64,000 nt of DNA. Origin: Candidatus Poribacteria bacterium (GTDB lineage: Bacteria > Poribacteria > WGA-4E > PCPOR2b). Below are positions 1 to 64,000 of the stretch, piece after piece. Under the pieces are notes generated by a model. The model worked only from the letters and a program-made list of their open reading frames with translations. It made no database searches and was not told the DNA's origin. The translations under genes and the position numbers were made by a program. The stretch is taken from contig OZ244587.1 in NCBI GenBank assembly GCA_965218095.1, positions 4,256,001 to 4,320,000 of the forward strand. The letters run 5' to 3'. Position 1 is the first letter of the stretch. Each line of letters opens with the position of its first letter.

Positions 1-16
1 GTAAGGGTAATCAAAC

Positions 17-138
17 GCCGTATAGCAGTCCTTATACGGCTACGCCTAAGCAATAACTCTTAGGCAATATCAGGGGGTGCTACACAAAGCACTCCCTGAT
101 ATTTTGTTGCTAGAGTGTCCGGCTCCCACCGGACACTC
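17..138. repeat. Array of four adjacent stem-loops (possible structured RNA or IS-end structure)
   Basis: GCCGTATA/TATACGGC (17-24/33-40); GCCTAAG/CTTAGGC (44-50/59-65); AATATCAGGGGGTGCT/AGCACTCCCTGATATT (66-81/88-103, one G-U); GAGTGTCCGG/CCGGACACTC (113-122/129-138). Confidence 0.75.
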
Positions 139-187
139 CCTTATGGGAAAACCTCTGAAAATATGACTCAGAAAGGAGGCAGATGTT

Positions 188-382
188 ATGTCATCACAAA
201 GGAAGGTGGATATTCAACGTGTTAAAGAACATCTACAAAAACATGCTGATAAAACCCACCGAATTGAAGAGAGGTTATTTACCTCTACTGCAACCGTAGA
301 AGATTTAAGAGTTGCAATTCAGTTACTTAAAAATGACTACACACTAATTACAACCATTTTCAAAAGGTTGGAAATAGTGTAA
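188..382 (+). CDS. Small hypothetical helical protein (64 aa), possible IS passenger
   Basis: AAGGAGG RBS upstream of the ATG; convergent with the transposase; no recognisable family. Confidence 0.5.
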   Translation: MSSQRKVDIQRVKEHLQKHADKTHRIEERLFTSTATVEDLRVAIQLLKNDYTLITTIFKRLEIV

Positions 383-420
383 TCTAATCCTTCTATGGAG
401 TCTCCAGAGGTTTTCCCACC

Positions 421-1302
421 CTACACAAAGCATTCCCTGATAAACTTCTTGAAGATGTTCCGGTTCTTCCGGTTGTTGTACTTGTAACACGCCTCAGCGA
501 TGTAGAGCGAAACATGCTTGTAGTGGTGATGTGTACCATGAAACGCACGTTTCACCAGCGACCAGAACCCTTCAATCGTGTTTGTGTGGGTATTACCGTC
601 CACGTACTGCCAGTTCTTGTGTCTGATGACATGGTGAGGCATGAGCCCATCAACCGCCTCATACGATGAGAACTCATCTGTCATTAGAACTGAATCCTTC
701 GGCTTCTCAATAACGCCTTTGATGAACCCCAAAACGCCCTTACGACTCAAACTCGTAGCCACACGCGCCACAACATTCCCAGCCCGTTCAACAGCACCGA
801 TAACGGGCGTTTTCTTCGTGCCTCTACCTCGCTTGCTCGGTGGAGGCAAGTTCCCGTCCTTGTCTTTTCGTCGTCGGGGCTTACCGCCCACGTAGGTTTC
901 ATCGCATTCAATAATTCCTCTCAGTAAAACCTTGCCCTTTCTACCCATCTCAGACCTGATTCGTTTCATCATGAACCAAGCTGAGGGTTGCGTTAAGTCC
1001 AAATGACGAGCCATTTGACAACTTGATAGGCTTTTCTTCGCATCGTTCATTAACAGGATAGCCATAAACCACTTCTGAAGTGGAATCTGTGTTCCTTGAA
1101 ATATCGTTCCCTGTAACACATTGAAACTTGACTTACAAGTATGGCAATTCCAACGACCAATTATGCTAGCTTCATTCTTCGGTGCAACCTTTTTACTTTC
1201 GCAATATGGACACTCAGGTTTGCCACCCCAGCGGATAGTTTCTAAGTGTTTAATACAACTCTCTTGGTCAGAAAATCGTTCTACAGCATCAAACAAGTTC
1301 AT
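421..1302 (-). CDS. IS1595-family (ISXO2-like) DDE transposase
   Basis: N-terminal Zn ribbon CPYC...CHTC; IECDETYVGGK, LMTDEFSSY, HTNTIEGFWSLVKR and final YKYNNR motifs typical of IS1595. Confidence 0.93.
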   Translation of the reverse strand: MNLFDAVERFSDQESCIKHLETIRWGGKPECPYCESKKVAPKNEASIIGRWNCHTCKSSFNVLQGTIFQGTQIPLQKWFMAILLMNDAKKSLSSCQMARHLDLTQPSAWFMMKRIRSEMGRKGKVLLRGIIECDETYVGGKPRRRKDKDGNLPPPSKRGRGTKKTPVIGAVERAGNVVARVATSLSRKGVLGFIKGVIEKPKDSVLMTDEFSSYEAVDGLMPHHVIRHKNWQYVDGNTHTNTIEGFWSLVKRAFHGTHHHYKHVSLYIAEACYKYNNRKNRNIFKKFIRECFV

Positions 1303-1673
1303 TCATCTCAACTCCTTTATTCATAAGGGTTTGATGCCTATATTGTATCAAATTTACACAAAACTTGCAAGCCTAAACCTTATAAGCGCGTTAGACAAAT
1401 GAGTCGAGGAAAAGTTTGGAGGGTGGCTAAAGTTTTTGACATGAGGAGTTCATCACCGGTTGTCTGAATCAAAATTCACCCATCAAATCAACGCAGTAAC
1501 TCCTCCGTCAAGGGGGGACAGAGAAGGGGAACAGAGCCATTCAATTCTCAAAGATTTCGGATTCCACAAAGCAACATACCGTCCACGATACCTTTGACTG
1601 TAGGGAACGATCCCTGTATCGTTCCATCTTATTTCCAAAAACTAAATGGCTCTGAGATTTTTGTTGACTTCGC

Positions 1674-2351
1674 TTGACCCGCGTTTTCAATCTACCACAA
1701 AAACGAAAATGGGGATTTGGCAAGAAGCTCCCGCTGACCAAGGCGCAACAAGTGGCTATAGCTGCAGTCGCTGCAAAAGTCTATACGGCGAAGAGGGCGC
1801 AAGCCCGCGCGGAGAAAAAGAAAAAAGACGCGCTAAATGCACTGGATCTTTGCAAAGCATTTGAATATCGCGTTTGTCATTGTCAGATTGCTCATACTCA
1901 ACTTCCCTCGGATCCCATCCCAATAGAGGCTTTAGTTGCGATTGTCGGGGTAAAAGATGGCCTCCATACTGCGAGTGTCCGGAGAGACCGCCTCGTAGTG
2001 GATCTAACAATAGCGAATCTACATCCAACTAGACACGGAAGGGGAGGGGACGGAATGTTTTTGTTTTCCGATGTGAAAATGTTTACGGCGGGGCTCATTA
2101 TATTGGTCTGTGCATATTCTATGGTCACTACGAATCGACGTTTTTATAGTGAAATAGCACAACCTTTGACGCTTCTTTGCGTGGGGATAGCACTGGGAAT
2201 ATCAATAGCGGATGCCCCCCCTTTGACGGGCATCGCCTATGTTATCGTTATAGTGGTTGTTGCTTTCATCCCTTGGACAAAGTTGATGGGCGGCGTTGCT
2301 AGTCTATTCCTTCGAGTATTCCGGCGTCAACGCCCGTCGGACACACCTTAG
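1674..2351 (+). CDS. Hypothetical membrane protein (about 3 C-terminal TM helices; basic N-terminus, start uncertain)
   Basis: 225-aa ORF with hydrophobic C-terminal segments; no family recognised. Confidence 0.4.
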   Translation: MTRVFNLPQKRKWGFGKKLPLTKAQQVAIAAVAAKVYTAKRAQARAEKKKKDALNALDLCKAFEYRVCHCQIAHTQLPSDPIPIEALVAIVGVKDGLHTASVRRDRLVVDLTIANLHPTRHGRGGDGMFLFSDVKMFTAGLIILVCAYSMVTTNRRFYSEIAQPLTLLCVGIALGISIADAPPLTGIAYVIVIVVVAFIPWTKLMGGVASLFLRVFRRQRPSDTP

Positions 2352-2525
2352 TGACACCAACAGAACGCCCTAGTTTGAAGCCAAAGATCCAGTCATAGCA
2401 ACGATCTATTCTTTGCGAGGTCGAATATGTAAATTCTACAACCCTTGTGGAAACTACATCCTTACCAACTAGCACCAAAGGTTACTATAAACAGCATGCC
2501 AGGTTCCCCAATTGGCTGACGCTTT

Positions 2526-3653
2526 TCACCCTTCCCAACTGGCAACGAAGTCGTCAACGCCAAAATCTTGAGGCATGTCGTAAAAGAAGTACTTCATCGG
2601 ACCGCTCTGAAACAGCGGTTCGTACTGCTCTGTATCCGATTGCAGTTTCCTATCAAGGACAGCGAATCAATGCCAGAGTTGTTCCAATTCGTCGGGGGTA
2701 AAGCGGTCTGCTATGCGTTGAATGCACGGGCCGTTGGCATAATCATCCGCGTCGGAATCTTTGTATTTGCGAATCAAGTCGGCGATCTTTGACAGGACAA
2801 CCAGCGTCGTCATCCGCGCCTGTTTACTGCGGTGAATTCAACTCAATCCCTCCGCAAAGGCGTGTTCATTCTTTTCAAGGATGGCGCAGAGTGTGAATGC
2901 AACGTCGTCATGCCGTTTGACGTGAAGACCTTCAAAGTGGCGGTATTTCTCAGCGGCCCACGGCGAAAGATGTTCGACGAATTCAACACCCATTGTGGCT
3001 GGCAGAAAGAAGTGCATGAACCCTTCGCCACCAAAGCCTTGGTATCCAAAGTGAAGCGTTCGCCGCTTGCTATCACCGTTAGGCGTAGCGCTATGAAGAA
3101 TGGAGTTGATGTAGACGATGCCATCGCCGGCTTTGAGGTCAACGGGAGTCGCGCCCGGCAGGGAAACGACATCCAAGCGACGCTCAACTTTGCTTTCCGC
3201 CGCGTTATTGCGCCGAAGGTGGCTACCGGGAATTACGTATAAGTAGCTATCGTCATAGAGTGCGAGATTCCACTGGACATACGGCGGGCCGTTGAGCCGG
3301 ATATCTTCCTGCAATCCGTCGAGCGGGGCCATATCAATCGGATGGATGTCCCGGTGCCAGCCCGTCCCTGAATGGCATAACACCCACATCCCCAATGGCG
3401 CGGCGTCGGGCGCGTTCATCAGTTTGTAGCTGAAGTCGAAGACGCGGTCGTCGAAATAAAATTCCACGGTGTTGGCGGTTTGTCGATCAACCCAATCGGT
3501 CACGGTCACCCGGCTCGAAGGCGGCGCTTTTTCGACAATGATGTCAACACTTTCACGCAGTTGTTCTAATTCGTCGGACGGAATCATGTTGCGCACAATA
3601 ACGTATCCATTCCGCATGAGTTGTCGCTTCTGTTGATCCAGGTTCAGTTCCAT
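2526..3653 (-). pseudogene. Phytanoyl-CoA dioxygenase (PhyH) family protein with two in-frame TGA stops
   Basis: GWHRD (HxD) and ILHSATPN motifs; the frame continues past TGA at 2838-2840 and 2667-2669 with protein-like sequence to ...DFGVDDFVASWEG* at 2526. Confidence 0.8.
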
Positions 3654-3695
3654 CGGTTTACTCCTTATATTTCGAGCGCTACTTCCCCAGTTCTA

Positions 3696-4463
3696 CTAAC
3701 CGCGCATCCTGGGAACCCTTCGCAGCAGATGCTGTTCCTGCGGCGACAGCGTCTGGTAGAACGACTCAGTCAGCATCGGCGTGTTTTCGTTGGCCTCCAG
3801 TCGCCCGTGGCTTTCGAGGTGGCACCAGTGGCGATTGTGAACGATGACTGCAAAGGAACGAGGCGTGTCGGTGCGGTTGGGTGTACCGCGGTAAAGGGCG
3901 CGCGGATTAGTGATCAGCACGTCGCCGGCCTTGAGCAGCACCGACTTGAGCGGAATCTCACCCGAATTGGCCTTCTCCAGCATCTCCGCCCGGAGCAGAT
4001 GCTGGGTACGTTCGGCCACTTCAAAGGGACCGTTCTCTAGCGTTACATCGACGAACGTAAACCGCACAGACAGCAGCGGAGATGGGTGCCGATGATCCGG
4101 TTCTTCGGTGAATAGAAAGGGCAGATCCGCGCGAACCTTTTGGTATTCCGAACCCTTTATCGGTGTGTCCGTGCCATAGTAGGAAATGTGTATGTTCTCG
4201 CCCAGGATACGGTTGACGATCTGGAGCACTGTGTCATCGTTGAAGAAAGCGGAATGATAGAACGGCGGCGCGAAGGGCAGACCAATTGCCCACCGCCTCG
4301 GGCCACGGTTGCCGTCAGGGATGCGGTTTGCCACATCCGCCAGTAGCGGCAGAAATGCCTGACAGCATTCCTCTAGTGCCGGCCGGGGAAAATGATCCGG
4401 CAGGATGCAGTGCCCGATGTCCAAGATTTCCGCCACACACTTGTCAATATCGATTGTCATCAC
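3696..4463 (-). CDS. PhyH-family Fe(II)/2OG dioxygenase homologue lacking both iron-binding His
   Basis: Family features (GHCILPDHFP, DVTLENGPFEV, KAGDVLI, RGTPNRTDTPR) but QKVRAD instead of HxD and LYRG instead of LHRG. Confidence 0.8.
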   Translation of the reverse strand: MMTIDIDKCVAEILDIGHCILPDHFPRPALEECCQAFLPLLADVANRIPDGNRGPRRWAIGLPFAPPFYHSAFFNDDTVLQIVNRILGENIHISYYGTDTPIKGSEYQKVRADLPFLFTEEPDHRHPSPLLSVRFTFVDVTLENGPFEVAERTQHLLRAEMLEKANSGEIPLKSVLLKAGDVLITNPRALYRGTPNRTDTPRSFAVIVHNRHWCHLESHGRLEANENTPMLTESFYQTLSPQEQHLLRRVPRMRG

Positions 4464-4633
4464 GATCCTCCATACCTAACGAGATATCGGTTTCATCAGA
4501 ACGGGCAATATTATAGCACGATTCCATCGTGAGATCTAGGACGAAACCGCATTCGGCGTGCATCATCCATACTCCTCGATATAAGAAACGATAGGGATAA
4601 GCGACCGTCTGGCGCCGATGTGCATCTATGCGT

Positions 4634-5860
4634 TCAACGCAGTTGTTCGTCGGAACCATCCCCTTCTTTCAAAAACATCGCCAAAGGCAACCCGAATAGC
4701 ATAACCGCGCCTGTCACATAGAAAATGGCATTGAGACCATAAGCATCTCCGACAAACCCGAGGAGGTATGGCGCAACGGCAGAAGAAATGAAATTCAGGG
4801 TGTAGTGTAACGCATAGCCCCGGCTGCGATGCTTCGATTCGAGCGTAGGCGCCAACCCAACATATATGACAGAGGACGTCCCATTTAACATAAATCCAAA
4901 TACCGGCAAAAAGAGAACGATAACCCATCCCGGGGGGACCGAGGGGAGCGCGAAACACCCAAGTATCATTAGCAACTCTGTCAGTAAAATAACCTTCTTG
5001 ACGTCAAACTTCTTAATCAGTATACCGCACAGCAGCTTTCCCAAAGCCCCACCGAAAAAAGTCAAAGCCATCAACCCACCTACAGCACCCACTTTAACGC
5101 CTATTTTAATCAGCAAAAATCCCAAAAACGCCGTCACGGCCGCTCGAATACCATTATCCAAAAATCCGAGGGTGGAATAGAGCATGAACTGACTCGGTTT
5201 TGCGATGCCCCAGCCCCAGAGAGTTTTTCGATGTGTCCCATCGAGGTTATGTTCTTCCTCCTTTGGTCGGCCTTGTTGTCTTTTCAAGCCGATATCTGTT
5301 TGAAAGAACAAGAGATACAAAAAAGACACTGCAAGCCCGATGGCTCCCAACACCGCGCAGCTTCCTTGCCACCCAATTCTGACGACCAGGAGGCCTGCTA
5401 GAGCGGGAAAGAATACCTTTCCGACATCTCCAAAGAAGTTCAATGTGCTGATCGCCGGACCGGACTTTTCCGGCGGATAGAGGTTTGAGACGAGGGCAGT
5501 TCCCACAGGGTGATACACCCCGCCGCCTATCCCAGACGAAAAGATCAATATCAGCGTTAACGGGTAGCTGAACACCAAAATCAGGGCAATGTAACTCAGG
5601 CTGAACCATGCAGCGCCTACGCCCAGCATCAATATGTCTCCGAAACGCTCAGACAGGAACCCTGCGGGTATCTGGGCTGCGCTTATCGCACCGTGGCTGG
5701 CAGTTTTCAGGAGGCCGGACTGGGTGTAGGTGAGATTCAGATCAACTGCTATGAAAGGAAGTAAGAGGGATAAACTTGCAATGTAGCCATCGTTAATGAT
5801 ATGAAGGATGCTGCACCATCCGAGATGTTTTTTCGGATTATCTTGAATCTGTCTTGGCAT
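4634..5860 (-). CDS. MFS transporter (FsR-like)
   Basis: About 12 TM helices; motif A GFLSERFG; GGGVYHPVG. Confidence 0.88.
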   Translation of the reverse strand: MPRQIQDNPKKHLGWCSILHIINDGYIASLSLLLPFIAVDLNLTYTQSGLLKTASHGAISAAQIPAGFLSERFGDILMLGVGAAWFSLSYIALILVFSYPLTLILIFSSGIGGGVYHPVGTALVSNLYPPEKSGPAISTLNFFGDVGKVFFPALAGLLVVRIGWQGSCAVLGAIGLAVSFLYLLFFQTDIGLKRQQGRPKEEEHNLDGTHRKTLWGWGIAKPSQFMLYSTLGFLDNGIRAAVTAFLGFLLIKIGVKVGAVGGLMALTFFGGALGKLLCGILIKKFDVKKVILLTELLMILGCFALPSVPPGWVIVLFLPVFGFMLNGTSSVIYVGLAPTLESKHRSRGYALHYTLNFISSAVAPYLLGFVGDAYGLNAIFYVTGAVMLFGLPLAMFLKEGDGSDEQLR

Positions 5861-6173
5861 GAATATGATACCACTGATGGAGATGAGGTGACCAAAGTCC
5901 CTGACGAATTATGACTACTCCTCAACCATTCGGCGCCTTATACCGGATTTTCCAAAGCTATCGACGGATTTCAAGATCTCTGTCAACCCGGCTTCAACTT
6001 TCCGATTGCGTTTTTTCCGTTGTTAGGGTATTCTTTCTTTTCCATTGATGGACTGCTAAGGTGAAATATATGACCAACGCAGCCGCAGGATACATATTCA
6101 AATTTTGCAGCGTATTTGGAAAAGCGGTCGGTGCTACCGCTCGTCCAATACTTTTCACGAAGGAGATGTTGGA

Positions 6174-6968
6174 ATGGGTATCAATTTGGAACCTCAACGC
6201 CACCTCAATTTGGAAGGCGCATACAATATCCGCGACATAGGCGGTTATCCGACCTCGGATGGAAGATGTACCCGGTGGAAGACCTTGTTGCGTACGGATA
6301 GCCTCCACAAGCTGCCCCCGGAATCTCAGGCTTTTCTCATTGAGTACGGAGTATGTACGGTCATTGATCTCAGACGGACCATTGAAGTACGAGAGAGGCC
6401 GAACGTCTTTGCGAGCTCATTATACGTTCGGTACTACCACCAAAATATGCTGGGCGACGTAGATCTCGCCGAGCTGGCAGACGCGTCAGCAGAAGTGAGG
6501 GCTGCATTGAACCACCTAGAGTCAGCGGAAGGCTCTCAGAAAATAACGCTGAACTATTGCACATGGCTGGACTTGAGGCGCGAGCAAATCGGCGAAACGT
6601 TGGCGACACTCGCGGTGCCTGGAACTCTACCCGCGCTGTACCACTGCGCCGGCGGGAAAGACCGCACGGGTCTGATAAGCGCGCTAGTCTTGGGCCTGGC
6701 CGGCGTGCCAGCAGAGACAATCGCTGAAGACTATGCACTAACGGCGCGTTACCTTTTGGCACGTAATCTCAACGAGACGGCGTCGGCCGGAGTCGTCCCC
6801 TCTGATATCACCTGGCAGGACTATGCACAGCAGATCTGTCCACCCGATGCTATGGTTGGAGTGCTAAAGCACCTTGAGGAGTGTTACGGCGGAACTGAGG
6901 GGTATGTTCTCTCTGCTGGCCTGACCCCGGAGCAAATAGATAGCCTCCGTCATGCTGTCGTTGAATGA
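6174..6968 (+). CDS. Tyrosine-protein phosphatase (Y_phosphatase3/IphP-like)
   Basis: NIRDIGGY, VIDLR, catalytic HCAGGKDRTG, EDYALT; AGGAG RBS at 6161. Confidence 0.92.
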   Translation: MGINLEPQRHLNLEGAYNIRDIGGYPTSDGRCTRWKTLLRTDSLHKLPPESQAFLIEYGVCTVIDLRRTIEVRERPNVFASSLYVRYYHQNMLGDVDLAELADASAEVRAALNHLESAEGSQKITLNYCTWLDLRREQIGETLATLAVPGTLPALYHCAGGKDRTGLISALVLGLAGVPAETIAEDYALTARYLLARNLNETASAGVVPSDITWQDYAQQICPPDAMVGVLKHLEECYGGTEGYVLSAGLTPEQIDSLRHAVVE

Positions 6969-7015
6969 CCCCAATCCCTCGCCTCATGGCTTTTGGTAGA
7001 ATTTTCTGACCGTTA

Positions 7016-8308
7016 TCAAGCAGCGGCACGAATATTCGCGCGTGTCCCTTCAACATCAAAACAGGCGTACTGATTGTCCCGCATGATGCGTGTGGCGATT
7101 TGCATTGCCTGCTTCTCGGTCATATAGCCGTCCGCAATCTCCCCTTCAAGGGCCCGCCGAATCTCGTTCCGTGCTTGGATCGCATACGCCATCGCACTTG
7201 TCGGCCAATGCGTGTCCCCGCCAAACGCAAACAGTTTATTCGATGGAACGGCGTGCAGAAACCGACGCAAAAAGTCGCGCGAACTGTACGGATCGATGCT
7301 CCATGCCCAACAGAGATCGACCCAGATGTTGCGATAGTGTTTCGCAAGGGCGACGAGCTCATCGGTGTAGGGATAGGAGATGTGCATCAGAACAAACTTG
7401 GCGTCGAGATACCGGGCAAAGAGCACGCACATATTTGCGGCGGGAATCCGACTCACGAGCATGCGATTGTTTCCTGCATAGTAGCCCGTATGGATCTTAA
7501 ACGGAAGGTTATGCTCGATTGACAACTCAATCCCCCGCGCCCAGCACCAATCGCCCAGGCAGAGGCGGGTATCGACCGTGATTTTCTCCGCAGGCTGATT
7601 CAGCACCTCTCGGAGGGCTGCCGACGCTTCAACATCGTTCCGGTCGATCCAATTGAGGGTACGGCTGTAGGCATGTTGCGCCTTCACCGCAATGGCAGTG
7701 GGGGCGTGCTTTGCAAAGATTGCCTCCATCCCCTGTTTCAGCGTCCTGAGATCTACCACGTCAATCCCCGTCTCTGCGTGGATCTGTTCCAGTTCAGGCT
7801 CCCCATTGCAGAAACTCCGCCATGACAGATCATAGAGGAAGAAGTCCAGTCCAGAGTGGTCTGGAGCACATACCCAAACCTTATCATCGGTCTGGATATG
7901 ATCGAGGTTTGCTACATCATGCAACAACCGGAAGCGTTCACCGGGGCGTCGCAGCACCTTAATTTTCTCTTGCGCCGATGCAAGGTTTTCCCCAGTAAGC
8001 TCGTCGATTCCGTAGGCGTGTTCTGCGATGAGTCGCACCGCTTCACCATATCCTGTGAATTGTGTCGCTTCCCATGCTTCTCGGATGCCTTCAAAACGCC
8101 CGGCAATGCCCGGGTCTGGAGCATCCATCAAACGTTTCATCCCCTCTGGCGATGCGCCTGCTGTGTTTAAGTCTGCGGGGACGTAATTCCCAAACAGGTC
8201 TTGTAAAATGTCGGGACCATTCTCCAGCCACTCATGTTCTCGCCCTAAATGTTCATGTGTGTCAACTAAAGCAGTCCTCTGAATGTGATGTGCCAAATCG
8301 GTCGACAT
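7016..8308 (-). CDS. Amidohydrolase family protein (uronate isomerase-like fold)
   Basis: VDTHEH metal motif, KIHTG, VLMH, FGGD. Confidence 0.85.
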   Translation of the reverse strand: MSTDLAHHIQRTALVDTHEHLGREHEWLENGPDILQDLFGNYVPADLNTAGASPEGMKRLMDAPDPGIAGRFEGIREAWEATQFTGYGEAVRLIAEHAYGIDELTGENLASAQEKIKVLRRPGERFRLLHDVANLDHIQTDDKVWVCAPDHSGLDFFLYDLSWRSFCNGEPELEQIHAETGIDVVDLRTLKQGMEAIFAKHAPTAIAVKAQHAYSRTLNWIDRNDVEASAALREVLNQPAEKITVDTRLCLGDWCWARGIELSIEHNLPFKIHTGYYAGNNRMLVSRIPAANMCVLFARYLDAKFVLMHISYPYTDELVALAKHYRNIWVDLCWAWSIDPYSSRDFLRRFLHAVPSNKLFAFGGDTHWPTSAMAYAIQARNEIRRALEGEIADGYMTEKQAMQIATRIMRDNQYACFDVEGTRANIRAAA

Positions 8309-8517
8309 ATTCTTACCCCTTTCTTGCTTTTGATATGTCAGTGAAGTTCGATTATAGTCATTGGCAGAAGTTCTTGGGCAGTCGAGATTCCGATCGCGAC
8401 AGATTCGATCGTCGATTTTGGAAAATCGACCTACAGTTTACATATTTTAATACACTCGATTTAACCGCGATCTTCGACGGGGTTTGAAACCTTTTTAACC
8501 GTGGAATGGACTTTCTG

Positions 8518-9606
8518 TTAAGCCACGCGATAGGGCACCAGAGACTCATAGTTGGGATCAATGCCAATCCCCGGCACATTCGGCGGGCTCACAGTACCAT
8601 CATCGTTGAGGCGCAGGGTGTGATGATAGATCTTCCCCCACATCGGGTCGACGGTGTCGCGGTAAAACTCCAGAATCAGCCCGTTTGCAATTGCCGCCAC
8701 CAGATGGACATGGATCTCCTGGGGACCATGCGGCGCGATGTCCAGATCATAAGCTTGGGCAAGAGCTGCTACCTTCATGAACTCCGTTACACCCCCAAGG
8801 ATGATGGCATCGGCGTTGAGGATGGCGACGCCTTGTTGGGCAATCAAGTCGCGGAAGCCGTAGCGGGTGTATTCATTTTCACCGGTCGCAATGGGAATTG
8901 TTGTGGCTGCGGCGAGCTTGCGGTGGCCCTCATAGTCGTCAGGGGCGATTGGCTCCTCGAACCAGAAGGGGTCGTATTCCTCAATCCGCTTTGCCAACTG
9001 GATGGCCTCGTAGTAACGGTAGGCGCAGTTGGCGTCGGCCATCAGCTTGACATCTGGTCCGATGGCTTCGCGGACGGTTTTCACCCGCTCAACATCTTCA
9101 CGGATGGAGACCGCTCCAACTTTCATCTTAATGGCCTTTGCCCCCATCTCGACATTCTCTATCATTTCCTGCGCCAGTTCGTTCAAGCCCTTCCCCTCTT
9201 CATAGTACCCACCGGCGATATAGGTCGGTACCCGGTCTCGATAGCCGCCAAGCAACTTGTAGAGCGGCATACCCGCGACCTTTGCCCGAAAGTCCCACAA
9301 GCCGATGTCGATGGCGCTGATAGCACGGGTCGTGATGCCGCGCCGACCAATCAGCTTGGGCACCCACATCTTATGCCACAGACGTTCGACGTCCAGTGGG
9401 TCCTCGCCAATGAGTTCCGGTTTGAGATGCGCAACCGTTGCTGTGGCAATGGGGCTCATGTCACCCAGCCCGATGCCGGTGATTTCCGTGTCAGTCTCGA
9501 TTTTGACCAACCCTAAGCTCGCATGGGTATAGGTATGCTTGCCATTGGTAATGGGTTTTTGGCGTGGCCAGCGATAACTTTCTGTGTTGATATCAACGAT
9601 TTTCAT
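8518..9606 (-). CDS. Mandelate racemase/muconate lactonizing enzyme family (acid-sugar dehydratase-like)
   Basis: SAIDIGLWD, KMK, DAN, WFEEP, TGEN, APH motifs of the enolase superfamily. Confidence 0.92.
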   Translation of the reverse strand: MKIVDINTESYRWPRQKPITNGKHTYTHASLGLVKIETDTEITGIGLGDMSPIATATVAHLKPELIGEDPLDVERLWHKMWVPKLIGRRGITTRAISAIDIGLWDFRAKVAGMPLYKLLGGYRDRVPTYIAGGYYEEGKGLNELAQEMIENVEMGAKAIKMKVGAVSIREDVERVKTVREAIGPDVKLMADANCAYRYYEAIQLAKRIEEYDPFWFEEPIAPDDYEGHRKLAAATTIPIATGENEYTRYGFRDLIAQQGVAILNADAIILGGVTEFMKVAALAQAYDLDIAPHGPQEIHVHLVAAIANGLILEFYRDTVDPMWGKIYHHTLRLNDDGTVSPPNVPGIGIDPNYESLVPYRVA

Positions 9607-9694
9607 GAATTACCCCACTCTGATGCTATTAAAGGTCTATAAAACAGACTCTATCCTATCCAAAATGAGCGCCGCTGTCAACTGTTTTTTCAAC

Positions 9695-9769
9695 ACCCCC
9701 TCTAACTCCCCCTTCTCAAAGGGGAGAACCGCTCTCTCTCCTCCTTGCGAAGGAGGGGTTGGGGGAGGT
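9695..9769. repeat. REP-like double-hairpin extragenic element (CCCCCTT...AAGGGG type)
   Basis: TCCCCCTTCTCAAAGGGGAG and CTCCTTGCGAAGGAG hairpins flanked by C-rich and G-rich arms; a degenerate relative at about 1498-1530. Confidence 0.6.
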
Positions 9770-9851
9770 CGGCATAGGCAATTTAAATCCTAAACCAGTG
9801 TAAGATTCTTGATGTACTTGTTGAATACCAATGCGCAGGTCAAAACGCAAA

Positions 9852-10916
9852 TTAGCCAAGCGCACTCACCACAGCGTCCCCGACCTGTGAGGTTGTAGCG
9901 GCCCCACCCAAGTCAGGCGTGAGGGTTTCACGACCCTCAAGGACCTTTAGCACCGCTTTGTCTATCGCATCCGCCGCACCCGCTTGACCGACAAAGCGCA
10001 GCATCATCGAACCAGAGGTGATAGCCGCCAACGGATTGGCGATGCCCTTGCCCATAATGTCCGGCGCGCTGCCGTGCACCGGCTCGAACATTGACGGGAA
10101 ACGACGCTCCGGATCGAGATTGCCGCTGGGAGCCAGGCCCATGCTTCCGGTGATAATCGCGCCGATGTCCGTGAGGATGTCCCCGAACAGGTTGCTGGCA
10201 ACCACCACGTCGAAGTCCTCCGGCCGCCGGACGAAGTCCATGCACGCCGCATCTACCAGCAGCGACTCCGTTTGTATGTCGGGATACCGTGCGGCGACCC
10301 GCTCGAAGGCTTGGTCCCATACAACCATGCCGTAGCCTTGCGCATTTGACTTGGTGACGGAAGTGACTTTGCGCTTCTTGTTCCGGCTGCGAGCCAACTC
10401 GAAGGCGTAAATCATGACGCGCTCGCAGCCGTGACTGGTAAACATGGCGGTTTGCACGGCAATCTCTTGTGGGAAGCCCTGGTACTGGAAGCCGCCGACA
10501 TTGGCATACTCGCCTTCTGTGTTCTCGCGTATCACCACCAGATCGATATCCCAGGCCGCTTTGTCTTTTAGCGGCGAGTTGATGCCGGGATAGAGCACAC
10601 TCGGTCGCTCACAGACGTACTGGTCGAATCTGCGCCGGATAGGCAGCAAGAGGCCGTTGAGCGTAATATGGTCCTGAATTTCAGGATGACCGACGGCGCC
10701 GAGATAGATCTGGTCGAACTCCGCCAGCGTATCCAGGGCATCGGTTGGCACCATCCGTCCGTGCTTGAAGTAGTAGTCCGAACCCCAGGGGAATTCGGTA
10801 AAGTCCCATTTGATGTTATATGCTTCGGCGACGACGTTGAGAACTTTGATGCCTTCCTCCATCACCTCGACCCCAATGCCGTCCCCCCGAATTACTGCAA
10901 TCTTGTATTCAGCCAT
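9852..10916 (-). CDS. ttuC: Tartrate dehydrogenase / D-malate dehydrogenase (decarboxylating)
   Basis: GDGIGVEV, RENTEGEY, TKSN, NLFGDILTD, FEPVHGSAPDI; the FPWGSDYY N-terminus is typical of TtuC/DmlA. Confidence 0.82.
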   Translation of the reverse strand: MAEYKIAVIRGDGIGVEVMEEGIKVLNVVAEAYNIKWDFTEFPWGSDYYFKHGRMVPTDALDTLAEFDQIYLGAVGHPEIQDHITLNGLLLPIRRRFDQYVCERPSVLYPGINSPLKDKAAWDIDLVVIRENTEGEYANVGGFQYQGFPQEIAVQTAMFTSHGCERVMIYAFELARSRNKKRKVTSVTKSNAQGYGMVVWDQAFERVAARYPDIQTESLLVDAACMDFVRRPEDFDVVVASNLFGDILTDIGAIITGSMGLAPSGNLDPERRFPSMFEPVHGSAPDIMGKGIANPLAAITSGSMMLRFVGQAGAADAIDKAVLKVLEGRETLTPDLGGAATTSQVGDAVVSALG

Positions 10917-11379
10917 TCTTTTCCTCCCTGATATTCCTGCGAAAATGTCCTATGGTTTCGATACGTCCAAAGGGCGACTTAACAACCTGGTGACGATGCT
11001 ACATAGGGGACCGATTTCGCCGTTGCGAATGGATTCCCGTGCGGCATGGAAGTTGGGTGCCCAACGTCGGGTGTGTTCAATCGAAAGTGGAACATCATGC
11101 GCCTCAACGGCGGCGATCTCCGATTGCTATCTTCATGACAAGATAATACAGGAAGCGAAAGGAGGTGTCAATCACTTTTATCGAAAACGCTTGACGGGGA
11201 TGAAAAAATCGAATAAAATCCTCACAACTTTTCCTGTGAGTCGGAGGGTTCTTCCTGTTTGCACGTAATACGTTCTACGCAATATGATCGTTGATTGAAC
11301 CGACGTGTTAACCGAATTGTGAACTATCCCTGCATATTTGCACATTTGCATATTTGCTTATTTTAAGGAGGAGATAATC

Positions 11380-12028
11380 ATGGGTTTCACCGTGTATGAT
11401 TGCCGGAAAGACATCCGTAATATCCTGGTCACCCCGCAGATGCGCGCTCGCTTTTGTCGTATGGAGCCGGGTTCCGGCTCCCACGACCAGTTCCATACCC
11501 ACGATCTGGGCCACGAGATCTTTATCATCCTGTCGGGATGGGTGGAATTCAAGATTAACGGCGAGATAACTGGGTCCGGATCAAATGTGTTATGCCTTAG
11601 CGGACGAGCCCCACTCCGTGCAGGTCATCGGGGATGAACCGGTGTATATGTGCCTCTCCGTCATCCCCCATATCTAGCCGGCGCATATCCTCTATTCCGA
11701 AGACGGTAAACGACTCCCGCCCCATTTTAGGCCGTCCAGCGACTATGACACGGAGACCGACTCGACCACGCCCATTGACAAATTGATTGACCGTCACGTC
11801 GATACGGACCGAGCGGTGGCCGAAATGACTCAAGCGAGCGCCCAGATCCAACAGGATATGGCGGGGGTGCTCAAGGGGGCGCTGGCTGCTGAGGACGAAA
11901 AGGCGGCTTCCGAGATGCGGAATGTCATGTGGGAGTCGCTGCGAGGTGCCTTCAAGAAGGTCAATGAGTTGGCGGGAAAATGGGACACGCTCTCCCCACG
12001 GGCAGGGGAAGTCCATGCCTACCATTGA
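11380..12028 (+). pseudogene. Cupin-domain protein, frameshifted (about 11570) with in-frame TAG (about 11675)
   Basis: HTHDLGHEIF cupin motif 1; motif 2 (ADEPHSV) in another frame; helical C-terminus; AAGGAGG RBS. Confidence 0.75.
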
Positions 12029-12132
12029 AAGTCGATATGAAAATTCCCTATAACTTTGAGCAACTGTAGTCAGTGTGTGCGAGTTGCTCTGCAGCGGCAT
12101 CGTCTAAATAGAAGAAAATGGAGGGAAATACC

Positions 12133-13218
12133 ATGCCAACTGTACGGATTGGCGTCGTCGGGTGCGGCGCAATCGCTCAGGTTCAGCATCTCCCCAATCT
12201 GCTTGAGCTTGATGAAGAGTTTGAGGTGCCCATTGTCTGCGATGTCTCGCCAGCCCAGGCGGAGTATATGGCGCGGCGGTTCCGGCTGCCCAAATATGTG
12301 ACCGATATCCGCGATCTGCTGGCGGCGGATATCGATGCGGTGGTGCTTTGTCACTCAGACCCCAAGACCGAGACGGCAGTGGTTGCTTTTGAAGCCGGTA
12401 AGCACGTCTTCATTGAAAAGCCTGTGTGTTTCTCCCTGCGTGAAGCTGATGCCATTATCGCTGCTGCACAGAAGTCAGGGAAGGTGGGTCAGTCTGGGTA
12501 CATGAAGGTATACGATCCGGCCTTTGAGCTGGCGAAGCGAGAAATCGATACGATGGACCCGATTCGTTTTGTGCAGATCAATCACCTGCATCCGAATAAT
12601 AATCTCCACCTGAGCCAGTTCAGGGTCAGTCAGTTCAACGATCTACCGCCCAGCGCCATCGAAGAGCAGCGGACTGCATGCAGAACCGCGCTGCGCGAGG
12701 CATTTGGGGATATGTTCGCTGCCGCCAAACCCGTTTGTGGCATCGCCTATGGGCTCATTCACGATCTCTATAGTCTCCAGACCATGTTAGGGGCACCCAG
12801 CGCGGTCGTCAGCACCGAAATCTGGAATAACTTCAGAGCCATAACGACCATCCTGGAATATCCCAATGGGGCCCAGTGTGTGGTCAGCCGGGTCGATCTC
12901 AATACGCTATGGGATTTCAAGGAAACCCTGGAGGTGTACAGCGATAACAAGCGGGTTATCCTGTCTTACCCGATGGGGTTTTCGCGCCGGGTGCTTGCGA
13001 AGTTGACCGTGCAGGGAATCGATGCGGATGGGACGAGTTTTCGCAAGGAGCCGGCGATTCCCTGGGAAAGCCCGTTCACTCATGAATTGCGCCACTTTCA
13101 CGAGTGCATCACCCGGGGGACACCCTCACATTCCTCGATCGCGCACGCACGCCACGATGTTGCGCTCATCATTGACATCACCAGGTCCTATATCACTCAG
13201 GCACCTGTGAATCGATAA
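12133..13218 (+). CDS. Gfo/Idh/MocA family oxidoreductase
   Basis: GVVGCGAIA Rossmann motif, GKHVFIEKP, GYMK, IHD. Confidence 0.9.
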   Translation: MPTVRIGVVGCGAIAQVQHLPNLLELDEEFEVPIVCDVSPAQAEYMARRFRLPKYVTDIRDLLAADIDAVVLCHSDPKTETAVVAFEAGKHVFIEKPVCFSLREADAIIAAAQKSGKVGQSGYMKVYDPAFELAKREIDTMDPIRFVQINHLHPNNNLHLSQFRVSQFNDLPPSAIEEQRTACRTALREAFGDMFAAAKPVCGIAYGLIHDLYSLQTMLGAPSAVVSTEIWNNFRAITTILEYPNGAQCVVSRVDLNTLWDFKETLEVYSDNKRVILSYPMGFSRRVLAKLTVQGIDADGTSFRKEPAIPWESPFTHELRHFHECITRGTPSHSSIAHARHDVALIIDITRSYITQAPVNR

Positions 13219-13219
13219 C

Positions 13220-13420
13220 GTCCCGAGAGTCTTCGACTTGCCGCCTCCGGCCCCCGCCCCCTCCGGTCTTCGACCGAGAGTCCGAGACCGCAATCCTCTC
13301 AATTTTGGGGGGAAGGGGAGAATCGCAAAACTCCCGAAGTTCCGGTGCTCCGCACCGAGAATCCACGATGCGAAACATCGGGACCTGCCCCGATCCATCG
13401 GGGAATTGGGGGCCGGGGAG
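13220..13420. repeat. Composite/nested REP-like palindromic element between convergent genes
   Basis: Outer arms CTCCGGCCCCC...GGGGGCCGGGGAG; inner palindrome CCCCGATCCATCGGGG; repeated GTCTTCGAC and CCGAGAGTC. Confidence 0.5.
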
Positions 13421-13440
13421 CGAATGTAACAAAGTCAAGC

Positions 13441-14475
13441 TTACTGTTCATCACCAGATCTTGTGTCTTCCAACTGTGTCTGTGCCAGTTTTGCGTCCAG
13501 GATGCGAATATCTCCGACCTCTTTCTGTTCATCCAACCATGCCTGTACTTCCTGTTCCAGTTTTTTCCGGAGGAGTTGTTCCTTAATCTCCTGACTGACC
13601 TCTGGATACGTTTTCTGGCGAAGGAGTTTTTTACCAAGTAGCCTAGCAATGAGGTATCCGTCAGGTGTCAGAAATGGTTGGCTTACTTCATCGATTTCCA
13701 GCTCGGCGATTGCCAATCCGACCTCCGTATTGGCAATATGCGTCTGTGGTTCTTGTACGACCAGGAGAAATGGGTTATCGCTGTAAGTTTGCTGAACCTC
13801 GCGAAATTCCCTACCTGCTTTTAAGTGGCAAAAGATTACCTCCGCAAGCTGCTTGGCTTCGGCTCGTTGATCTGCCGCATCCCCGGGGTTTGAGAGTACC
13901 ATAATATATTGAAACCGAATCTGCATCGGTTCAACAAATGCCAATCGATTTTGTTCAAAATATTGAGCTGCTTCTTGATCAATTTGTGCATCATTGATGG
14001 CGCTCCGAAATTGACGGGCAATCAATTCCTTCATGATTAAGTCGTTCCTGAGCCACTCCTCCAATTCCTGATATTCTAGTCCGCTTTCCTTCAGTTCCTC
14101 GAAGAATAACGCCTCAGAGGGATATGTGGATTTGATCGCTTCAATTTCTGCGTTCACCTTTTCCTGCCGAAGTGCGAGAGGAATCCCGATGTCATCCGCT
14201 TTTTGTAACATCAGCTTTCGTTCGATGAGATTCTCTAAGACTGCCCGTTTCACTTGATCTGAAGGGTTCTCAATCTCTCGAATAATCAATTCGTTCTCCA
14301 ATTCACTCCGCGCGATTGGCTGATCATTGACCACAGCGATCACGTAATCGATGATTCTCTCCCCTGCGAAACTGCTTGCCATGCAAATCAACTGAACAGT
14401 GAACAAAACGTGAAACGTGAAACGTGAAACGTGATGCGTAAAACGTAAAACGTAAGTTTCGTTCATTCCTTCCAT
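13441..14475 (-). CDS. SurA-like periplasmic chaperone / PpiC-type peptidyl-prolyl isomerase
   Basis: Signal peptide; IDYVIAVVNDQPI SurA N-terminal motif; degenerate rotamase domain (EVSQPFLTPDGYLI). Confidence 0.8.
   Translation of the reverse strand: MEGMNETYVLRFTHHVSRFTFHVLFTVQLICMASSFAGERIIDYVIAVVNDQPIARSELENELIIREIENPSDQVKRAVLENLIERKLMLQKADDIGIPLALRQEKVNAEIEAIKSTYPSEALFFEELKESGLEYQELEEWLRNDLIMKELIARQFRSAINDAQIDQEAAQYFEQNRLAFVEPMQIRFQYIMVLSNPGDAADQRAEAKQLAEVIFCHLKAGREFREVQQTYSDNPFLLVVQEPQTHIANTEVGLAIAELEIDEVSQPFLTPDGYLIARLLGKKLLRQKTYPEVSQEIKEQLLRKKLEQEVQAWLDEQKEVGDIRILDAKLAQTQLEDTRSGDEQ
14406..14454. repeat. Heptamer tandem repeat (AAACGTG x4, ATGCGTA, AAACGTA x2) inside the 5' end of the SurA-like CDS
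   Basis: Directly visible 7 x 7-nt units. Confidence 0.9.
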
Positions 14476-14577
14476 TCTTCCTTCCTTTCCTTTCCCTATT
14501 TCCTAACGTAATGAACTGATGAATCCAACGGGCGAGCTGTGCCCGTGCGAGAATTGGACCCGCTCTACTTTCCTTCC

Positions 14578-16438
14578 CTACCATTCGTATTCTACCCGTG
14601 CATAGATCCGGTGCTTCGGATTTGGTTTTGTTGTGTTGTGTGATCCAAAACGCGATTGCGTATAACGGATTCTGCCGCTAAAACGTCGCCAATTCCACAG
14701 TTGCAGTTGCATGTAAAATTCCTTGGGATAAAGTATCTCTATTGATGAGAACGGTATCGTTGATTTTCCAACGCATTTCCCATTCGATCCCTTCCGTCAA
14801 AAACCATTCGACCTTGAAATAGACATAGTCATCGGGAGTGGTGCGAGATAAGGATTTGCGCTGCGATCTGCGATAAACAGGGGTCAGATAGAGCATCGGG
14901 GGTGGCTGAAAACGTAACCACAACAACCCACTCCGGCGTTCATCCCCCGCGATCGCGATCTCGTCGTCATTCCATTTGCCGGATATGCCGAATTCCAGGG
15001 GGTTGGCAGGGCGAAATACGATTTCGGTATACGCCTCATTGTCCATTTGCAAGCTTGATGGGTGCTGCCACTGATCATAGTAGGCTCGTAGACGCAGCCT
15101 GCGATGCGGGCGATAGCGAACCTGCAAAAACACGCCCACTTCGTCGATGTCGCCGTCCACATCCCCGTCTCTTGTGTCATCTGAATCCGCAAATCCGTGG
15201 CTGTGCGGATTATCGAAATCTGCACCGTATCAACGGAGAGATGCTAACAGCGAAACAGATCGTGTTCTGAAACCCGCTTCAAGGTAGCTTGCCCAACCGG
15301 CTTCGAGGCTGTGGGATATTTCGCCCCGCAGGTCAAGTTGCCGAATTTCCGTTCTTGCGTATAAGCCAACGGCACTCCACCCGCCACGATTGGGGAGATT
15401 CCGAAACTCCGTATCAACCCGCTTATCGATCCAACCGCGATACCAAACACCGCCAACTTCGGTGTTCCTCTGTAACTGAAAAGTAACCGTTGAACCAATC
15501 AGTCGCTCATTGTAGACGCGATTCACCCTTCGCCGAGACCTCAGTCCCGTCACAGCGGCCGGCAACGTCACCGGGGAATCTGAATCGGAAACGAAGGCTG
15601 TCCCACTCCAACCATCCACACTCCATGTGGCTGCAACCCCACGTTGTCGGTAAGACGAGGTTGTATCGTCCACGTAGATGCCTTTGGGAGAGAAACGGTG
15701 TGCGTCATTAAACGTCAAGCCAGATCCGAAGCCCGCCGTAAAATTGCCAAGGACAATTTGCTTCCATATTCCGCCCGGCGTCCATGCCAGGTAAAGCTTC
15801 TCAAAACGCCAGCCCGGTGAGATTAGATCGGGGCGTCCAGCCTCCCATTGATATGCCGTATCGTCTTCATGCTCGGCGGCGAAGCCTAAAAAGAATCGAT
15901 TCTCGAAATCAGATCGGATTCTTAGGCGCGAATAATAAGGCTCGCCATCTTTATCGGTCTCCGATGTGTCGATCCGCATCCGCCCATCAAGTCGGTCGAT
16001 CCGTGGGCGAATCTCTGCAAAGGCGCGAAGGGTTCGCCGCTGCTGTGCGCTGAGGCGCCTGATTCGCAATAGATCTTCCCACTTAATAAACCCATTCTGC
16101 TTCTGACACTGATCTAAGATTGCCAGCGCGTTACTGCGTGAAATGCCGGGGATGGCAATCAAGTCTGTCACATCTGCACGGTTGAGATTAATCGGATTTT
16201 CAAGCACCTCCAGGAGGACGAGCGCCGCTTCTTCGGTGATCAGCCCATCGGCTTCCAATTGGCTGATGTCGTCCTCATTCTGAATCTCGAAATCAACGGT
16301 GGACACAACGGTTTGTGCGGAGATTGGCGGAGATAACCACAGCAAGGAAGTACACCAAGCACAATACGTGAAACCCCGATGGATCAGCGCAGAGCCTGAT
16401 CTCGCGTAGCAGACTCTCGGTACGTAGCTGTGAAACAC
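14578..16438 (-). pseudogene. Helix-hairpin-helix (ComEA-like) domain plus outer-membrane beta-barrel protein, disrupted
   Basis: INLNRA...DLIAIPGIS HhH motif; ORFs 15230-16438 and 14678-15160 are in frame across one TGA (SLR*YGADF); a frameshift near 14730 restores a C-terminus ...RIYARVEYEW* (aromatic beta-signal). Confidence 0.75.
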
Positions 16439-16649
16439 GAAGTGTGAAAGGAAGGAAACTCAAAGGGGATTTCCTAATTTCCTCATTTTCTTTTTTCAAT
16501 TTCCTATGAATGAATTCGCCTATTTCTTGAAGAATTCAGAAAAAATAGGTTGACAAAGACATCGAATAGAATGCTATAATCATATTCGCCGTTTCCTACA
16601 AAAGTTAGAGGACGAAAAGGGACCACAAACACGATAGGAGAAAATCGAA

Positions 16650-16801
16650 ATGATGGAAATCAAAGATGAAGGGATTTGTCGATTCTGTTTAAAAACCTTT
16701 GCCGGTCGTTCTATCGGAAGACATCTTGTCGCATGTAAGGTCAAAAAACAGAAGGACGATGAAAGCATGGCTAAAGCGAAGCGAACAAGGCAGAATTATC
16801 A
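16650..16801 (+). pseudogene. 5' fragment of a Zn-finger protein (pRiA4b ORF-3-associated type), interrupted by the group II intron
   Basis: MMEIKDEGICRFCLKTFAGRSIGRHLVAC (CxxC...HxxxC); AGGAG RBS; the protein-like sequence ends at the intron GTGCG. Confidence 0.55.
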
Positions 16802-17110
16802 GTGCGTTTCTGTGTAGCAAGATGTAATGATAGTTCAAATCTATCAACGGTAACTTGCAACCGTAAGCCTAACCTTAACTGCGTTGCCTGAAAAGGCAAG
16901 GTGGAAAGCAAAGGGAAACGGCAAATGCCTGCGAGGGAATGTAGACCTTCAGAAGGCATGTCAGGCTAAGAACGTCATGGCTAAAACGAAAGTTGAACTG
17001 ATGTAAGCCTCGTTACTACAGAACAGGTGAATCTACGAGGGGGAAAGTTGGTAGAATTCCCCAACTACAGCCTGCAGACAAAAGTCAACGTGGTTAAGGA
17101 TAACGTTTTT
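16802..17110 (+). ncRNA. Group II intron, 5' fragment (domain I only; no RT ORF, no domain V/VI)
   Basis: Starts GTGCG; hairpins GATAG-TTCAAAT-CTATC and TTGCCT-GAAA-AGGCAA; IIB-like GAACTGATGTAAGCCTCG segment; cut off by IS982. Confidence 0.65.
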
Positions 17111-17120
17111 ATTATACGTA

Positions 17121-18061
17121 ACCCAAGTTGCGACCTATTCATCGAATATGTGAGTGAACTGAATATGTGAGTGAACTCAGAGCTGATTGATACTGCTAGC
17201 CAATACAAACAAGACCACTTTCAATTCAAATCCGTGTCGCGTTACTGCATGGATTGAACGTGGAAGCAGTTTGTTAATCAAACTGCCAGCCGTCTCAACA
17301 GACTTACGATGGTAATTAGCCAAGTAGGTCTCCCATGGTGGATACAGCCGCTTGGAATTCTTCTTGCGTACTGGCTTTAATTCGACTCCGACTGATGTAA
17401 CAATATCTTCTATCTCATAATTATTGTATGCTTTGTCACCATAGCCCGGTGGCAAGTCGAAGTCAAACCACTGTAACCCTTCAACGTCCCCTGTACTGGC
17501 TGGGGTCACAAAAAATTCAACAGGGTGTCGACTCGCAGTCACTAGCAGATGAACTTTCAAGCCATAGAAATACCGACGTTTGGACGCTTGATAGCCTTGA
17601 TATGCCTTATCGGTGTAGATTTTTGACCGACGAATGCGGAACAAACAGCAATTGGTATGGTATCCAGTGCATAGATTTTCTGTTGATTAAGTTGCACATA
17701 GCTTCGTCCCAAGATTTTGAACAATGTGGTGAACATCGGTTTAATTCGATGAAGTCGTCGGTTGAATCGACTTTTTGAAAGCATCTTGGGTATATAGCCA
17801 TGAGTCTTTAGAAAGTCACAAGTGGTTTGCAAGTTTGCCCCGAAGAACAACGCAGCGACGATGCCGGTGGTCATCACTTCGGCATCAGACATCTGCGTTT
17901 GTGGGTGTGGTTTTGAGTTGAGTGCTTCTAAGAGCTTGTCACAGAGATAGAAAATGGTTACAATTTGGATGTCCATGGGTTTCTCCTTTGAGGTATTATG
18001 GTTTGGATTACCTCTACTTTAACGGAAAACCCATGGATTTTCAATTACTAGCAACTTGGGT
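17121..18061 (-). mobile_element. IS982-family element with frameshifted transposase (17177-17976)
   Basis: Terminal IRs ACCCAAGTTGC(G)A / TAGCAACTTGGGT; MSDAEVMT, SKSRFNRR, YFYGLKVH, YGDKAY, RKSVET motifs split over two frames. Confidence 0.9.
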
Positions 18062-18062
18062 T

Positions 18063-18091
18063 AGTATAGCAGAAAATCAATCCGTTGTCAA
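18063..18091 (-). promoter_or_regulatory. Consensus sigma-70 promoter pointing into IS982
   Basis: TTGACA-17-TATACT with extended TG on the minus strand. Confidence 0.7.
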
Positions 18092-18105
18092 TTTCTAAGA
18101 GTTAG

Positions 18106-18134
18106 TTGACACTGTTGATGGCGCGTGATATTAT
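18106..18134 (+). promoter_or_regulatory. Sigma-70 promoter upstream of candidate RNA and birA
   Basis: TTGACA-17-TATTAT with TG. Confidence 0.7.
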
Positions 18135-18140
18135 GATATG

Positions 18141-18369
18141 CCAAGGAGCAGGGTTCATTTGGCGTGATAAGAACCTACGCCATTTACTAGCGTGAGAAGT
18201 TTCAACCGGTTCAAGGTGTCGGTATTTTCAGGCATCCTGATAACTGGTATCGATTCCAAAAACTACAATCCACTTGCCCCGGTGAGTCTAGTTTACCCCT
18301 CGTCGAGGCTTTTGCATGCCACATAGTGTCCGCCTCACTCAAGAGTATCGGCGTGCGACCGTGGCTTGC
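18141..18369 (+). ncRNA. Candidate structured RNA (irregular rod, 6S-like) ahead of birA
   Basis: Nested pairings ACTAG/CTAGT, ACCGG/CCGGT, CAAG/CTTG, GTCGGTAT/GTATCGAT, TCAGG/CCTGA; starts just downstream of a consensus promoter. Confidence 0.35.
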
Positions 18370-18385
18370 GAACAATACAGTTCAT

Positions 18386-19210
18386 ATGACAACCGAAGCA
18401 ATCATATCTGGGCTCCAGACCCAAACCATCGGACAGGCGATCGAGATCTATGATCAGCTTGGATCAACGAACGATCTTGCGCTGCAGCGCGGCATCGAAG
18501 GAGTGCGAGAGGGTACACTGATCCTCGCAGAGTACCAGAGCGCGGGGCGTGGACGACATGGCAGGAGGTGGCACGCCCCGTCCGGATCAAGCATCCTTGC
18601 CTCACTCACCTTACATCACCGACTGTTGGCGAACCAGGTTGGATTACCCAATCTCATCGGTGCGGTTGCGATTGCAACCGCAATCCAAGAGTTGACTCAG
18701 CTTCCGGCGCAGATTAAGTGGCCCAACGATGTGCTGATCCGTGGGAAAAAAGTGAGCGGCGTCTTGACGGAATTGGAATACGATCAACATCGGCAGCCGT
18801 TTTTTGTCGTGGGATTCGGCGTCAATGTCAACATATTACTGGCAGATTTTCCAGCGGGACTTCGTTCTTCCGCGACTTCTTTGCGGATCGAAAGTGGGAG
18901 GGAAATTTCCCGTATTGCGCTCATCCAAGCTATCCTGTGCCAGCTTGAGGAAAACTACCTGTACCTGAAGCGTGGCAAAACCGCGTCAATCATTGAGATG
19001 GCAAACAGGCTATTTATCGGTGGATGGATGCGGATCAAGACGACTGATGGCACCTTCGATGGTTGGGCAGAGAAAATAAATCAAGATGGAGGACTCCTGC
19101 TTAGAGATGCAAACTGCAACTGGCGGGAGTTTTTGGTCGGGGAGGTAATTCACACGACAGGCGGCTTTGTGGATGTAGTTCTTCTTGACGGTGAACCGGA
19201 AACATGCTAA
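18386..19210 (+). CDS. birA: Biotin--[acetyl-CoA-carboxylase] ligase (no N-terminal HTH)
   Basis: STND, AEYQSAGRGRHGRRW, KWPND, KVSGVL, GFGVN. Confidence 0.93.
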   Translation: MTTEAIISGLQTQTIGQAIEIYDQLGSTNDLALQRGIEGVREGTLILAEYQSAGRGRHGRRWHAPSGSSILASLTLHHRLLANQVGLPNLIGAVAIATAIQELTQLPAQIKWPNDVLIRGKKVSGVLTELEYDQHRQPFFVVGFGVNVNILLADFPAGLRSSATSLRIESGREISRIALIQAILCQLEENYLYLKRGKTASIIEMANRLFIGGWMRIKTTDGTFDGWAEKINQDGGLLLRDANCNWREFLVGEVIHTTGGFVDVVLLDGEPETC

Positions 19211-19295
19211 GATACGCTCACATTTAAAACAGAATTGATACCAGCCTCCCTGTATCCGCGTAATCCTACGAAATCTGTCGTCCTAAAAGGAACTT

Positions 19296-22200
19296 ATGAG
19301 ACTCTCCTTACGCAATACGCAATACACAATATGCCCCATATTTCACATTTCACGTGCTAGATTTTTTTTATGCTTCCTCCGGGTTTTTCTTTTCAGCCTC
19401 CCAATTGCTCCCGCCCAACAGCACGATGCTGACGAAATCATCACGGCGGTGATACGCCACCAAAATCTCGGATTAGCGTACCTCGAAGAGTCTCAGCTAG
19501 GCCAAGGCATTGAGCAATTTCAGCGGCTCGTGAACCTGGTGCCTGACGAACCCATCGGTTACGGCAACCTCGCCGTTGCATATCTACGCCTCAAGAAAAG
19601 CGAGGAAGCCGAGGGGTGGGTTAAGCGGGGACTCGAAGTTGATCCGATGAACAGCCAGTTGCATTTCATTCTCGCGGAGATCTACCAATCGCAGGGCAGA
19701 ACGGAGAAAGCAGTTGCGGCGATTCAAGAGGCGGTGAAGCTCGCACCTAACAATCCGGAGGCGCGATACAAACTAGTGCGTCACTACTTGGCTCAACGGA
19801 ACAACCCGGAGGCAACCGATCAGGCAATCGCCCATCTGCGGGTGCTGCGTCAGCAATCCCTAACCAACGTAGTGGTGCTGATCAAATTGGCGCAATCCTT
19901 TTTACAGCGTGAACGGACTGAGGAAGCAAAGCAGATCTGTATGGTGTTGAATGCGCTGCTGTGGGATGTCGATGAAGAATTCCTGAAGTATTTGAAACAG
20001 GGACTGCTCCTGATAGACCAGGGTGACGCCAAAGGTGCAGCCCGATATCTTCGGATTTTTGATAATGTTCAAAAGCGGAGCCCCCGTTACCAGCAAGGGA
20101 TTGGAGAACTCGTGACCAACATCTTGGGACATCCAATTGAGGAGTTCAGTTCCGGTTTCAGGGCACGGGTGAAAGCGAAGCAGAGCCCGCCAATCCAGAT
20201 ACGTTTTGTCGATGTCACCCAAGAGTTGGGGCTCTCTGATCTGGAGGGAAAGCGGGTTAAGGTTATCGTGACAGACTACGATAACGATGGCGATCTGGAT
20301 GTGTACACTTTGTACAATCCAATGACAAGGAATCTCACCTTTCAGGCCAACCTTTTCCGGAATGAAGACAGAAAATTTGTTTACGCCGCAGAACTGGCAG
20401 TGGGTGGGGGAGATGCGGCTGCCTTTGCTGATTTGGATAAGGATGGCGACCAAGATCTGTATGTGTCAACTGGCGAGGGTAATATGTTTTTCCGCAACGA
20501 AGGAGATGACAAATTCACAGAGATTGCGGAAGCTGCGGGGATTCATGGCGATGGTGGCGGGCAAGTAGTCTCTTTTGTCGATTACGATCATGACGGCGAT
20601 CTGGATCTGTTCACGACAGGTGACCGGGTAGAGATGGATCGCAACAATTCGGATGGCACATTCAGTGATGTGGGCGATCAGACCTTCCTTCCATCCGATC
20701 GTCCCGGTGCTAGAGGTGCAGCCTTTGGAGACTTTGACGACGACGGCGATACTGATATTTTTGTCATAAACGATCAGACCGGTTGTACACTCTACACAAA
20801 CCTTCGCCAGGGGCGAATGCAGTCGATAACTCGTGAAACAGGGATTCCGCAAGATGACCCCTTCACAGCGGTTGCGGTTGGCGATTACGACAATGACGGA
20901 GATCTCGATCTTTTTCTGGCAACGAATGGCGAAACACCTCATCAACTTTACCGCAATCGCGGGGATGGTACATTTGCTCCCGATATCCGTTCGCACGAGC
21001 AAACACTAAGTGCAACAGACGGTGTTCATGGCTTAGATGCGCATTTCCTCGATTATGACAACAACGGTTTTTTGGATCTGTGGTTAATCAGTAAGCGACG
21101 AGAAGGTGATGGACGAGGGGTTTTTCTATTTCGGAATGACGGCACAGGGAGGTTTGTCGAGGCTCCAGACCTACTGCCTGACACAGTCCGAAACGGTCTT
21201 GATGGGGCAGTCGGTGATTATGACAACGACGGAGATCTCGATCTCTTCCTGATTGACGCTAATGATCGGGTAGTCGCGCTGCGTAACGAGGGCGGCAACC
21301 AAAACGGTTGGCTGCAAGTTCGGCTGGAAGGTGTAAACGCCGGGAACAACAAGAACAACATTGACGGCATCGGATCCAAAGTGGAACTCAAGGTCGGTGA
21401 GCTCTACCAGATGAAATACGTCACTGATCCGATGACGCATTTCGGTTTGGGGGCTGTGGAACGGGCGGATGTGCTGCGAGTGATTTGGTCCAATGGCGTG
21501 CCGCAAAACGCCATCCTGCCCAAGGCGAATCAGCGCATCCACGAAAAACAGGTTCTGAAAGGCTCCTGTCCATTCCTTTACATCTACGATGGCGAGGGCT
21601 ATCGGTTTTTGACAGACCTCTTGTGGCGCAGCCCGCTTGGGCTAGTCACGCCGATGGGATTCCTTGCACCCGCTGAAACCGCAGATTACGTTAAAATCCG
21701 CGGAGATCTCATGAAACTGAAAGCCGGCGTCTATTCACTTCAGGTCACGGAGGAGCTTTGGGAGATCGCCTATTTTGATCAGGTCAAGCTCCTCGCCGTA
21801 GACCACCCCGCAGGAACACAGATATTCGTTGATGAAAAATATACCGCCCCGCCATTTCCTGAATTCAAAATCTACACGGCAAAAGAAGTCCATCAACCGC
21901 GTGCGGCATTCGATCATCACGGAAACGATGTCTCCGACGCGCTCAAGGAATTCGACTATCATTATACAGTTGAGCACGAGCCGGGAACGTTTCAGGGCGT
22001 CGTTAAACCACACTTCATCGTTCTCGATCTCGGCGATGCGTCAAACGATCAACCGCTTACCCTATTCCTCACCGGTTGGATCTTTCCCACGGATACGAGC
22101 ATCAACGTTGCCCTCTCCCAGAACCCTTCGATTACCCCAAACTTCCCCTACGTCCAAGTGCGCGACACTCAGGGCAGATGGCAAACAGTCATCGACACAA

Positions 22201-22835
22201 TTGGGGTTCCAGCGGGAAAGAACAAGACCATCGCCGTGGATTTGACGGGGAGATTTCTTTCGTCAGATCGCCAGGTAAGAATCGTGACAAATATGCAGAT
22301 CTACTGGGATTCAGCGTTCTTTACAATTGGGCAGGAAAACGTGCCAATCCGCGTAACAGAATTGTCTCCGCATCGCGCCGATCTCCACTATCGTGGTTTC
22401 TCCGAAATGTATCGCCCAACTCCGCATGCGCCGCATCTGTTTGATTACAAAAACGTTGTGAAGGAGAGACAATGGCGTGATTTGGGAGGCTATTACACCC
22501 GGTACGGAGATGTAACGCCACTGCTGCAACACATTGATGATATGTACGTCATCTTGAATGCAGGGGACGAGATGACTGTCGAATTTGACGCGGCTCAGTT
22601 ACCGCCGTTGAAAGAGGGGTGGGCGCGAGATTTTATCCTCTTCAGCGATGGGTGGGATAAAGATGGCGACATCAATACACTCTTATCGCAGACTGTTGAT
22701 CCTTTACCATTTCACGGTATGTCCGCCTATCCGTACCCCGACGAGGAAAGTTATCCTGACGATTTGGAGCATCTGCGTTATCGGCTAGAGTACAATACAC
22801 GGCGCGTGACTTATGGACTGCCGCCCCTCAAGTGA
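19296..22835 (+). CDS. Secreted TPR + FG-GAP/VCBS repeat + ASPIC/UnbV protein (CRTAC1-like)
   Basis: Signal peptide, N-terminal TPRs, about 7 DYDNDGDLD repeats, NIDGIGSKV...HFGLG...VIWSNG ASPIC domain, GSCPFLY C-terminal domain. Confidence 0.88.
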   Translation: MRLSLRNTQYTICPIFHISRARFFLCFLRVFLFSLPIAPAQQHDADEIITAVIRHQNLGLAYLEESQLGQGIEQFQRLVNLVPDEPIGYGNLAVAYLRLKKSEEAEGWVKRGLEVDPMNSQLHFILAEIYQSQGRTEKAVAAIQEAVKLAPNNPEARYKLVRHYLAQRNNPEATDQAIAHLRVLRQQSLTNVVVLIKLAQSFLQRERTEEAKQICMVLNALLWDVDEEFLKYLKQGLLLIDQGDAKGAARYLRIFDNVQKRSPRYQQGIGELVTNILGHPIEEFSSGFRARVKAKQSPPIQIRFVDVTQELGLSDLEGKRVKVIVTDYDNDGDLDVYTLYNPMTRNLTFQANLFRNEDRKFVYAAELAVGGGDAAAFADLDKDGDQDLYVSTGEGNMFFRNEGDDKFTEIAEAAGIHGDGGGQVVSFVDYDHDGDLDLFTTGDRVEMDRNNSDGTFSDVGDQTFLPSDRPGARGAAFGDFDDDGDTDIFVINDQTGCTLYTNLRQGRMQSITRETGIPQDDPFTAVAVGDYDNDGDLDLFLATNGETPHQLYRNRGDGTFAPDIRSHEQTLSATDGVHGLDAHFLDYDNNGFLDLWLISKRREGDGRGVFLFRNDGTGRFVEAPDLLPDTVRNGLDGAVGDYDNDGDLDLFLIDANDRVVALRNEGGNQNGWLQVRLEGVNAGNNKNNIDGIGSKVELKVGELYQMKYVTDPMTHFGLGAVERADVLRVIWSNGVPQNAILPKANQRIHEKQVLKGSCPFLYIYDGEGYRFLTDLLWRSPLGLVTPMGFLAPAETADYVKIRGDLMKLKAGVYSLQVTEELWEIAYFDQVKLLAVDHPAGTQIFVDEKYTAPPFPEFKIYTAKEVHQPRAAFDHHGNDVSDALKEFDYHYTVEHEPGTFQGVVKPHFIVLDLGDASNDQPLTLFLTGWIFPTDTSINVALSQNPSITPNFPYVQVRDTQGRWQTVIDTIGVPAGKNKTIAVDLTGRFLSSDRQVRIVTNMQIYWDSAFFTIGQENVPIRVTELSPHRADLHYRGFSEMYRPTPHAPHLFDYKNVVKERQWRDLGGYYTRYGDVTPLLQHIDDMYVILNAGDEMTVEFDAAQLPPLKEGWARDFILFSDGWDKDGDINTLLSQTVDPLPFHGMSAYPYPDEESYPDDLEHLRYRLEYNTRRVTYGLPPLK

Positions 22836-22979
22836 ATATTCTCATGCGTATGACGCATCACGAATAGTTTCACCACTTTATGTTCAGGGCAAAACGAGGG
22901 CGGTTGCTCAAGTTTATGCTCCCCGCGTAAGCGCAAAGGTAGGGGTTTTGCTTGATTGCAGATTTGCCTACACTGTGTG

Positions 22980-23130
22980 ACACGGATTGCGCAACAGCCA
23001 TCATCTCCATTTCAGAATTCATTCGCAGCATCATCCGAAGCGGGTGCAAAATGTATGGTGAACCGACTTTGTCTTTTTGTCCTTAGTGCGCCTGCACAGC
23101 AAGTAATATCGCTTTCTCAAGGGTAGACAT
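22980..23130 (-). pseudogene. HD-domain ((p)ppGpp hydrolase-like) N-terminal remnant
   Basis: MSTLEKAILLAVQAH*GQKDKVGSPYILHPLRMM matches the AH-GQ-DK-G-PYI-HP motif; in-frame TAA at 23083. Confidence 0.7.
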
Positions 23131-23260
23131 ATTTTCTCCTTGTTTTTCAGTGTAACAAGGTTCAATCAAGGGTGTCAATGACTCTTTTACGTAAAAACGC
23201 CTGCCAAACCCATAGAGAACATTCCTTTCAAAAGGGTATAGTGGAGCATCGTGTTTGTAC

Positions 23261-23289
23261 TTGACAGCATGTATCATGGGTGCTATACT
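23261..23289 (+). promoter_or_regulatory. Sigma-70 promoter of the YCF48-like gene
   Basis: TTGACA-17-TATACT with extended TG. Confidence 0.75.
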
Positions 23290-23321
23290 AAATGAAAACC
23301 ATGAAAGGAGTCATTGAATCA

Positions 23322-24353
23322 ATGTCCAAAAAGCGGTTATTCCTGTTAGGAATTATTGTATTGGCGGCGTGCATGGCAAGTGTGCTCTATGCTAGCGGAA
23401 CATGGAACATTTTACTGGAGCGGGACCCGGAGATTCGGGATTATTTTGCAATTACTTTTGTTAGCCCAAAGGAAGGTTGGGTCGCTGGGGATGCGCCTTT
23501 AGACATGGATAGTCCAGGATATATTGGTCACACCAAAGATGGTGGCAAAAGTTGGGAGAAGGCGGAAGTCCGGATCGATAAAACCCTCTCAGATATCTAC
23601 TTTGTTGATAAGAAAAACGGTTGGGCCGTCGGCGACGCCGGCATGATTGTTGGCACAAACGACGGCGGCAAGCGCTGGAACATCCAGACGAGTAAAGTCG
23701 ACAATTGGCTTTATGGTGTTCACTTCGTGAATGCGAAGATGGGCTACGCCGTTGGCAAAGGGGAAACCGTCCTCCAAACAAAAAACGGCAAAAGCTGGAA
23801 GCTTCTACGCGGTGGTGAAATTCCCAGTGGGGTCGGTGATGAGCCTGAAGGTGTTTTCTATGCCGTCCACTTTATTGATGAATTAACAGGTTGGGCAGCA
23901 GGTATTTTTGTGGATCCGACTGCTGATACGCAAAACAGCACGATAAAAAAAACCACTGATGGTGGCCAGACCTGGGTTGATCAGCCGACAAACACTGAGA
24001 TTTCTCTCAGAGATATTTTCTTCGTGGACGCCTCTAATGGATGGACGGTTGGAGATGACGGACTTGTGCTTCACACCACAAATGGCGGCGATACCTGGAA
24101 AATTCAAGCGAGTGGAACAGAGGAAAAGCTATTGAGTGTTAGCTTTGCCGACAAGAATGTGGGTTGGGCAGTCGGCGGTGATACGGGCGTCAGTGTTATC
24201 ATTCACACAACCGACAGCGGAGAAACATGGGAAATGCAGCCCATTCAGCATACCCGTATCAGCAAAGTGCCCGCAAATGGTGTTTGTGTTCTGGATGCAG
24301 ATAAGGTTTGGGTTACTGGTAACAATGGTTTCGTCGCGTCATATTCAAAGTAG
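23322..24353 (+). CDS. YCF48-related secreted beta-propeller (BNR/Asp-box repeats)
   Basis: Signal peptide; repeated F-VD-xx-GWAVG...TxDGGxxW units. Confidence 0.88.
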   Translation: MSKKRLFLLGIIVLAACMASVLYASGTWNILLERDPEIRDYFAITFVSPKEGWVAGDAPLDMDSPGYIGHTKDGGKSWEKAEVRIDKTLSDIYFVDKKNGWAVGDAGMIVGTNDGGKRWNIQTSKVDNWLYGVHFVNAKMGYAVGKGETVLQTKNGKSWKLLRGGEIPSGVGDEPEGVFYAVHFIDELTGWAAGIFVDPTADTQNSTIKKTTDGGQTWVDQPTNTEISLRDIFFVDASNGWTVGDDGLVLHTTNGGDTWKIQASGTEEKLLSVSFADKNVGWAVGGDTGVSVIIHTTDSGETWEMQPIQHTRISKVPANGVCVLDADKVWVTGNNGFVASYSK

Positions 24354-24494
24354 CCTCATGAGGTGATGTTCCCTCTTAAAACTATCCGAAAAGTCAGTGG
24401 CTGCTCAACTTCAGTTGGGGAAATTCCCATTAAAGCGCGATAGACATGAGGTCTTAAACACCAAAATCTGATTTTCAAAAATGGAGAAAGGTGA

Positions 24495-25661
24495 ATGAAT
24501 TTTGCAGCTCGAATGAGCCGCCTGGGGACTGAATCTGCCTTCGAGGTGCTCGCCAAAGCAAAAGGACTGGAGGCGCAAGGCAGAGACATTATCCACCTCG
24601 AAATTGGTCAGCCAGATTTTGTAACCCCCATGAATATCTGTGAGGCAGCGTTTAAGGCAATGAAGGATGGTCACACAGGATATGGACCATCTGCTGGTTT
24701 GCTGGAATTTCGTGAAATTGTTGCTGACCATATTTCGGAAACGCGGGGCGTCGAGATTCATCCGGATGAAGTCACCGTCACCTCCGGCGCCAAGCCTATC
24801 ATTTTTTTCACGATTCTGGCGCTTGTCGATGAAGGAGATGAGGTAATCTATCCGGATCCCGGGTTTCCGATTTATGAATCTGTGATCGACTTCATTAGCG
24901 GGAAGGCTGTTCCGCTTCCCTTGCGTGAGGAGGTTGATTTCCGTTTTCGGATTGATGATCTTGTTTCGGCAATTTCAGATCGGACAAAGCTGCTGATCAT
25001 CAACTCGCCCCAAAATCCAACCGGCGGCACGCTGGAAAAAAGCGATTTAGAAGCCATCACAGCGTTGGCAACCAAACACGATTTTTATGTGCTAACGGAT
25101 GAGGTTTACTCGCGGATCCTTTATGAGGGTGCTCATGAAAGCCCTATCAATCACCCTGGTATGAAGGAACGAACCATCTTGATTGATGGGCATTCTAAAA
25201 CGTACGCGATGACTGGGTGGCGGTTGGGCTACGGAATCGCTCCGAAAGAGATAGCTGACAAGATTACGCAGTTGACAATCAATTCTAACTCGTGTACCGC
25301 GACTTTCACACAAATTGCGGGGATCGAAGCCCTGAGGGGGCCGCAAGATTCTGTCACGGAAATGGTTGCCGAGTTCAAGAAACGACGGGATGTGATTGTT
25401 GACGGCCTCAATGCGATTGAAGGTGTGAGTTGCATAAAACCGCTCGGCGCTTTCTACGCGTTTCCGAATGTCACGCAACTTCCGGTTTCTTGTCAAGAAC
25501 TCTCGGACTACCTGCTTGATGAAGGGGGCGTCGCCCTGTTGCCCGGTACGGCTTTCGGCAAATTTGGCGATGGATATTTGAGGCTCTCCTATGCAAATTC
25601 ACTGGAGAATATACGCGAAGCCTTAACCTGTATGGATGCAGCAATTTCAAAGATCCGGTAG
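24495..25661 (+). CDS. PLP-dependent aminotransferase class I/II (aspartate aminotransferase-like)
   Basis: GQPDF, NSPQNPTG, DEVY, SKTYAMTGWRLG, YLRLSYA. Confidence 0.93.
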   Translation: MNFAARMSRLGTESAFEVLAKAKGLEAQGRDIIHLEIGQPDFVTPMNICEAAFKAMKDGHTGYGPSAGLLEFREIVADHISETRGVEIHPDEVTVTSGAKPIIFFTILALVDEGDEVIYPDPGFPIYESVIDFISGKAVPLPLREEVDFRFRIDDLVSAISDRTKLLIINSPQNPTGGTLEKSDLEAITALATKHDFYVLTDEVYSRILYEGAHESPINHPGMKERTILIDGHSKTYAMTGWRLGYGIAPKEIADKITQLTINSNSCTATFTQIAGIEALRGPQDSVTEMVAEFKKRRDVIVDGLNAIEGVSCIKPLGAFYAFPNVTQLPVSCQELSDYLLDEGGVALLPGTAFGKFGDGYLRLSYANSLENIREALTCMDAAISKIR

Positions 25662-25700
25662 TTGCTAAGGTCTGCATTGCTGAAGTTAGCAGGCGATATT

Positions 25701-25799
25701 ATGCACGAACGTATTTCAATTGATCCGAACGTATGCCACGGACAGGCATGTCTAGAGATAAGGAAACCGCGGGATGGAAATCCTTTCTTCGCCCCGTAA
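25701..25799 (+). pseudogene. DUF433 (antitoxin-like) N-terminal remnant
   Basis: MHERISIDPNVCHGQACL matches the DUF433 start, then diverges. Confidence 0.6.
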
Positions 25800-26700
25800 A
25801 GCAACCGCTCGTATTCCAGCAAGCACAACAAACTTAGGCCCCGGTTTTGATGTCCTTGGGCTCGCACTCCAACTTTATAGCACGGTCGAGCTTGAGGAGA
25901 TTGACGACGGCGCCGAAATTGTTATCCGTGGCATTGATTCGGAGGTGATTTCAAGCGACACCGATAACATCGCCTATCGCGCAGCCGCTTTGGTTTTTGA
26001 TTGCTATGGGTATAAACCCAAAGGGCTGAGATTGGTTTTAACGAATGGCATTCCTGCAATTCGGGGATTGGGCGGCAGCGGCACAGCAATCCTCGGTGGG
26101 CTGTTGACGGCAAACGCCCTTTGTCATGAGCCTTTTTCCCGTTCTGAATTACTCGATTTTGCCACTAAGCTCGACGGGCATCCAGATAATGTTACGGCAT
26201 CGCTGTTAGGCGGCTTAGTCGTATCCGTGATGCAAGGCCGTCACGTGCACTCAATTAAATTAGATTGTGGTTCAGAGTTGCGCGTTGTCGTGGCAATCCC
26301 TGACTTTCCATTGTCAACCAAACAGGCACGTAGCGTCTTACCCCAAACCGTTCAGTTTCCTGACGCCATCTACAACGTGAGTCGATCTTCATTCCTTGTC
26401 GCAGCAATTGCAACCGGCAATTTAGAGATGTTATCGCTTGCAATGGCAGATCGACTCCATCAACCGTATCGAACCTCCTTGATTCCTGGGTTTGATGAAG
26501 TGGCTGAATCCGCAATGTGTGCAGGTGCACTAAGTGTGGCGTTAAGTGGAGCAGGCCCAAGCATTGCGGCTTACTGCACGACATCGACGCAGGAAGTCGC
26601 TTTGCAGATGAGCCAGGCATTTGCACAGCATCAGATTTCTTGTGATGTTAAGATTCTATCTATCGATTCCATCGGCGCAGCCGTGCGAATCAGTAAATGA
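25774..26700 (+). CDS. thrB: Homoserine kinase
   Basis: PASTTNLGPGFDVLG, PAIRGLGGSG, GHPDN, DRLHQPYR, SGAGPS. Confidence 0.95.
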   Translation: MEILSSPRKATARIPASTTNLGPGFDVLGLALQLYSTVELEEIDDGAEIVIRGIDSEVISSDTDNIAYRAAALVFDCYGYKPKGLRLVLTNGIPAIRGLGGSGTAILGGLLTANALCHEPFSRSELLDFATKLDGHPDNVTASLLGGLVVSVMQGRHVHSIKLDCGSELRVVVAIPDFPLSTKQARSVLPQTVQFPDAIYNVSRSSFLVAAIATGNLEMLSLAMADRLHQPYRTSLIPGFDEVAESAMCAGALSVALSGAGPSIAAYCTTSTQEVALQMSQAFAQHQISCDVKILSIDSIGAAVRISK

Positions 26701-26771
26701 GTGAATAAAGCAAGACAAGATTCGCTGATTTTTCCCTTCCTCCTCCTTTTCTAGCCTTTCCTCAGATCAGT

Positions 26772-29534
26772 ATGTCCAATTGGTACACCCAAAAAATTCC
26801 ATACCTTCTGCATGAATTCAAGACCGACCTCGAACGTGGATTGAGTCGTGAAGAGGCGAGTGCCCAACAACGTAGATTTGGCAGCAACCAGATCCAACAG
26901 GCTCACGAAAGTTCACTGTTCATTCTCTTTCTGAAGCAATTTTCCAATTTAACGGTCATTCTCCTGTTTGTTGTTATCTGCATCTTTTTCTACTTTCAGC
27001 ATGCAATTCACGAGGCGTTGGTGCTTTTTGCTATTCTTTGCTTCCATATCCTTTGGCGATTCATTCAGAAAGGAAAAATGCACTATCAACTCCGGTCCAT
27101 CAAACAGCATTTGGAGATGAGTGTATCGGTCATTCGTGGTGGGACTGTTATCAAACTTCCACCCACGGCGATTGTCCCCGGCGATCTGTTTCTCCTTGCT
27201 GAAGGGGATTATATTGCCGCTGATGCCCGCATCGTTGATGCTAATGCCCTACTTGTTGATGAGACCTCGCTGTTTGGGACAACGACGCTCGCTGAAAAAA
27301 CCGATGAAGACATTTCTGCCCCAGGTTTGCCGCCTGAAAAACAGAGGAATATGGTTTTCGCTGGTACATACGTCCTTGAGGGAGAAGCGCGGGCAATTGT
27401 TGTTGCAACTAGCAAACAATTGGAGATAAACAATCCCAGTCGGCGTATGCCCCCGATTCTCGATTTGGATTCGGAAGTGGAAGTGCAGATGGGAATTTTT
27501 CACGACCATTTCCGGATCGCCGGTGGGATATTTGGAGGCGCAGCGATTATCGCTGCTCTGTTGTTCCAAGAGAAAAGTATCGAGGAAAACTGGAGTGAAC
27601 TCCTTTTTCTCGGATTAGGTTTTGTTATCGCTTCGATTCCTGAAGGGGTTGTTTCAACAAGTCGAGCCATCCTTGCTGAACACGCCTATAAGCTCTTAGG
27701 AAAAGGGGTGGCGATTCGTAATCTCATCAATTTGGAAAGGTTGAGCGGTGTTACGGCGGTTTGCATCGATGAAATCGGAAACTTTACGAGAAAGGAGATG
27801 ACTGCTTCGCACGTTTTTGTAGATGAACGTCTTGTGGATCGGGAAATATGGGAAGCTTGGCTGAAATCCCTTGAGAGGAGGACACCAAATGAAATTGATG
27901 AAGATTCAATCCCGACGACGTTGCCGAATTCACAGGTGCCTCCAGAATTTCCGCTGTTGATATTGCTCGCAGGCCGCTGTGCTGGCAATCGTCGCGCGGG
28001 GACGGAGCTGAATCAAACCTCTACTTTGGTGGAAGCAAGTATTGACAACACGCTAAAGCAAATTGCAGAAAAAATCGGATTTGATTTGGAGCGTTACGAT
28101 TCTGCTTTCACCAAAATTGATGAACTGCCTCAGATGCCAGAACGGCCATACAAAACGCTCGTTTTTGCGATCCAGGGGGGAAATTTTTTACATTTGATGT
28201 TCGGCGATGCAGAAGCTATTTTACAGGCTTGCCATCGCATTCAACTACATGGAACAATCGATTATATGAGCGTTAATCAGGAGGAGTTGACACGCCAAGC
28301 GATTCAATACCTATCAGATAGCAAGACCCAGGTCTTTGCCCTCGCTTATCGAAACCTGAGCACTCCTCCCTCTCAGCCGGAGATGAAGCGCAACATGACG
28401 TTTTTGGGTTTGATTGCTTTTACGCAGCTTGAGCACCCGGATTCAAAGAAGATTATCCAATCCTGTCTTGATGCTGGACTCAAAATCGTCACGATAACAG
28501 AAAAAAGCCGGAATATGGCTTCGGATATTGCGAAGGAACTCGGCATTATTCGGGATACAAACGCTGTGGTTGCGAAGGAAGATCTGGACGAGTTTAGCGA
28601 TGCGCATTATGAATCGATCGTGGATCGCTTACTTGTATATTGCCGTCCTTCTCCTGAACAGAAGTTGAATATTGTGCAACATCTGAAACGTCACGAGCAT
28701 CGCGTCGGCTTTTGGGGGAAATCTCCTCAAGATTTACGGGCAATGCGCGTTGCCGATGTGAGTTGTGCTTCTGCCTCTCATTCATCGCATGTTGTCCAAC
28801 AGCATGCGGCGTGTTTGGTACTCAAGGACGGTTTTCATATCATCGCCGATCTGCTACTTCATGTTCGGGAATCGTATCTCAACTTGAGGAGTTCGATGCG
28901 TTGGCTGCTCTCTTCCAGCCTAGCACAGTTAATCACGCTTATTGTTGGAGGTGTGCTGCCTTATCTTGAATCCATTTTTCCACTGTTAGGTAGACTACCA
29001 GCGCCTTTGACCCTTCTTCAGATTATTTGGGTTCACCTGCTCATCAATCTAATCCCACTGATGGGGCTGGGGCATGATCGTATCCGTGGAGAGTTGAGGT
29101 ATATCAGACGTCAGGAGGTTCCGCCGTTCCTCTCGAAACCTGATTTCTCCGATATGTTGTTGCGGAGTCTTGTCATTACATCAATGACCATTTTTAGCTT
29201 TGTTTTTACATTTGTGAGTGCAGAGGCAGCCAAGCAGAGCGCCCATACCGCGGCGCAAACGGCGGCATGTACAACGTTGATTTTTACACAATTGGTCTCG
29301 AACTTCCAATGCCACCGCCATTTCTGGGAATCAGTCTTCCAAAGGATAAAGGCGAATCTTCCTTTATTCTTCACCATTCTTGCGTGCATGGCGTTGCATC
29401 TGGCAATTGTCTATCTGCCAACCACACAGCAGATATTCAGTTTCTCCCCGCTTTTCAAAGCGTGGCAGTGGATACTCCCATTCTGCGGCATTTTGACGTT
29501 TTTGCCCTTGAACCTCACGCTCCAGCGACGTTAA
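26772..29534 (+). CDS. P-type II cation-transporting ATPase homologue with degenerate catalytic motifs
   Basis: GLS...FGSN, IVPGD, ADAR, IPEG, RPSPEQK architecture and about 10 TMs; DKTGT reads DEIGN, TGES reads FGTT, GDGVND reads GKSPQD. Confidence 0.85.
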   Translation: MSNWYTQKIPYLLHEFKTDLERGLSREEASAQQRRFGSNQIQQAHESSLFILFLKQFSNLTVILLFVVICIFFYFQHAIHEALVLFAILCFHILWRFIQKGKMHYQLRSIKQHLEMSVSVIRGGTVIKLPPTAIVPGDLFLLAEGDYIAADARIVDANALLVDETSLFGTTTLAEKTDEDISAPGLPPEKQRNMVFAGTYVLEGEARAIVVATSKQLEINNPSRRMPPILDLDSEVEVQMGIFHDHFRIAGGIFGGAAIIAALLFQEKSIEENWSELLFLGLGFVIASIPEGVVSTSRAILAEHAYKLLGKGVAIRNLINLERLSGVTAVCIDEIGNFTRKEMTASHVFVDERLVDREIWEAWLKSLERRTPNEIDEDSIPTTLPNSQVPPEFPLLILLAGRCAGNRRAGTELNQTSTLVEASIDNTLKQIAEKIGFDLERYDSAFTKIDELPQMPERPYKTLVFAIQGGNFLHLMFGDAEAILQACHRIQLHGTIDYMSVNQEELTRQAIQYLSDSKTQVFALAYRNLSTPPSQPEMKRNMTFLGLIAFTQLEHPDSKKIIQSCLDAGLKIVTITEKSRNMASDIAKELGIIRDTNAVVAKEDLDEFSDAHYESIVDRLLVYCRPSPEQKLNIVQHLKRHEHRVGFWGKSPQDLRAMRVADVSCASASHSSHVVQQHAACLVLKDGFHIIADLLLHVRESYLNLRSSMRWLLSSSLAQLITLIVGGVLPYLESIFPLLGRLPAPLTLLQIIWVHLLINLIPLMGLGHDRIRGELRYIRRQEVPPFLSKPDFSDMLLRSLVITSMTIFSFVFTFVSAEAAKQSAHTAAQTAACTTLIFTQLVSNFQCHRHFWESVFQRIKANLPLFFTILACMALHLAIVYLPTTQQIFSFSPLFKAWQWILPFCGILTFLPLNLTLQRR

Positions 29535-29875
29535 TCAATTCAGCTTTTACAGTGCAAATGGCTTGACCGCAAAATCTTCCAGCGTTATCGTGAAACTCCG
29601 CCATCCCCCCGTTACGGCAAACACAACGATGACTTCACAACCAACTCCGATCGTCAGCATCACCAGATTGCGCGCCAGGGGGTAATTGGGAGTCAAGCTA
29701 AACCCATCATACGAATATTTTAACTCGACAATGTTAAGTTAGACAGCAGATCCAGTTATGACGCGGCTTCTCAAGTTCGGTTGTTTGACTTCAAACCCTG
29801 ATGAAATCAGGATTTACGTGGTAATTTAACATTGTCAAATTAACATTAATTGAGTGAATTGGTACGGAGAACTTT

Positions 29876-31954
29876 ATGGCGCGGAAATACCCGATTGAAT
29901 GTGTACGAAACATCGGCATCATGGCACACATCGATGCCGGCAAAACAACCACAACAGAACGCATTTTATTCTATACAGGCAAAAAACATAAGATCGGCGC
30001 CGTAGATGATGGAACTGCGGAAATGGATTGGATGGTTCAGGAGCGTGAACGCGGCGTCACCATCACCGCTGCAGTGACGACCTGTTTTTGGCGCAATCAC
30101 ATCATTCACCTGATCGACACGCCAGGACACGTCGATTTCACGGTTGAAGTCGAACGATCGCTCCGCGTACTTGATGGCGCCGTCGCCCTATTCTGTGCAG
30201 TCGGTGGCGTTGAACCGCAATCCGAAACGGTTTGGCGTCAAGCTGAGCGCTACCACATCCCACGCATTGCTTTCGTAAACAAAATGGATCGGGTTGGTGC
30301 GAATTTTCCGCGTGTTATCGAAATGATAAAAGATCGATTAGGCACCAATCCATTACTTATTCAATTGCCAATCGGCTCTGAAGGTCAGTTCTCAGGCGTA
30401 ATCGATCTCATCCGTATGAAAGCCGTCTATTGGCATGAAGCCGATCAAGGGCAGACCTTTGATTTGGGGAACATTCCGCCAGCACTGCAAGCAGAAGCGG
30501 AAGGCGCCCGTGAGGTGATAGTTGAATCCGTTGCGAGCGAAGATGATGTGCTTCTGGAAACATATCTTGAAGGCAGGGAAATCACGGAAGCGGAACTTCG
30601 GAATGGCATTCGTATGGGAACGTTGAAAAACGCTTTCGTTCCTGTATTGTGCGGAACAGCGTTAAAGAATCAAGGCATCCAGCCGTTGCTCGACGTAGTT
30701 GTCGATTTCCTCCCCTCGCCGGTTGACGTACCGCCAATTGCGGGAATCGTCCTGAAGATGAATCGAGAGGAAGTGCGTGAGTCGAAGGATAACGCACCGT
30801 TCACCGCTTTAGCGTTCAAGGTCGCCAGTGACCCAAATGTCGATAAGATCGTTTACTGCCGCATCTACTCCGGGACGCTCAAGCGTGGGGCGGTCGTTTA
30901 CAACGTGACGAAAGACACAAAAGAGCGGGTGACGCGGATTTTGCAAATGCACGCCAACAAACGGGAGGGCTGTGATGAAGCCCACGCAGGAGACATCGTT
31001 GCACTTGTCGGGTTGAAAAGAACCATGACCGGGGACACTTTGGCAGATACCTCGCATCCAGTTCTGCTGGAATCAATGGCCTTTCCGGAACCAGTGATTT
31101 CTGTAGCCCTTGAACCGAGGTCTGAGAGGGATAAGGATAAGCTGGAAGCGACACTTCAGGTTCTGATGGAAGAGGATCCGACCTTTTCGGTAAAAATTGA
31201 CCAAGAAACCGGGCAGAGGGTGATTTCGGGCATGGGCGAGCTTCATCTGGAGATCTTGACAGATCGACTGCTTCGTGAGTTCAGGATCAATGCCCGCGTA
31301 AGTAAATTGCAGGTCGCCTATCGTGAGACGATCAGCCGGGTTGCCGAAGCCCAAGGCAAATATATCCACCAAATCGATAACGAGGGCATCTATGGGGACG
31401 TGATACTAAGGTTGGAAGCTCTGCCAAGAGGAGAAGGGTTTGAATTTGTGGATGAAAGCGACGAAACAAAGATTCCTCGTCAGTATGTTCCCGCAATTGA
31501 AAGTGCCGTGAAAAGCGCAATGTCGAATGGGGTCCTAACTGGCTTCCCGATGCAAGACATCAAAGCGGTTCTCGTTGGTGGTTCATACCATGAGACAGAT
31601 TCGTCGGAGATTGCCTTTGAAGCCGCCGCTGTTGCTGCTTTTGAAAATGCCGCCGAAAAAGCCTCCCCCGTTCTGTTGGAGCCAATCATGAAAATTCAAG
31701 TCATCGCTCCGAGCGAGCACATTGGAAAAGTGATTGGCGATCTCAATTCACGTCGCGCTCAGATTACCGAAATCGGGACCGTCGGAACGGCGGAATCTAT
31801 CGATTCCGATGTCCCGTTAGCGCGGATGTTTCAGTACACAACGGATCTGCGCTCGCTGACTCAGGGACGGGGCACGTTCACGATGGAATTCTCCCATTAC
31901 AACGTTGCGCCTGCCACCACACGAGATGCTGTTGTGAATAAACCGCTGTTTTAG
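29876..31954 (+). CDS. fusA: Elongation factor G (stand-alone copy)
   Basis: [50 protein letters not shown]. Confidence 0.95.
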
Positions 31955-32018
31955 TAGCAGATGTGAAACAACATGAAAGTTAATTCGTTCCATTTTCGCT
32001 ATGCATGAAGGAGGGACG

Positions 32019-33035
32019 ATGAGCAAGCCTAAGATTTTATACGTGCCCACATCGGGGCACACTGAAAACGTCTTCAAACCGGAAGTTTTCGCACGATTTC
32101 AAGACCGGTTTGATGTAACCTTGAACGAAACCGGTTCAAACTATATGAGTGACCAGATTGCCGAACTTATTGGCGGGTTCGATGGCGTTGTGACCGGTTG
32201 GGGAACCTCACCGATAACTGAAAAGGTGATGCAGCATGCAGATGCGCTCCGAATCATCGCCCATTCAGCAGGTTCGGTGAAGCGGCTCGTCGGCGAGGTT
32301 TTCGATAAATACATCGTGCCGCGCCGGCTCTGTGTATTCAGCGCCAACGAAGCCATCGCTTACAATGTCGCTGAATACACAATTGGCGCGCTGATTATGA
32401 CCACCCGCCGATGGGTTGACTTTATTGCACACACCCGATCGGGGAAATGGAATCCCAGCGAAGTGGCATCGAAAGTGAACTCCTTACGTGGAAGTGTCGT
32501 CGGTATCGTCTCGGCAAGCAAAGTCGGACGAGAGGTGATTAAGCTCTTGGATCCCTTCAACGTGACGATATTGATCTACGATCCGTACCTTTCAGATTGG
32601 GAGGCGGGAAATCTCGGTGTGGAGAAGGTTGTGCTCAATGCTCTCTTTTCCAGATCTGACCTTGTTACTGTTCATGCACCAAGCATCCCCGAAACGAACA
32701 AGATGATCGGTGCGGAACAACTGAAACTGCTTCGGGATGGGACGACACTGGTCAACACTTCGCGGGGCAGCGTTATCGACCATGATGCGTTGCTGGCGGA
32801 AGCGCGTACAGGTCGTATTCTCATTACCCTTGATGTCACGACCCCGGAGCCCTTGCCACCGGATAGCCCATTTCGGGGGTTGCCGAATGTTTTCGTCACG
32901 CCTCATGTTTCCGGCCCCGGCGCTTACGGCTACGCCAAAATCGGTGAGATGACGCTCGCAGCTCTGGAGGATTTCTTCGCAGGTAGACTTGTCGTTGGCG
33001 CCGTCGATTTCGACAGGTTCAGTCTACTGGCATAA
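32019..33035 (+). CDS. D-isomer-specific 2-hydroxyacid dehydrogenase family
   Basis: HSAGSVK, VAEY, YDPY, HAP, NTSRG, LDVT-PEP, TPHVSG. Confidence 0.9.
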   Translation: MSKPKILYVPTSGHTENVFKPEVFARFQDRFDVTLNETGSNYMSDQIAELIGGFDGVVTGWGTSPITEKVMQHADALRIIAHSAGSVKRLVGEVFDKYIVPRRLCVFSANEAIAYNVAEYTIGALIMTTRRWVDFIAHTRSGKWNPSEVASKVNSLRGSVVGIVSASKVGREVIKLLDPFNVTILIYDPYLSDWEAGNLGVEKVVLNALFSRSDLVTVHAPSIPETNKMIGAEQLKLLRDGTTLVNTSRGSVIDHDALLAEARTGRILITLDVTTPEPLPPDSPFRGLPNVFVTPHVSGPGAYGYAKIGEMTLAALEDFFAGRLVVGAVDFDRFSLLA

Positions 33036-33098
33036 TTCTCACTTTCCGCTTGTCGAAAAAATGCTGTCAACGCCATAGTTTCCATAAACCGAGAGTTT

Positions 33099-33116
33099 TT
33101 GCACCAAACGGTGCAA
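33099..33116. promoter_or_regulatory. Candidate enhancer (UAS) for a sigma-54 activator
   Basis: Palindrome TTGCACC-AAAC-GGTGCAA, resembling the NtrC site TGCACC-N5-GGTGCA, about 100 bp upstream of a -24/-12 promoter. Confidence 0.55.
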
Positions 33117-33211
33117 CTCAAAATCGCCGCCCTAAACCGATCTGGGCATTGGTGTGTCCCACCTACAATAGAGAATCCCTGATTTTTGGGGATTTTCCGG
33201 TTATGAGATGA

Positions 33212-33226
33212 TGGCATATAAATTGC
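33212..33226 (+). promoter_or_regulatory. Sigma-54 (-24/-12) promoter
   Basis: TGGCAT-ATAAA-TTGC, GG-N10-GC spacing. Confidence 0.75.
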
Positions 33227-33333
33227 GCTTAATCCGCACATCAGGATGCACAGGCTTTTGCATCACACGTGAGATGATGCAAGGGGTTGTCCAATCAAAA
33301 TACAAACTTAAATTCAATTGTTGGAGGTAACAA

Positions 33334-34818
33334 ATGAGTGCCAAGCAAACTTCAGGAGCTTTCATGACTTCGTTGATTCTTCACGGAATCGCGGCGTTCA
33401 TTGCGGGTGTATATCTCGTCACCCAGACACAGCAGTTCAAAGATCTCGTTGGGGCTGAAGTCCTTCAAGCGAAGGAACCCCCCAAACCCCAGGTGCGTAA
33501 ACCGGTCATCAAGCCTGTTGTCAAGCCAACGGTTCCGACCACGAGTACCGTCGTTGTTGAGCAAGTTCAAGTTCAGCCAAGAGTAACGACGGCGGCTGTT
33601 GTTCGTCCCACCTCTGTCCAACCGCAGACGGTGCTTGAATTCTCGAATAAAGTTGTTAAGCTCAATGCACCCATCAATCCCAATATTCCGAAGGTAGTCA
33701 ACCCCAATGTTCCGGTACCGCAGGTGGTGACGCACGCTGATCTGCCTGTTTCCGATGCGCCAGGTGCGCTGGCATTTTCCGCTCCCGTTGCGACAGCTCC
33801 AAGCGCTGCGCCGGCGAACATCGGTCGTGGTATTGGCGGTATCGTGCAGGTAAAGGTTGCTTTCGAGCGTCCGGCGGGGCTTGCGATGGTCGAGCATGTC
33901 GGGGCAACCCGCGACGCCTTGAGTGATGTGGTTGAGAACATCACACTGGGTAATGTTGAAGTGCCGCCGCTGCCGCGTGGTGAACCGGGTGGTACAGTGA
34001 TTGGCAAAGGTCGTGACATTCGTGGGGTGTTTCGCTTCACGCGCGTGCGCCACGCCCTTTCTGACTGGTGGGCGGATGCGTCTTCACTGAACGCATGGAC
34101 CAAGTGGCTCAATGAACGGACGAAGATCAAAACCGACATGAACGTTGAAGGCGGCGCGCTCAAATTGACCGACGCCAACCTGCAGAAATGCCCGTTGGTC
34201 TTCATGACAGGACACGATCCCGCAATGGCCAAGGGACACAACTTGTTTAATCGTGGCGGCGGTGGCGGCGGTCAAAAGATTGAGAGCAAACTTCCCGAGG
34301 CAGACGCCGCTGCATTGCGAAGATATCTTGTTGAAAAAGGTGGTTTCCTCGTCTTTGACGACTGCGGTGTGAACGCGGCGTCCCAAGGCATGCCCCGCTT
34401 GTTCCTCGCTCAGATGCGATATGTGATGCCGGAATATCAGGTGATGCGTATTCCCAACGACCACGAAGTCTACAATAACTTCTATGAAATGGGTGGACCG
34501 CCGATTGGGTTTGATATCTTCTGGTTTGGCAGCCGCCCGCCCAAGCGGAATTTCCTTGAAGGTGTTTCGATAGGTGATAATCTTTCGGTCCTGCTTGTTC
34601 GTCGTGACTATATGTGTTCGATGGAGTCGGTTAGCTTGCCCACCCGTTCCATTAAATACTCCCCCGGTGTCTATCGTTTCATGACCAATGTTGCGGTTTA
34701 CGCGCTGACACACGGTTCAATTTCAGATTACTCCGGTTATGTGCCAGAAGATCGGATAGCAAAGCAGAATCTGCCGACCAGGGCGCCAGAAGCTGCGAAA
34801 ATTGGGGCTGTTGAATAA
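33334..34818 (+). CDS. DUF4159-domain protein with TonB-like N-terminal anchor and Pro/Val-rich linker
   Basis: TM helix with S-x3-H (TSLILHG), about 180-aa Pro/Val/Ala-rich linker, then DWWAD...PLVFMTGH...LRRYL..GGFLVFDDC...NVAVYALTH (DUF4159 signature). Confidence 0.8.
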   Translation: MSAKQTSGAFMTSLILHGIAAFIAGVYLVTQTQQFKDLVGAEVLQAKEPPKPQVRKPVIKPVVKPTVPTTSTVVVEQVQVQPRVTTAAVVRPTSVQPQTVLEFSNKVVKLNAPINPNIPKVVNPNVPVPQVVTHADLPVSDAPGALAFSAPVATAPSAAPANIGRGIGGIVQVKVAFERPAGLAMVEHVGATRDALSDVVENITLGNVEVPPLPRGEPGGTVIGKGRDIRGVFRFTRVRHALSDWWADASSLNAWTKWLNERTKIKTDMNVEGGALKLTDANLQKCPLVFMTGHDPAMAKGHNLFNRGGGGGGQKIESKLPEADAAALRRYLVEKGGFLVFDDCGVNAASQGMPRLFLAQMRYVMPEYQVMRIPNDHEVYNNFYEMGGPPIGFDIFWFGSRPPKRNFLEGVSIGDNLSVLLVRRDYMCSMESVSLPTRSIKYSPGVYRFMTNVAVYALTHGSISDYSGYVPEDRIAKQNLPTRAPEAAKIGAVE

Positions 34819-34855
34819 AGTCTGCTGATTCGGACAAGCCCTTGAATCAATCGAG

Positions 34856-34890
34856 CAAAAAAAGCAGCCAATTGTTTGGCTGCTTTTTTG
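34856..34890. terminator. Bidirectional intrinsic terminator
   Basis: AAAAAAGCAGCCAA-ttgt-TTGGCTGCTTTTTT between convergent genes. Confidence 0.85.
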
Positions 34891-34970
34891 TGCTCATTAT
34901 CCTTGAAAAGGTTCCAAACCCTTTCAAAGTTACGGCAGCGCATCTGTCCAAAAACTTCTGCCTTGAAGCA

Positions 34971-36434
34971 CTACTCCGTTGATGGCACTCCCTCTGCCAA
35001 GCCCGCATAGACTTTCCGTCCTTCGTGGAAAAGGTGCAGAACCTCTTCCCGCTGTTCATCTTTTGTGAACGTGCCAATCCGACGGATCCAATCCATTGAA
35101 TCGTCAATTGAACGGACAAAAAACGCTGCGGACTCCTGTGAGACTCTGTCCGGGCGTCCTGTGCCGATATAGACTGGGCTGGTGTGTGCATAGATTGCCT
35201 GTGCAAAGCTATCCCGCGCACCGCCATAGGCGCGTGCAGCAATCCAGCTATCCATCTCGATCTTGATATCAAATGCCCATTTCCCAGTCCGCACTGATAC
35301 CTCATTGAATTCCTTACATTGTGCGACACGGCCGTTGTGGATTAACTCCAGGCAATTGATTGGATAGTGCGAATCCCACGAGATCTCCCCCGATATTTTG
35401 CGAGGCGTGCCATTGGGTGAGTCGATCCATCCACCGGGCATTTTCCCATCAATATTCAGAAACAGCGCAGGGCCGTTCGTGATGAACGTATTGCCCGCCT
35501 GTAAGCCTTTCAACCAGTTCTCATAAGTAAACCCTTGATCAGTCTGAACATAGACGCGGTTGTTTGAGCAGATGAACCAATCCGTCCCGGTTGATGCAGG
35601 GAGCGGAATACCGCAGTTGAGAAGGTGATACCAGATGTCGTATTCCGGATCCATCCAGTAAGGATCAAAGAGGTTGAAGGCGTCCAGCTTGCCCAACGCC
35701 GCTGCTACGGGCGCCTCCATCCCGATTCCGTTGTGGCACCACAGAACGATTCCTCCTTGCCGTTTTGCGTCATCGCAGGCGTAGCAGAGCGGCGGATAAT
35801 CCGGATCGAAATCGCTGACGAGATCGCCGCGGCTGACAGGCTCAACCAGGTTTCGGATGCGCAAAAGCATGATATGCCCATAAGCCATGCCACCCCGGCG
35901 GTAATTGTGCCGATTCTCCTCACCAGAATCTACGAGATGATGTGCCGTTGAATAGTCGGTCATGAATCCGATCGGATACTTATTGCTTGCGTAAGGCAAC
36001 TCGCGCCGCTGAAGGATGCTGATTACTGTCACACTCAGATCGTGGACTTTCGGATCCAGTCGCAGCCGCTCGTCCGGACGAGCTTCCTTCTCACTGTAGT
36101 GCAAGTGCGTATTCCCCGGGTACCAGTGCTGTGATGGGAGGTCCGTCCACCGTTTCAGGTGTAACTCGACCTCAACAGAACCCTTTTGGGGCATTAAGAC
36201 AACTTTGCGCAAGGGTTCGTACTCCGTTCCCCGTTCGACAATGATATCTGTCGAACCCCGCGGGACATTGACGGTAAACTTCCCTGAGCTGTAGAAAAAT
36301 GGATCGCCCGGCCCAACTTTCAAAATGCTGTCAGCAGGATGGACAAAACTCCCGTTGCTTGTCAACACGTGGACTTTTGCCTCGACAAGTTCCCCTGAAA
36401 CGCTATCCCGGATGATGCCGTGTAGTGTTCCCAT
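34971..36434 (-). CDS. CehA/McbA-like PHP-fold metallohydrolase with N-terminal beta-sandwich
   Basis: GNTHLH, GEENRH, YGH, WCH, STGTD, TNGP, AHTSPVY motifs. Confidence 0.8.
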   Translation of the reverse strand: MGTLHGIIRDSVSGELVEAKVHVLTSNGSFVHPADSILKVGPGDPFFYSSGKFTVNVPRGSTDIIVERGTEYEPLRKVVLMPQKGSVEVELHLKRWTDLPSQHWYPGNTHLHYSEKEARPDERLRLDPKVHDLSVTVISILQRRELPYASNKYPIGFMTDYSTAHHLVDSGEENRHNYRRGGMAYGHIMLLRIRNLVEPVSRGDLVSDFDPDYPPLCYACDDAKRQGGIVLWCHNGIGMEAPVAAALGKLDAFNLFDPYWMDPEYDIWYHLLNCGIPLPASTGTDWFICSNNRVYVQTDQGFTYENWLKGLQAGNTFITNGPALFLNIDGKMPGGWIDSPNGTPRKISGEISWDSHYPINCLELIHNGRVAQCKEFNEVSVRTGKWAFDIKIEMDSWIAARAYGGARDSFAQAIYAHTSPVYIGTGRPDRVSQESAAFFVRSIDDSMDWIRRIGTFTKDEQREEVLHLFHEGRKVYAGLAEGVPSTE

Positions 36435-36710
36435 GGAATTCCTCCTTCAGTATCGGTAATCTTCAAACTTGCTCATTCGTGGAGTACTGATTATAGCATT
36501 ACGCACCATTTCGGTCAAGCTGTGGTTAACGCGATTTTTGAAGTAAGTGCAACCTTTTCCTCATTCATGCATTCTACGTCCTAATCCAACTGTCGAGGGC
36601 CGGGATGCACCTATCAGACCAGGAATTGATGCTCCGCTATCGTGTAGAAAGCGAATCGCGTTCATCGGACGTGTCGTCGATCATGGGTGGTGGCGTGTTC
36701 AGGTGAAACG

Positions 36711-37518
36711 TTAGACTGAGTTTTTACGCACCTTGATGAGGGCACATACGCGATCGACGTCAACTTCGTTCGTTGTCACGCCATCGTGTTTGATTGATGT
36801 GCCGACGATGACGCCATCGGCATACTGCAAGATTTGGCTGAGGTTGTCGATGGTCACACCGCTTCCAGCGAAGACACTGGCTTGAGGAACTGCAGCTTTT
36901 ACAGTTCGCAGTTGATTGAGATCTGTGCCTTTACCCGTTGCGGTACCTGTCACGATCAGGACATCGGCAAGCCCACGATGATTAGGTATCCTCCGCACTC
37001 GCGAGGACATCCATTGGCGCAAGCGGCACGGCGTGTTTGACGGCGACATCGGCGAAAATTTTAACCTCGCTTCTGAGGGTCGATCGGTAGCGCAGGGTTT
37101 CATGCGCCCTTCCTTGTATAATGCCCTGATCGGTGAGCATTGCGCCGGTATGCACGTTTACGCGGATAAAATTTGCGCCTGAGACCGTCGCAATTGCCAT
37201 CGCCAATTTTGCGTCATTGCGCAGGACGTTGAGCCCAATCGGTATCTGCGGATAGTGTTCACGCATCCCGTTCGCAATGACTGTCAACCCCGCAACAATA
37301 TGGAGTTCCACGCAATCTGGAAAGAACGGCACATCGCCGTAATTCTCAATGATAACCCCGTTGATGCCATTGTTGATCAGCGTCCCTGCATCTGACAGCG
37401 CACGCGTGCAAATCTCACTGAAAAGGAGTGTTGAGCCGGGACTGCCAATCAGTGGGGGCAGATGAATCACGCCGATGATCGGTTTGGGATGACTGAAAAG
37501 GTGATTAATTCCTTGCAT
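36711..37518 (-). pseudogene. BtpA/SgcQ family TIM-barrel protein, frameshifted near 36983
   Basis: IGVIHLPPL, ENYGDVPF, GLNVLRND, ADVAVKH, then RGLADVLIVTGTATG and GSGVT in the next frame. Confidence 0.85.
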
Positions 37519-37553
37519 ATTGGCACTTCAAAACGGGGTTATCCATTGTGCGG

Positions 37554-37986
37554 TTATTCCGCTTCGGGCGGGTGCTCACCGGCAGCGCGGAGTACCCGTC
37601 GTAAGTTGAGCAGTTCGGAACGGTTCAGGTGTAGCTCTGCCGGCGCTCTGCCCGTCATGGTTTGCGCAACGATGCCGATAAAGTTCTCACTCCACGCAAA
37701 GTGCCTCGACCACCGTTGGCGGCGCGGGTTAAATAGCGAAACTCGACGCCCTGTCTGCGGGTCGCGGGCGTGAGTTTTGGTGTATTTATGAGCATTGCAC
37801 CACGGACACGCCCCCGCCAAATTGTCCAATGTCGTCTCTCCGCCAGCATTTCAGGGGCGGATATGTTCGCAGTGAAAGGCAGCATTGGTGAAATGGGAAG
37901 GGCAGCGACAGTATTCGCAAAGCCCAAAGGCACGCTCACTCACCTGACGACGGAGTACGACGGGAACGAACACGCTCAGAAGTCAT
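37554..37986 (-). pseudogene. HNH endonuclease (CEYC...EHI-P...GG...NLA-AC--CN--K), in-frame TGA at 37851-37853
   Basis: ERAFGLCEYC...CEHIRP*NAGGETTLDNLAGACPWCNAHK...LFNPRRQRWSRHF. Confidence 0.8.
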
Positions 37987-38355
37987 CGTTTTCGCCTTTC
38001 AAGCCGAGCTCTGTCATGATGCCCCGCAATGTTGTCCCGCGCCGTTGTGCTAAAGTGTTGAGTGCTTCGAGGTGCTTGAGTTTCGCGCCTCTAACTGTTG
38101 GAGCAGCGACTGATACTCCGCGAATTCACATTCGATCAACGCTTTGTCCTCGCACTTGCAGCGCAACCGCTCATAGCGTCGTTGCTGTTCAGCAATGGGC
38201 AGACGAGAGTTTTCCTTAATTTCCGCTAACAACACTGATTCCTCTGCTGCCCCGTTCTGCTCCTGCCATTCGGTGAATTTCCATGTGAATTCGCGTAACT
38301 CGGCGGACGATAATTGCTTAATCGCATTGAGCAAGTGTTCTACGGTCAATTTCAT
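37976..38355 (-). pseudogene. Small helical protein overlapping the HNH gene start (putative antitoxin partner), frameshifted near 38080
   Basis: LLNAIKQLSSAELREF...RYERL...; the alternate frame gives LEALNTLAQRRGTTLRGIMTELGL. Confidence 0.55.
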
Positions 38356-38384
38356 TTACCCCCAGTTTTTCAAGGAGCGTGAGT

Positions 38385-39152
38385 TGACGGGGTTTGACGT
38401 GCTATATCGGTGAGAAACATTGAGAATAACTGACCGACACGATATCTCCGCTGCAAATCGGTAGCGAGAAAAAGGGAGAAAGACAGAAGCCAACCCACGC
38501 CTGAGATACAACGCGCTTTATCACCGTTATCAGCGAATCGGTCTTTATCTTGGTATTGAACGCTTTTGCCCATCAATAGCCCGACTTCTGATAAGTGATA
38601 AAGAGCAATCCGTAAGCAAGACACCCCAACAGCCATAAGAGGTTGATGCGGGATTTTGTCGGTCGTTTGAGCACAAGACTTCCAAATCCAAAGCGACTCT
38701 TGATGTCTCTAAATCCGTGTTCAATCTGCATTCTTCGCTTATAGCAGCTATATATTTCCAATCCGCTGAGGCGGTTTGAAATCAGATACATCGAGTCAAA
38801 GAAACGCTCATCGATGACGATATAGAAGTGAAGTCGAATCTGCTCGGTTCTGTGGTAGAGAATCTGCGGGTAAAAACCGGTTGAATCCATCTGTTTCAGC
38901 GTTTTGACAACGCTCGAATCCAACGTTGCTTATTACGCGCATCACAAACGGAATCTGGTGCACTTTGAGGCACTTTATCACATACTTAGCGCGGGCAAAG
39001 CCACGGTCAAATATCAACATCGGCTCACGCCTTTTGGGGGTGTTTTCCTTTCATAATACCTCCTTGCTTAAAACGGTGCTTGTTTTTAGTAAGGAGGTAT
39101 TTTACCACAGTTGACAATCCTTTCTCACACCTATCGCTGACAAAACCGCCCA
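38385..39152 (-). mobile_element. IS4-family transposase remnant
   Basis: FDRGFAR and YKRRMQIEHGFRDIKS (Y-R--IE---K) motifs split over frames; imperfect terminal IRs near 38387-38418 and 39120-39152. Confidence 0.75.
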
Positions 39153-39380
39153 TGATGCGCCCCCATTAAAAACTGGGGGCAAATGAATTCTACGGTCAAT
39201 TGGGCGGGCACTTCTACAATCGGCATTTCAATTTCCCCTTTCCACTGTGTGTTTTTTGCAATGCTCTATTGACGAAAAACCTTGCTTCAAACCTTCGCAA
39301 GACTCACAATCCTAATTTAACCAGATTACTGTAGCATGCGCTATGCAAGAGCAACCCTGCCTTTGGGCGTCATCGTAACA

Positions 39381-41273
39381 CTACCTTTTCTGTATTCCGC
39401 TTCCTTCGATGATCACAACCCGCTGGTTCGCCTGGATATTTGTAAATCGTTCGGCATTTCCACTCAACCAGACCACTTCAAGCCAATCGACTATCTCATG
39501 CTGTCCTAATCCAAACTCGGCGATTAGGCTATTAAAAGATAAATAGCTTATACCGGCGTTGATTTCACGAAGCTGGATCAGATCGCCTGCTTTGAGCCGG
39601 ATCTTCGCACCGACAGCGTCACGGTTGCGCTTTGTGCCGGTCAGCTTCACATGCAGCCAGTTGTTGCGGTTGCCCCCATCGTTCCGTAATAAAACGGCGC
39701 GATCATGGTTGTTGATGATTACGATATCGACATCGCCGTCGTTATCGTAATCTCCAAACGCGACGCCACGCCCAACTCGTGGCGGCAGTGAGGCGATGCC
39801 GGCGATTTCGGTCGTATCAGTAAAAACGCCGTCTCCATTGTTGCGAAAAAGTTGATCTTTCTGGGCAACCAGTTTCTCACGCTGATTGAGATACGGATAC
39901 GTGTGTCCGTTGGCGACAAAAATATCGAGATGACCATCGTTGTCGTAATCGAAGAAATCCGTTCCCCAGCCGACATAGTGGATGCTTTCCTCACCAAGAA
40001 ACGCGGTGTACGATTCATCAACCAGGCGGATAGGCCTCACGCCATTCGGCCCCACTAAAACAGGGGAAAGAGACTCCTTTCGCCGCTTCGGGGTGGGATT
40101 GTCAATTGCGCTTTCTTCCTGCCACAAATTACTGTAAAGCGCATTTTCCTGATCCATCCAGTGGCTGATAAAGAAATCCACATCCCCATCCCTGTCGTAA
40201 TCCCCCACTCCCAGCCCCATCGATCCACGAACATCCGCCGCCCACGAGTCATCGCTCACATTCGTGAATGTCCCATTCCCAGTGTTGCGATACAGGGTGT
40301 TAGGAGAGAGATCGTTTGCAATATAAAGATCCAGATCGCCATCGAGATCAAAGTCCGTAAAGATGGCTTGAAAACTCCTCCCGCCTTCGGATTTGACGCG
40401 CAGATCGGCGGAGACATCGGTAAATGTGCCATTTCCGTTGTTACGATAAAGCACGTTGTCTTGAGGGGCAAAGACAACAGGGTTTAACGCGCTCGGAACA
40501 TATTGACCATACTGCTTCGACTTTTCCTGTACGGCGGCTAGCTTGCTGAGATCATATTCGATATAGTTCGGCACATAGAGATCGAGGTCGCCATCGTTAT
40601 CATAATCCGCGAATGCAGCGCCGGTGCTCCACCGCGCATCGCCGACCCCCGCGTCCGTTGTGACATCGGTAAAGATCCCATCCCCGTTATTGCGATACAT
40701 GACATTTGGACCGTAGTTGGTGACGTAGAGATCCAGATCGCCATCGTTATCGTAATCTCCAAAAACGCAACCCATGCCGAAACCTTTATCACCGATGCCG
40801 GCGCTTGCGGTGACATCAGTGAAGGTCCCTTCTCCGTTGTTGCGGTAAAGCACATTGCCGGGTGATGACTCCGTAATTGCCATGTAGAGTGGGCCCGGGT
40901 TGTTGACAATGTAGAGATCCAAATCCCCGTCATTATCGTAGTCAGCGAAGGCTGCTCCCGATCCGATATCTTCTGGATACAATCCTACCTCCGTTTTTTC
41001 TAATGACCGGAGACCACGCGAGTGGACGAAGTGAATTCCTGCTGATGCAGTGACATCTTTGAAAATGACGGTGTTCCCGGGGGAATCTGAATCTTGGGCG
41101 ACAATCGGTGTGGAGACGCAGAACGTTAGAATCAACAGAATTGCGCAGATCCAACGAAGGGGGTTGATAGCGGCGGCAACCAATTCCGCCTGGGGCGGCT
41201 CGAAACGCCCACGCTGACGACGGTCTCTGATTCCGCCATATCGAATCACGATAACTTTCAACTTTTCTGGCAT
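39381..41273 (-). CDS. CRTAC1-family FG-GAP repeat + ASPIC/UnbV protein (start uncertain, ORF extends to 41342)
   Basis: Hydrophobic signal; FTDVTASAGI and DYDNDGDLDLYV repeats; NRDAVGAKI...FGLG...VVW C-terminal domain. Confidence 0.88.
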   Translation of the reverse strand: MPEKLKVIVIRYGGIRDRRQRGRFEPPQAELVAAAINPLRWICAILLILTFCVSTPIVAQDSDSPGNTVIFKDVTASAGIHFVHSRGLRSLEKTEVGLYPEDIGSGAAFADYDNDGDLDLYIVNNPGPLYMAITESSPGNVLYRNNGEGTFTDVTASAGIGDKGFGMGCVFGDYDNDGDLDLYVTNYGPNVMYRNNGDGIFTDVTTDAGVGDARWSTGAAFADYDNDGDLDLYVPNYIEYDLSKLAAVQEKSKQYGQYVPSALNPVVFAPQDNVLYRNNGNGTFTDVSADLRVKSEGGRSFQAIFTDFDLDGDLDLYIANDLSPNTLYRNTGNGTFTNVSDDSWAADVRGSMGLGVGDYDRDGDVDFFISHWMDQENALYSNLWQEESAIDNPTPKRRKESLSPVLVGPNGVRPIRLVDESYTAFLGEESIHYVGWGTDFFDYDNDGHLDIFVANGHTYPYLNQREKLVAQKDQLFRNNGDGVFTDTTEIAGIASLPPRVGRGVAFGDYDNDGDVDIVIINNHDRAVLLRNDGGNRNNWLHVKLTGTKRNRDAVGAKIRLKAGDLIQLREINAGISYLSFNSLIAEFGLGQHEIVDWLEVVWLSGNAERFTNIQANQRVVIIEGSGIQKR

Positions 41274-41316
41274 TTCTAATTCCTTCGGTTTGAGTAAGGA
41301 AATTCGCCCAATTCCT

Positions 41317-41535
41317 TTATTCCAATCGAATCCGCAGATCAACCAGCGTATAACTGATGTCCGTCAATAGCAAGCCCACGATATACAGAACCGAGCCCAG
41401 ATAAACCATATTGCGGACAATCGCAAAATCTTGTGCGTTGATAGCGTCGGTGGTAAAACTGCCGAGCCCTGGAATCGCGAAGAAGTTTTCCATGACAAGG
41501 CTGCCCATGAAGAGGAACGGAATTGCCAATACCAC
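41317..41535 (-). pseudogene. C-terminal fragment of OppB/DppB-type ABC permease
   Basis: GSLVMENFFAIPGLG...QDF...DISYTLVDLRI; the N-terminal part is absent. Confidence 0.8.
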
Positions 41536-41652
41536 ATTAGTTCATGGGTGTGTTGGTCGAATTACAGAATATCCCGAATTCGTCAGCTTTGTCAACGGAA
41601 AAGATGAAACCTTGTAAATTTTCATGCCCGGTAATCAAAGTTCCGAAAATGC

Positions 41653-41681
41653 TTGAATCAATTAACGGATTGTGATATACT
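41653..41681 (+). promoter_or_regulatory. Sigma-70 promoter of the BMC satellite operon
   Basis: TTGAAT-17-TATACT with TG. Confidence 0.6.
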
Positions 41682-41778
41682 GCTGTCACTTATTTGAGTT
41701 ATGCCTTGTGTAAGGAAGGTTCAGGCCCTTCAACAATTTCAATCGAGAATTGTGAATCCGGAGGTTACAATATCGAGT

Positions 41779-42111
41779 ATGGCAGGAGATGCTTTAGGTT
41801 TAGTTGAAACTAGAGGGTTCGTCGCAAGCGTCGAAGCGGCTGATGCAATGGTCAAAGCAGCAAATGTTCAGCTCATCGGGTATGAAAAGATCGGTGGGGG
41901 ATATGTGACGGTCATGGTCCGTGGCGACGTTGGGGCTGTCAAAGCGGCGACAGATGTTGGTGCAGAAGCAGCCGCGCGGGTCGGTGAAGTGATATCCGTC
42001 CATGTCATCCCAAGGCCGCATGCAGAAGTTGAATCGATTTTATCCTCTCAGGGACAGTCCGAGAACAATACATTATCTATTGAAGTCGCCGGGGAGGAAT
42101 CATTAAGTTAA
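41779..42111 (+). CDS. Bacterial microcompartment shell hexamer (BMC-H; PduA/EutM/CcmK type) with acidic C-terminal tail
   Basis: ALGLVETRG...[11 protein letters not shown]...GDVGAVKAA...HVIPRPH. Confidence 0.95.
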
Positions 42112-42123
42112 GGAAAATAGCGC

Positions 42124-42831
42124 ATGAATGACAAGGCACTCATTGAGCTGGTCACTCATAAAGTGCTTGAGCAATTACAACAGGGTGAGCCCTGTGGTGG
42201 CTGCGCTTTACGGATGTGCGCCGCCGGGCACCGTGCATGCGACGCCGCCGTCCAACAAAAAAAGATTCCTATCGGTGTTTCGGCAAGGCATGCCCATGTC
42301 ACCCAGAAACACCTGGAAATTCTCTACGGTAAGGGGTATCAATTGACTGTTCACGCCCCTTTATACCAACCCGCCGCTTTTGCGGCGAAAGAAACGCTAA
42401 CCATCGTTGGGCGACGTATGCGGGCTATCGAAGGGGTTCGTATCCTCGGTCCCGTGAGGGACTATTCTCAGGTCGAATTGGCACGTACCGATGCGATCCG
42501 TTTGGGACTCGATCTACCGATTCGTGATTCAGGTGATATTGCCGGTTCAGCGCCGATTGTGTTAATTGGTCCCAAGGGTTCTGTTCATTTAAAAGAAGGC
42601 GCAATCTGTGCGACACGGCATATTCACATGACCCCGCAAGATGCGGAAAGCTTAGGCGTACGTAAAGGGGATCTGTTGAAAATTCGTATTCCCGGCGAAC
42701 GGGCATTGACCTTTGAAAACATTCGCCCGAAAATATCACCGAGCTATGTGCTGCAGATGCACCTGGATACGGATGATTCCAACGCTGCTGGTCTACGTGG
42801 AGGAGAAGGCGTTGAGCTGCTGAAAGATTAG
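42124..42831 (+). CDS. pduL: Phosphate propanoyltransferase PduL with N-terminal encapsulation peptide
   Basis: GVSARHAH, RILGPVR...QVE...TD...LG...RDSG, RHIHM, MHLDTDDSNA; amphipathic N-terminal helix LIELVTHKVLEQL. Confidence 0.92.
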   Translation: MNDKALIELVTHKVLEQLQQGEPCGGCALRMCAAGHRACDAAVQQKKIPIGVSARHAHVTQKHLEILYGKGYQLTVHAPLYQPAAFAAKETLTIVGRRMRAIEGVRILGPVRDYSQVELARTDAIRLGLDLPIRDSGDIAGSAPIVLIGPKGSVHLKEGAICATRHIHMTPQDAESLGVRKGDLLKIRIPGERALTFENIRPKISPSYVLQMHLDTDDSNAAGLRGGEGVELLKD

Positions 42832-42841
42832 GGGAATCCAA

Positions 42842-43606
42842 GTGGCAATCAGTTCAGAAATCATTCGACGAATCGAGGAGGAAGTCAAGAAAGTCCTCAC
42901 ACAACGGGGAATTGCTTCAGCATCCTCCCCATCAGATCAGCGTATTCTGGCGATATTTGATGCTGCTCAAATTGATCTCGCTCGTCCATTGCAGCAGCTT
43001 GACAGGTGCATTCAACACGGCTATGTCGTCACGGCGATTTTGTCAGATCTTGCTGCCAGGCTTTTGGACATATCCCGCATTCGTTCTGTATGCGGAAACG
43101 AACGTGTTTTTGTATCCAGCGAAATTACGAACCTTCAGTCTTTCACTAAAGATTTCTTCTCCTCAATTGTTATCCTTATTTTATCTTACCCGATGGCAGC
43201 CAAACTCACCCTGGGAATGGCAGATACACCGTGTACTTACCTCATTTTTCAAGCGATGCTTCGCAGAGATAGAATCATCGCAACGTCTGATGCGTTTGAA
43301 ATCTTAGCTGAATCTGAGAGCATCTCTGAGATTTCAAAGCTCGGACAAAATTACATCAAAACCCTTTCAAACTTTGGGATTCAATTTGTGACCATGGATC
43401 GGCTCGGTGAAACAATTTTAAGCGACGATCCTATGAGTTTTAGCTCGGTGGATTCAAGGCATGGGAAAAACGTGATCAGCGCCTCGGTGATTGCCAACCT
43501 TACGCCGGGTGTGCGCGAATTTGTGTACTCGAATCCGGCGATTATCACGCCGCTTGCACATGATTTGGCAGTCCAAAAGGGCATCCGACTCGTGGCAAAG
43601 GATTAA
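42842..43606 (+). CDS. BMC-associated flavoprotein-like protein with encapsulation-peptide-like N-terminus
   Basis: IIRRIEEEVKKVL amphipathic helix; MAAKLTLGMADT flavoprotein-like motif; C-terminal IITPLAHDLA..KGI motif seen in BMC loci. Confidence 0.7.
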   Translation: MAISSEIIRRIEEEVKKVLTQRGIASASSPSDQRILAIFDAAQIDLARPLQQLDRCIQHGYVVTAILSDLAARLLDISRIRSVCGNERVFVSSEITNLQSFTKDFFSSIVILILSYPMAAKLTLGMADTPCTYLIFQAMLRRDRIIATSDAFEILAESESISEISKLGQNYIKTLSNFGIQFVTMDRLGETILSDDPMSFSSVDSRHGKNVISASVIANLTPGVREFVYSNPAIITPLAHDLAVQKGIRLVAKD

Positions 43607-43757
43607 AATCAGCGAACTTATGAATTCTTTTACGTTTCACGTATCCCGCAAGCAGGTATCACTTTTGCTACAGCATCGTATCACCGTTGATACATTTGGA
43701 TGCAATCCACGCCAAATCGCTTTATCGTCGTGTATCAATCGCCGATTGGCTCAGTTA

Positions 43758-43772
43758 TGGCATCTAAATTGC
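43758..43772 (+). promoter_or_regulatory. Sigma-54 (-24/-12) promoter
   Basis: TGGCAT-CTAAA-TTGC, 14/15 identical to the one at 33212. Confidence 0.75.
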
Positions 43773-43922
43773 TTACAGTATATATTCTGAGTTATTGGTG
43801 AATAACGCACAATTTCAAGTTCGCTCATGCACAGTCATTACCATGAGCGAACTCCTTACATCATATGAGCGGATGGCTAAAATCAGTTTTGCAAGTAAAT
43901 CACACATTCAGGAGGGTTTGTC

Positions 43923-45530
43923 ATGAAATTCCACATCCAGGTTGTTATTTTACTCGTGCTAACAATCTTCTTCTTGACATTATTAACAAATGTTGCCCAG
44001 GCAGACCATGAATATGATTACCTTTCAGATCGCCTGAGTCGTGAACATCGGGATGCAGGCGATGTTGAGGACTGGATCGAGCGAGGCAATGCGACTGTTA
44101 CCGCAAGCCCTCGTTTTGAAGATGGTATACGCTTGGCGGCGTGGGCAAGCGGATCGGATAAGAAGGGAAACTACGAATTTGCAATAGCCAGTGCGATTTA
44201 TCTCTTTGAAATTCCTCGACAGGCTCAGTACATCGAGATTCTGGTGCGCTACCGAGGGGAACCTCACAAATCGGACTTTGAGGATTATGAGGAAATTGCT
44301 GGTCGCGTTTGGATCCGCAATACCAAACGTGAATATTCCCGCCGGCGCTATGATGACGAGAATGAGGAGGAAACACTATACGGCAATACCTTCGTTTTGC
44401 GCGCAAAGCGCCGATCAGAGACAATAAAAATTGCAACGGCAGGGCATGTCGATAACGATCTACTTGAGATGCACATTGTTGCTGAAGATGGTGAACAGCT
44501 TGGCATAGAGTATATTGATGTTTCAACCTACCGACGACAGCCTGACGTCCGTGTCGTTCATCGTTATGCTCGAGATTATCGGTGGCGCCCCTGGCATAGA
44601 TATACTTATCTATACTTTTACGATGGTCCATTTTACTACTGTACCGATTTGGGTTACTATATTCGATGGAGTTATCCGATTTATGACCATCACTACCTCT
44701 CTATTCGCTACGCTTACGGCGACTACCTCCATCATTACTATCGCCGCTACCCCGATCACTACTATCGTTCCTATTCCAACAATGTGCATGTCCATGTTGA
44801 TAACGCTGTTAAAACGCAACGACGACTCAATCGCTGGACAGCGACACATGAAACCACCCGACGCGAATATACGCGAAGTCGATTGTCAACAACCTCATCA
44901 AAAACGAACAAAGCAAATGTACAGACCCGTGTTCGCTCATTAATTAGAGAAAACCGTCGGGAACCAGTTCTTGCTGATCGAGTTATCCAACGCGCTACTG
45001 TTTCTCGCAAACGGAGACGAATCGATGCAGAAGTTGAACTGAATACGGCAATAAAGGGGCAACGCGATTTCTCACGTTCCATTGATGACGCATCCACACG
45101 ATCCTACCGCGCAACTCAGGAGATACTAAAACACAAGCGGTATTCATCTGGCCGAAGGGATATGCGATCAAGGACAGAATCCCGTCTCTACCCCTACGAT
45201 CGTTTTCAGCTTTCTACAAAACAGAAGCGTTATTCATCTGACCAGGAGGATACCCGATCAAATGCTGAACGTCGTGCACGTCTCTATAATCGTTCGCGAT
45301 CTTCGGCAAGTCGACCGAGTGCAGCGCCTTCACGCAGCCAATCTCCAGGTTTAAGCAGCGGTACAAACAAACGCAAGCACTCATCTTCTTCCTCCTCACA
45401 CCGCCAAAAATCAACAACCCCGCAGGCACCGCAGGCAAGCTCAAGTTCATCCAGCCAGAGTGACGATGACGAAGAAAAAGATCGCAACCGCAATACCACA
45501 AGGACACAAAAACGTAAGCGAAGAAATTAG
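43923..45530 (+). CDS. Secreted hypothetical protein with Tyr/His-rich segment and long Arg/Ser-rich disordered tail
   Basis: AGGAGG RBS, signal peptide ending AQA, globular N-half, low-complexity C-half; followed by a terminator. Confidence 0.8.
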   Translation: MKFHIQVVILLVLTIFFLTLLTNVAQADHEYDYLSDRLSREHRDAGDVEDWIERGNATVTASPRFEDGIRLAAWASGSDKKGNYEFAIASAIYLFEIPRQAQYIEILVRYRGEPHKSDFEDYEEIAGRVWIRNTKREYSRRRYDDENEEETLYGNTFVLRAKRRSETIKIATAGHVDNDLLEMHIVAEDGEQLGIEYIDVSTYRRQPDVRVVHRYARDYRWRPWHRYTYLYFYDGPFYYCTDLGYYIRWSYPIYDHHYLSIRYAYGDYLHHYYRRYPDHYYRSYSNNVHVHVDNAVKTQRRLNRWTATHETTRREYTRSRLSTTSSKTNKANVQTRVRSLIRENRREPVLADRVIQRATVSRKRRRIDAEVELNTAIKGQRDFSRSIDDASTRSYRATQEILKHKRYSSGRRDMRSRTESRLYPYDRFQLSTKQKRYSSDQEDTRSNAERRARLYNRSRSSASRPSAAPSRSQSPGLSSGTNKRKHSSSSSSHRQKSTTPQAPQASSSSSSQSDDDEEKDRNRNTTRTQKRKRRN

Positions 45531-45550
45531 GCATCACTCGCAACCAACTT

Positions 45551-45588
45551 AAAACAGCTAAAGAGAATTTCTCTTTAGCTGTTTTTTT
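45551..45588 (+). terminator. Intrinsic terminator
   Basis: AAAACAGCTAAAGAG-aattt-CTCTTTAGCTGTTTTTTT. Confidence 0.88.
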
Positions 45589-45608
45589 ATGAAAAGATCA
45601 CTTTTCTG

Positions 45609-45637
45609 TTGACAAGACCTTCGAGTTTTGCTATTAT
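45609..45637 (+). promoter_or_regulatory. Sigma-70 promoter, now separated from its downstream genes by IS insertions
   Basis: TTGACA-17-TATTAT with extended TG. Confidence 0.7.
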
Positions 45638-45651
45638 AACCTGAGTTGCTA

Positions 45652-46351
45652 GGTTCTGTTGACATTTGAGTATAAGGTTGTGGCATAATAGAAGAATGAT
45701 GCCAATAACCTTACCCGATGACCAATGGAAAAAGATATACTCGTTTCTTCTAACTTGTCCCAACATCTATGTTGGCAACGAAGCGACAACACGCCGCTTT
45801 ATCGAAACTGTTCTCTGGGCGACCCGTAGCGGGGCTCAATGGCGGATTCTGCCAGACACCTATGGTAAATCGAACACCCTCTACAAGCGGTTTGCTCGGT
45901 GGTGCGACAAAGGGGTCTTCACACAGATGCACCACCACTTCGCCGCCGACCCCGATATCGAGTCGCTTATTGTGGACAGTACAATCATTCGAGCGCACCC
46001 GTCTGCGGCGGGTGCCGAAAAAAAAGGGTGGCACTGAAAACCAAGCGTTAGGTCGGTCTCGCGGGGGATTCAGTACAAAAATTCACATCACCGTTGACGG
46101 CCTGGGTAATCCACTAAGAATTCATCTGACACCCGGTCAAAGAAACGACATAGCGGAAGCAGAAGCGTTGATACTTGGATATAAAAGCGAGTATGTGATT
46201 GGAGACAAGGGATATGACTCCGACAATTTTATCGCGGTTATTGAGGCGAATGGAGCGATTGCGGTGATACCGCCAAAAAGTCATCGTGTGGATCAAAGAG
46301 ATTACGACAAACATCTGTACAAAGAGAGACATCTGGTTGAATGTTTCATTA
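45652..46351 (+). mobile_element. IS5-family (IS427-like, two-ORF -1 frameshift) copy 1, 3'-truncated
   Basis: IR GGTTCTGTTGACATTT; GAQWRILP, IVDSTIIRAH, slippery A8[20 protein letters not shown]; cut at a TA by copy 2. Confidence 0.9.
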
Positions 46352-47172
46352 GGTTCTGTTGACATTTGAGTATAAGGTTGTGGCATAATAGAAGAATGAC
46401 GCCAATAACCTTACCTGATGAACAATGGAATAAGATATACCGGTTTCTTCTAAGCTGTCCCACCATCTATGTTGGCGACGAAGCTGCTACACGCCGCTTC
46501 GTCGAAGCGGTTCTCTGAGTGACTCGTAGCGGGGCTCAATGGAGACTTCTACCAGACACCTATGGCAAATGGAACACCCTCTACAAGCGTTTTGCTCGAT
46601 GGTGCGACAAAGGTATCTTCACACAGATGCACCCCCACTTCGCCTCTGACCCCGATATCGAGTCGCTTATTGTGGACAGTACCATCTGCCGCGCTCACCC
46701 GTCTGCGGCGGGCGCCTTAAAAAAAACGGTGGGACTGAAAACCAAGCATTAGGTCGGTCTCGGGGCGGTTTCAGTACAAAAATTCACATCACAGTTGACG
46801 GACTAGGCAATCCGCTAAGAATTCATCTGACACCCGGTCAGAGACATGACATAACTGAGGCGGAAGGGTTGATAATCGGATATAACAGTGAATATGTGAT
46901 TGGAGACTAAGGGGTACGATTCGGACGCTTTTATCGCGGTTATTGAGGCAAATGGAGCGATTGCGGTGATACCGCCAAAAAGTCATCGTGTTGACCAAAG
47001 AACGTATGACAAACACTTATACAAAGAAAGACATCGGGTTAAATGTTTCATCAACAAGATAAAATGGTATCGTCGTATCTTCTCTCGGTTTGAGAAGCTA
47101 GCTGTCCGTTATTTTGGATTTCTCAGCTTTGTCTCCACTCTTATATGGCTCCCTTGAAATGTCAACAGAACC
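46352..47172 (+). mobile_element. IS5-family copy 2, full length but with nonsense and frameshift mutations
   Basis: Both IRs (GGTTCTGTTGACATTT / AAATGTCAACAGAACC), TA flanks; TGG to TGA near 46516. Confidence 0.9.
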
Positions 47173-47218
47173 TAGCAACTTGGGTTAGTATATCTTTCTT
47201 AAGGAGAGGTATAAGCAT

Positions 47219-47770
47219 TTGGCAAGATCTCAAGTGAAGTTATTTGTAATGACGCTATTGATTTCTGTTTTGTGCTTACTTTTTTTGGGGCAAGTCAGTT
47301 CGGCACAGTCAGACGAAGATCTTCACCTTGTTTCACCAATTGGTGCTGTTGCGCGTTCTGCTATCCTGCCTGGTTGGGGACAGTTCTATGCGCATAGCCG
47401 CTTTCAAGGCACTTCTTCCATGATTGGGACAAGCGGGCTTCTTATTGGTGCTTTGATTGCTCACCAATCCTTTCAAGATGTTTATAATAACGCGTATGTT
47501 CCGATAGCTCTAAACGCCCCGGATTCTCCAGAAGCCGCTTTCCAATACAATCGAGCGAATCAACGTTTTAAGCTTCGGCAGTTTTTCCTTTTTGCGGTGG
47601 TCGGTGTGTGGGCGTACAGTGTTATTGATTCCTACGTTGGCGCGAATTTGTACAACGCAACAACAAAAGCCAATCAACTCATCGACGATGCAAAACGGAT
47701 CGAAAAATTGAGTGTGCAACTTGAGGTAACTCCAACCCAACTTCATCTTGGTATTGTCAAATTCTTTTGA
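47219..47770 (+). CDS. DUF5683-like membrane/envelope protein
   Basis: Signal peptide; RSAILPGWGQFY and WAYSVIDSYV motifs; C-terminal Phe. Confidence 0.75.
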   Translation: MARSQVKLFVMTLLISVLCLLFLGQVSSAQSDEDLHLVSPIGAVARSAILPGWGQFYAHSRFQGTSSMIGTSGLLIGALIAHQSFQDVYNNAYVPIALNAPDSPEAAFQYNRANQRFKLRQFFLFAVVGVWAYSVIDSYVGANLYNATTKANQLIDDAKRIEKLSVQLEVTPTQLHLGIVKFF

Positions 47771-47812
47771 AAGGCTAGTGAACACAGCTTGGTTTATGGA
47801 GGTGTTTCATCC

Positions 47813-48391
47813 ATGTTAAAGATGTTTGCCAAAACAGCCGGCTTTTTGCTAATTTTGAGTTTTCTTTCAAATTGTGGAGATGTTCAGAATTTCAATACGC
47901 CCAAACAAGGAGAGACGATAGCAATCAATCGGGTTTTGAAAAATTGGCGCGAGGGTTATCAGAATGAAGATATCGAAATGTATATGAGTGCCTTCTGGGA
48001 AGAAGGATTCCTTTACACTTCGGATATGGGAACAGATAACGATCAAACAGATGACCTTGTTTTCGATGATATTCGAGACGAAAGAGATGCTGCGATTCGC
48101 GTTTTTAATAGATTCCAGGATATCGACATCGAGCTTTCTGAACCACCGGACGTGCAATTTTTGGGAGATCGGACACGAGCAGAGGTCAGAAACCATTATC
48201 GAATCGAAGGGTTTGTTGCCGACGGTGAATCTCTCGACGGAGGATTTACAGGATGGTTCGCAGAAGGAGATAATGTATTTACCCTTGAGCTCAGGACGAA
48301 CAGCAAGACAGGGAAGAAAGAATGGCGCATCACTGAGTGGCTTGATGAAGCGTTTAGCATAGAAGAGATCGAGGCTTCCAATAACCTCTAA
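47813..48391 (+). CDS. Lipoprotein with NTF2/SnoaL-like fold
   Basis: Lipobox FLSNC; INRVLKNWREGYQNEDIEMYMSAF start and WRITEW end typical of NTF2-like domains. Confidence 0.65.
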   Translation: MLKMFAKTAGFLLILSFLSNCGDVQNFNTPKQGETIAINRVLKNWREGYQNEDIEMYMSAFWEEGFLYTSDMGTDNDQTDDLVFDDIRDERDAAIRVFNRFQDIDIELSEPPDVQFLGDRTRAEVRNHYRIEGFVADGESLDGGFTGWFAEGDNVFTLELRTNSKTGKKEWRITEWLDEAFSIEEIEASNNL

Positions 48392-48496
48392 TTTTTCGGT
48401 CTTCAACACAAGCGTTGCTGGCAGGAATTCCATCCCGTCGGCAACTGGCCTTTCTTTGCTTATACTTGTCAACGGCATAAGTTGTGCTTCTCGGTT

Positions 48497-48561
48497 GTCA
48501 TCTTGAGCGAAGCGCAAAGATTCTCCGTGCTGAGATTTTTGTGCTTCGTTCAGATCGAACA
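48497..48561. repeat. Degenerate REP-like palindrome (GTCATCCTGAGCGAAGCGAAGGATCT family)
   Basis: GTCATCTTGAGCGAAGCGCAAAGATTCTC...GAGATTTTTGTGCTTCGTTCAGATCGAAC. Confidence 0.65.
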
Positions 48562-48589
48562 TATTGTTTCTTATTGCACCAACGAAGGG

Positions 48590-49950
48590 AGTAGCGGTTT
48601 CTTTGATTAATTCACCGCCAAGCAGAGGCAGCGCCAGGTAATTACTCCCTGGCTGATCTCTGTTTTTCTCCATCTGGTACTTGTGATTATCGTAGCATTG
48701 ACAATCAAGAATCAGATCGTGGAGATTGACGCCATCATCATTGAGTGAGTCGAATTGCCAGCGCAGTCGATGCATAAAGTCGAAAAACCGCTCGTCAATC
48801 GCATTCAGCCTAAAGTGGTGCTCAATCGATCTCTGAGACTGAGAAATCAGCCTAAACTCCACATCTCTTCGCCACCACAGATTGCAGAGATCGCTCGTGA
48901 ATCGCTAACACCCATTCGGCGCGATGTCGACTTTTCTCCAAAATTGCCGGACACCATCACGGCGCCGGTGATGACCGCCGCTAAAGCGTCAGCAGGTCGA
49001 CGTGATTTCGTTCTCGCATCGTCTACAGTGTCCTCGCCTGATGTCAGAACCGACGGAGGAATATTGACCAATCGTCTCCCTGCTCCGGGCCGGGGAAAGC
49101 CGCAATCAAATGCTATTGCTTCGATTGTTAAATCGACAGATGCAACCGATTCCGCGGATCTCTCCGCGGATCGTTTTACGAATCTCATCATGGTTCCCGA
49201 AAACAAACTAGGGGCAGTCCTCGTTGGTGAAAGAATGGATGTCCAAGGGCATATTTGGCTTAAATATTCGCTTTCCGATTGGTGGCAGGATCCGACAGCA
49301 ATACCGAGCTTCATGAAGTGGCTTGCTGAACATACACGTCTTCGCGCCGACATGAAATTTGCGGGGGGGCTTCGCATGACTGATTCGCGTATTCTCGACG
49401 CCCCCATTATTTTCATGACGGGGCACGACAAGGACATTGTTGTTGGGCGCAGTCTCGCTAAAGGTGGGCCATTGACCGATTCGTTCTCGGCAGAGGAGCG
49501 GATGGCTTTGCGGAAATACATCGTTGAACGGGGCGGGATGCTCTTTTTCGACGATTGTAGGTTTAATGGATTGTTCGCCGCTCAGGTTGCTGATGAACTT
49601 CAACAGATATTTCCCGAGTATCCACTTGAAAATATCCCGCACAGCCATGAAATTTACCAGATCTACTACTAGCTTCCCATTCCCCCAACCGGCGGTGATG
49701 TCTTTTGGGGGCTGAGAATAATCCGAAGGCTTCCAAATTCAAATATCAAAAAGGTATCACGATTGGACATCGGCTAGCTGTGATTTACAACCGCAAGGAC
49801 TATATGTGTGCGATGGAAACGATGGAGATTCAAAGCCGGATGATGTTGAGGTTGCGCCGATCGACGGATGTGCATCGGTTCATGACGAATCTGCTCGTCT
49901 ATGCGATGAAGCACGGTGGGAATACGGATAGATCTGCTTACAAATCCTAG
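48590..49950 (+). pseudogene. Second TonB-anchor + DUF4159 protein, disrupted
   Basis: Upstream of ORF 48755 the same frame reads PWLISVFLHLVLVIIVAL (S-x3-H TM); stops at 48608, 48746 and 49670, frameshift near 49705; SDWWQD, FMTGHD, GGMLFFDDC, KDYMCAME, RFMTNLLVYA match the paralog at 33334. Confidence 0.85.
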
Positions 49951-50204
49951 TACAGGAAAATGAACCATCTCCCAGATTTTGTTATCAGCTTGAGTTTTTT
50001 ACCGATTTGGGTTCTGCGTTTATCGTGAGTTTGGATTGACCCAAAATTTGCATGGCTTCCATCTTGATACTGCTTATCCAATCGCTATTTAGCCTGCCCA
50101 TACCTTCCGCCAGCCTTTTTCAAAATGTCCTGTCCGGCGATGTTGACCACAACGAAGTGGAAACGGTCGGCCGACGTTTCTTCTCAGAATCTATGTTAGC
50201 ATTA

Positions 50205-51024
50205 GGTTCTGTTGACATTTGAGTATAAGGTTGTGGCATAATAGAAGAATGATGCCAATAACCTTACCCGATGACCAATGGAAAAAGATATACTCGTTTC
50301 TTCTAACTTGTCCCAACATCTATGTTGGCAACGAAGCAACAACACGCCGCTTTATCGAAGCTGTTCTCTGGGCGACCCATAGCGGTGCTCAATGGAGACT
50401 TCTGCCAGACACCTATGGTAAATCGAACACCCTCTATAAGCGTTTTGCTCGGTGGTGCGACAAAGGGGGCTTCACACAGATCCACCACCACTTCGCCGCC
50501 GACCCCGATATCGAGTCGCTTATTGTGGACAGTACAATCATTCGAGCGCACCCGTCTGCGGCGGGTGCCGAAAAAAAAGGGTGGCACTGAAAACCAAGCG
50601 TTAGGTCGCTCTCGCGGGGGATTCAGTACAAAAATTCACATCACAGTTGACGGCCTGGGTAATCCACTAAGAATACATCTGACGCCCGGTCAAAGAAACG
50701 ACATAGCGGAAGCAGAAGCGTTTATACTTGGATATAAAAGTGAGTATGTGATTGGAGACAAGGGATATGACTCCGACAATTTTATCGCGGTTATTGAGGC
50801 GAATGGAGCGATTGCGGTGATACCGCCAAAAAGTCATCGTGTGGATCAAAGAGATTACGACAAACATCTGTACAAAGAGAGACATCTGGTTGAATGTTTC
50901 ATTAACAAGATAAAATGGTATCGCCGCATCTTCTCTCGGTTCGAGAAGTTAGCTATCCGTTATTTTGGATTTCTCAGCTTTGTCGCCACTCTTATTATGG
51001 CTCCCTTGAAATGTCAACAGAACC
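50205..51024 (+). mobile_element. IS5-family copy 3, near-intact
   Basis: Both IRs, TA duplication, orfA/orfB with A8G slippery site; a 1-nt insertion near the 3' end; interrupts a small degraded ORF. Confidence 0.92.
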
Positions 51025-51181
51025 TAGTACAAGATCGATTAATCCATTTACGGACGACCATTTTTCGTGCAGAAGATAATCTTTACTCAGATTAATCCAC
51101 GATATAGAAGAGATTAATTGTGATCTCATTTGATCTGAAAGGAGTGTCGTCTCAATGTGAAGAATTTAATAGAAAAAACAC

Positions 51182-51210
51182 TTGACAGAAAATTGCAGAA
51201 GTGGTATCTT
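51182..51210 (+). promoter_or_regulatory. Sigma-70 promoter about 420 nt upstream of the large envelope gene
   Basis: A-tract then TTGACA-17-TATCTT with TG. Confidence 0.65.
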
Positions 51211-51631
51211 AAAGGTTACTTTTTTTGAGGTATAAATTTATTAAAAAAAAGCATTGACCAAATACAGTTAGGAGTTACGCACTTCAAATTGAACAAACCG
51301 TATTATGCCTGCATTTCGAATCCTGAATCCAGAACAAGATGCAAGATACAGGATGCAGACATAGCTTGAGTCTGTAGAATTAGTTGCGTAAGTCCTATAC
51401 AGGTTAAACCTGAGTTTTTTCGCCTTTTTAATGAATCCTTTTTAAAGGAGGTTACGATATGTTGTACTACTGACGCAAGTTGAAATAGGTGCGGGATCGA
51501 TAAATGGTCAAAAATTTGACAATTGCAGTCAATTCCCAAATTGTTCAACTTGATTCTTGATGAACCTGATTACGAAAGTTTTATACCTTAACTTTTACAT
51601 CAAGTAATTTATGATTTCCTCAAGGAGGCAA

Positions 51632-54600
51632 ATGAAAATAATGCAGGTTTCAAAACACTCACCTGATGTGTTGTTTATTGTAGCCGGGTTAATAGGCTGT
51701 TTCGTGCTTTATGGATGCGCCACAACCAGCCTTGGTCCACAGGAACCGCTTTTACCAACAGTCGAAGGGCAAGCGCATTTTTCGGCTCGCTTCCAATTAG
51801 AAGAAGAACCACAATTCTTCTATGACTTGTTCGGTAAAGAACTCCTCGAAGGTAATGAAGTTTACAATTACCGTGAACAGAAACAGTTTGATAGGAACGG
51901 AGAACTGATTGTGGGTTGGACCGGTCAGCTTGATAGTGAAAGGTTCTCCGCACAGTTAGACCGTCAGATCCTAACTGAAGATAACTTCCGTGGTAGATTT
52001 ACACAGTTCGCAATCGGGGACAACATGCGTATTAAACCCGCAACGCTATTTCCGAATCGATATATCATCCACAAGACGGAATTCGATGGTTTCCGGTGGG
52101 ATATTTCTTTCTCACAAGAACGTCACCTTTTTACCTTGTTGAATTCGCGTATTTCTAACCCGGTACAGTTGTCTGATGCAGCAGCGAACCTTGCACCAAC
52201 GCTTGGTCGCCGGAACGGTTTGAGCGACGATGTCGGTCTTCGTCATATTGAGAATGCCCGCTTGATCGGATTCCGCGCGCAAGGGTTGCTGGGAGATGTG
52301 TTCCGCGTCGGATTCACCTACGTCAATCTCCACAAAGAACACCCAGAAAGAGTTGAGAATCCTCTGTTCGGCGGCACGGTGGCGAATACGCCTCCGGAGC
52401 GTATCGTTATTGTCTTCCGCGACGATTCACCGGAAGATAATCACGTTGACATCTTAGAGCACGACCTTGAGAGACCCGAACACGTAAGATTTATTCAGGG
52501 CGGGGTCGGCGTTGCAGTTAAGGGGCTAAAGGTGCATCTTGTCACACAACCCCTTGGCGGTTTTCCTGAGCAGGGTCCTGACCGTCCGCCGGGACGTGAG
52601 CGCACGAGAACGATTCCAGTTTTTCTCGACGCTATTACTGCCGTAGAGGGTAGCAATGACCCCCGTGAGACCCCTGATGGCTACAAAATTGTCGAGGGGT
52701 TCGATAAAATGCAGTACGTATTAGACTTTAACGATCCTGACCCGCTTAGTACTGCGGACGAACCGATCGACCCCCGAACAGTAAAGTCAATCGAGTTTGA
52801 GATGGACGTTGCAGGCGACTATAATATCGCTTTCATCGGATTTAGCGAAGCAAACAAGTCAGAGGATCCGCTAGGGGCAGAATGGATTAAAACCGAGGAC
52901 GGTCATATCGAAATGCCTTACCGTGATGTGATTGAAGCCCCCGGCAATTATGGTCAATCAGACCACTATACGGATAACAGGGCAGCGCTTCGCGATGCCC
53001 CAAGTAGATGGAAGGATGAAGGGAAACCGCGTAAGATTCGGTATCGCTATGGTGCGGCACGTGCTGGAGTGATGTATGGTCTTGATCTTGAAGGAACTCT
53101 GTTTAATACCTTTGTCCGTGCGCATTACTCGATTAATGGCAAATTTAAGCAGTATCCAACCATTCCCAAAGACCAAGTTGGTTTCAGCCGGACGAATCCT
53201 GAAATTGAAGGGGCTAGCATCACCATAGATGAGCGCGAAACCCTGGACGATGGGGTTACACCTAACCCTACCTTCCGAGTCGCCCTGGATGCCAATGGTA
53301 TCCCGACATACTCTGTAACGGAGGGAGAAAGATTTGAAGCCAAGTTAAATGGGAATCCGGATAGTGACGGAGAGATGGGCCGTGAAACAGCGTGGTTTAT
53401 TAACCTCAAGCAGCGTTTCGGCAAGATCTTCCTCGAAGAGACTGTCTACCACATTGATCCGGGTTACACGACAACCTATCATAACTTCGGTGCAAACGAC
53501 TCAAGGGATGCGACCTATTCTCTTGAACGAACTCCTGAATCTGGTGCGGAAATCCTTCCGTATGATCAAATCGATTATCAACTTGTCGAAGACGATGATG
53601 ACGACGACGACTGGCCAGATAGCATCGATTTTGACGGCGTCCTGCCGCAAGCCGATGACCGTGACCAGAATGGCATCCTCGATTTCCAAGAAGACTTCCT
53701 CATCTTTGAGGCAGATCCACCGGTTTTTGAAGATCTCCTTGACCTGAATAACAACGGGATTGTTGATTCATTAGAAGATGATTTTGAACCGCAATATGAG
53801 TACGGTATCGACCGCGAAGGATACCATATCGCCGCTAGCTACGACTTACTCGAGAACTTGACCGTCAAACTGGGCTGGTTAAACGAAAGCGAGATTTCCA
53901 GCCGGCGGAAAAATAATTCAAAATACATTCATCTTATTTATCAGCGCGACATTCCAGATTTTGGAACGATTCTGTTCCAGAATCGTTTGCTCCGCGTTGA
54001 GGATGATATTCCGGAGTACTCGATTACCTTGCGCCCCGGTGAACTGGCTACCGTGCAACAAAGTGATGCACTTGACTTCTTCAACGCGCGAGTGAATCTG
54101 ACAAGCATCCAGTTTCTTTACACTGCGATTCCAAACTTGCAACTTGAAACGAAGCTCCTCGTTGACTGGCGGAAGCAGTTGGAACCGGATCCCGAGGAAG
54201 CGATTGCGAAGGATTTTCCGCAAGATGACATAACATTAGAGAAGGATGATCGCGTCGATTTCATGGTGCCGGACGAGCAGGTGCGTGCGGATGGTGAGAA
54301 GCGCGCATCCCCGTTCTATCCGGATCATGGGCTTAACCCACTAGATCCAGAAGATACCGGCTTAATCTATAATCCAGATAACTGGATACCCCGCCGTTAT
54401 ACGGAAAAGACTGTCCGTAACCAGGTCACCATTATCAAAGCTAGATATGAAATTCCATTAGGCGATTTGCCAGGGGTTGACAAAATTGGTGAAGATTTAA
54501 CACTGACACCGATGGTTAAATATATCTGGACTCGGGCCTTCGATCGCGCCGCTGAGAAGATTGGCGAGGTACTTAATCCCACTCTATTTGTTCCTGACTC

Positions 54601-54961
54601 TCCGGAGGTAGTCGAATATCTGCGATTTAACCGGCGGAGTCGTGAGGATGTTATGGGCGTTCGTTTGGATTATCAGTTCACCCAAAGAGTCAATATCCTC
54701 GGTGGTTTCCAGTACCGTAAATTTACCAACCGAGATCAGAATATCAAAAGCTATCTAACCACTCCAGCGTTTGTGGATGCAGATCTTCCGATCCTGTTCC
54801 GTCCAGACATACGGACACGTATCTTTGAAGTTCAGGCAATCAACCGTGGTGAATGGCTTGGTTTCAATATTGTCATTCTCGCCGGTTTCAGAAGAACCAC
54901 AATCTTGCTTGAGCACACGACAAGTAATACGACGTTCGTTCGAGCAATGATGGGATTCTAA
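51632..54961 (+). CDS. Large hypothetical outer-membrane (lipo)protein, probable beta-barrel with Ca-binding loops
   Basis: AAGGAGG RBS; lipobox-like VLYGC; alternating beta-strand segments; DDDDDDDWPD, DRDQNGILD, DLNNNGIVD motifs; ends FVRAMMGF (terminal Phe). Confidence 0.75.
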   Translation: MKIMQVSKHSPDVLFIVAGLIGCFVLYGCATTSLGPQEPLLPTVEGQAHFSARFQLEEEPQFFYDLFGKELLEGNEVYNYREQKQFDRNGELIVGWTGQLDSERFSAQLDRQILTEDNFRGRFTQFAIGDNMRIKPATLFPNRYIIHKTEFDGFRWDISFSQERHLFTLLNSRISNPVQLSDAAANLAPTLGRRNGLSDDVGLRHIENARLIGFRAQGLLGDVFRVGFTYVNLHKEHPERVENPLFGGTVANTPPERIVIVFRDDSPEDNHVDILEHDLERPEHVRFIQGGVGVAVKGLKVHLVTQPLGGFPEQGPDRPPGRERTRTIPVFLDAITAVEGSNDPRETPDGYKIVEGFDKMQYVLDFNDPDPLSTADEPIDPRTVKSIEFEMDVAGDYNIAFIGFSEANKSEDPLGAEWIKTEDGHIEMPYRDVIEAPGNYGQSDHYTDNRAALRDAPSRWKDEGKPRKIRYRYGAARAGVMYGLDLEGTLFNTFVRAHYSINGKFKQYPTIPKDQVGFSRTNPEIEGASITIDERETLDDGVTPNPTFRVALDANGIPTYSVTEGERFEAKLNGNPDSDGEMGRETAWFINLKQRFGKIFLEETVYHIDPGYTTTYHNFGANDSRDATYSLERTPESGAEILPYDQIDYQLVEDDDDDDDWPDSIDFDGVLPQADDRDQNGILDFQEDFLIFEADPPVFEDLLDLNNNGIVDSLEDDFEPQYEYGIDREGYHIAASYDLLENLTVKLGWLNESEISSRRKNNSKYIHLIYQRDIPDFGTILFQNRLLRVEDDIPEYSITLRPGELATVQQSDALDFFNARVNLTSIQFLYTAIPNLQLETKLLVDWRKQLEPDPEEAIAKDFPQDDITLEKDDRVDFMVPDEQVRADGEKRASPFYPDHGLNPLDPEDTGLIYNPDNWIPRRYTEKTVRNQVTIIKARYEIPLGDLPGVDKIGEDLTLTPMVKYIWTRAFDRAAEKIGEVLNPTLFVPDSPEVVEYLRFNRRSREDVMGVRLDYQFTQRVNILGGFQYRKFTNRDQNIKSYLTTPAFVDADLPILFRPDIRTRIFEVQAINRGEWLGFNIVILAGFRRTTILLEHTTSNTTFVRAMMGF

Positions 54962-54962
54962 C

Positions 54963-55004
54963 AAAAAAAAGAGCACCGAGCATTTTTATGCTTGGTGCTC
55001 TTTT
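54963..55004 (+). terminator. Intrinsic terminator
   Basis: AAAAGAGCACCGAGCAT-tttt-ATGCTTGGTGCTCTTTT. Confidence 0.85.
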
Positions 55005-55310
55005 AGATTTTACCGAAACTTTCAAAAAACGAAGGTGTTTATAAAGCTAGGATTTCGCATTGTATTCATATACGACAGCGGGCTTTGGTCGCAGTTCTGA
55101 ACGAAAGTTCAGGCTCAAAGTTCAAGTCCGTTGAACCGGGCTAAGGTCTCTACGTTTAGTTAGCTTGAGTAGAGATGTAACTCTTACGTCTCTACGTCTC
55201 GAATTGAAAGTTGAAGTGAAGTTTCGTTGTAGCACTAAGGAGATGTCTGATTCAGACACGCTCTTCAGAATTTTTAACCTGAGATGTCAGAACTCCAATA
55301 GGAGGAAAAT

Positions 55311-56297
55311 ATGAAACGCGTGAGTTTAACCTTAATCTTATCTAGCCTATTGATTGTTTACGGCGCGGTTGCATTTGCCCAGGATACAATCGGTACGGTG
55401 CGTGGCAACGTCGTAGATACCACAACGGCACAAACCCCAATTGCTGATGTCCGAGTCGTTATTGTTGGCACTGATGGCTCAGAGAAGGAAGGTATGACAG
55501 ATGACGCTGGTGAATATGAAATATCCGGTGTGTCCCCGGGTCGTTATCTGCTTAGTATTTACAAAAACGCCTACAAGGAACGAATGGGTAAACCTGTCAC
55601 CGTTGTCGCTGGAGGCGATCACTACGTGCCGATGAAAATGACCAAAAAGGACACTATCGTCAGTTTCTTCCAAAAGTTTGGGCTTGTTTTCTGGCCGCTT
55701 CTCCTCTGTTCTGTGGCTGCGTTGACCTTCATTATTGAACGTCTCTTTACTTTTGTAAGGAGCCGCTCCAAGCTCGGAACAGAACAGTTCATGGCAAATA
55801 TCACCGATTCTCTGCGTAATGATAACATTATGGAAGCGGTTTCAACCTGCGAAGAGGCAGGCGGTCCGCTCGCAAACGTTCTGAAAGCAGGCTTGTTGAG
55901 ATATAGCCAGGCCCAGATTGAAGAGCGGGAGATTACGAAAGAAGAGGTACAGGAAGCGATTCAAGAAGCGGGCCTCCTTGAAATTCCTGAACTTGAACGA
56001 AACACACCTGTGATTAGTACAGTCGCGGTTATCTCTCCTTTGTTTGGTCTCCTCGGTACTGTGATGGGTATGATTAGCGCATTTACCACGATTGCGTTAG
56101 AAGGCACTGGTGACCCACAGGCGCTTGCCGGTGGTATTTCTCAAGCATTGCTAACTACTGCTGGTGGCTTAACTGTTGCCATTCCTTGCATTATTTTCGC
56201 CCAGATCTTTGAGAGCTGGGTCAACCGATTTGTGCTTGAGATTGAGCAGGTTTCGACGGAAATCGTAAACCAACTGATCCTTGGTCAATCAACATAA
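55311..56297 (+). CDS. exbB: MotA/TolQ/ExbB proton channel with N-terminal carboxypeptidase-regulatory-like beta-sandwich
   Basis: Signal peptide; GTVRGNVVD...TDDAGEYEISGVSPGRYLL domain; WPLLLCS...IIER; SPLFGLLGTVMGMI..F; GGISQALLTTAGGL.VAIP. Confidence 0.92.
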   Translation: MKRVSLTLILSSLLIVYGAVAFAQDTIGTVRGNVVDTTTAQTPIADVRVVIVGTDGSEKEGMTDDAGEYEISGVSPGRYLLSIYKNAYKERMGKPVTVVAGGDHYVPMKMTKKDTIVSFFQKFGLVFWPLLLCSVAALTFIIERLFTFVRSRSKLGTEQFMANITDSLRNDNIMEAVSTCEEAGGPLANVLKAGLLRYSQAQIEEREITKEEVQEAIQEAGLLEIPELERNTPVISTVAVISPLFGLLGTVMGMISAFTTIALEGTGDPQALAGGISQALLTTAGGLTVAIPCIIFAQIFESWVNRFVLEIEQVSTEIVNQLILGQST

Positions 56298-56368
56298 AGA
56301 CTTCACTGCTCTCCCTGCCAACTCATAAAGTGGCAGAGAGAGCTATCATGAACAGGAGGTAGTCGAAG

Positions 56369-56815
56369 ATGGCAGATCCGAGAGAACCCGGTGGCGTGAC
56401 ACGGCTTGCCGCTAGGGATAGGAGAGGGCCTAAACTCGATATGGCTCCGATGATTGACTGTGTGTTTCTGCTTCTGATTTTCTTCATGGTTTCGACCAGT
56501 TTCGCACCGATGCCTGGTATCCGTGTTCAATTACCCCCTCCGGGCAAACCGAGCCCCAATAAACCGAAGGGGCTCATTGTAAGGATTGCTAACCCTGAAG
56601 GGGCTCAGAAATTTGGCACAATGATCTTGAGTGACGAGATTGTCAACATCAACCAGATGTTTAGCGAATTTATCCATGCTCCTGAAGAGATCAAGAATAT
56701 GCTAATCATCCAGTCAGAACGGGATGTTTTGCATGAGCAGATTATTAGTGTGATGGATATTGCCAAGCAAGCAGGTATAGACAAAGTTGGCTTTGCAGTA
56801 GTGGCAAGGGAATAA
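56369..56815 (+). CDS. exbD: ExbD/TolR family protein
   Basis: MAPMIDCVFLLLIFFMV with essential Asp; VMDIAKQAGI. Confidence 0.92.
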   Translation: MADPREPGGVTRLAARDRRGPKLDMAPMIDCVFLLLIFFMVSTSFAPMPGIRVQLPPPGKPSPNKPKGLIVRIANPEGAQKFGTMILSDEIVNINQMFSEFIHAPEEIKNMLIIQSERDVLHEQIISVMDIAKQAGIDKVGFAVVARE

Positions 56816-56829
56816 CAAAGGAGGATACG

Positions 56830-57252
56830 ATGGCTATGCAATTTAGGCGGATAAAAGGTGGGGAGCGAGAGCAAGCCCTGATGATGGAACCAATGATTGA
56901 TTGTGTGTTTTTGCTATTGATCTTCTTTATGGTATCGGCGGTTATGCGCGTTCCTCCACCTTTTACAATTACTCTGCCAGAGTCAGCTACGAAGCACGAT
57001 TTCCCTCGAAAAAAATTCAACCTCTATATCAGCCCAGATGGAAGGGTTTCCTTTGATGATCTGGAAATGCTTACGCTAGACGACATGGAAATGTTCCTGT
57101 CAGCAAAAGAGAGTCAAATTAGTACACTCATTATCAAGGCTGATAGACGCGCCAAACACGGCGTCGTTATTGATGTCATGGAACGTGCGAAACGTCGATT
57201 TAGTAAACCAGAAGGTCAGGAGATTGCTTTAGCAGTTTCAGAGGACGAGTAA
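56830..57252 (+). CDS. exbD: Second ExbD/TolR family protein
   Basis: MEPMIDCVFLLLIFFMV; ITLPES; IKADRRAKHGVVIDVM. Confidence 0.92.
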   Translation: MAMQFRRIKGGEREQALMMEPMIDCVFLLLIFFMVSAVMRVPPPFTITLPESATKHDFPRKKFNLYISPDGRVSFDDLEMLTLDDMEMFLSAKESQISTLIIKADRRAKHGVVIDVMERAKRRFSKPEGQEIALAVSEDE

Positions 57253-57286
57253 ACGCTCAATTGATTTTTAGAGTCCCAATTTCATT

Positions 57287-57313
57287 AAAGGCAGCCAGTG
57301 TGCTGCCTTTTTT
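57287..57313 (+). terminator. Intrinsic terminator closing exbBDD
   Basis: AAAGGCAGC-cagtgt-GCTGCCTTTTTT. Confidence 0.85.
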
Positions 57314-57404
57314 ATTTTCCTTGCAATCCTGCCTGATACAAGGAGACAGGTATGACTCATGTGAAAAATAAGTGCAGAATAACGAAGATAATAGGACATT
57401 TCAG

Positions 57405-58742
57405 ATGAATGAACGCGAAAAGATCCTCATTGTTGACGATGAACCCGATACCATCCTCATCTTACGAGATCGCCTTGAGATGGACGGTTACGAGGTTGTC
57501 ACTGCCACTGATGGACATGAAGCTCTTGTGCTGATCGATCAGGACTTACCGGATCTGGTGCTTCTGGACATTCAAATGCCACGCATGGACGGATTGGAAA
57601 CCCTTGCGCACATCCATCAAAAATACCCCGGTTTACTCGTGCTCATGTTGACGGCGCATGGAACGATCCAACGCGCTGTCGAGACAACGAAGCGCGGGAC
57701 TTACGATTTTTTGGAGAAACCCTTCCAACCAGAACATATTAAACAGAAGGTCGATCAGGCATTAGAGCATCAGCGCACAACTGAACACAGTGCCAGAGAT
57801 GAGCTCATTCACAGCTATGAAGAGATCGTGGGCGAAAGTCCGCGCATCCTTGAAGTCTTGAAGATCATCGAAAAAGTTTCGGATACTAACTCGACGGTGC
57901 TGATCCAAGGGGAAAGCGGAACGGGAAAAGAGTTGGTTGCTCGTGCACTCCATCGAAATAGTTCGCGCAGAAATAAAGAGATGGTTGTGGTGAATTGTGC
58001 CGCAATTCCAGATCACCTTTTAGAAAGCGAACTCTTTGGACACGAGCGTGGCGCTTTCACTGGAGCGACCTATCAAAAGATTGGAAAGTTTGAACGTGCA
58101 CACGGCAGTACCCTATTTCTCGACGAGGTCGGAGATATGTCAATTGAACTGCAAGCCAAGTTGTTACGTGCCTTGCAGGAAGGGGAAATCGAGCACCTTG
58201 GCGGGACAAAGATGATTCATGTTGACACCCGAATCATTGCGGCAACTAATCAGGATCTGCGCCAGTCCATTGAAACCGGAGCATTCCGTCAAGACCTCTA
58301 CTACCGTCTGAATATGATTCCGATTCACCTACCCCCACTGCGCGGACGCCGGGAGGATATCTTGATATTAGCTGAGTATTTTCTGCGAAAACATGGCCAA
58401 GCCCACAATCAACCGGTACGACTAATTAGCCAGAAGGCAAGAGACCTCCTCATGCAATACAACTGGCCTGGCAATGCGCGAGAACTGGAATATTTCATCC
58501 TACGAGCCGTCCTTTTTGCTGAGGGCGATGCGATCCTTCCAAAACACCTCCCCGAAGAAATCCAACCCGCGACGCAGGATTTCGCTTCGCACAACATGAC
58601 AATGAAGGAAATGGAGAAAGAGTTGATCCTCAAGACCCTTGAGCGGATGGCGGGCAATCGCACGCAAACGGCACAGGTTTTGGGGATTAGCTTGCGTTCC
58701 TTGCAGTATAAACTGAAGAGTTATGCAGAAGAGGCAAGGTAG
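57405..58742 (+). CDS. Sigma-54-dependent response regulator (NtrC/AtoC family)
   Basis: Receiver (VDDE, LLDIQMP, EKP), GESGTGKE, GAFTGA, LDEVG, DLYYRL, WPGN, Fis-type HTH. Confidence 0.95.
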   Translation: MNEREKILIVDDEPDTILILRDRLEMDGYEVVTATDGHEALVLIDQDLPDLVLLDIQMPRMDGLETLAHIHQKYPGLLVLMLTAHGTIQRAVETTKRGTYDFLEKPFQPEHIKQKVDQALEHQRTTEHSARDELIHSYEEIVGESPRILEVLKIIEKVSDTNSTVLIQGESGTGKELVARALHRNSSRRNKEMVVVNCAAIPDHLLESELFGHERGAFTGATYQKIGKFERAHGSTLFLDEVGDMSIELQAKLLRALQEGEIEHLGGTKMIHVDTRIIAATNQDLRQSIETGAFRQDLYYRLNMIPIHLPPLRGRREDILILAEYFLRKHGQAHNQPVRLISQKARDLLMQYNWPGNARELEYFILRAVLFAEGDAILPKHLPEEIQPATQDFASHNMTMKEMEKELILKTLERMAGNRTQTAQVLGISLRSLQYKLKSYAEEAR

Positions 58743-58823
58743 GGTAAAATAGGATAACGAAACAGAAAGATCGTTGATTTTCCAGTGACTTCATCAGCTC
58801 AACGTTTGTACGACGAGGTAACC

Positions 58824-59107
58824 ATGAACGTCGATCCTGAAATTGTTGAACTCCGAAATTTAGTGAAACAAACCACTGAACTTGTCAACCAAAATGCGAA
58901 GGATCATGCGCACTTGCGTGGCACTTTCGGGCAGATAGACAACCGCATCAATGGTCTAGTTCAATCTGTTGATAACCACTTTGGACAGATAGGGGAGCGG
59001 ATATCGGGAGTTGAGAGCCAACTTAACACTCAACTGCGCTGGATTATTGGACGATGGCGCCAATGTATATGGCACTGATTGTCCTGGTTGTGAAGACATT
59101 TTTCTGA
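58824..59107 (+). pseudogene. Small coiled-coil protein with C-terminal TM anchor, frameshifted near 59050
   Basis: Heptad FGQIDNRI repeats; a shifted frame gives RWIIGTMAPMYMALIVLVVKTFF*. Confidence 0.55.
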
Positions 59108-59157
59108 TAGAAATGAGCCAACTCTGATCTTCGATTCGAGTTTCACTCACAGATGCT

Positions 59158-62100
59158 ATGAAAGCTGACCTCGCTATCGCTCAAATTTTCATTGGGTTAC
59201 TCATCGCAATCGCCGCACTTATCATCGGCATTTTTATGTGTCGGCGTGGAGTGCGGACAAGAGATCTCAAACTCCGGGTAAAAGCATACCCCATCTGGAT
59301 TGGGGGCGGTTGCCTGACTATTTTACTAGGTTCTGTTGACATTTGAGTATAAGGTTGTGGCATAATAGAAGAATGACGCCAATAACCTTACCTGATGAAC
59401 AATGGAATAAGATATACCGGTTTCTTCTAAGCTGTCTCACCATCTAGCTGCTAAGCTGCTACACGCCGCTTCGTCGAAGCCGTTCTGTGGGTGACTCGTA
59501 GCGGCGCTCAATGGAGACTTCTACCAGACACCTATGGCAAATGGAACACCCGCTACAAGCGGTTTGCTCGATGGTGCGACAAAGGTATCTTCACACAGAT
59601 GCACCACCACTTCGCCTCTGACCCCGATATCGAGTCGCTTATTGTGGACAGTACCATCTGCCGCGCTCACCCGTCTGCGGCGGGCACCTTAAAAAGCTGG
59701 TGCCTTAAAAGCATTAGGTCGGTCTCGGGGCGGTTTCAGTACAAAAATTCACATCACCGTTGACGGACTAGGCAATCCCCTAAGAATTCATCTGACACCC
59801 GGTCAGAGACATGACATAACTGAGGCAGAAGGGTTGATAATCGGATATAATAGTGAATATGTGATTGGAGACAAGGGGTACGATTCGGACGCTTTTATCG
59901 CCGTTATTGAGGCGAATGGAGCGATTGCGGTGATACCGCCCAAAAGTCATCGTGTTGACCAAAGAACGTATGACAAACACTTATACAAAGAGAGACATCG
60001 GGTTGAATGTTTCATCAACAAGATAAAATGGTATCGTCGTATCTTCTCTCGGTTTGAGAAGCTAGCTGTCCGTTATTTTGGATTTCTCAGCTTTGTCGCC
60101 ACTCTTATATGGCTCCCTTGAAATGTCAACAGAACCTAGTCTGGCCTGCCATGGCTTATCTCTATACGGAACATCTCTGGTTCGAGAGTGTTGGATATGA
60201 CAATATTTTTTGGAAGCTCCTGAAAATACGGTGGGGCAGCTTTGCCAAATTTGCCCTCATCGCAATTGGGTTTATGGGATTGAATCTCTTCATCGGCGAT
60301 CGGCTCTGTCCGGTATCAAGCGAATTTGCTCGGTGGACTCGCGAGCGCACAATACGATTCTATCAAGGGATTCTAATCTTAATCCTTCTCGCCGGGTGCT
60401 TCCTTTCGGCACCCATGATGCTCCTCTGGGACGATTTCCTCCGCTACGACAATCGCGCGTTGACCGGCGCAATAGAACCCATTTTCCAAAAGGACATCGG
60501 TTTTTACCTCTTTACATTTCCGATCTATCGTTGGGTGAGTTTGTGGCTGAAAGCTCTGCTATGGGTAAACCTGCTTGTGGTTGGGCTTCTGTACAATTTT
60601 TATCACCGTCGCGACCCGCAGACGATGGCAAAAGTTGAACACCGTTTAGTTTTCCACGCCTCTGTTCTATGGCTGATGTTACTTGGCGTCTCACTCTGGC
60701 GGAGCCAAATCAATATCTGGAATGTCTTGTACACTGTGCTCGCACGCCTTGGGGGCTGGGCCGTGTCAACGGTATGGGGTACGTCGATGACAAGCTGATT
60801 GGTGCTTATCACCTCTACATGGTGTGCCTCATTGGGGTCGGCAGCCTCATTCTTCTTAATCTCTTATGGCGGAAACGGGTAATCTGGTATTCAGTAATCG
60901 TGGCTTGGGGAGCGAGCTATCTGATTCTGATCCAAATCTATCCGCTTTTCGTCCACTGGATGTAAGTCCGTCCAAATTCACTGACGGCAGAAGTGCGATT
61001 CCTTGGTAAGCATATCGAATCAACCCGTCAAGCATTCGGATTGGATCAGATTGAGGAAAGAGATCACATCAAGGGGGCTGCCACGCGCGAAATGATTAGC
61101 CGGAATACTGAAATCAAAGAGAATATTCAGTTGTGGGATCGGCGGGTGCTTTATGAGGTGCTAATGGATCAGCAATTCATTGAGCGATACTATCGATTTC
61201 ATCCCTATACCGATGTTGATCGATATTGGGTGAACGGTCAGTATCGGCAGGTACTGACCGCCGCCAGAGAGATCGCGAAATTATCCGAAGCGCAGGACTG
61301 GGTGAATCAGAAACTCAAGTATACTCACGGATATGGCGTTTGTGTTGTCCCCGTGAATGAATTCATGGAAGAAGACGCCAATCCAAATTTCTGGGTTAAG
61401 GGTATTTACCCGATGGAAAGCACTTATCCTGAACTTGCTGTGACACACCCCCAAATCTACTACGGTGAGTTGACGAAAGACTATGTTATTGTAAACACAA
61501 AGCAGAAGGAGATAAATCCGAAAGGTGAGCAGTACCAAGGATCTGGAGGTATCAAAATTGGCAGTTGGTTCAGACGGCTCTGCTTCGGAACCCGATTTGA
61601 TTTCTGGCGCGTGCTGCTTTCCACAGATCCCACTCCAGAAAGCAAGGTGCTCTTCTGGCGAAAGATTGGGACCCGCAACCCAGGCTCCTCCAAAACAGTA
61701 GGAGATCGAATTTCACACATTGCGCCCTTTCTCAAATATGATCCCGATCCCTATATCGTGATTGGAGATGACGGGCAGCTCTGGTGGATTGTCGATACTT
61801 ATATCACGAGTCGCAGCTACCCCAATGCAAAGACCTCTGTTGATGAGACCAACCTTAAAAAAAACCCGCTTTACTCTGAACCCACTTTTGATCGCTTTAA
61901 CTATATTCGCAACCCCGCCGTCGCTATTGTCAACGCCTACAGTGGCAAAGTCAATTTTTACTTTACCAAAGCCAATGAACCGATTACGGACGCCTATCAG
62001 AAAACCTTTTCGAATCTCTTCAAGAGCAAAGATCAAATTCCAGCAGGATTGCAAAATCACCTCCGATACCCCGATTATCTGACACGCATCCAGGCAGAGA

Positions 62101-62891
62101 TGTATGCGGATTATCATGTACAGGAGGCGGAGATTTTTTACCCCGGATCCGACAGATGGAATATTCCCCAGGAAAAATACTATTCATCGTATCAAACGAT
62201 AGTGCCCTACTATGCCATGCTCAAGTTACCGGGAGAGAACACACCAGAGTTTGTGAATATGGTTCCTTTTTCACCACTGCCACCACAACAAGAGGGCAAC
62301 CTACAACAGGAGGGCCGGCTCATGAATGCCTAGCTTGTCGCCCGCAGTGACGCAGAGTATTACGGAAAATTGGTTGTCTATACGCTGCCCAAGAAGGAGA
62401 CGGTTATCGGCCCGACCCGGGTCGAAGGCAGGATAGAAACAGAATTATCGGAAAAACTGACGCTCTGGAACCAACAAGGGACGACGGTGATTCGGGGCAA
62501 TTTGCTGGTGATTCCTCTCGCCAATACCCTGTTTTATGTGGAACCGATCTATCTCAAGCCAGAAAATATTGATCGTCCCAGTCTAACGGTTGTAGCAGTT
62601 CAAGCAGGAGCGGAGTTTGCCTACGCAGACACCTTTGATGAAGCCCTGCAAAAGATCTTCGGTATTGGGATTAGGGTTGAATCGGAGGCGGGAACAACGG
62701 ACGAAGCCACAGCAGAGCTACTGCTAACCCTGGATCAATTAATCGAACAGGCGAATCAAAACCTTGAATTGTATTTGGGGCTAACCGGGAGGGGCGAATT
62801 CGAGAAAGCGGCTCAGGCGTTAATGGATCTGAAGCACAACTTAAAGGCGCTGGAGTCGGGGCAATACCGGAAGAAAGCAGAAAAAACGTAA
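59158..62891 (+). pseudogene. UPF0182 family membrane protein, interrupted by IS5, a frameshift and two stops
   Basis: Removing the IS gives TILLVWPAMAYLYTEHLWFESVGY; KDIGFYLF, TRQAFGL, DVDRY, YTHGYG, PQIYYGE, DPDPY, NYIRN, RYP, IRGNLLVIP, YVEPIY; stops at 60963 and 62331. Confidence 0.9.
59329..60136 (+). mobile_element. IS5-family copy 4 (degenerate) inserted at CTAG in the UPF0182 gene
   Basis: Both IRs, TA duplication, internal deletions. Confidence 0.92.
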
Positions 62892-62942
62892 GTTGGGTCG
62901 AGCAAGCAGCGAATTTATCCCTTCAGTCAGTGGAATTTATAT

Positions 62943-64000
62943 TTACACGAAACACGTTTCACGTTTCGCATCGGCATCCAGGAGCGAAACAACCCCTCGA
63001 TTGCCATCAACGCGCAGGCGCTGTCCGGATTGGATGCGTCTGGTCGCCGCGGTGACGTTGACCACCGCAGGGATGCCATACTCTCGTGCGACGACAGCGC
63101 CGTGCGACAGCATACCACCACGTTCCATCACCAGTGCAGCGGCGTGAAGAAAAAGCGGCGTCCACCCCACATCCGTCGAAGGACAGACAAGGATATAATC
63201 TTTGCTGGTGACCTTTGCATCGGCTGCATCTAGGAGGACATACGCCTCACCGATAGCGACGCCAACTGATGCGCCAAGCCCCTGAATCTCGTCTTTTGTC
63301 TCAATCAATGGCGGTTCGCCGATGCGGTTCAAGGCGTCACTATAAATGACGTCCGGCAGTTCAATGCGCAATAATCGGGCGCGTTTTGCTTTGCGCTCCC
63401 CAATCACCGATCGAAGGTCTTCTCTCTGGGTGAGTAGATGCAACTCGTCAGGTGTGAGATAAAAGATACCGCCGTCAAGCTGATAGCGTCGATCGAGTTC
63501 CAGCAACGCTTGTCGGATAAGCTCATAACCGAGCATGAGATAGAATTTCGCTGTCTCTCGGAAGGGCATATACCGTTGGACGAAGTCAAGGGCGCTATCA
63601 ATCTGTTTTCGGAATCCAGCAGTTTTGCCTGCCGGCACCTCCGCCAATTTTCTTTCCGCTTCTTCCCGCTTCGCCCTTTGTGCTTCAAGATGTGTCGCCG
63701 GATTCGCATCAGGATTGGCTCGGAACGACGCAATGATCTGCTGGATATAGGAAGGGTCTTCACGCCAACGCGGCTGCGCGAGCTCAAATTCGCCGGCGGT
63801 GCGGTGGCCATACCGGTCCAGAAAGTTTTCCAGCGCAAGCTGGTCCTGTGCGACTGCCCACATCTTCAGATTGGTTTCAACCGTGAGGTCGTCTTCAACT
63901 TCCGCTTCGTGGAATCCTCGCGCAGCGGGACATGTAATCAGTAATCTGGCGAGATCTTTCGCCTCCTCCTCACCAAAACACTTTTGGAGGCTAGTTTCCA
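62943..64000 (-). CDS. PEP-utilising enzyme (PEP synthase / rifampin phosphotransferase-like), 3' part only
   Basis: YGHR..GEFEL..PRWRED; ILVCPSTDVGWTPLF; GGMLSHGAVVAREYGIPAV phospho-His domain; the frame stays open to the window edge. Confidence 0.88.
   Translation of the reverse strand, partial: ETSLQKCFGEEEAKDLARLLITCPAARGFHEAEVEDDLTVETNLKMWAVAQDQLALENFLDRYGHRTAGEFELAQPRWREDPSYIQQIIASFRANPDANPATHLEAQRAKREEAERKLAEVPAGKTAGFRKQIDSALDFVQRYMPFRETAKFYLMLGYELIRQALLELDRRYQLDGGIFYLTPDELHLLTQREDLRSVIGERKAKRARLLRIELPDVIYSDALNRIGEPPLIETKDEIQGLGASVGVAIGEAYVLLDAADAKVTSKDYILVCPSTDVGWTPLFLHAAALVMERGGMLSHGAVVAREYGIPAVVNVTAATRRIQSGQRLRVDGNRGVVSLLDADAKRETCFV

Follow-up and report, generated by a model that had tools for sequence, protein, structure and literature searches.

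A P2A-type ATPase homolog with erased catalytic motifs is conserved across Poribacteria

Introduction

P-type ATPases are defined by a phospho-aspartate cycle. Poribacteria are abundant sponge symbionts, and the window analyzed here, a stretch of 64,000 nucleotides from a Candidatus Poribacteria bacterium (contig OZ244587.1, positions 4,256,001 to 4,320,000 of the forward strand), holds a gene for a full-length P-type ATPase homolog in which the motifs of that cycle have been rewritten. The locus raises the question of whether such a protein can still be a pump and, if not, for what it is retained.

Results and Discussion

The Gene, Its Fold and Its Class

The gene lies at the following window coordinates:

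26772..29534, + strand: pseudo-P2A ATPase gene, 920 aa, with A, P, and N domains and ten membrane helices

The open reading frame is single and stop-free over 920 codons, and the uninterrupted P-type frame of the original prediction was confirmed by a second contig of 5098 bases from a public run, which may share its sample with the window; this contig covers 24662-29759 with one letter different and no gaps. Contigs from three sponge RNA runs of one study also cover parts of the gene along with non-coding flanks, and may reflect DNA carry-over. The sequence of the pseudo-pump is neither chance nor an assembly error.

By homology and fold, the protein belongs to the P-type ATPase superfamily. 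PF00690, PF00122, PF00702, and PF00689 all matched above cut-off, placing the N-terminal, actuator, HAD, and C-terminal membrane domains in the canonical order, as had been claimed, and the superfamily model TIGR01494 scored 107 bits against a cut-off of 62.3. The best NCBIfam model was the PMR1-type P2A model TIGR01522, which scored below its cut-off (266 vs. 798 bits), a weak test that the intact P2A pump of genome G063 also falls short of (678 bits); TIGR01116 was likewise below cut-off (173 vs. 703 bits). The structure prediction that had been proposed as a check returned a P2A ATPase fold: the AlphaFold2 model (mean pLDDT 79.7, pTM 0.68) found Na,K-ATPase, SERCA, and SPCA1 as its best Foldseek matches (E about 1e-44 to 1e-48), and was nearer to E1-like structures (TM up to 0.73) than to E2 (about 0.55), this being a predicted state from a 42-row alignment. 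The nearest solved sequence to the family profile was Listeria LMCA1 (1.6e-155). P2A-type sequence affinity and ten helices are thus present by NCBIfam, the AlphaFold2 model, and the family profile.

Catalytic Motifs

The motif changes listed in the original prediction were all found where it had placed them, and each aligns with the canonical motif of intact P2A pumps; they are listed here together with the catalytic Lys position of the P domain:

27273..27284, + strand: FGTT for the TGES of the actuator; no dephosphorylation Glu at residue 170
27768..27782, + strand: DEIGN for DKTGT, residues 333-337; Asp codon at 27768
28200..28214, + strand: FGDAE for KGAPE; Lys of the N-domain nucleotide pocket lost, Gly kept
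28425..28436, + strand: QLEH for the DPPR hinge, aligned with canonical pumps
28497..28505, + strand: TEK for TGD; Gly changed to an acid family-wide, a candidate phosphate-pocket plug
28662..28664, + strand: Lys631, the P-domain catalytic Lys position, K or R
28716..28733, + strand: GKSPQD for GDGVND, without the Mg-binding Asp and Asn but with the final Asp

These sites were compared between 38 diverse members of the family and 121 canonical pumps, and were also read in a near set of 102 close homologs. DKTGT, TGE[ST], or GDGxND occurs in none of the 102 close homologs, compared with all 18 of the more distant canonical matches; intact DKTGT or TGES in close orthologs would have spoken for recent loss. 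In the site table, 84 canonical-invariant positions are lost and 37 kept, the latter mostly fold residues, with 18 in the actuator region. The TGES Glu is absent from every family member (0/38 vs. 121/121 canonical). The Lys of KGA, in the N-domain ATP pocket, survives in one member (1/38 vs. 116/121), while its Gly is present in all 38; the N-domain Phe at 454 is lost too. At the Gly site of TGD, D or E stands in 34/38 diverse members and 98/102 near homologs (Gly in 1/38), next to a T/S kept in 34/38. Within GDGxND, the first D is found in 2 members, the N in 2, and the last D in 37, and the Lys631 position is K in 26 and R in 11. The P-domain Glu322 (36/38) and the Arg/Lys699 at the base of M5 are kept as well. 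The least-eroded members, in family f10, carry NKKG and GDSAND.

The phosphorylation site itself deserves closer attention, as the Asp had been described as retained. This is correct for the present sequence (27768), but not as a family trait: position 333 is D in 19, N in 12, E in 5, and Q in 2 of the 38 members, and the remainder of DKTGT is reduced to K in 4, the first T in 4, and the second T in 1. The idea that a retained Asp leaves the family open to phosphorylation was accordingly dropped. A still-active pump with rewired chemistry, for which the remaining Asp, Thr, Lys, and Asp would suffice, could draw on Asp333 here and in 86/102 near homologs, together with the retained Thr576, Lys631, and Asp654. 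However, whole sub-lineages have N, E, Q, or S at the Asp site (19/38; 16/102) with dN/dS not raised (0.14 in a g5 pair with Asn in both), and the family no longer has the Glu for dephosphorylation, the Mg ligand, or the residues of the ATP pocket, which makes this reading very unlikely. Judged by the known P-type mechanism, the protein would not bind ATP productively, form or hydrolyze an aspartyl-phosphate, or pump Ca2+, in line with the non-phosphorylating pump homolog originally proposed from these motifs. "Ca2+-transporting ATPase" annotations on genes of this family are probably wrong.

Membrane Ion Site

Two stretches of the membrane domain bear on transport:

27639..27647, + strand: PEG in helix M4; Pro invariant, ion-binding Glu variable
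28911..29048, + strand: M5 (SSSLAQ, at 28911) to M6 (WVHLLIN, at 29028); carboxylates gone, neutral polar residues stay

The loss of the M5/M6 ion ligands, also noticed from the sequence, holds for the carboxylates in all of the diverse family members and for the Asn ligands in most: the M5 Glu and the M6 Asp are found in 0/38 each, the M5 Asn in 2/38, and the M6 Asn in 11/38. PEG in M4 does remain in this sequence, as had been stated, but family-wide only its Pro is constant (38/38), the Glu being present in 8/38; even in the near set the site varies (E in 79, D in 18 of 102). For the family as a whole, a retained ion site was therefore rejected. Among the 38 diverse members and 102 near homologs, no acid in the membrane is conserved throughout the phylum. 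The M5 Glu by itself is not diagnostic, LMCA1 having Ala at that site in the alignment.

Neutral polar residues in place of the acids could suggest an ATP-independent carrier or leak, in which the ten-helix bundle alternates or stays open, a neutral solute, protons, or lipid moves downhill, and the head acts as a gate. Near homologs have Q at the M5 Glu site (101/102) and H at the M6 Asn site (95/102), the mean N/Q/S/T/H count per helix in M4, M5, M6, and M8 is above that of canonical pumps, and the kink Pro of M4 is invariant. By contrast, these swaps vary across the phylum, with L, M, T, or K at the M5 site in 17/38 and nine different residues at the M6 Asp site, and M1-M4 are less conserved than any other part of the protein. 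A carrier seems rather unlikely to us, also in view of the gene neighborhood described below. The M4 Pro, Glu322, and the neutral polar residues in M4-M6 and M8 fit carrier and sensor readings equally well.

Distribution and Selection

Motif-erased copies were present in all 59 genomes inspected and in 10 of 11 families, the eleventh being represented by end fragments. The inspected full-length orthologs are about 900-960 aa long, and the family is monophyletic with respect to canonical pumps, with a support of 99, or of 100 when a mixture model is used. When 1.84 billion representatives were searched with the profile, the best 150 of 110,279 matches began with 16 DKTGT-less proteins, and the other 134 were intact pumps. 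Fourteen of the DKTGT-less proteins were new and sit in the Poribacteria clade, with a taxon name on one of the ten looked up and no matching genome for P0133-P0135. Members outside Poribacteria were not established among these best 150 of 110,279, and other dead lineages are possible; the ESM Atlas returned ordinary P2A clusters only.

The family is under purifying constraint. Across seven families, dN/dS was 0.10-0.24 in 13 pairs, close to that of the adjacent thrB (0.08-0.16), and within genus g4 the median was 0.115 (185/190 pairs), with every domain at 0.09-0.14 and a codon-model omega of 0.20. These values and the altered motifs shared by orthologs support the long-term selection, as opposed to recent decay, that had been proposed. 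A decaying pseudogene or assembly artifact might be suspected from the pace of change, since distant orthologs share 24-38% identity compared with 44-66% for thrB, and from one ortholog split into two frames (G069, genome 64% complete). But no internal stop occurs among the 150 matches listed, and the low dN/dS, the agreement of the second contig, and the lack of any intact-motif close homolog rule out recent decay or assembly error; the chance of either is negligible. With its catalytic residues lost, its frame intact, dN/dS well below 1, and lineage-wide presence, the family fits the definition of a pseudoenzyme maintained by selection.

Change is unevenly spread over the protein. Mean pairwise identity within the family and within canonical pumps, respectively, is 0.38 and 0.43 in A, 0.28 and 0.29 in M7-10, and 0.26 and 0.32 in N, as opposed to 0.30 and 0.59 in P, 0.20 and 0.41 in M1-2, 0.23 and 0.45 in M3-4, and 0.33 and 0.54 in M5-6. 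The ratios are rough, because the canonical comparison set spans many phyla, and they suggest that constraint has relaxed mainly in the core for catalysis and transport. Fourteen positions are family-specific at 70% or more, which is few and therefore thin for a conserved binding surface.

Other P-Type ATPases in the Host Genomes

A regulatory subunit had also been suggested. Such a subunit, or a dominant-negative one, would need an active P2 paralog, and an intact P2A pump does coexist with the pseudo-pump in three genomes of another class (G061-G063), the only ones in which it was seen. However, besides the pseudo-pump the host genome encodes only two P-type ATPases, both of the heavy-metal type P1B with CPC. 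Of 150 near-complete genomes, 122 have exactly two PF00122 matches, which are not strict copy numbers, the second gene having been typed in G000 only, and G032 and G065 have one weak match only. An active P2 paralog was not seen in most genomes, which makes such a subunit very unlikely; for the main class it is largely refuted. Most Poribacteria appear to be without a working P2 pump.

Gene Neighborhood

Upstream of the pseudo-pump, on the same strand, lie:

23261..23289, + strand: sigma-70-like promoter candidate, 11 of 12 with extended -10, ahead of the four-gene block
23292..24353, + strand: secreted YCF48-like BNR-repeat propeller (PF14870), first gene of the block
24495..25661, + strand: class I/II PLP aminotransferase, aspartate aminotransferase-like (Pfam/NCBIfam), in the conserved gene block
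25774..26700, + strand: thrB, homoserine kinase (TIGR00191 above cut-off), the usual direct upstream neighbor

The promoter candidate is suggestive only, the scan having found 12 sites vs. 9.0 +/- 3.0 in shuffles. thrB stands upstream of the pseudo-pump at 16/20 order-level and 8/14 deeper loci (24/34 in total), and the two enzyme neighbors would hint at an aspartate-family amino acid as the substrate of a carrier; against this, genus g4 and some others do not keep the block together. Among the 20 genomes of g4 the propeller is adjacent in none: in 17 it is on the opposite strand at a distance of about 20-30 kb, in one it is far off, and in two it is on other contigs. The block is absent at 4/14 deeper loci. 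An obligate operon with thrB, the aminotransferase, or the propeller was thus rejected, being broken in g4, some f3 genomes, g25, and f10. The N-termini of the propellers are signal-peptide-like when read by eye; a lipoprotein signal was discarded, as the Cys of LAAC is not kept in most of 23 orthologs (also by eye).

In family f5 (loci L084 and L085), the propeller is directly upstream of the pseudo-pump and both enzyme genes are absent from the locus. This remaining neighbor is consistent with a transceptor-like sensor, in which M4/M5 and the A and P domains move in response to a ligand, the state of the lipids, or a partner in the periplasm, and the resulting shape is read by an effector in the cytoplasm with no phosphorylation. 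The retained coupling elements (M4 Pro, Glu322, Arg/Lys699, a near-intact actuator core) and the three cytoplasmic domains, all full length under selection, point the same way, but the protein has no fused output domain and no phylum-wide membrane ligand site, and at the loci compared its gene is not consistently accompanied, across families, by one for a regulator or kinase. We consider such a sensor quite unlikely. Taken more broadly, a P-type pump turned ATP-independent carrier, channel, or receptor, with a self-plugged pocket, neutral-polar swaps, and the propeller as a beta-subunit-like partner, is conceivable but doubtful.

A Possible Structural Role

Our best reading, which we favor tentatively, is a non-phosphorylating, self-plugged membrane scaffold. 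Because the protein has lost the residues for ATP use and calcium binding yet is intact across the whole phylum, the pump body is likely reused for another job. A P2A (Ca2+/Mn2+-type) pump gene would have become catalytically inactive a single time, no later than the last common ancestor of Poribacteria, and would have persisted since then as a core gene, in single copy, whose product has a structural task independent of ATP. The acid at the TGD glycine may pair with two retained groups, the Lys/Arg and the final Asp of GDGxND, filling the empty phosphate pocket and holding the headpiece in one shape. Anchored in the membrane, the protein could then offer a platform to a partner protein. It would use the regions whose conservation matches that of real pumps (the actuator core and support helices M7-M10), together with a few residues specific to the family where M5, M7, M8, and M10 end on the cytoplasmic side (W711, R798, Q846, R849, and L911-P912). 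The secreted propeller of the same block is the best, if weak, partner candidate. The scaffold reading is weakened by the breakable gene order, as with the g4 propeller and the deeper loci that miss the block, and by the small number of family-specific positions.

Comparison with Known Systems

The closest relatives of the pseudo-pump are the bacterial and Golgi P2A Ca2+/Mn2+-ATPases, such as Listeria LMCA1 (PDB 9euq/6zhf), human SPCA1, and the PMR1-type pumps of TIGR01522, which it resembles in domain order, ten helices, and fold, with LMCA1 as closest sequence, structural E below 1e-43, and PMR1 as best NCBIfam model. Unlike these pumps, its family has lost all catalytic motifs and the membrane carboxylates, and it branches as a separate clade from the canonical pumps sampled. 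A description of a pseudo-P2A family was not found in the literature searched, outside which most subscription papers lie.

Altered P-type ATPases are known in other settings. In a UniProt survey, DKTGT was present in 99.77% of P-type ATPases, and 22 of 9,634 were without the intact motif, 17 of them bacterial (PMC3896382); these are single point changes, possibly errors, whereas in the pseudo-pump family every motif is replaced, phylum-wide. Transport-independent scaffold roles have been proposed for P4A/P4B ATPases (PMC10654040), as moonlighting of flippases, and the passage in question describes no motif-erased lineage. The nearest published precedent is given by the alveolate P4-ATPase/guanylyl cyclase fusions of Plasmodium (GC-beta), Cryptosporidium, gregarines, and Tetrahymena, whose degenerate P4-ATPase modules have DKTGT and the actuator Glu altered or lost and are proposed to act in regulation, localization, or structural coupling (PMC13466520, PMC6592433). 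There too a dead P-type body is kept as a structural module (PMC13466520), but these modules occur in eukaryotes, descend from P4-ATPases, and owe their retention to the active cyclase to which they are fused, whereas the pseudo-pump is bacterial, P2A-derived, and free-standing, with no fused effector or known partner and no cyclase domain by Pfam.

The dead P-type ATPases found in print are thus modules fused to a cyclase in protists, while a free-standing, single-copy, phylum-wide dead P2A suggests that the body of the pump can be what selection maintains. If the carrier, channel, or receptor reading were true, a core gene of the phylum would encode a free-standing P-type protein entirely without a phosphorylation cycle. 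The family gives a natural series, from the partly eroded members of f10 to fully rewritten ones, in which the role of a P-type scaffold without chemistry could be examined, and this series bears on the scaffold and transceptor ideas raised in PMC10654040.

Classification and fold

The pseudo-pump gene is the last member of a same-strand block, which was assigned with Pfam and curated models:

23292-24353, + strand, secreted YCF48-like propeller
24495-25661, + strand, PLP aminotransferase
25774-26700, + strand, thrB
26772-29534, + strand, pseudo-pump, single open frame of 920 codons

By Pfam, the predicted pseudo-pump has all four domains of a typical P2 pump in their normal order, and its top curated model is the PMR1-type P2A family, matched at 266 bits, far below the 798-bit cut-off. 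AlphaFold2 (42-row alignment) yielded a full P-type fold with a mean pLDDT of 79.7, and this model matches Na,K-ATPase, SERCA, and SPCA1; the solved sequence nearest to the family profile is Listeria LMCA1. The uninterrupted frame of the original prediction was confirmed, the structure prediction it proposed as a check returned the expected fold, and the motif changes it named all lie where it placed them, each opposite its canonical counterpart in alignments with intact pumps. The pseudo-pump is a P2A ATPase by descent and fold; as an active pump, judged by its residues, it fails every catalytic and ion-site test. A contig from a public run covers the gene with one letter different in 5098, from a sample that may be the same as the window's, and contigs from RNA runs overlap the gene, which is not proof of transcription.

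Residues lost, kept, and gained

Residue labels (dephosphorylating Glu, Mg ligand, ATP-pocket Lys, etc.) follow the established P-type mechanism, described in part in PMC10654040. We compared 38 diverse family members with 121 intact pumps shorter than 1060 aa, excluding 13 longer hits. The actuator Glu, the M5 Glu, and the M6 Asp are absent from all 38 members. Within DKTGT, the K and the first T each persist in 4/38 and the second T in 1/38; the N-domain Lys and the TGD Gly each survive in one member, and the first Asp and the Asn of GDGxND in two each. The original prediction had also described the phosphorylation Asp and PEG as retained, which holds for the window's protein and not for the family: the Asp site reads D in 19, N in 12, E in 5, and Q in 2 members, and only 8/38 have the PEG Glu.

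Residues kept include the M4 Pro and Gly478 (both 38/38), Glu322 (36/38), T/S576 (34/38), K/R631 (37/38), and Asp654 (37/38), as well as the actuator core and Asn862. An acid (D or E) was gained at the TGD glycine in 34/38 diverse members and 98 of the 102 close homologs, often accompanied by Glu at the DKTGT lysine (19/38). Family-specific residues are few (V/F-V-D at 349-351, W711, L748, R798, Q846, R849, and L911-P912). The membrane helices have lost acids and kept neutral polar residues, of which Q719 (101/102) and H755 (95/102) are constant in the main order and not in family f8. Relative to intact pumps, P, M1-2, and M3-4 are half as conserved, M5-6 are less conserved, and A, N, and M7-10 come close to the usual level; the intact pumps were drawn from many phyla, which makes this a rough comparison. 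With catalytic motifs lost family-wide, the proposal of a non-phosphorylating protein is strongly supported: the pseudo-pump very probably does not run the phosphorylation cycle, and an active pump with altered chemistry is very unlikely.

Distribution and age of the loss

Named homologs of the pseudo-pump belong to Candidatus Poribacteria. A match is present in 158/159 genomes of the window's order, the exception (G084) being 81% complete and also lacking a normal-scoring propeller ortholog. Because phylum-wide matches (175/176 genomes at E 1e-10) count intact pumps in, the motifs themselves were checked in 59 genomes, which represent families f1-f10, with f2 covered in part rather than genome by genome; all 59 carry a motif-erased copy (partial or split in G064, G069, and G070). 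The split ortholog of G069 (L092, G069:C15:24779-27092; genome 64% complete) falls into two frames immediately ahead of the phosphorylation-site region, which may be a real break or an assembly error. In the eleventh family (G063), the gene is represented by fragments at contig ends, and the catalytic region is unassembled; its N-terminal fragment shares 64-67% identity with f10 copies, and its C-terminal fragment bears an f10-like acidic tail. This extra tail of ~30-45 residues occurs in the basal members, f10 (L054, L058) and G063 (L112), and not in others.

DKTGT, TGE[ST], GDGxND, TGD[HNY], KGA[PVT], and DP[PL]R were each found in 0/102 close homologs, so that no close ortholog has the intact DKTGT/TGES expected under recent decay. 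The next 18 hits have the first three motifs in 18/18, TGD[HNY] in 17/18, and KGA[PVT] and DP[PL]R in 13/18 each. Searched against 1.84 billion representatives, the family profile ranked 16 DKTGT-less proteins first, followed by 134 intact ones, among the best 150 of 110,279 hits.

One branch separates erased proteins from intact pumps, with support of 99 (FastTree, 81 rows) and 100 (IQ-TREE mixture model, 25 rows), in trees where long branches can attract each other. Gene order held in common and shared derived residues agree with this separation, and subgroups of erased proteins mostly track genome families. Family f10, from the other class, shows the least erosion, with NKKG in place of DKTG and, in G061, GDSAND; since the phosphorylation Asp is missing even there, the chemistry was lost early.

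Other P-type ATPases

The window's genome has only two other P-type ATPases, both heavy-metal pumps, and it is very unlikely that the pseudo-pump serves as a subunit of an active paralog. Across 150 near-complete genomes, actuator-domain matches number exactly two in 122, three or more in 26, and one in 2. Only G061-G063 yielded intact P2A genes, and only G001 and G062 Mg-type pumps. Among the listed homologous proteins, P0136, P0138, P0140, P0147, P0184, P0238, and P0166 (1500-1700 aa) have two DKTGT motifs each and resemble P2 pumps duplicated in tandem or in part, and P0153, P0156, P0170, P0201, P0256, and P0257 (1400-1600 aa) have one DKTGT and a long additional N-terminal part.

Gene neighborhood

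thrB lies upstream of the pseudo-pump in 16/20 loci of the order and 8/14 deeper loci. In f5 the propeller gene directly adjoins the pseudo-pump, in genus g4 the two are adjacent in 0/20 genomes, and g25 and f10 lack the block. The arrangement is therefore ancient without being obligatory, and slow reshuffling of core genes may be all that its persistence reflects. An inversion-like rearrangement in g4 (e.g., G022:C5:4451789-4483809) places the propeller ~20-30 kb off, on opposite strands, in 17/20 genomes.

The YCF48-like propeller, here in a non-photosynthetic phylum, has a match in 176/176 Poribacteria genomes at E 1e-25, paralogs included. Since a promoter candidate ends at 23289, translation of the propeller probably begins at an ATG downstream of 23292. 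An elongation factor G gene (29876-31954), outside any ribosomal-protein operon, lies directly downstream of the pseudo-pump, an adjacency not found in 20 relative loci. Other features of the window are:

421-1302, IS1595-type transposase (Pfam)
17557-17976 and 45769-46362, insertion-sequence transposases (by eye)
41701-43606, microcompartment-type cluster: shell-protein-like ORF (by eye), phosphate propanoyltransferase (PF06130), unassigned 254-aa ORF
43923-45530, 535-aa ORF, signal-peptide-like start, 0 Pfam matches
50322-51095, DDE-type transposase (Pfam)
51611-54961, 1116-aa ORF, signal-peptide-like start, 0 Pfam matches, upstream of ExbB/ExbD-like genes

Some of the four transposases are apparently broken, and they are probably the recent decay mentioned in the original prediction.

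Selection

Within g4, the median dN/dS is 0.115 (range 0.08-0.19; 185/190 pairs passing the dS filter), with 0.09-0.14 in each domain and a codon-model omega of 0.20 (21 sequences). Cross-family values are 0.10-0.24 (13 pairs from f1-f5, f8, and f10, two with dS >1.5). Long-term selection, as originally proposed, is thus borne out by dN/dS well below 1 across the pairs tested, and decay is extremely unlikely. Values for thrB (0.08-0.16) are close to those of the pseudo-pump and those for the aminotransferase (0.03-0.11) below them; over long range the pseudo-pump drifts faster than both. As read from these rates, it is maintained, though less tightly than an enzyme.

Possible function

We tentatively favor a locked scaffold. 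The TGD-glycine position of the gained acid is where real pumps hold phosphate oxygens; there the acid would adjoin the retained Lys/Arg and Asp and fill the dead phosphate site, fixing the headpiece in place. This reading is favored because of that proposed plug, because selection persists on the actuator and support helices rather than the transport core, and because no membrane ligand site is conserved phylum-wide. Since the M4 kink, coupling residues, and neutral polar core survive, two other readings stay live: a passive carrier, which we consider somewhat unlikely, and a conformational sensor, which we consider unlikely.

Comparison with known systems

A UniProt survey (PMC3896382) lists only 22 DKTGT variants among 9,634, all single-point. 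For P4 ATPases, functions as scaffolds have been considered (PMC10654040). Our search, of literature that omits most subscription journals, found no account of the pseudo-pump family. P-type bodies without activity are described as modules of alveolate cyclase fusions (PMC13466520 and PMC6592433); these are likewise dead, but are fused to a cyclase, whereas the pseudo-pump is free-standing. It is a real pseudo-P-type ATPase, set apart as bacterial, free-standing, P2A-derived, and phylum-wide.

Follow-up and report, generated by a model that had tools for sequence, protein, structure and literature searches.

We consider it rather likely that the exbB-exbD-exbD genes described here, from the sponge symbiont Candidatus Poribacteria, encode a shared 5:2 motor hub for TonB proteins and probably also for arms with a DUF4159 or vWA head, and that the locus in which they lie is the remnant of a fuller operon. 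Coordinates refer to the stretch of 64,000 nucleotides that was analysed (the window), and all features given lie on its plus strand.

Organisation and conservation of the locus

The locus is the block published as 'BMC-A' (Jahn et al. 2016, PMC5087111), which the passages of that paper treating it describe as a BMC shell protein, PduL, a carboxypeptidase-regulatory ExbB, two ExbDs and an exopolysaccharide protein, with the name 'RhoGEF (COG5422)' given to one gene of the region. The same passages place the motor genes on their own transcript, at 2.6-4.9x housekeeping expression, and interpret them as parts of a Ton system that may import B12 for propanediol use. RNA contigs also span the region; no expression ranking is derivable from contigs.

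The conserved block starts at 41701..43606 with genes for a BMC shell protein, PduL and an unnamed 254-aa protein; among orthologous Poribacteria loci, PduL was found in 70/70 and BMC in 67/70. The following gene (43923..45530), present in all 70 orthologous loci, encodes an exported protein of no known family, with a tail rich in Tyr and in Arg/Ser by composition, which had no Pfam or NCBIfam match. Two IS5-like transposase copies (45666..47157, located by tblastn with a genomic copy) are inserted next, and were absent from the same place in 17 of 18 orthologous regions. A DUF5683 gene beside the motor, noted in a preliminary description of this DNA, was confirmed at 47219..47770 (Pfam, 44 bits); it is found in 70/70 Poribacteria loci and in 18/72 non-Poribacteria barrel loci among the matches listed. 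Its neighbour (47789..48391) encodes, as already described, a lipoprotein; the gene is conserved in 70/70 orthologous loci, and the label NTF2-like is probable: there is no Pfam match, the Atlas clusters at 0.95-0.97 are unnamed, and NTF2-clan neighbours appear only at 0.83-0.84.

Upstream of the barrel gene are the remnant of a wzc/polysaccharide co-polymerase-like gene (49977..50201; tblastn E 1.5e-15) and an IS5-like element (50219..51008; sequence search and comparison with other contigs). The co-oriented genes had been taken as one set, but because these two features and a strong hairpin between barrel and exbB interrupt it, the block is not one uninterrupted unit. The NtrC-type sigma54 activator reported after the motor is indeed present (57372..58742; domain search) but lies outside the conserved block, since an NtrC gene is found 3' of exbD in only 15/78 orthologous loci; a role for it as regulator of the block is unsupported.

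The order barrel-exbB-exbD is kept in 78/78 Poribacteria loci. As the unrelated BMC and PduL genes are equally conserved (67-70/70), this synteny is weak evidence of a partnership. Across the orthologous regions and loci compared, no DUF4159, TPR, PorV or cargo gene was found in the Poribacteria block.

The motor genes and the Ton system

The ExbB/TolQ-type motor pentamer subunit (55311..56297) has a signal peptide, a MotA_ExbB domain and an extra periplasmic CarboxypepD_reg domain. Domain searches and alignment identified ExbD1 (56369..56815, Asp30) and ExbD2 (56830..57252, Asp24) behind it. Both the retention of the proton-path residues and the end of the operon at a terminator without tonB had been correctly described: the channel threonine motifs GTV/GTI and TTA are present in ExbB, the transmembrane Asp is invariant in 20/20 rows of each ExbD alignment, and an intrinsic terminator (57287..57310; folding, z -3.4) closes exbB-exbD-exbD with no adjacent tonB. 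Between the barrel and motor genes a 17-bp hairpin followed by U-rich bases (54967..55004; dG -27.5, z -8.2) is a probable terminator; by a loose criterion such a hairpin occurs in 65/79 loci, a count made without a shuffled control. An ExbB tree (20 rows, long branches, no canonical outgroup) was uninformative on orthology.

The earlier statement that tonB and a TonB-dependent transporter (TBDT) are missing is true for the window, where neither TonB_C nor a TBDT was found, but not for the rest of the genome, which has 5 TonB_C genes (4 canonical and 1 divergent) and, spread over about 15 frames, 16 matches to the TBDT barrel, of which one lies about 14 kb past the window end. Only two ExbD matches were found in the host genome, both at the motor locus, and this pair are the only complete ExbDs in 31/31 genomes, beside three further weak partial matches. 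The genome-wide TonB_C search suggested in the preliminary description returned canonical TonB_C in every one of these genomes (1-7 copies each). Since the sole complete ExbDs always occur together with TonB_C, the motor must also power ordinary Ton import, and the dedicated motor of a system distinct from Ton is ruled out. The marks of a Ton system were found, namely the ExbB channel threonines and the ExbD transmembrane aspartate at the locus, and TonB (S-x3-H, Pro linker, TonB_C) with TBDTs in the genome. As to Tol-Pal, TolB_N was not found in the host genome (94% complete; the positive control matched in 2 genomes), and none of 5 OmpA-like matches there was above the Pal cut-off.

These genes could be no more than an ordinary housekeeping Ton motor for TonB/TBDT import, the barrel being a passenger of the block and the DUF4159 anchors plain membrane tethers. 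The sole ExbD pair, the TonBs and TBDTs elsewhere in the genome, the equal synteny of BMC and PduL, the hairpin between barrel and exbB, the dead local DUF4159 copy (see below) and the Ton reading, possibly of B12 import, in the relevant passages of PMC5087111 all agree with this. We nevertheless regard it as unlikely, as it leaves unexplained why a TonB-anchor profile picks up the anchors of DUF4159 and vWA proteins but not other membrane proteins, and why operons combining the barrel, ExbBD, DUF4159 and DUF5683 exist in four other lineages.

Proteins with TonB-like anchors

The TonB-anchor profile was an HMM of the N-terminal 56 residues of 25 TonBs from other genomes, with seeds chosen by the S/A-x3-H pattern, and was run on 27,126 host-genome ORFs. 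At E<0.001 it gave 15 matches, consisting of 4 TonB, 9 DUF4159 and 2 vWA proteins and no others; anchors from outside Poribacteria were not detected with it (best E 0.26). About ten intact DUF4159 proteins and 5 S-x3-H vWA proteins are encoded in the host genome, and intact S-x3-H DUF4159 proteins are present in 31/31 genomes. The intact paralogues have a transmembrane helix with S-x3-H, a motor box and a Pro-rich linker, and the head is DUF4159, not vWA. One of them lies in the window at 33334..34818 (Pfam DUF4159, 85 bits; TonB-anchor profile, E 1.3e-7), is laid out as S-x3-H helix, D-box-like stretch, Pro-rich linker and DUF4159 head, and has a 70-85% identical relative in 30/30 other genomes. 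Judged from its sequence, this protein is a plausible working client of the motor. The D-box is an alternation of hydrophobic and hydrophilic residues flanked by Pro (PMC10907165), and the pattern is also visible after the helix in operon DUF4159s outside Poribacteria. When residues 29-62 of the 33334 protein were co-folded with the periplasmic domains of ExbD1 and ExbD2, the prediction scored 0.01 against a mark of 0.32, which counts neither for nor against the contact.

The DUF4159 copy near the motor, previously taken for a gene with an S-x3-H anchor, proved to be a pseudogene with a TonB-like anchor (48611..49950): it lacks an in-frame start, is interrupted by stops at 48746 (TGA) and 49670 (TAG), and shifts frame near 49700-49711. 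Run X4, from another study, yielded a contig that spans it with 7 substitutions, none at the stops, plus two insertions, a run X2 contig across it is identical, and the lesions are common to a second strain. Because both contigs carry the lesions, a sequencing or assembly error was excluded as their origin. Co-occurrence in relatives, put forward earlier as a check, was not seen, with DUF4159 at 0/70 orthologous Poribacteria loci. This copy is dead and probably came to its place by a recent insertion. The proposal that the motor drives DUF4159-tipped transducers has lost its local copy and its dedicated motor, and keeps the intact anchors in 31/31 genomes, the TonB-anchor profile and the distant operons.

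The outer-membrane barrel

The gene at 51632..54961 encodes a 1,109-aa outer-membrane lipoprotein barrel of an unnamed family (AF2 pLDDT 82, pTM 0.82). A lipobox Cys29, a terminal Phe and the confident model of about 24-26 strands bear out its first description as a giant barrel-like lipoprotein. In this model the barrel strands start by about residue 92-112, with an inserted beta-sandwich predicted at about residues 247-476 and an acidic Ca-motif-like loop at about 640-730. A sigma70-like promoter candidate 5' of the gene (51182..51210) is a consensus match only, in a region whose count of such matches is no higher than in shuffles.

No match to the protein was found in Pfam, in NCBIfam or by sequence in the PDB, which was searched with a barrel profile. 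It matched neither the TBDT barrel (PF00593) nor the plug (PF07715) and is absent from the genome's PF00593 set. Whole-barrel Foldseek/VIA searches returned generic barrels only (TM <=0.21, best Z 12.2, rmsd 9-11); SprA, LptD and SlpA were ranked by Foldseek, but at an rmsd >17 A that gives no ground for kinship. Folded alone, the beta-sandwich reached pLDDT 84; its best Z of 5.5 was uninformative and it had no Foldseek match at E<=0.001, which leaves a role in carbohydrate binding unsupported. A plasmid search with a distant barrel gave no match.

Barrel operons outside Poribacteria

Beyond Poribacteria, 72 barrel loci were collected among the matches listed, ranked on one query; the operons are from Zixibacteria, Ignavibacteria, Kryptonia and Latescibacterota/Gemmatimonadota. 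ExbD was found in 21 of them, and DUF4159 in 19 of these 21 (17 directly after exbD, 1 directly before exbB and 1 further along); the two without DUF4159 both end at a contig edge. Among the matches listed, DUF4159 is directly beside the motor genes in 18/21 ExbD loci, against 0/70 in Poribacteria, and outside Poribacteria the DUF4159 gene occupies TonB's usual operon position. At 60% identity the 21 loci listed represent only 6 barrel clusters, and the 18 adjacent loci 5 clusters; the ExbBs of one cluster fall on a long branch of their own and may be unrelated neighbours. Among the 19 operon anchors, the His is missing from 2 and the Ser is replaced by Ala in 8. TonB_C was not found in 74 metagenome loci with a narrow 4-sequence HMM, nor among the Pfam-scanned part of 657 ORFs.

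The companions of these operons are often DUF5683, a TPR protein, a PorV-like barrel and type IX secretion (T9SS) cargo. Among the matches listed, 33 of 59 loci had a PorV-like gene before the barrel and 21 had a gene for CTD cargo there, and the cargo proteins scanned had a FlgD_ig/CHU_C tail in 19/19 cases and an F5/8-C domain in 9/19. Like TBDTs, the barrel paralogues are often in tandem or without a motor, and no motor was found in 16 of the 34 listed loci with at least 6 kb downstream. As a lead only, a host 1,128-aa TPR protein was the best match of the distant-operon TPR protein in 30/30 cases, at about 20% identity in one alignment.

It is conceivable, if improbable, that the motor and DUF4159 arms energise T9SS or surface display in phyla without GldLM, with type-B CTD cargo docking at the barrel or being released there. 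In the host, PorU scored 424.9 (cut-off 420), 9 genes of the PorV family passed the cut-off and FlgD_ig gave 59 matches, so that PorU, PorV and CTD cargo are all present in the genome. A 2,177-aa SprA-like protein, encoded elsewhere in the genome, matched TIGR04189 at 158 bits (E 1.4e-46), below the cut-off of 200, and had no PDB sequence match; SprA_N matches occur in 39/41 genomes. A signal-peptide DUF4159 gene follows porU-porV, distant operons open with cargo and a PorV-like gene, and both SprA and ExbB rank among the leading Poribacteria proteins of a sponge proteome. GldL was not found in 31/31 genomes, nor GldM and GldN in the host, but these searches were without a positive control. 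Against T9SS energisation, the Poribacteria block has no T9SS gene, and with a separate SprA-like translocon the barrel is not needed as one. The idea of the barrel as a SprA replacement was dropped because of that separate gene.

An energised capsule/EPS export pore working with a neighbouring Wzc-like protein is very improbable. In its favour, a wzc-like gene (NCBIfam Wzc/chain-length matches, below cut-off) normally lies intact between the NTF2-like gene and the barrel (55/70 loci), an SLBB/Poly_export gene follows exbD2 in 3/18 orthologous regions, and PgaA and PelB, which are polysaccharide porins, count among the tied structural matches. Against it, one whole genus has lost the wzc-like gene and the copy described here is broken, with the barrel still about 80% identical; no Wzc-like cluster recurs beside non-Poribacteria barrels; the locus holds the remnant only, not an intact co-polymerase with an OPX partner; and the structural matches are generic (rmsd 9-11).

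Proposed function

In the shared-hub reading, exbB-exbD-exbD would be Poribacteria's one general-purpose proton-driven 5:2 motor, transcribed alone, which would power the orphan TonBs and their TBDTs and probably also engage arms with the same anchor and a DUF4159 head (10 intact in the host) or a vWA head (5). The Poribacteria barrel, DUF5683 and exbBD would be the remains of an operon that is whole in Zixibacteria, Ignavibacteria, Kryptonia and Latescibacterota/Gemmatimonadota, where the gene next to exbD codes for a DUF4159 arm instead of TonB, and the neighbouring genes code for a TPR scaffold, a lipoprotein, the barrel and a partner exported by T9SS that often has a glycan-binding domain. 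Proton flow would turn ExbD inside ExbB, as is established for the family; to judge from the motifs, ExbB would be the docking site of the S-x3-H helix and ExbD that of the D-box-like strand; the rigid linker may then pass force to the DUF4159 head. In the weakest step, we infer that the head acts on the plug-less barrel, directly or via the lipoprotein or TPR protein. Within the shared-hub reading the most likely job, by analogy and at slightly less than an even chance, would be uptake or gating that is energised and takes place beneath a lid bound at the surface, with SusCD-like logic.

A broader view, possible but doubtful, would make the barrel family a new class of outer-membrane machine that has no plug, is energised by the PMF through ExbBD and DUF4159 arms, is capped by T9SS-delivered surface proteins and forms, next to TBDTs, a second type of energised transporter across Poribacteria and the other lineages named; it may also energise T9SS without GldLM. 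In that case one Poribacteria motor would serve three head types (TonB_C, DUF4159 and vWA). DUF4159, a domain with scant literature, would gain a testable function as a further head type, found in all 31 Poribacteria genomes examined with about ten copies in the host and tied to a large barrel family without a name or solved relative. Phyla in which the searches gave no GldLM would also gain a candidate source of energy for T9SS-type export, and a strongly expressed gene block of a dominant sponge symbiont would be read anew.

Comparison with known systems

The arms classically driven by ExbBD/TolQR motors are TonB and TolA. The motor described here is that of the Ton system, with intact residues and with host TonBs and TBDTs that have no other ExbD; it differs in an operon without tonB, two different ExbDs, an ExbB with an extra periplasmic domain, and a neighbouring barrel without TBDT barrel or plug match. 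SusC/SusD utilisomes, and T9SS type-B cargo with PorP-like partners, combine a barrel with a surface glycan-binding partner in many paralogous pairs served by one motor. Such a pairing is the common feature, whereas the barrel here is not a TBDT, its partner is T9SS cargo and not a SusD lipoprotein, and the Poribacteria block has no partner. The Myxococcus AglRQS-Glt gliding motor likewise has one ExbB-like and two ExbD-like subunits, TPR scaffolds and outer-membrane barrels; no Glt family was above cut-off among the proteins scanned.

The account of BMC-A in PMC5087111 concerns the same block, with strongly expressed motor genes; its passages on the block describe no barrel and no DUF4159 arms. 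The closest likeness is to the vWA-headed, motor-driven force transducers proposed by Williams-Jones et al. 2025 (PMC12204202). As set out in the parts of that paper used here, these have in common with the DUF4159 proteins an S-x3-H transmembrane helix, a motor box, a Pro-rich linker and a non-TonB head; they are also syntenic with TPR genes, a tolQ-like gene and two different tolR-like genes, which has its likeness here in the operons outside Poribacteria but not in the Poribacteria block. 'DUF' is absent from its main text and 'DUF4159' from its supplement. On the same parts of that paper, the head here differs in being DUF4159 and in being tied to a large unnamed barrel and T9SS cargo, and the arms are scattered and expanded in Poribacteria; in our best reading the transducers are a DUF4159-headed variant of the vWA-headed class.

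Gene block and its conservation

The host genome G000 (6.35 Mb, 94% complete), whose single contig C1 contains the window, belongs to Ca. Poribacteria, as do those homologues of the 51632 protein that carry a taxon name. The block corresponds to the 'BMC-A region' described by Jahn et al. 2016 (PMC5087111); there, two ExbDs and an ExbB that carries a carboxypeptidase-regulatory domain are reported on their own transcript, at 2.6-4.9x housekeeping expression, and a role in B12 import is proposed for these genes. Twenty regions matching the 51632 protein, or barrel (a 1,109-aa outer-membrane lipoprotein, 51632..54961 (+)), were fetched, of which 18 were orthologous and two were second copies without the motor. 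Synteny was scored in 80 Poribacteria loci from a genome collection, a set that overlaps the genomes of the 20 fetched regions. The exbB and exbD genes lay downstream in all 78 loci with enough downstream DNA, 15 of which also carried the NtrC gene. Among the 70 with enough upstream DNA, PduL, the 43923 gene, DUF5683 and the NTF2-like gene were each present in 70, BMC in 67 and the wzc-like gene in 55.

Four IS5-like copies lie within 15 kb (45666-47157, 50219-51008, 59343-60121), and 268 strong IS5-like HSPs genome-wide indicate that G000 is IS-rich. A UPF0182 gene (60109-62891), directly 3' of an IS element, is apparently broken into three ORFs.

The motor is shared with Ton

The motor genes exbB-exbD-exbD (55311..57252 (+)) with their key residues and closing terminator, DUF5683 and the NtrC gene were all confirmed as first described. 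The absence of tonB noted in the preliminary description held for the orthologous loci (0/78 with enough downstream DNA), but not genome-wide, as G000 has five TonB_C genes and 16 TBDT-barrel matches. TolB was not found in G000, and its OmpA-like matches all fell below the Pal cut-off. There are two true ExbBs, a third match being an unrelated 802-aa protein, and exactly two ExbD matches, both in the window. Three weak partial matches aside, this pair was the only complete ExbD in 31/31 genomes, all of which have TonB_C; the motor therefore cannot be a private, non-Ton device.

A stable hairpin between exbB and exbD1 (56307-56343, z -4.4) may tune subunit stoichiometry. Another, of 17 bp, lies directly 3' of the barrel gene, and a loose version of it was found in 65/79 loci, a count made with no shuffled control. 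Stand-alone proteins resemble the periplasmic CarboxypepD_reg domain of ExbB alone (C1:813070-813456 and 5789562-5790356; locus L034:7641-8144), and in some relatives such genes adjoin the block. A second motor-like cluster (C1:1335501-1344339) encodes a 1,128-aa TPR protein, a 604-aa weakly TBDT-like barrel, an ExbB paralogue, a divergent TonB-like protein and a TPR lipoprotein. It lacks exbD and would need to borrow the window's ExbDs; possibly a single operon was once divided between this cluster and the window genes.

The local DUF4159 copy

The DUF4159 gene previously credited with an S-x3-H anchor (48611-49950) proved to be a pseudogene: it has no in-frame start, is interrupted by stops at 48746 and 49670, and shifts frame near 49705. 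A contig from a different study (run X4) spans it with two insertions and 7 substitutions that leave both stops untouched, and a run X2 contig is identical to the window over 48194-50229. Just 3' lie a wzc-like gene remnant and an IS5-like element. Since DUF4159 was found in 0/70 Poribacteria loci with enough upstream DNA, the local copy is a recent, dead insertion.

Its nearest intact relatives (L278:988-2691 and L279:1222-2955) carry a DNA polymerase III beta-clamp N domain (PF00712, ~30 bits, above cut-off) N-terminal to the TonB-like helix, a domain that the window copy lacks. In another genome (G004, locus L288), tonB lies directly 3' of a related DUF4159-arm gene.

Arms with DUF4159 and vWA heads

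Known arms of Ton/Tol-type motors dock through an S-x3-H helix and a motor box. G000 has 17 DUF4159 loci. Ten are intact and encode an N-terminal helix plus a Pro-rich linker; one of these, at window 33334, has relatives of 70-85% identity in 30/30 other genomes, in varying gene contexts. An S-x3-H helix pattern scan of G000 gave 18 ORFs (4 TonB, 8 DUF4159, 5 vWA and 1 without a head call). An HMM of the TonB anchor was built on 25 TonBs, each represented by its first 56 residues and picked by an S/A-x3-H pattern from 29 loci of other genomes. Among 27,126 G000 ORFs it matched 15 at E<0.001 (4 TonB, 9 DUF4159, 2 vWA), establishing anchor homology; the pseudogene's anchor scored E 7e-5, and the anchors of other phyla were not reached. 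Judged by eye, operon DUF4159s show the D-box pattern described by Loll et al. (PMC10907165) after the helix.

The portions of Williams-Jones et al. 2025 (PMC12204202) covered here (abstract, introduction, section 8, supplement) describe vWA-headed arms of the same design and do not mention DUF4159. Five S-x3-H-anchored vWA proteins of G000 (C1:172668, 848691, 2390491, 3263753, 6213964) fit that design; Poribacteria are not among the phyla listed in section 8. A Pfam release note places DUF4159 in a clan with ThuA and GATase1-like families. In CC-licensed PMC and bioRxiv texts, 'DUF4159' appeared nowhere else, and passages describing 51632-type barrels or DUF4159 arms were not found.

The barrel family

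A full-length 51632 orthologue is present in 60/61 genomes, and the protein has no match in Pfam, NCBIfam or PDB sequences. A profile search gave 286 relatives, most of the full-length ones listed being 850-1,060 aa and ~25% identical. In the reverse direction, a profile of these relatives matched the 51632 protein along its length (E 7e-120) and also picked up a single paralogue of 777 aa. The AF2 model (102 sequences; pLDDT 82, pTM 0.82) predicts a barrel of ~24-26 long strands, as counted from the secondary-structure list, together with a beta-sandwich insertion and a loop made acidic by 36% Asp/Glu; its structural matches are generic barrels. In family-f3 genomes a short gene just 5' of the barrel duplicates its N-terminal lipoprotein segment (L038:7586-7906, L040:12013-12423, L041:11688-12143), and family-f2 genomes (L044, L047) have a second full-length copy, ~58% identical, without motor genes.

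A metagenome scan ranked on one distant barrel query gave at least 74 loci, with a barrel ORF in 72 of the 74 listed (32 clusters at 60% identity). The names attached to them suggest Zixibacteria, Ignavibacteria, Kryptonia and Latescibacterota/Gemmatimonadota. One gene order seen repeatedly runs cargo, PorV-like, barrel(s), TPR (~1,050 aa), ExbB, ExbD(-ExbD), anchored DUF4159, a lipoprotein that in many cases carries a second DUF4159 as a fusion, DUF5683 and a small lipoprotein. In the lipoproteins following the DUF4159 arm at L170 (14089-15279) and L172 (802-2049), a C-terminal extension of ~130-150 residues without a Pfam match occupies the place of this second DUF4159. Among the 72 barrel loci listed, TPR occurs in 42, DUF4159 in 28 (11 clusters), DUF5683 in 18 and ExbD in 21 (6 clusters). 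DUF4159 accompanies ExbD in 19/21, directly 3' of exbD in 17, directly 5' of exbB in one and further along in one; the other two loci end at a contig edge. The gene 5' of the barrel, scored in 59 loci, is PorV-like in 33 and a CTD cargo in 21; the cargo proteins scanned have a T9SS-type tail (19/19) and often an F5/8-C domain (9/19). Against a barrel-motor link, the motor is absent from 16/34 barrel loci with at least 6 kb of downstream DNA. Also counting against are the missing His in 2/19 operon DUF4159 arms, the few independent clusters behind the cross-phylum order, and the separate long branch formed by the ExbBs of one cluster.

Type IX secretion genes

G000 has PorU above cut-off, an SprA-like gene below it, PorV-family genes and 59 CTD-like matches. 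GldL gave no match in 31/31 genomes, nor GldM and GldN in G000, in searches where no control genome gave a match. A porU - small ORF - porV - signal-peptide DUF4159 cluster (C1:1121222-1130180) and the SprA-like gene (C1:3805743-3812276) make up a putative poribacterial kit for type IX secretion, one in which GldL/M/N were not found.

Proposed mechanism

In the force-transducer family as presented in PMC12204202, the motor docks its arms via the S-x3-H helix and motor box. DUF4159 arms would probably engage the window motor in this way; that they would then act on the 51632 barrel family is a more tentative proposal, which we put at a little under even chances. Barrels multiply, with glycan-binding partners that vary, and motors do not; for this reason we favour uptake beneath a surface lid over energising of T9SS or export of polysaccharide. 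The window system works like the force-transducing Ton and Tol systems, and belongs to Ton only insofar as it serves TonB.
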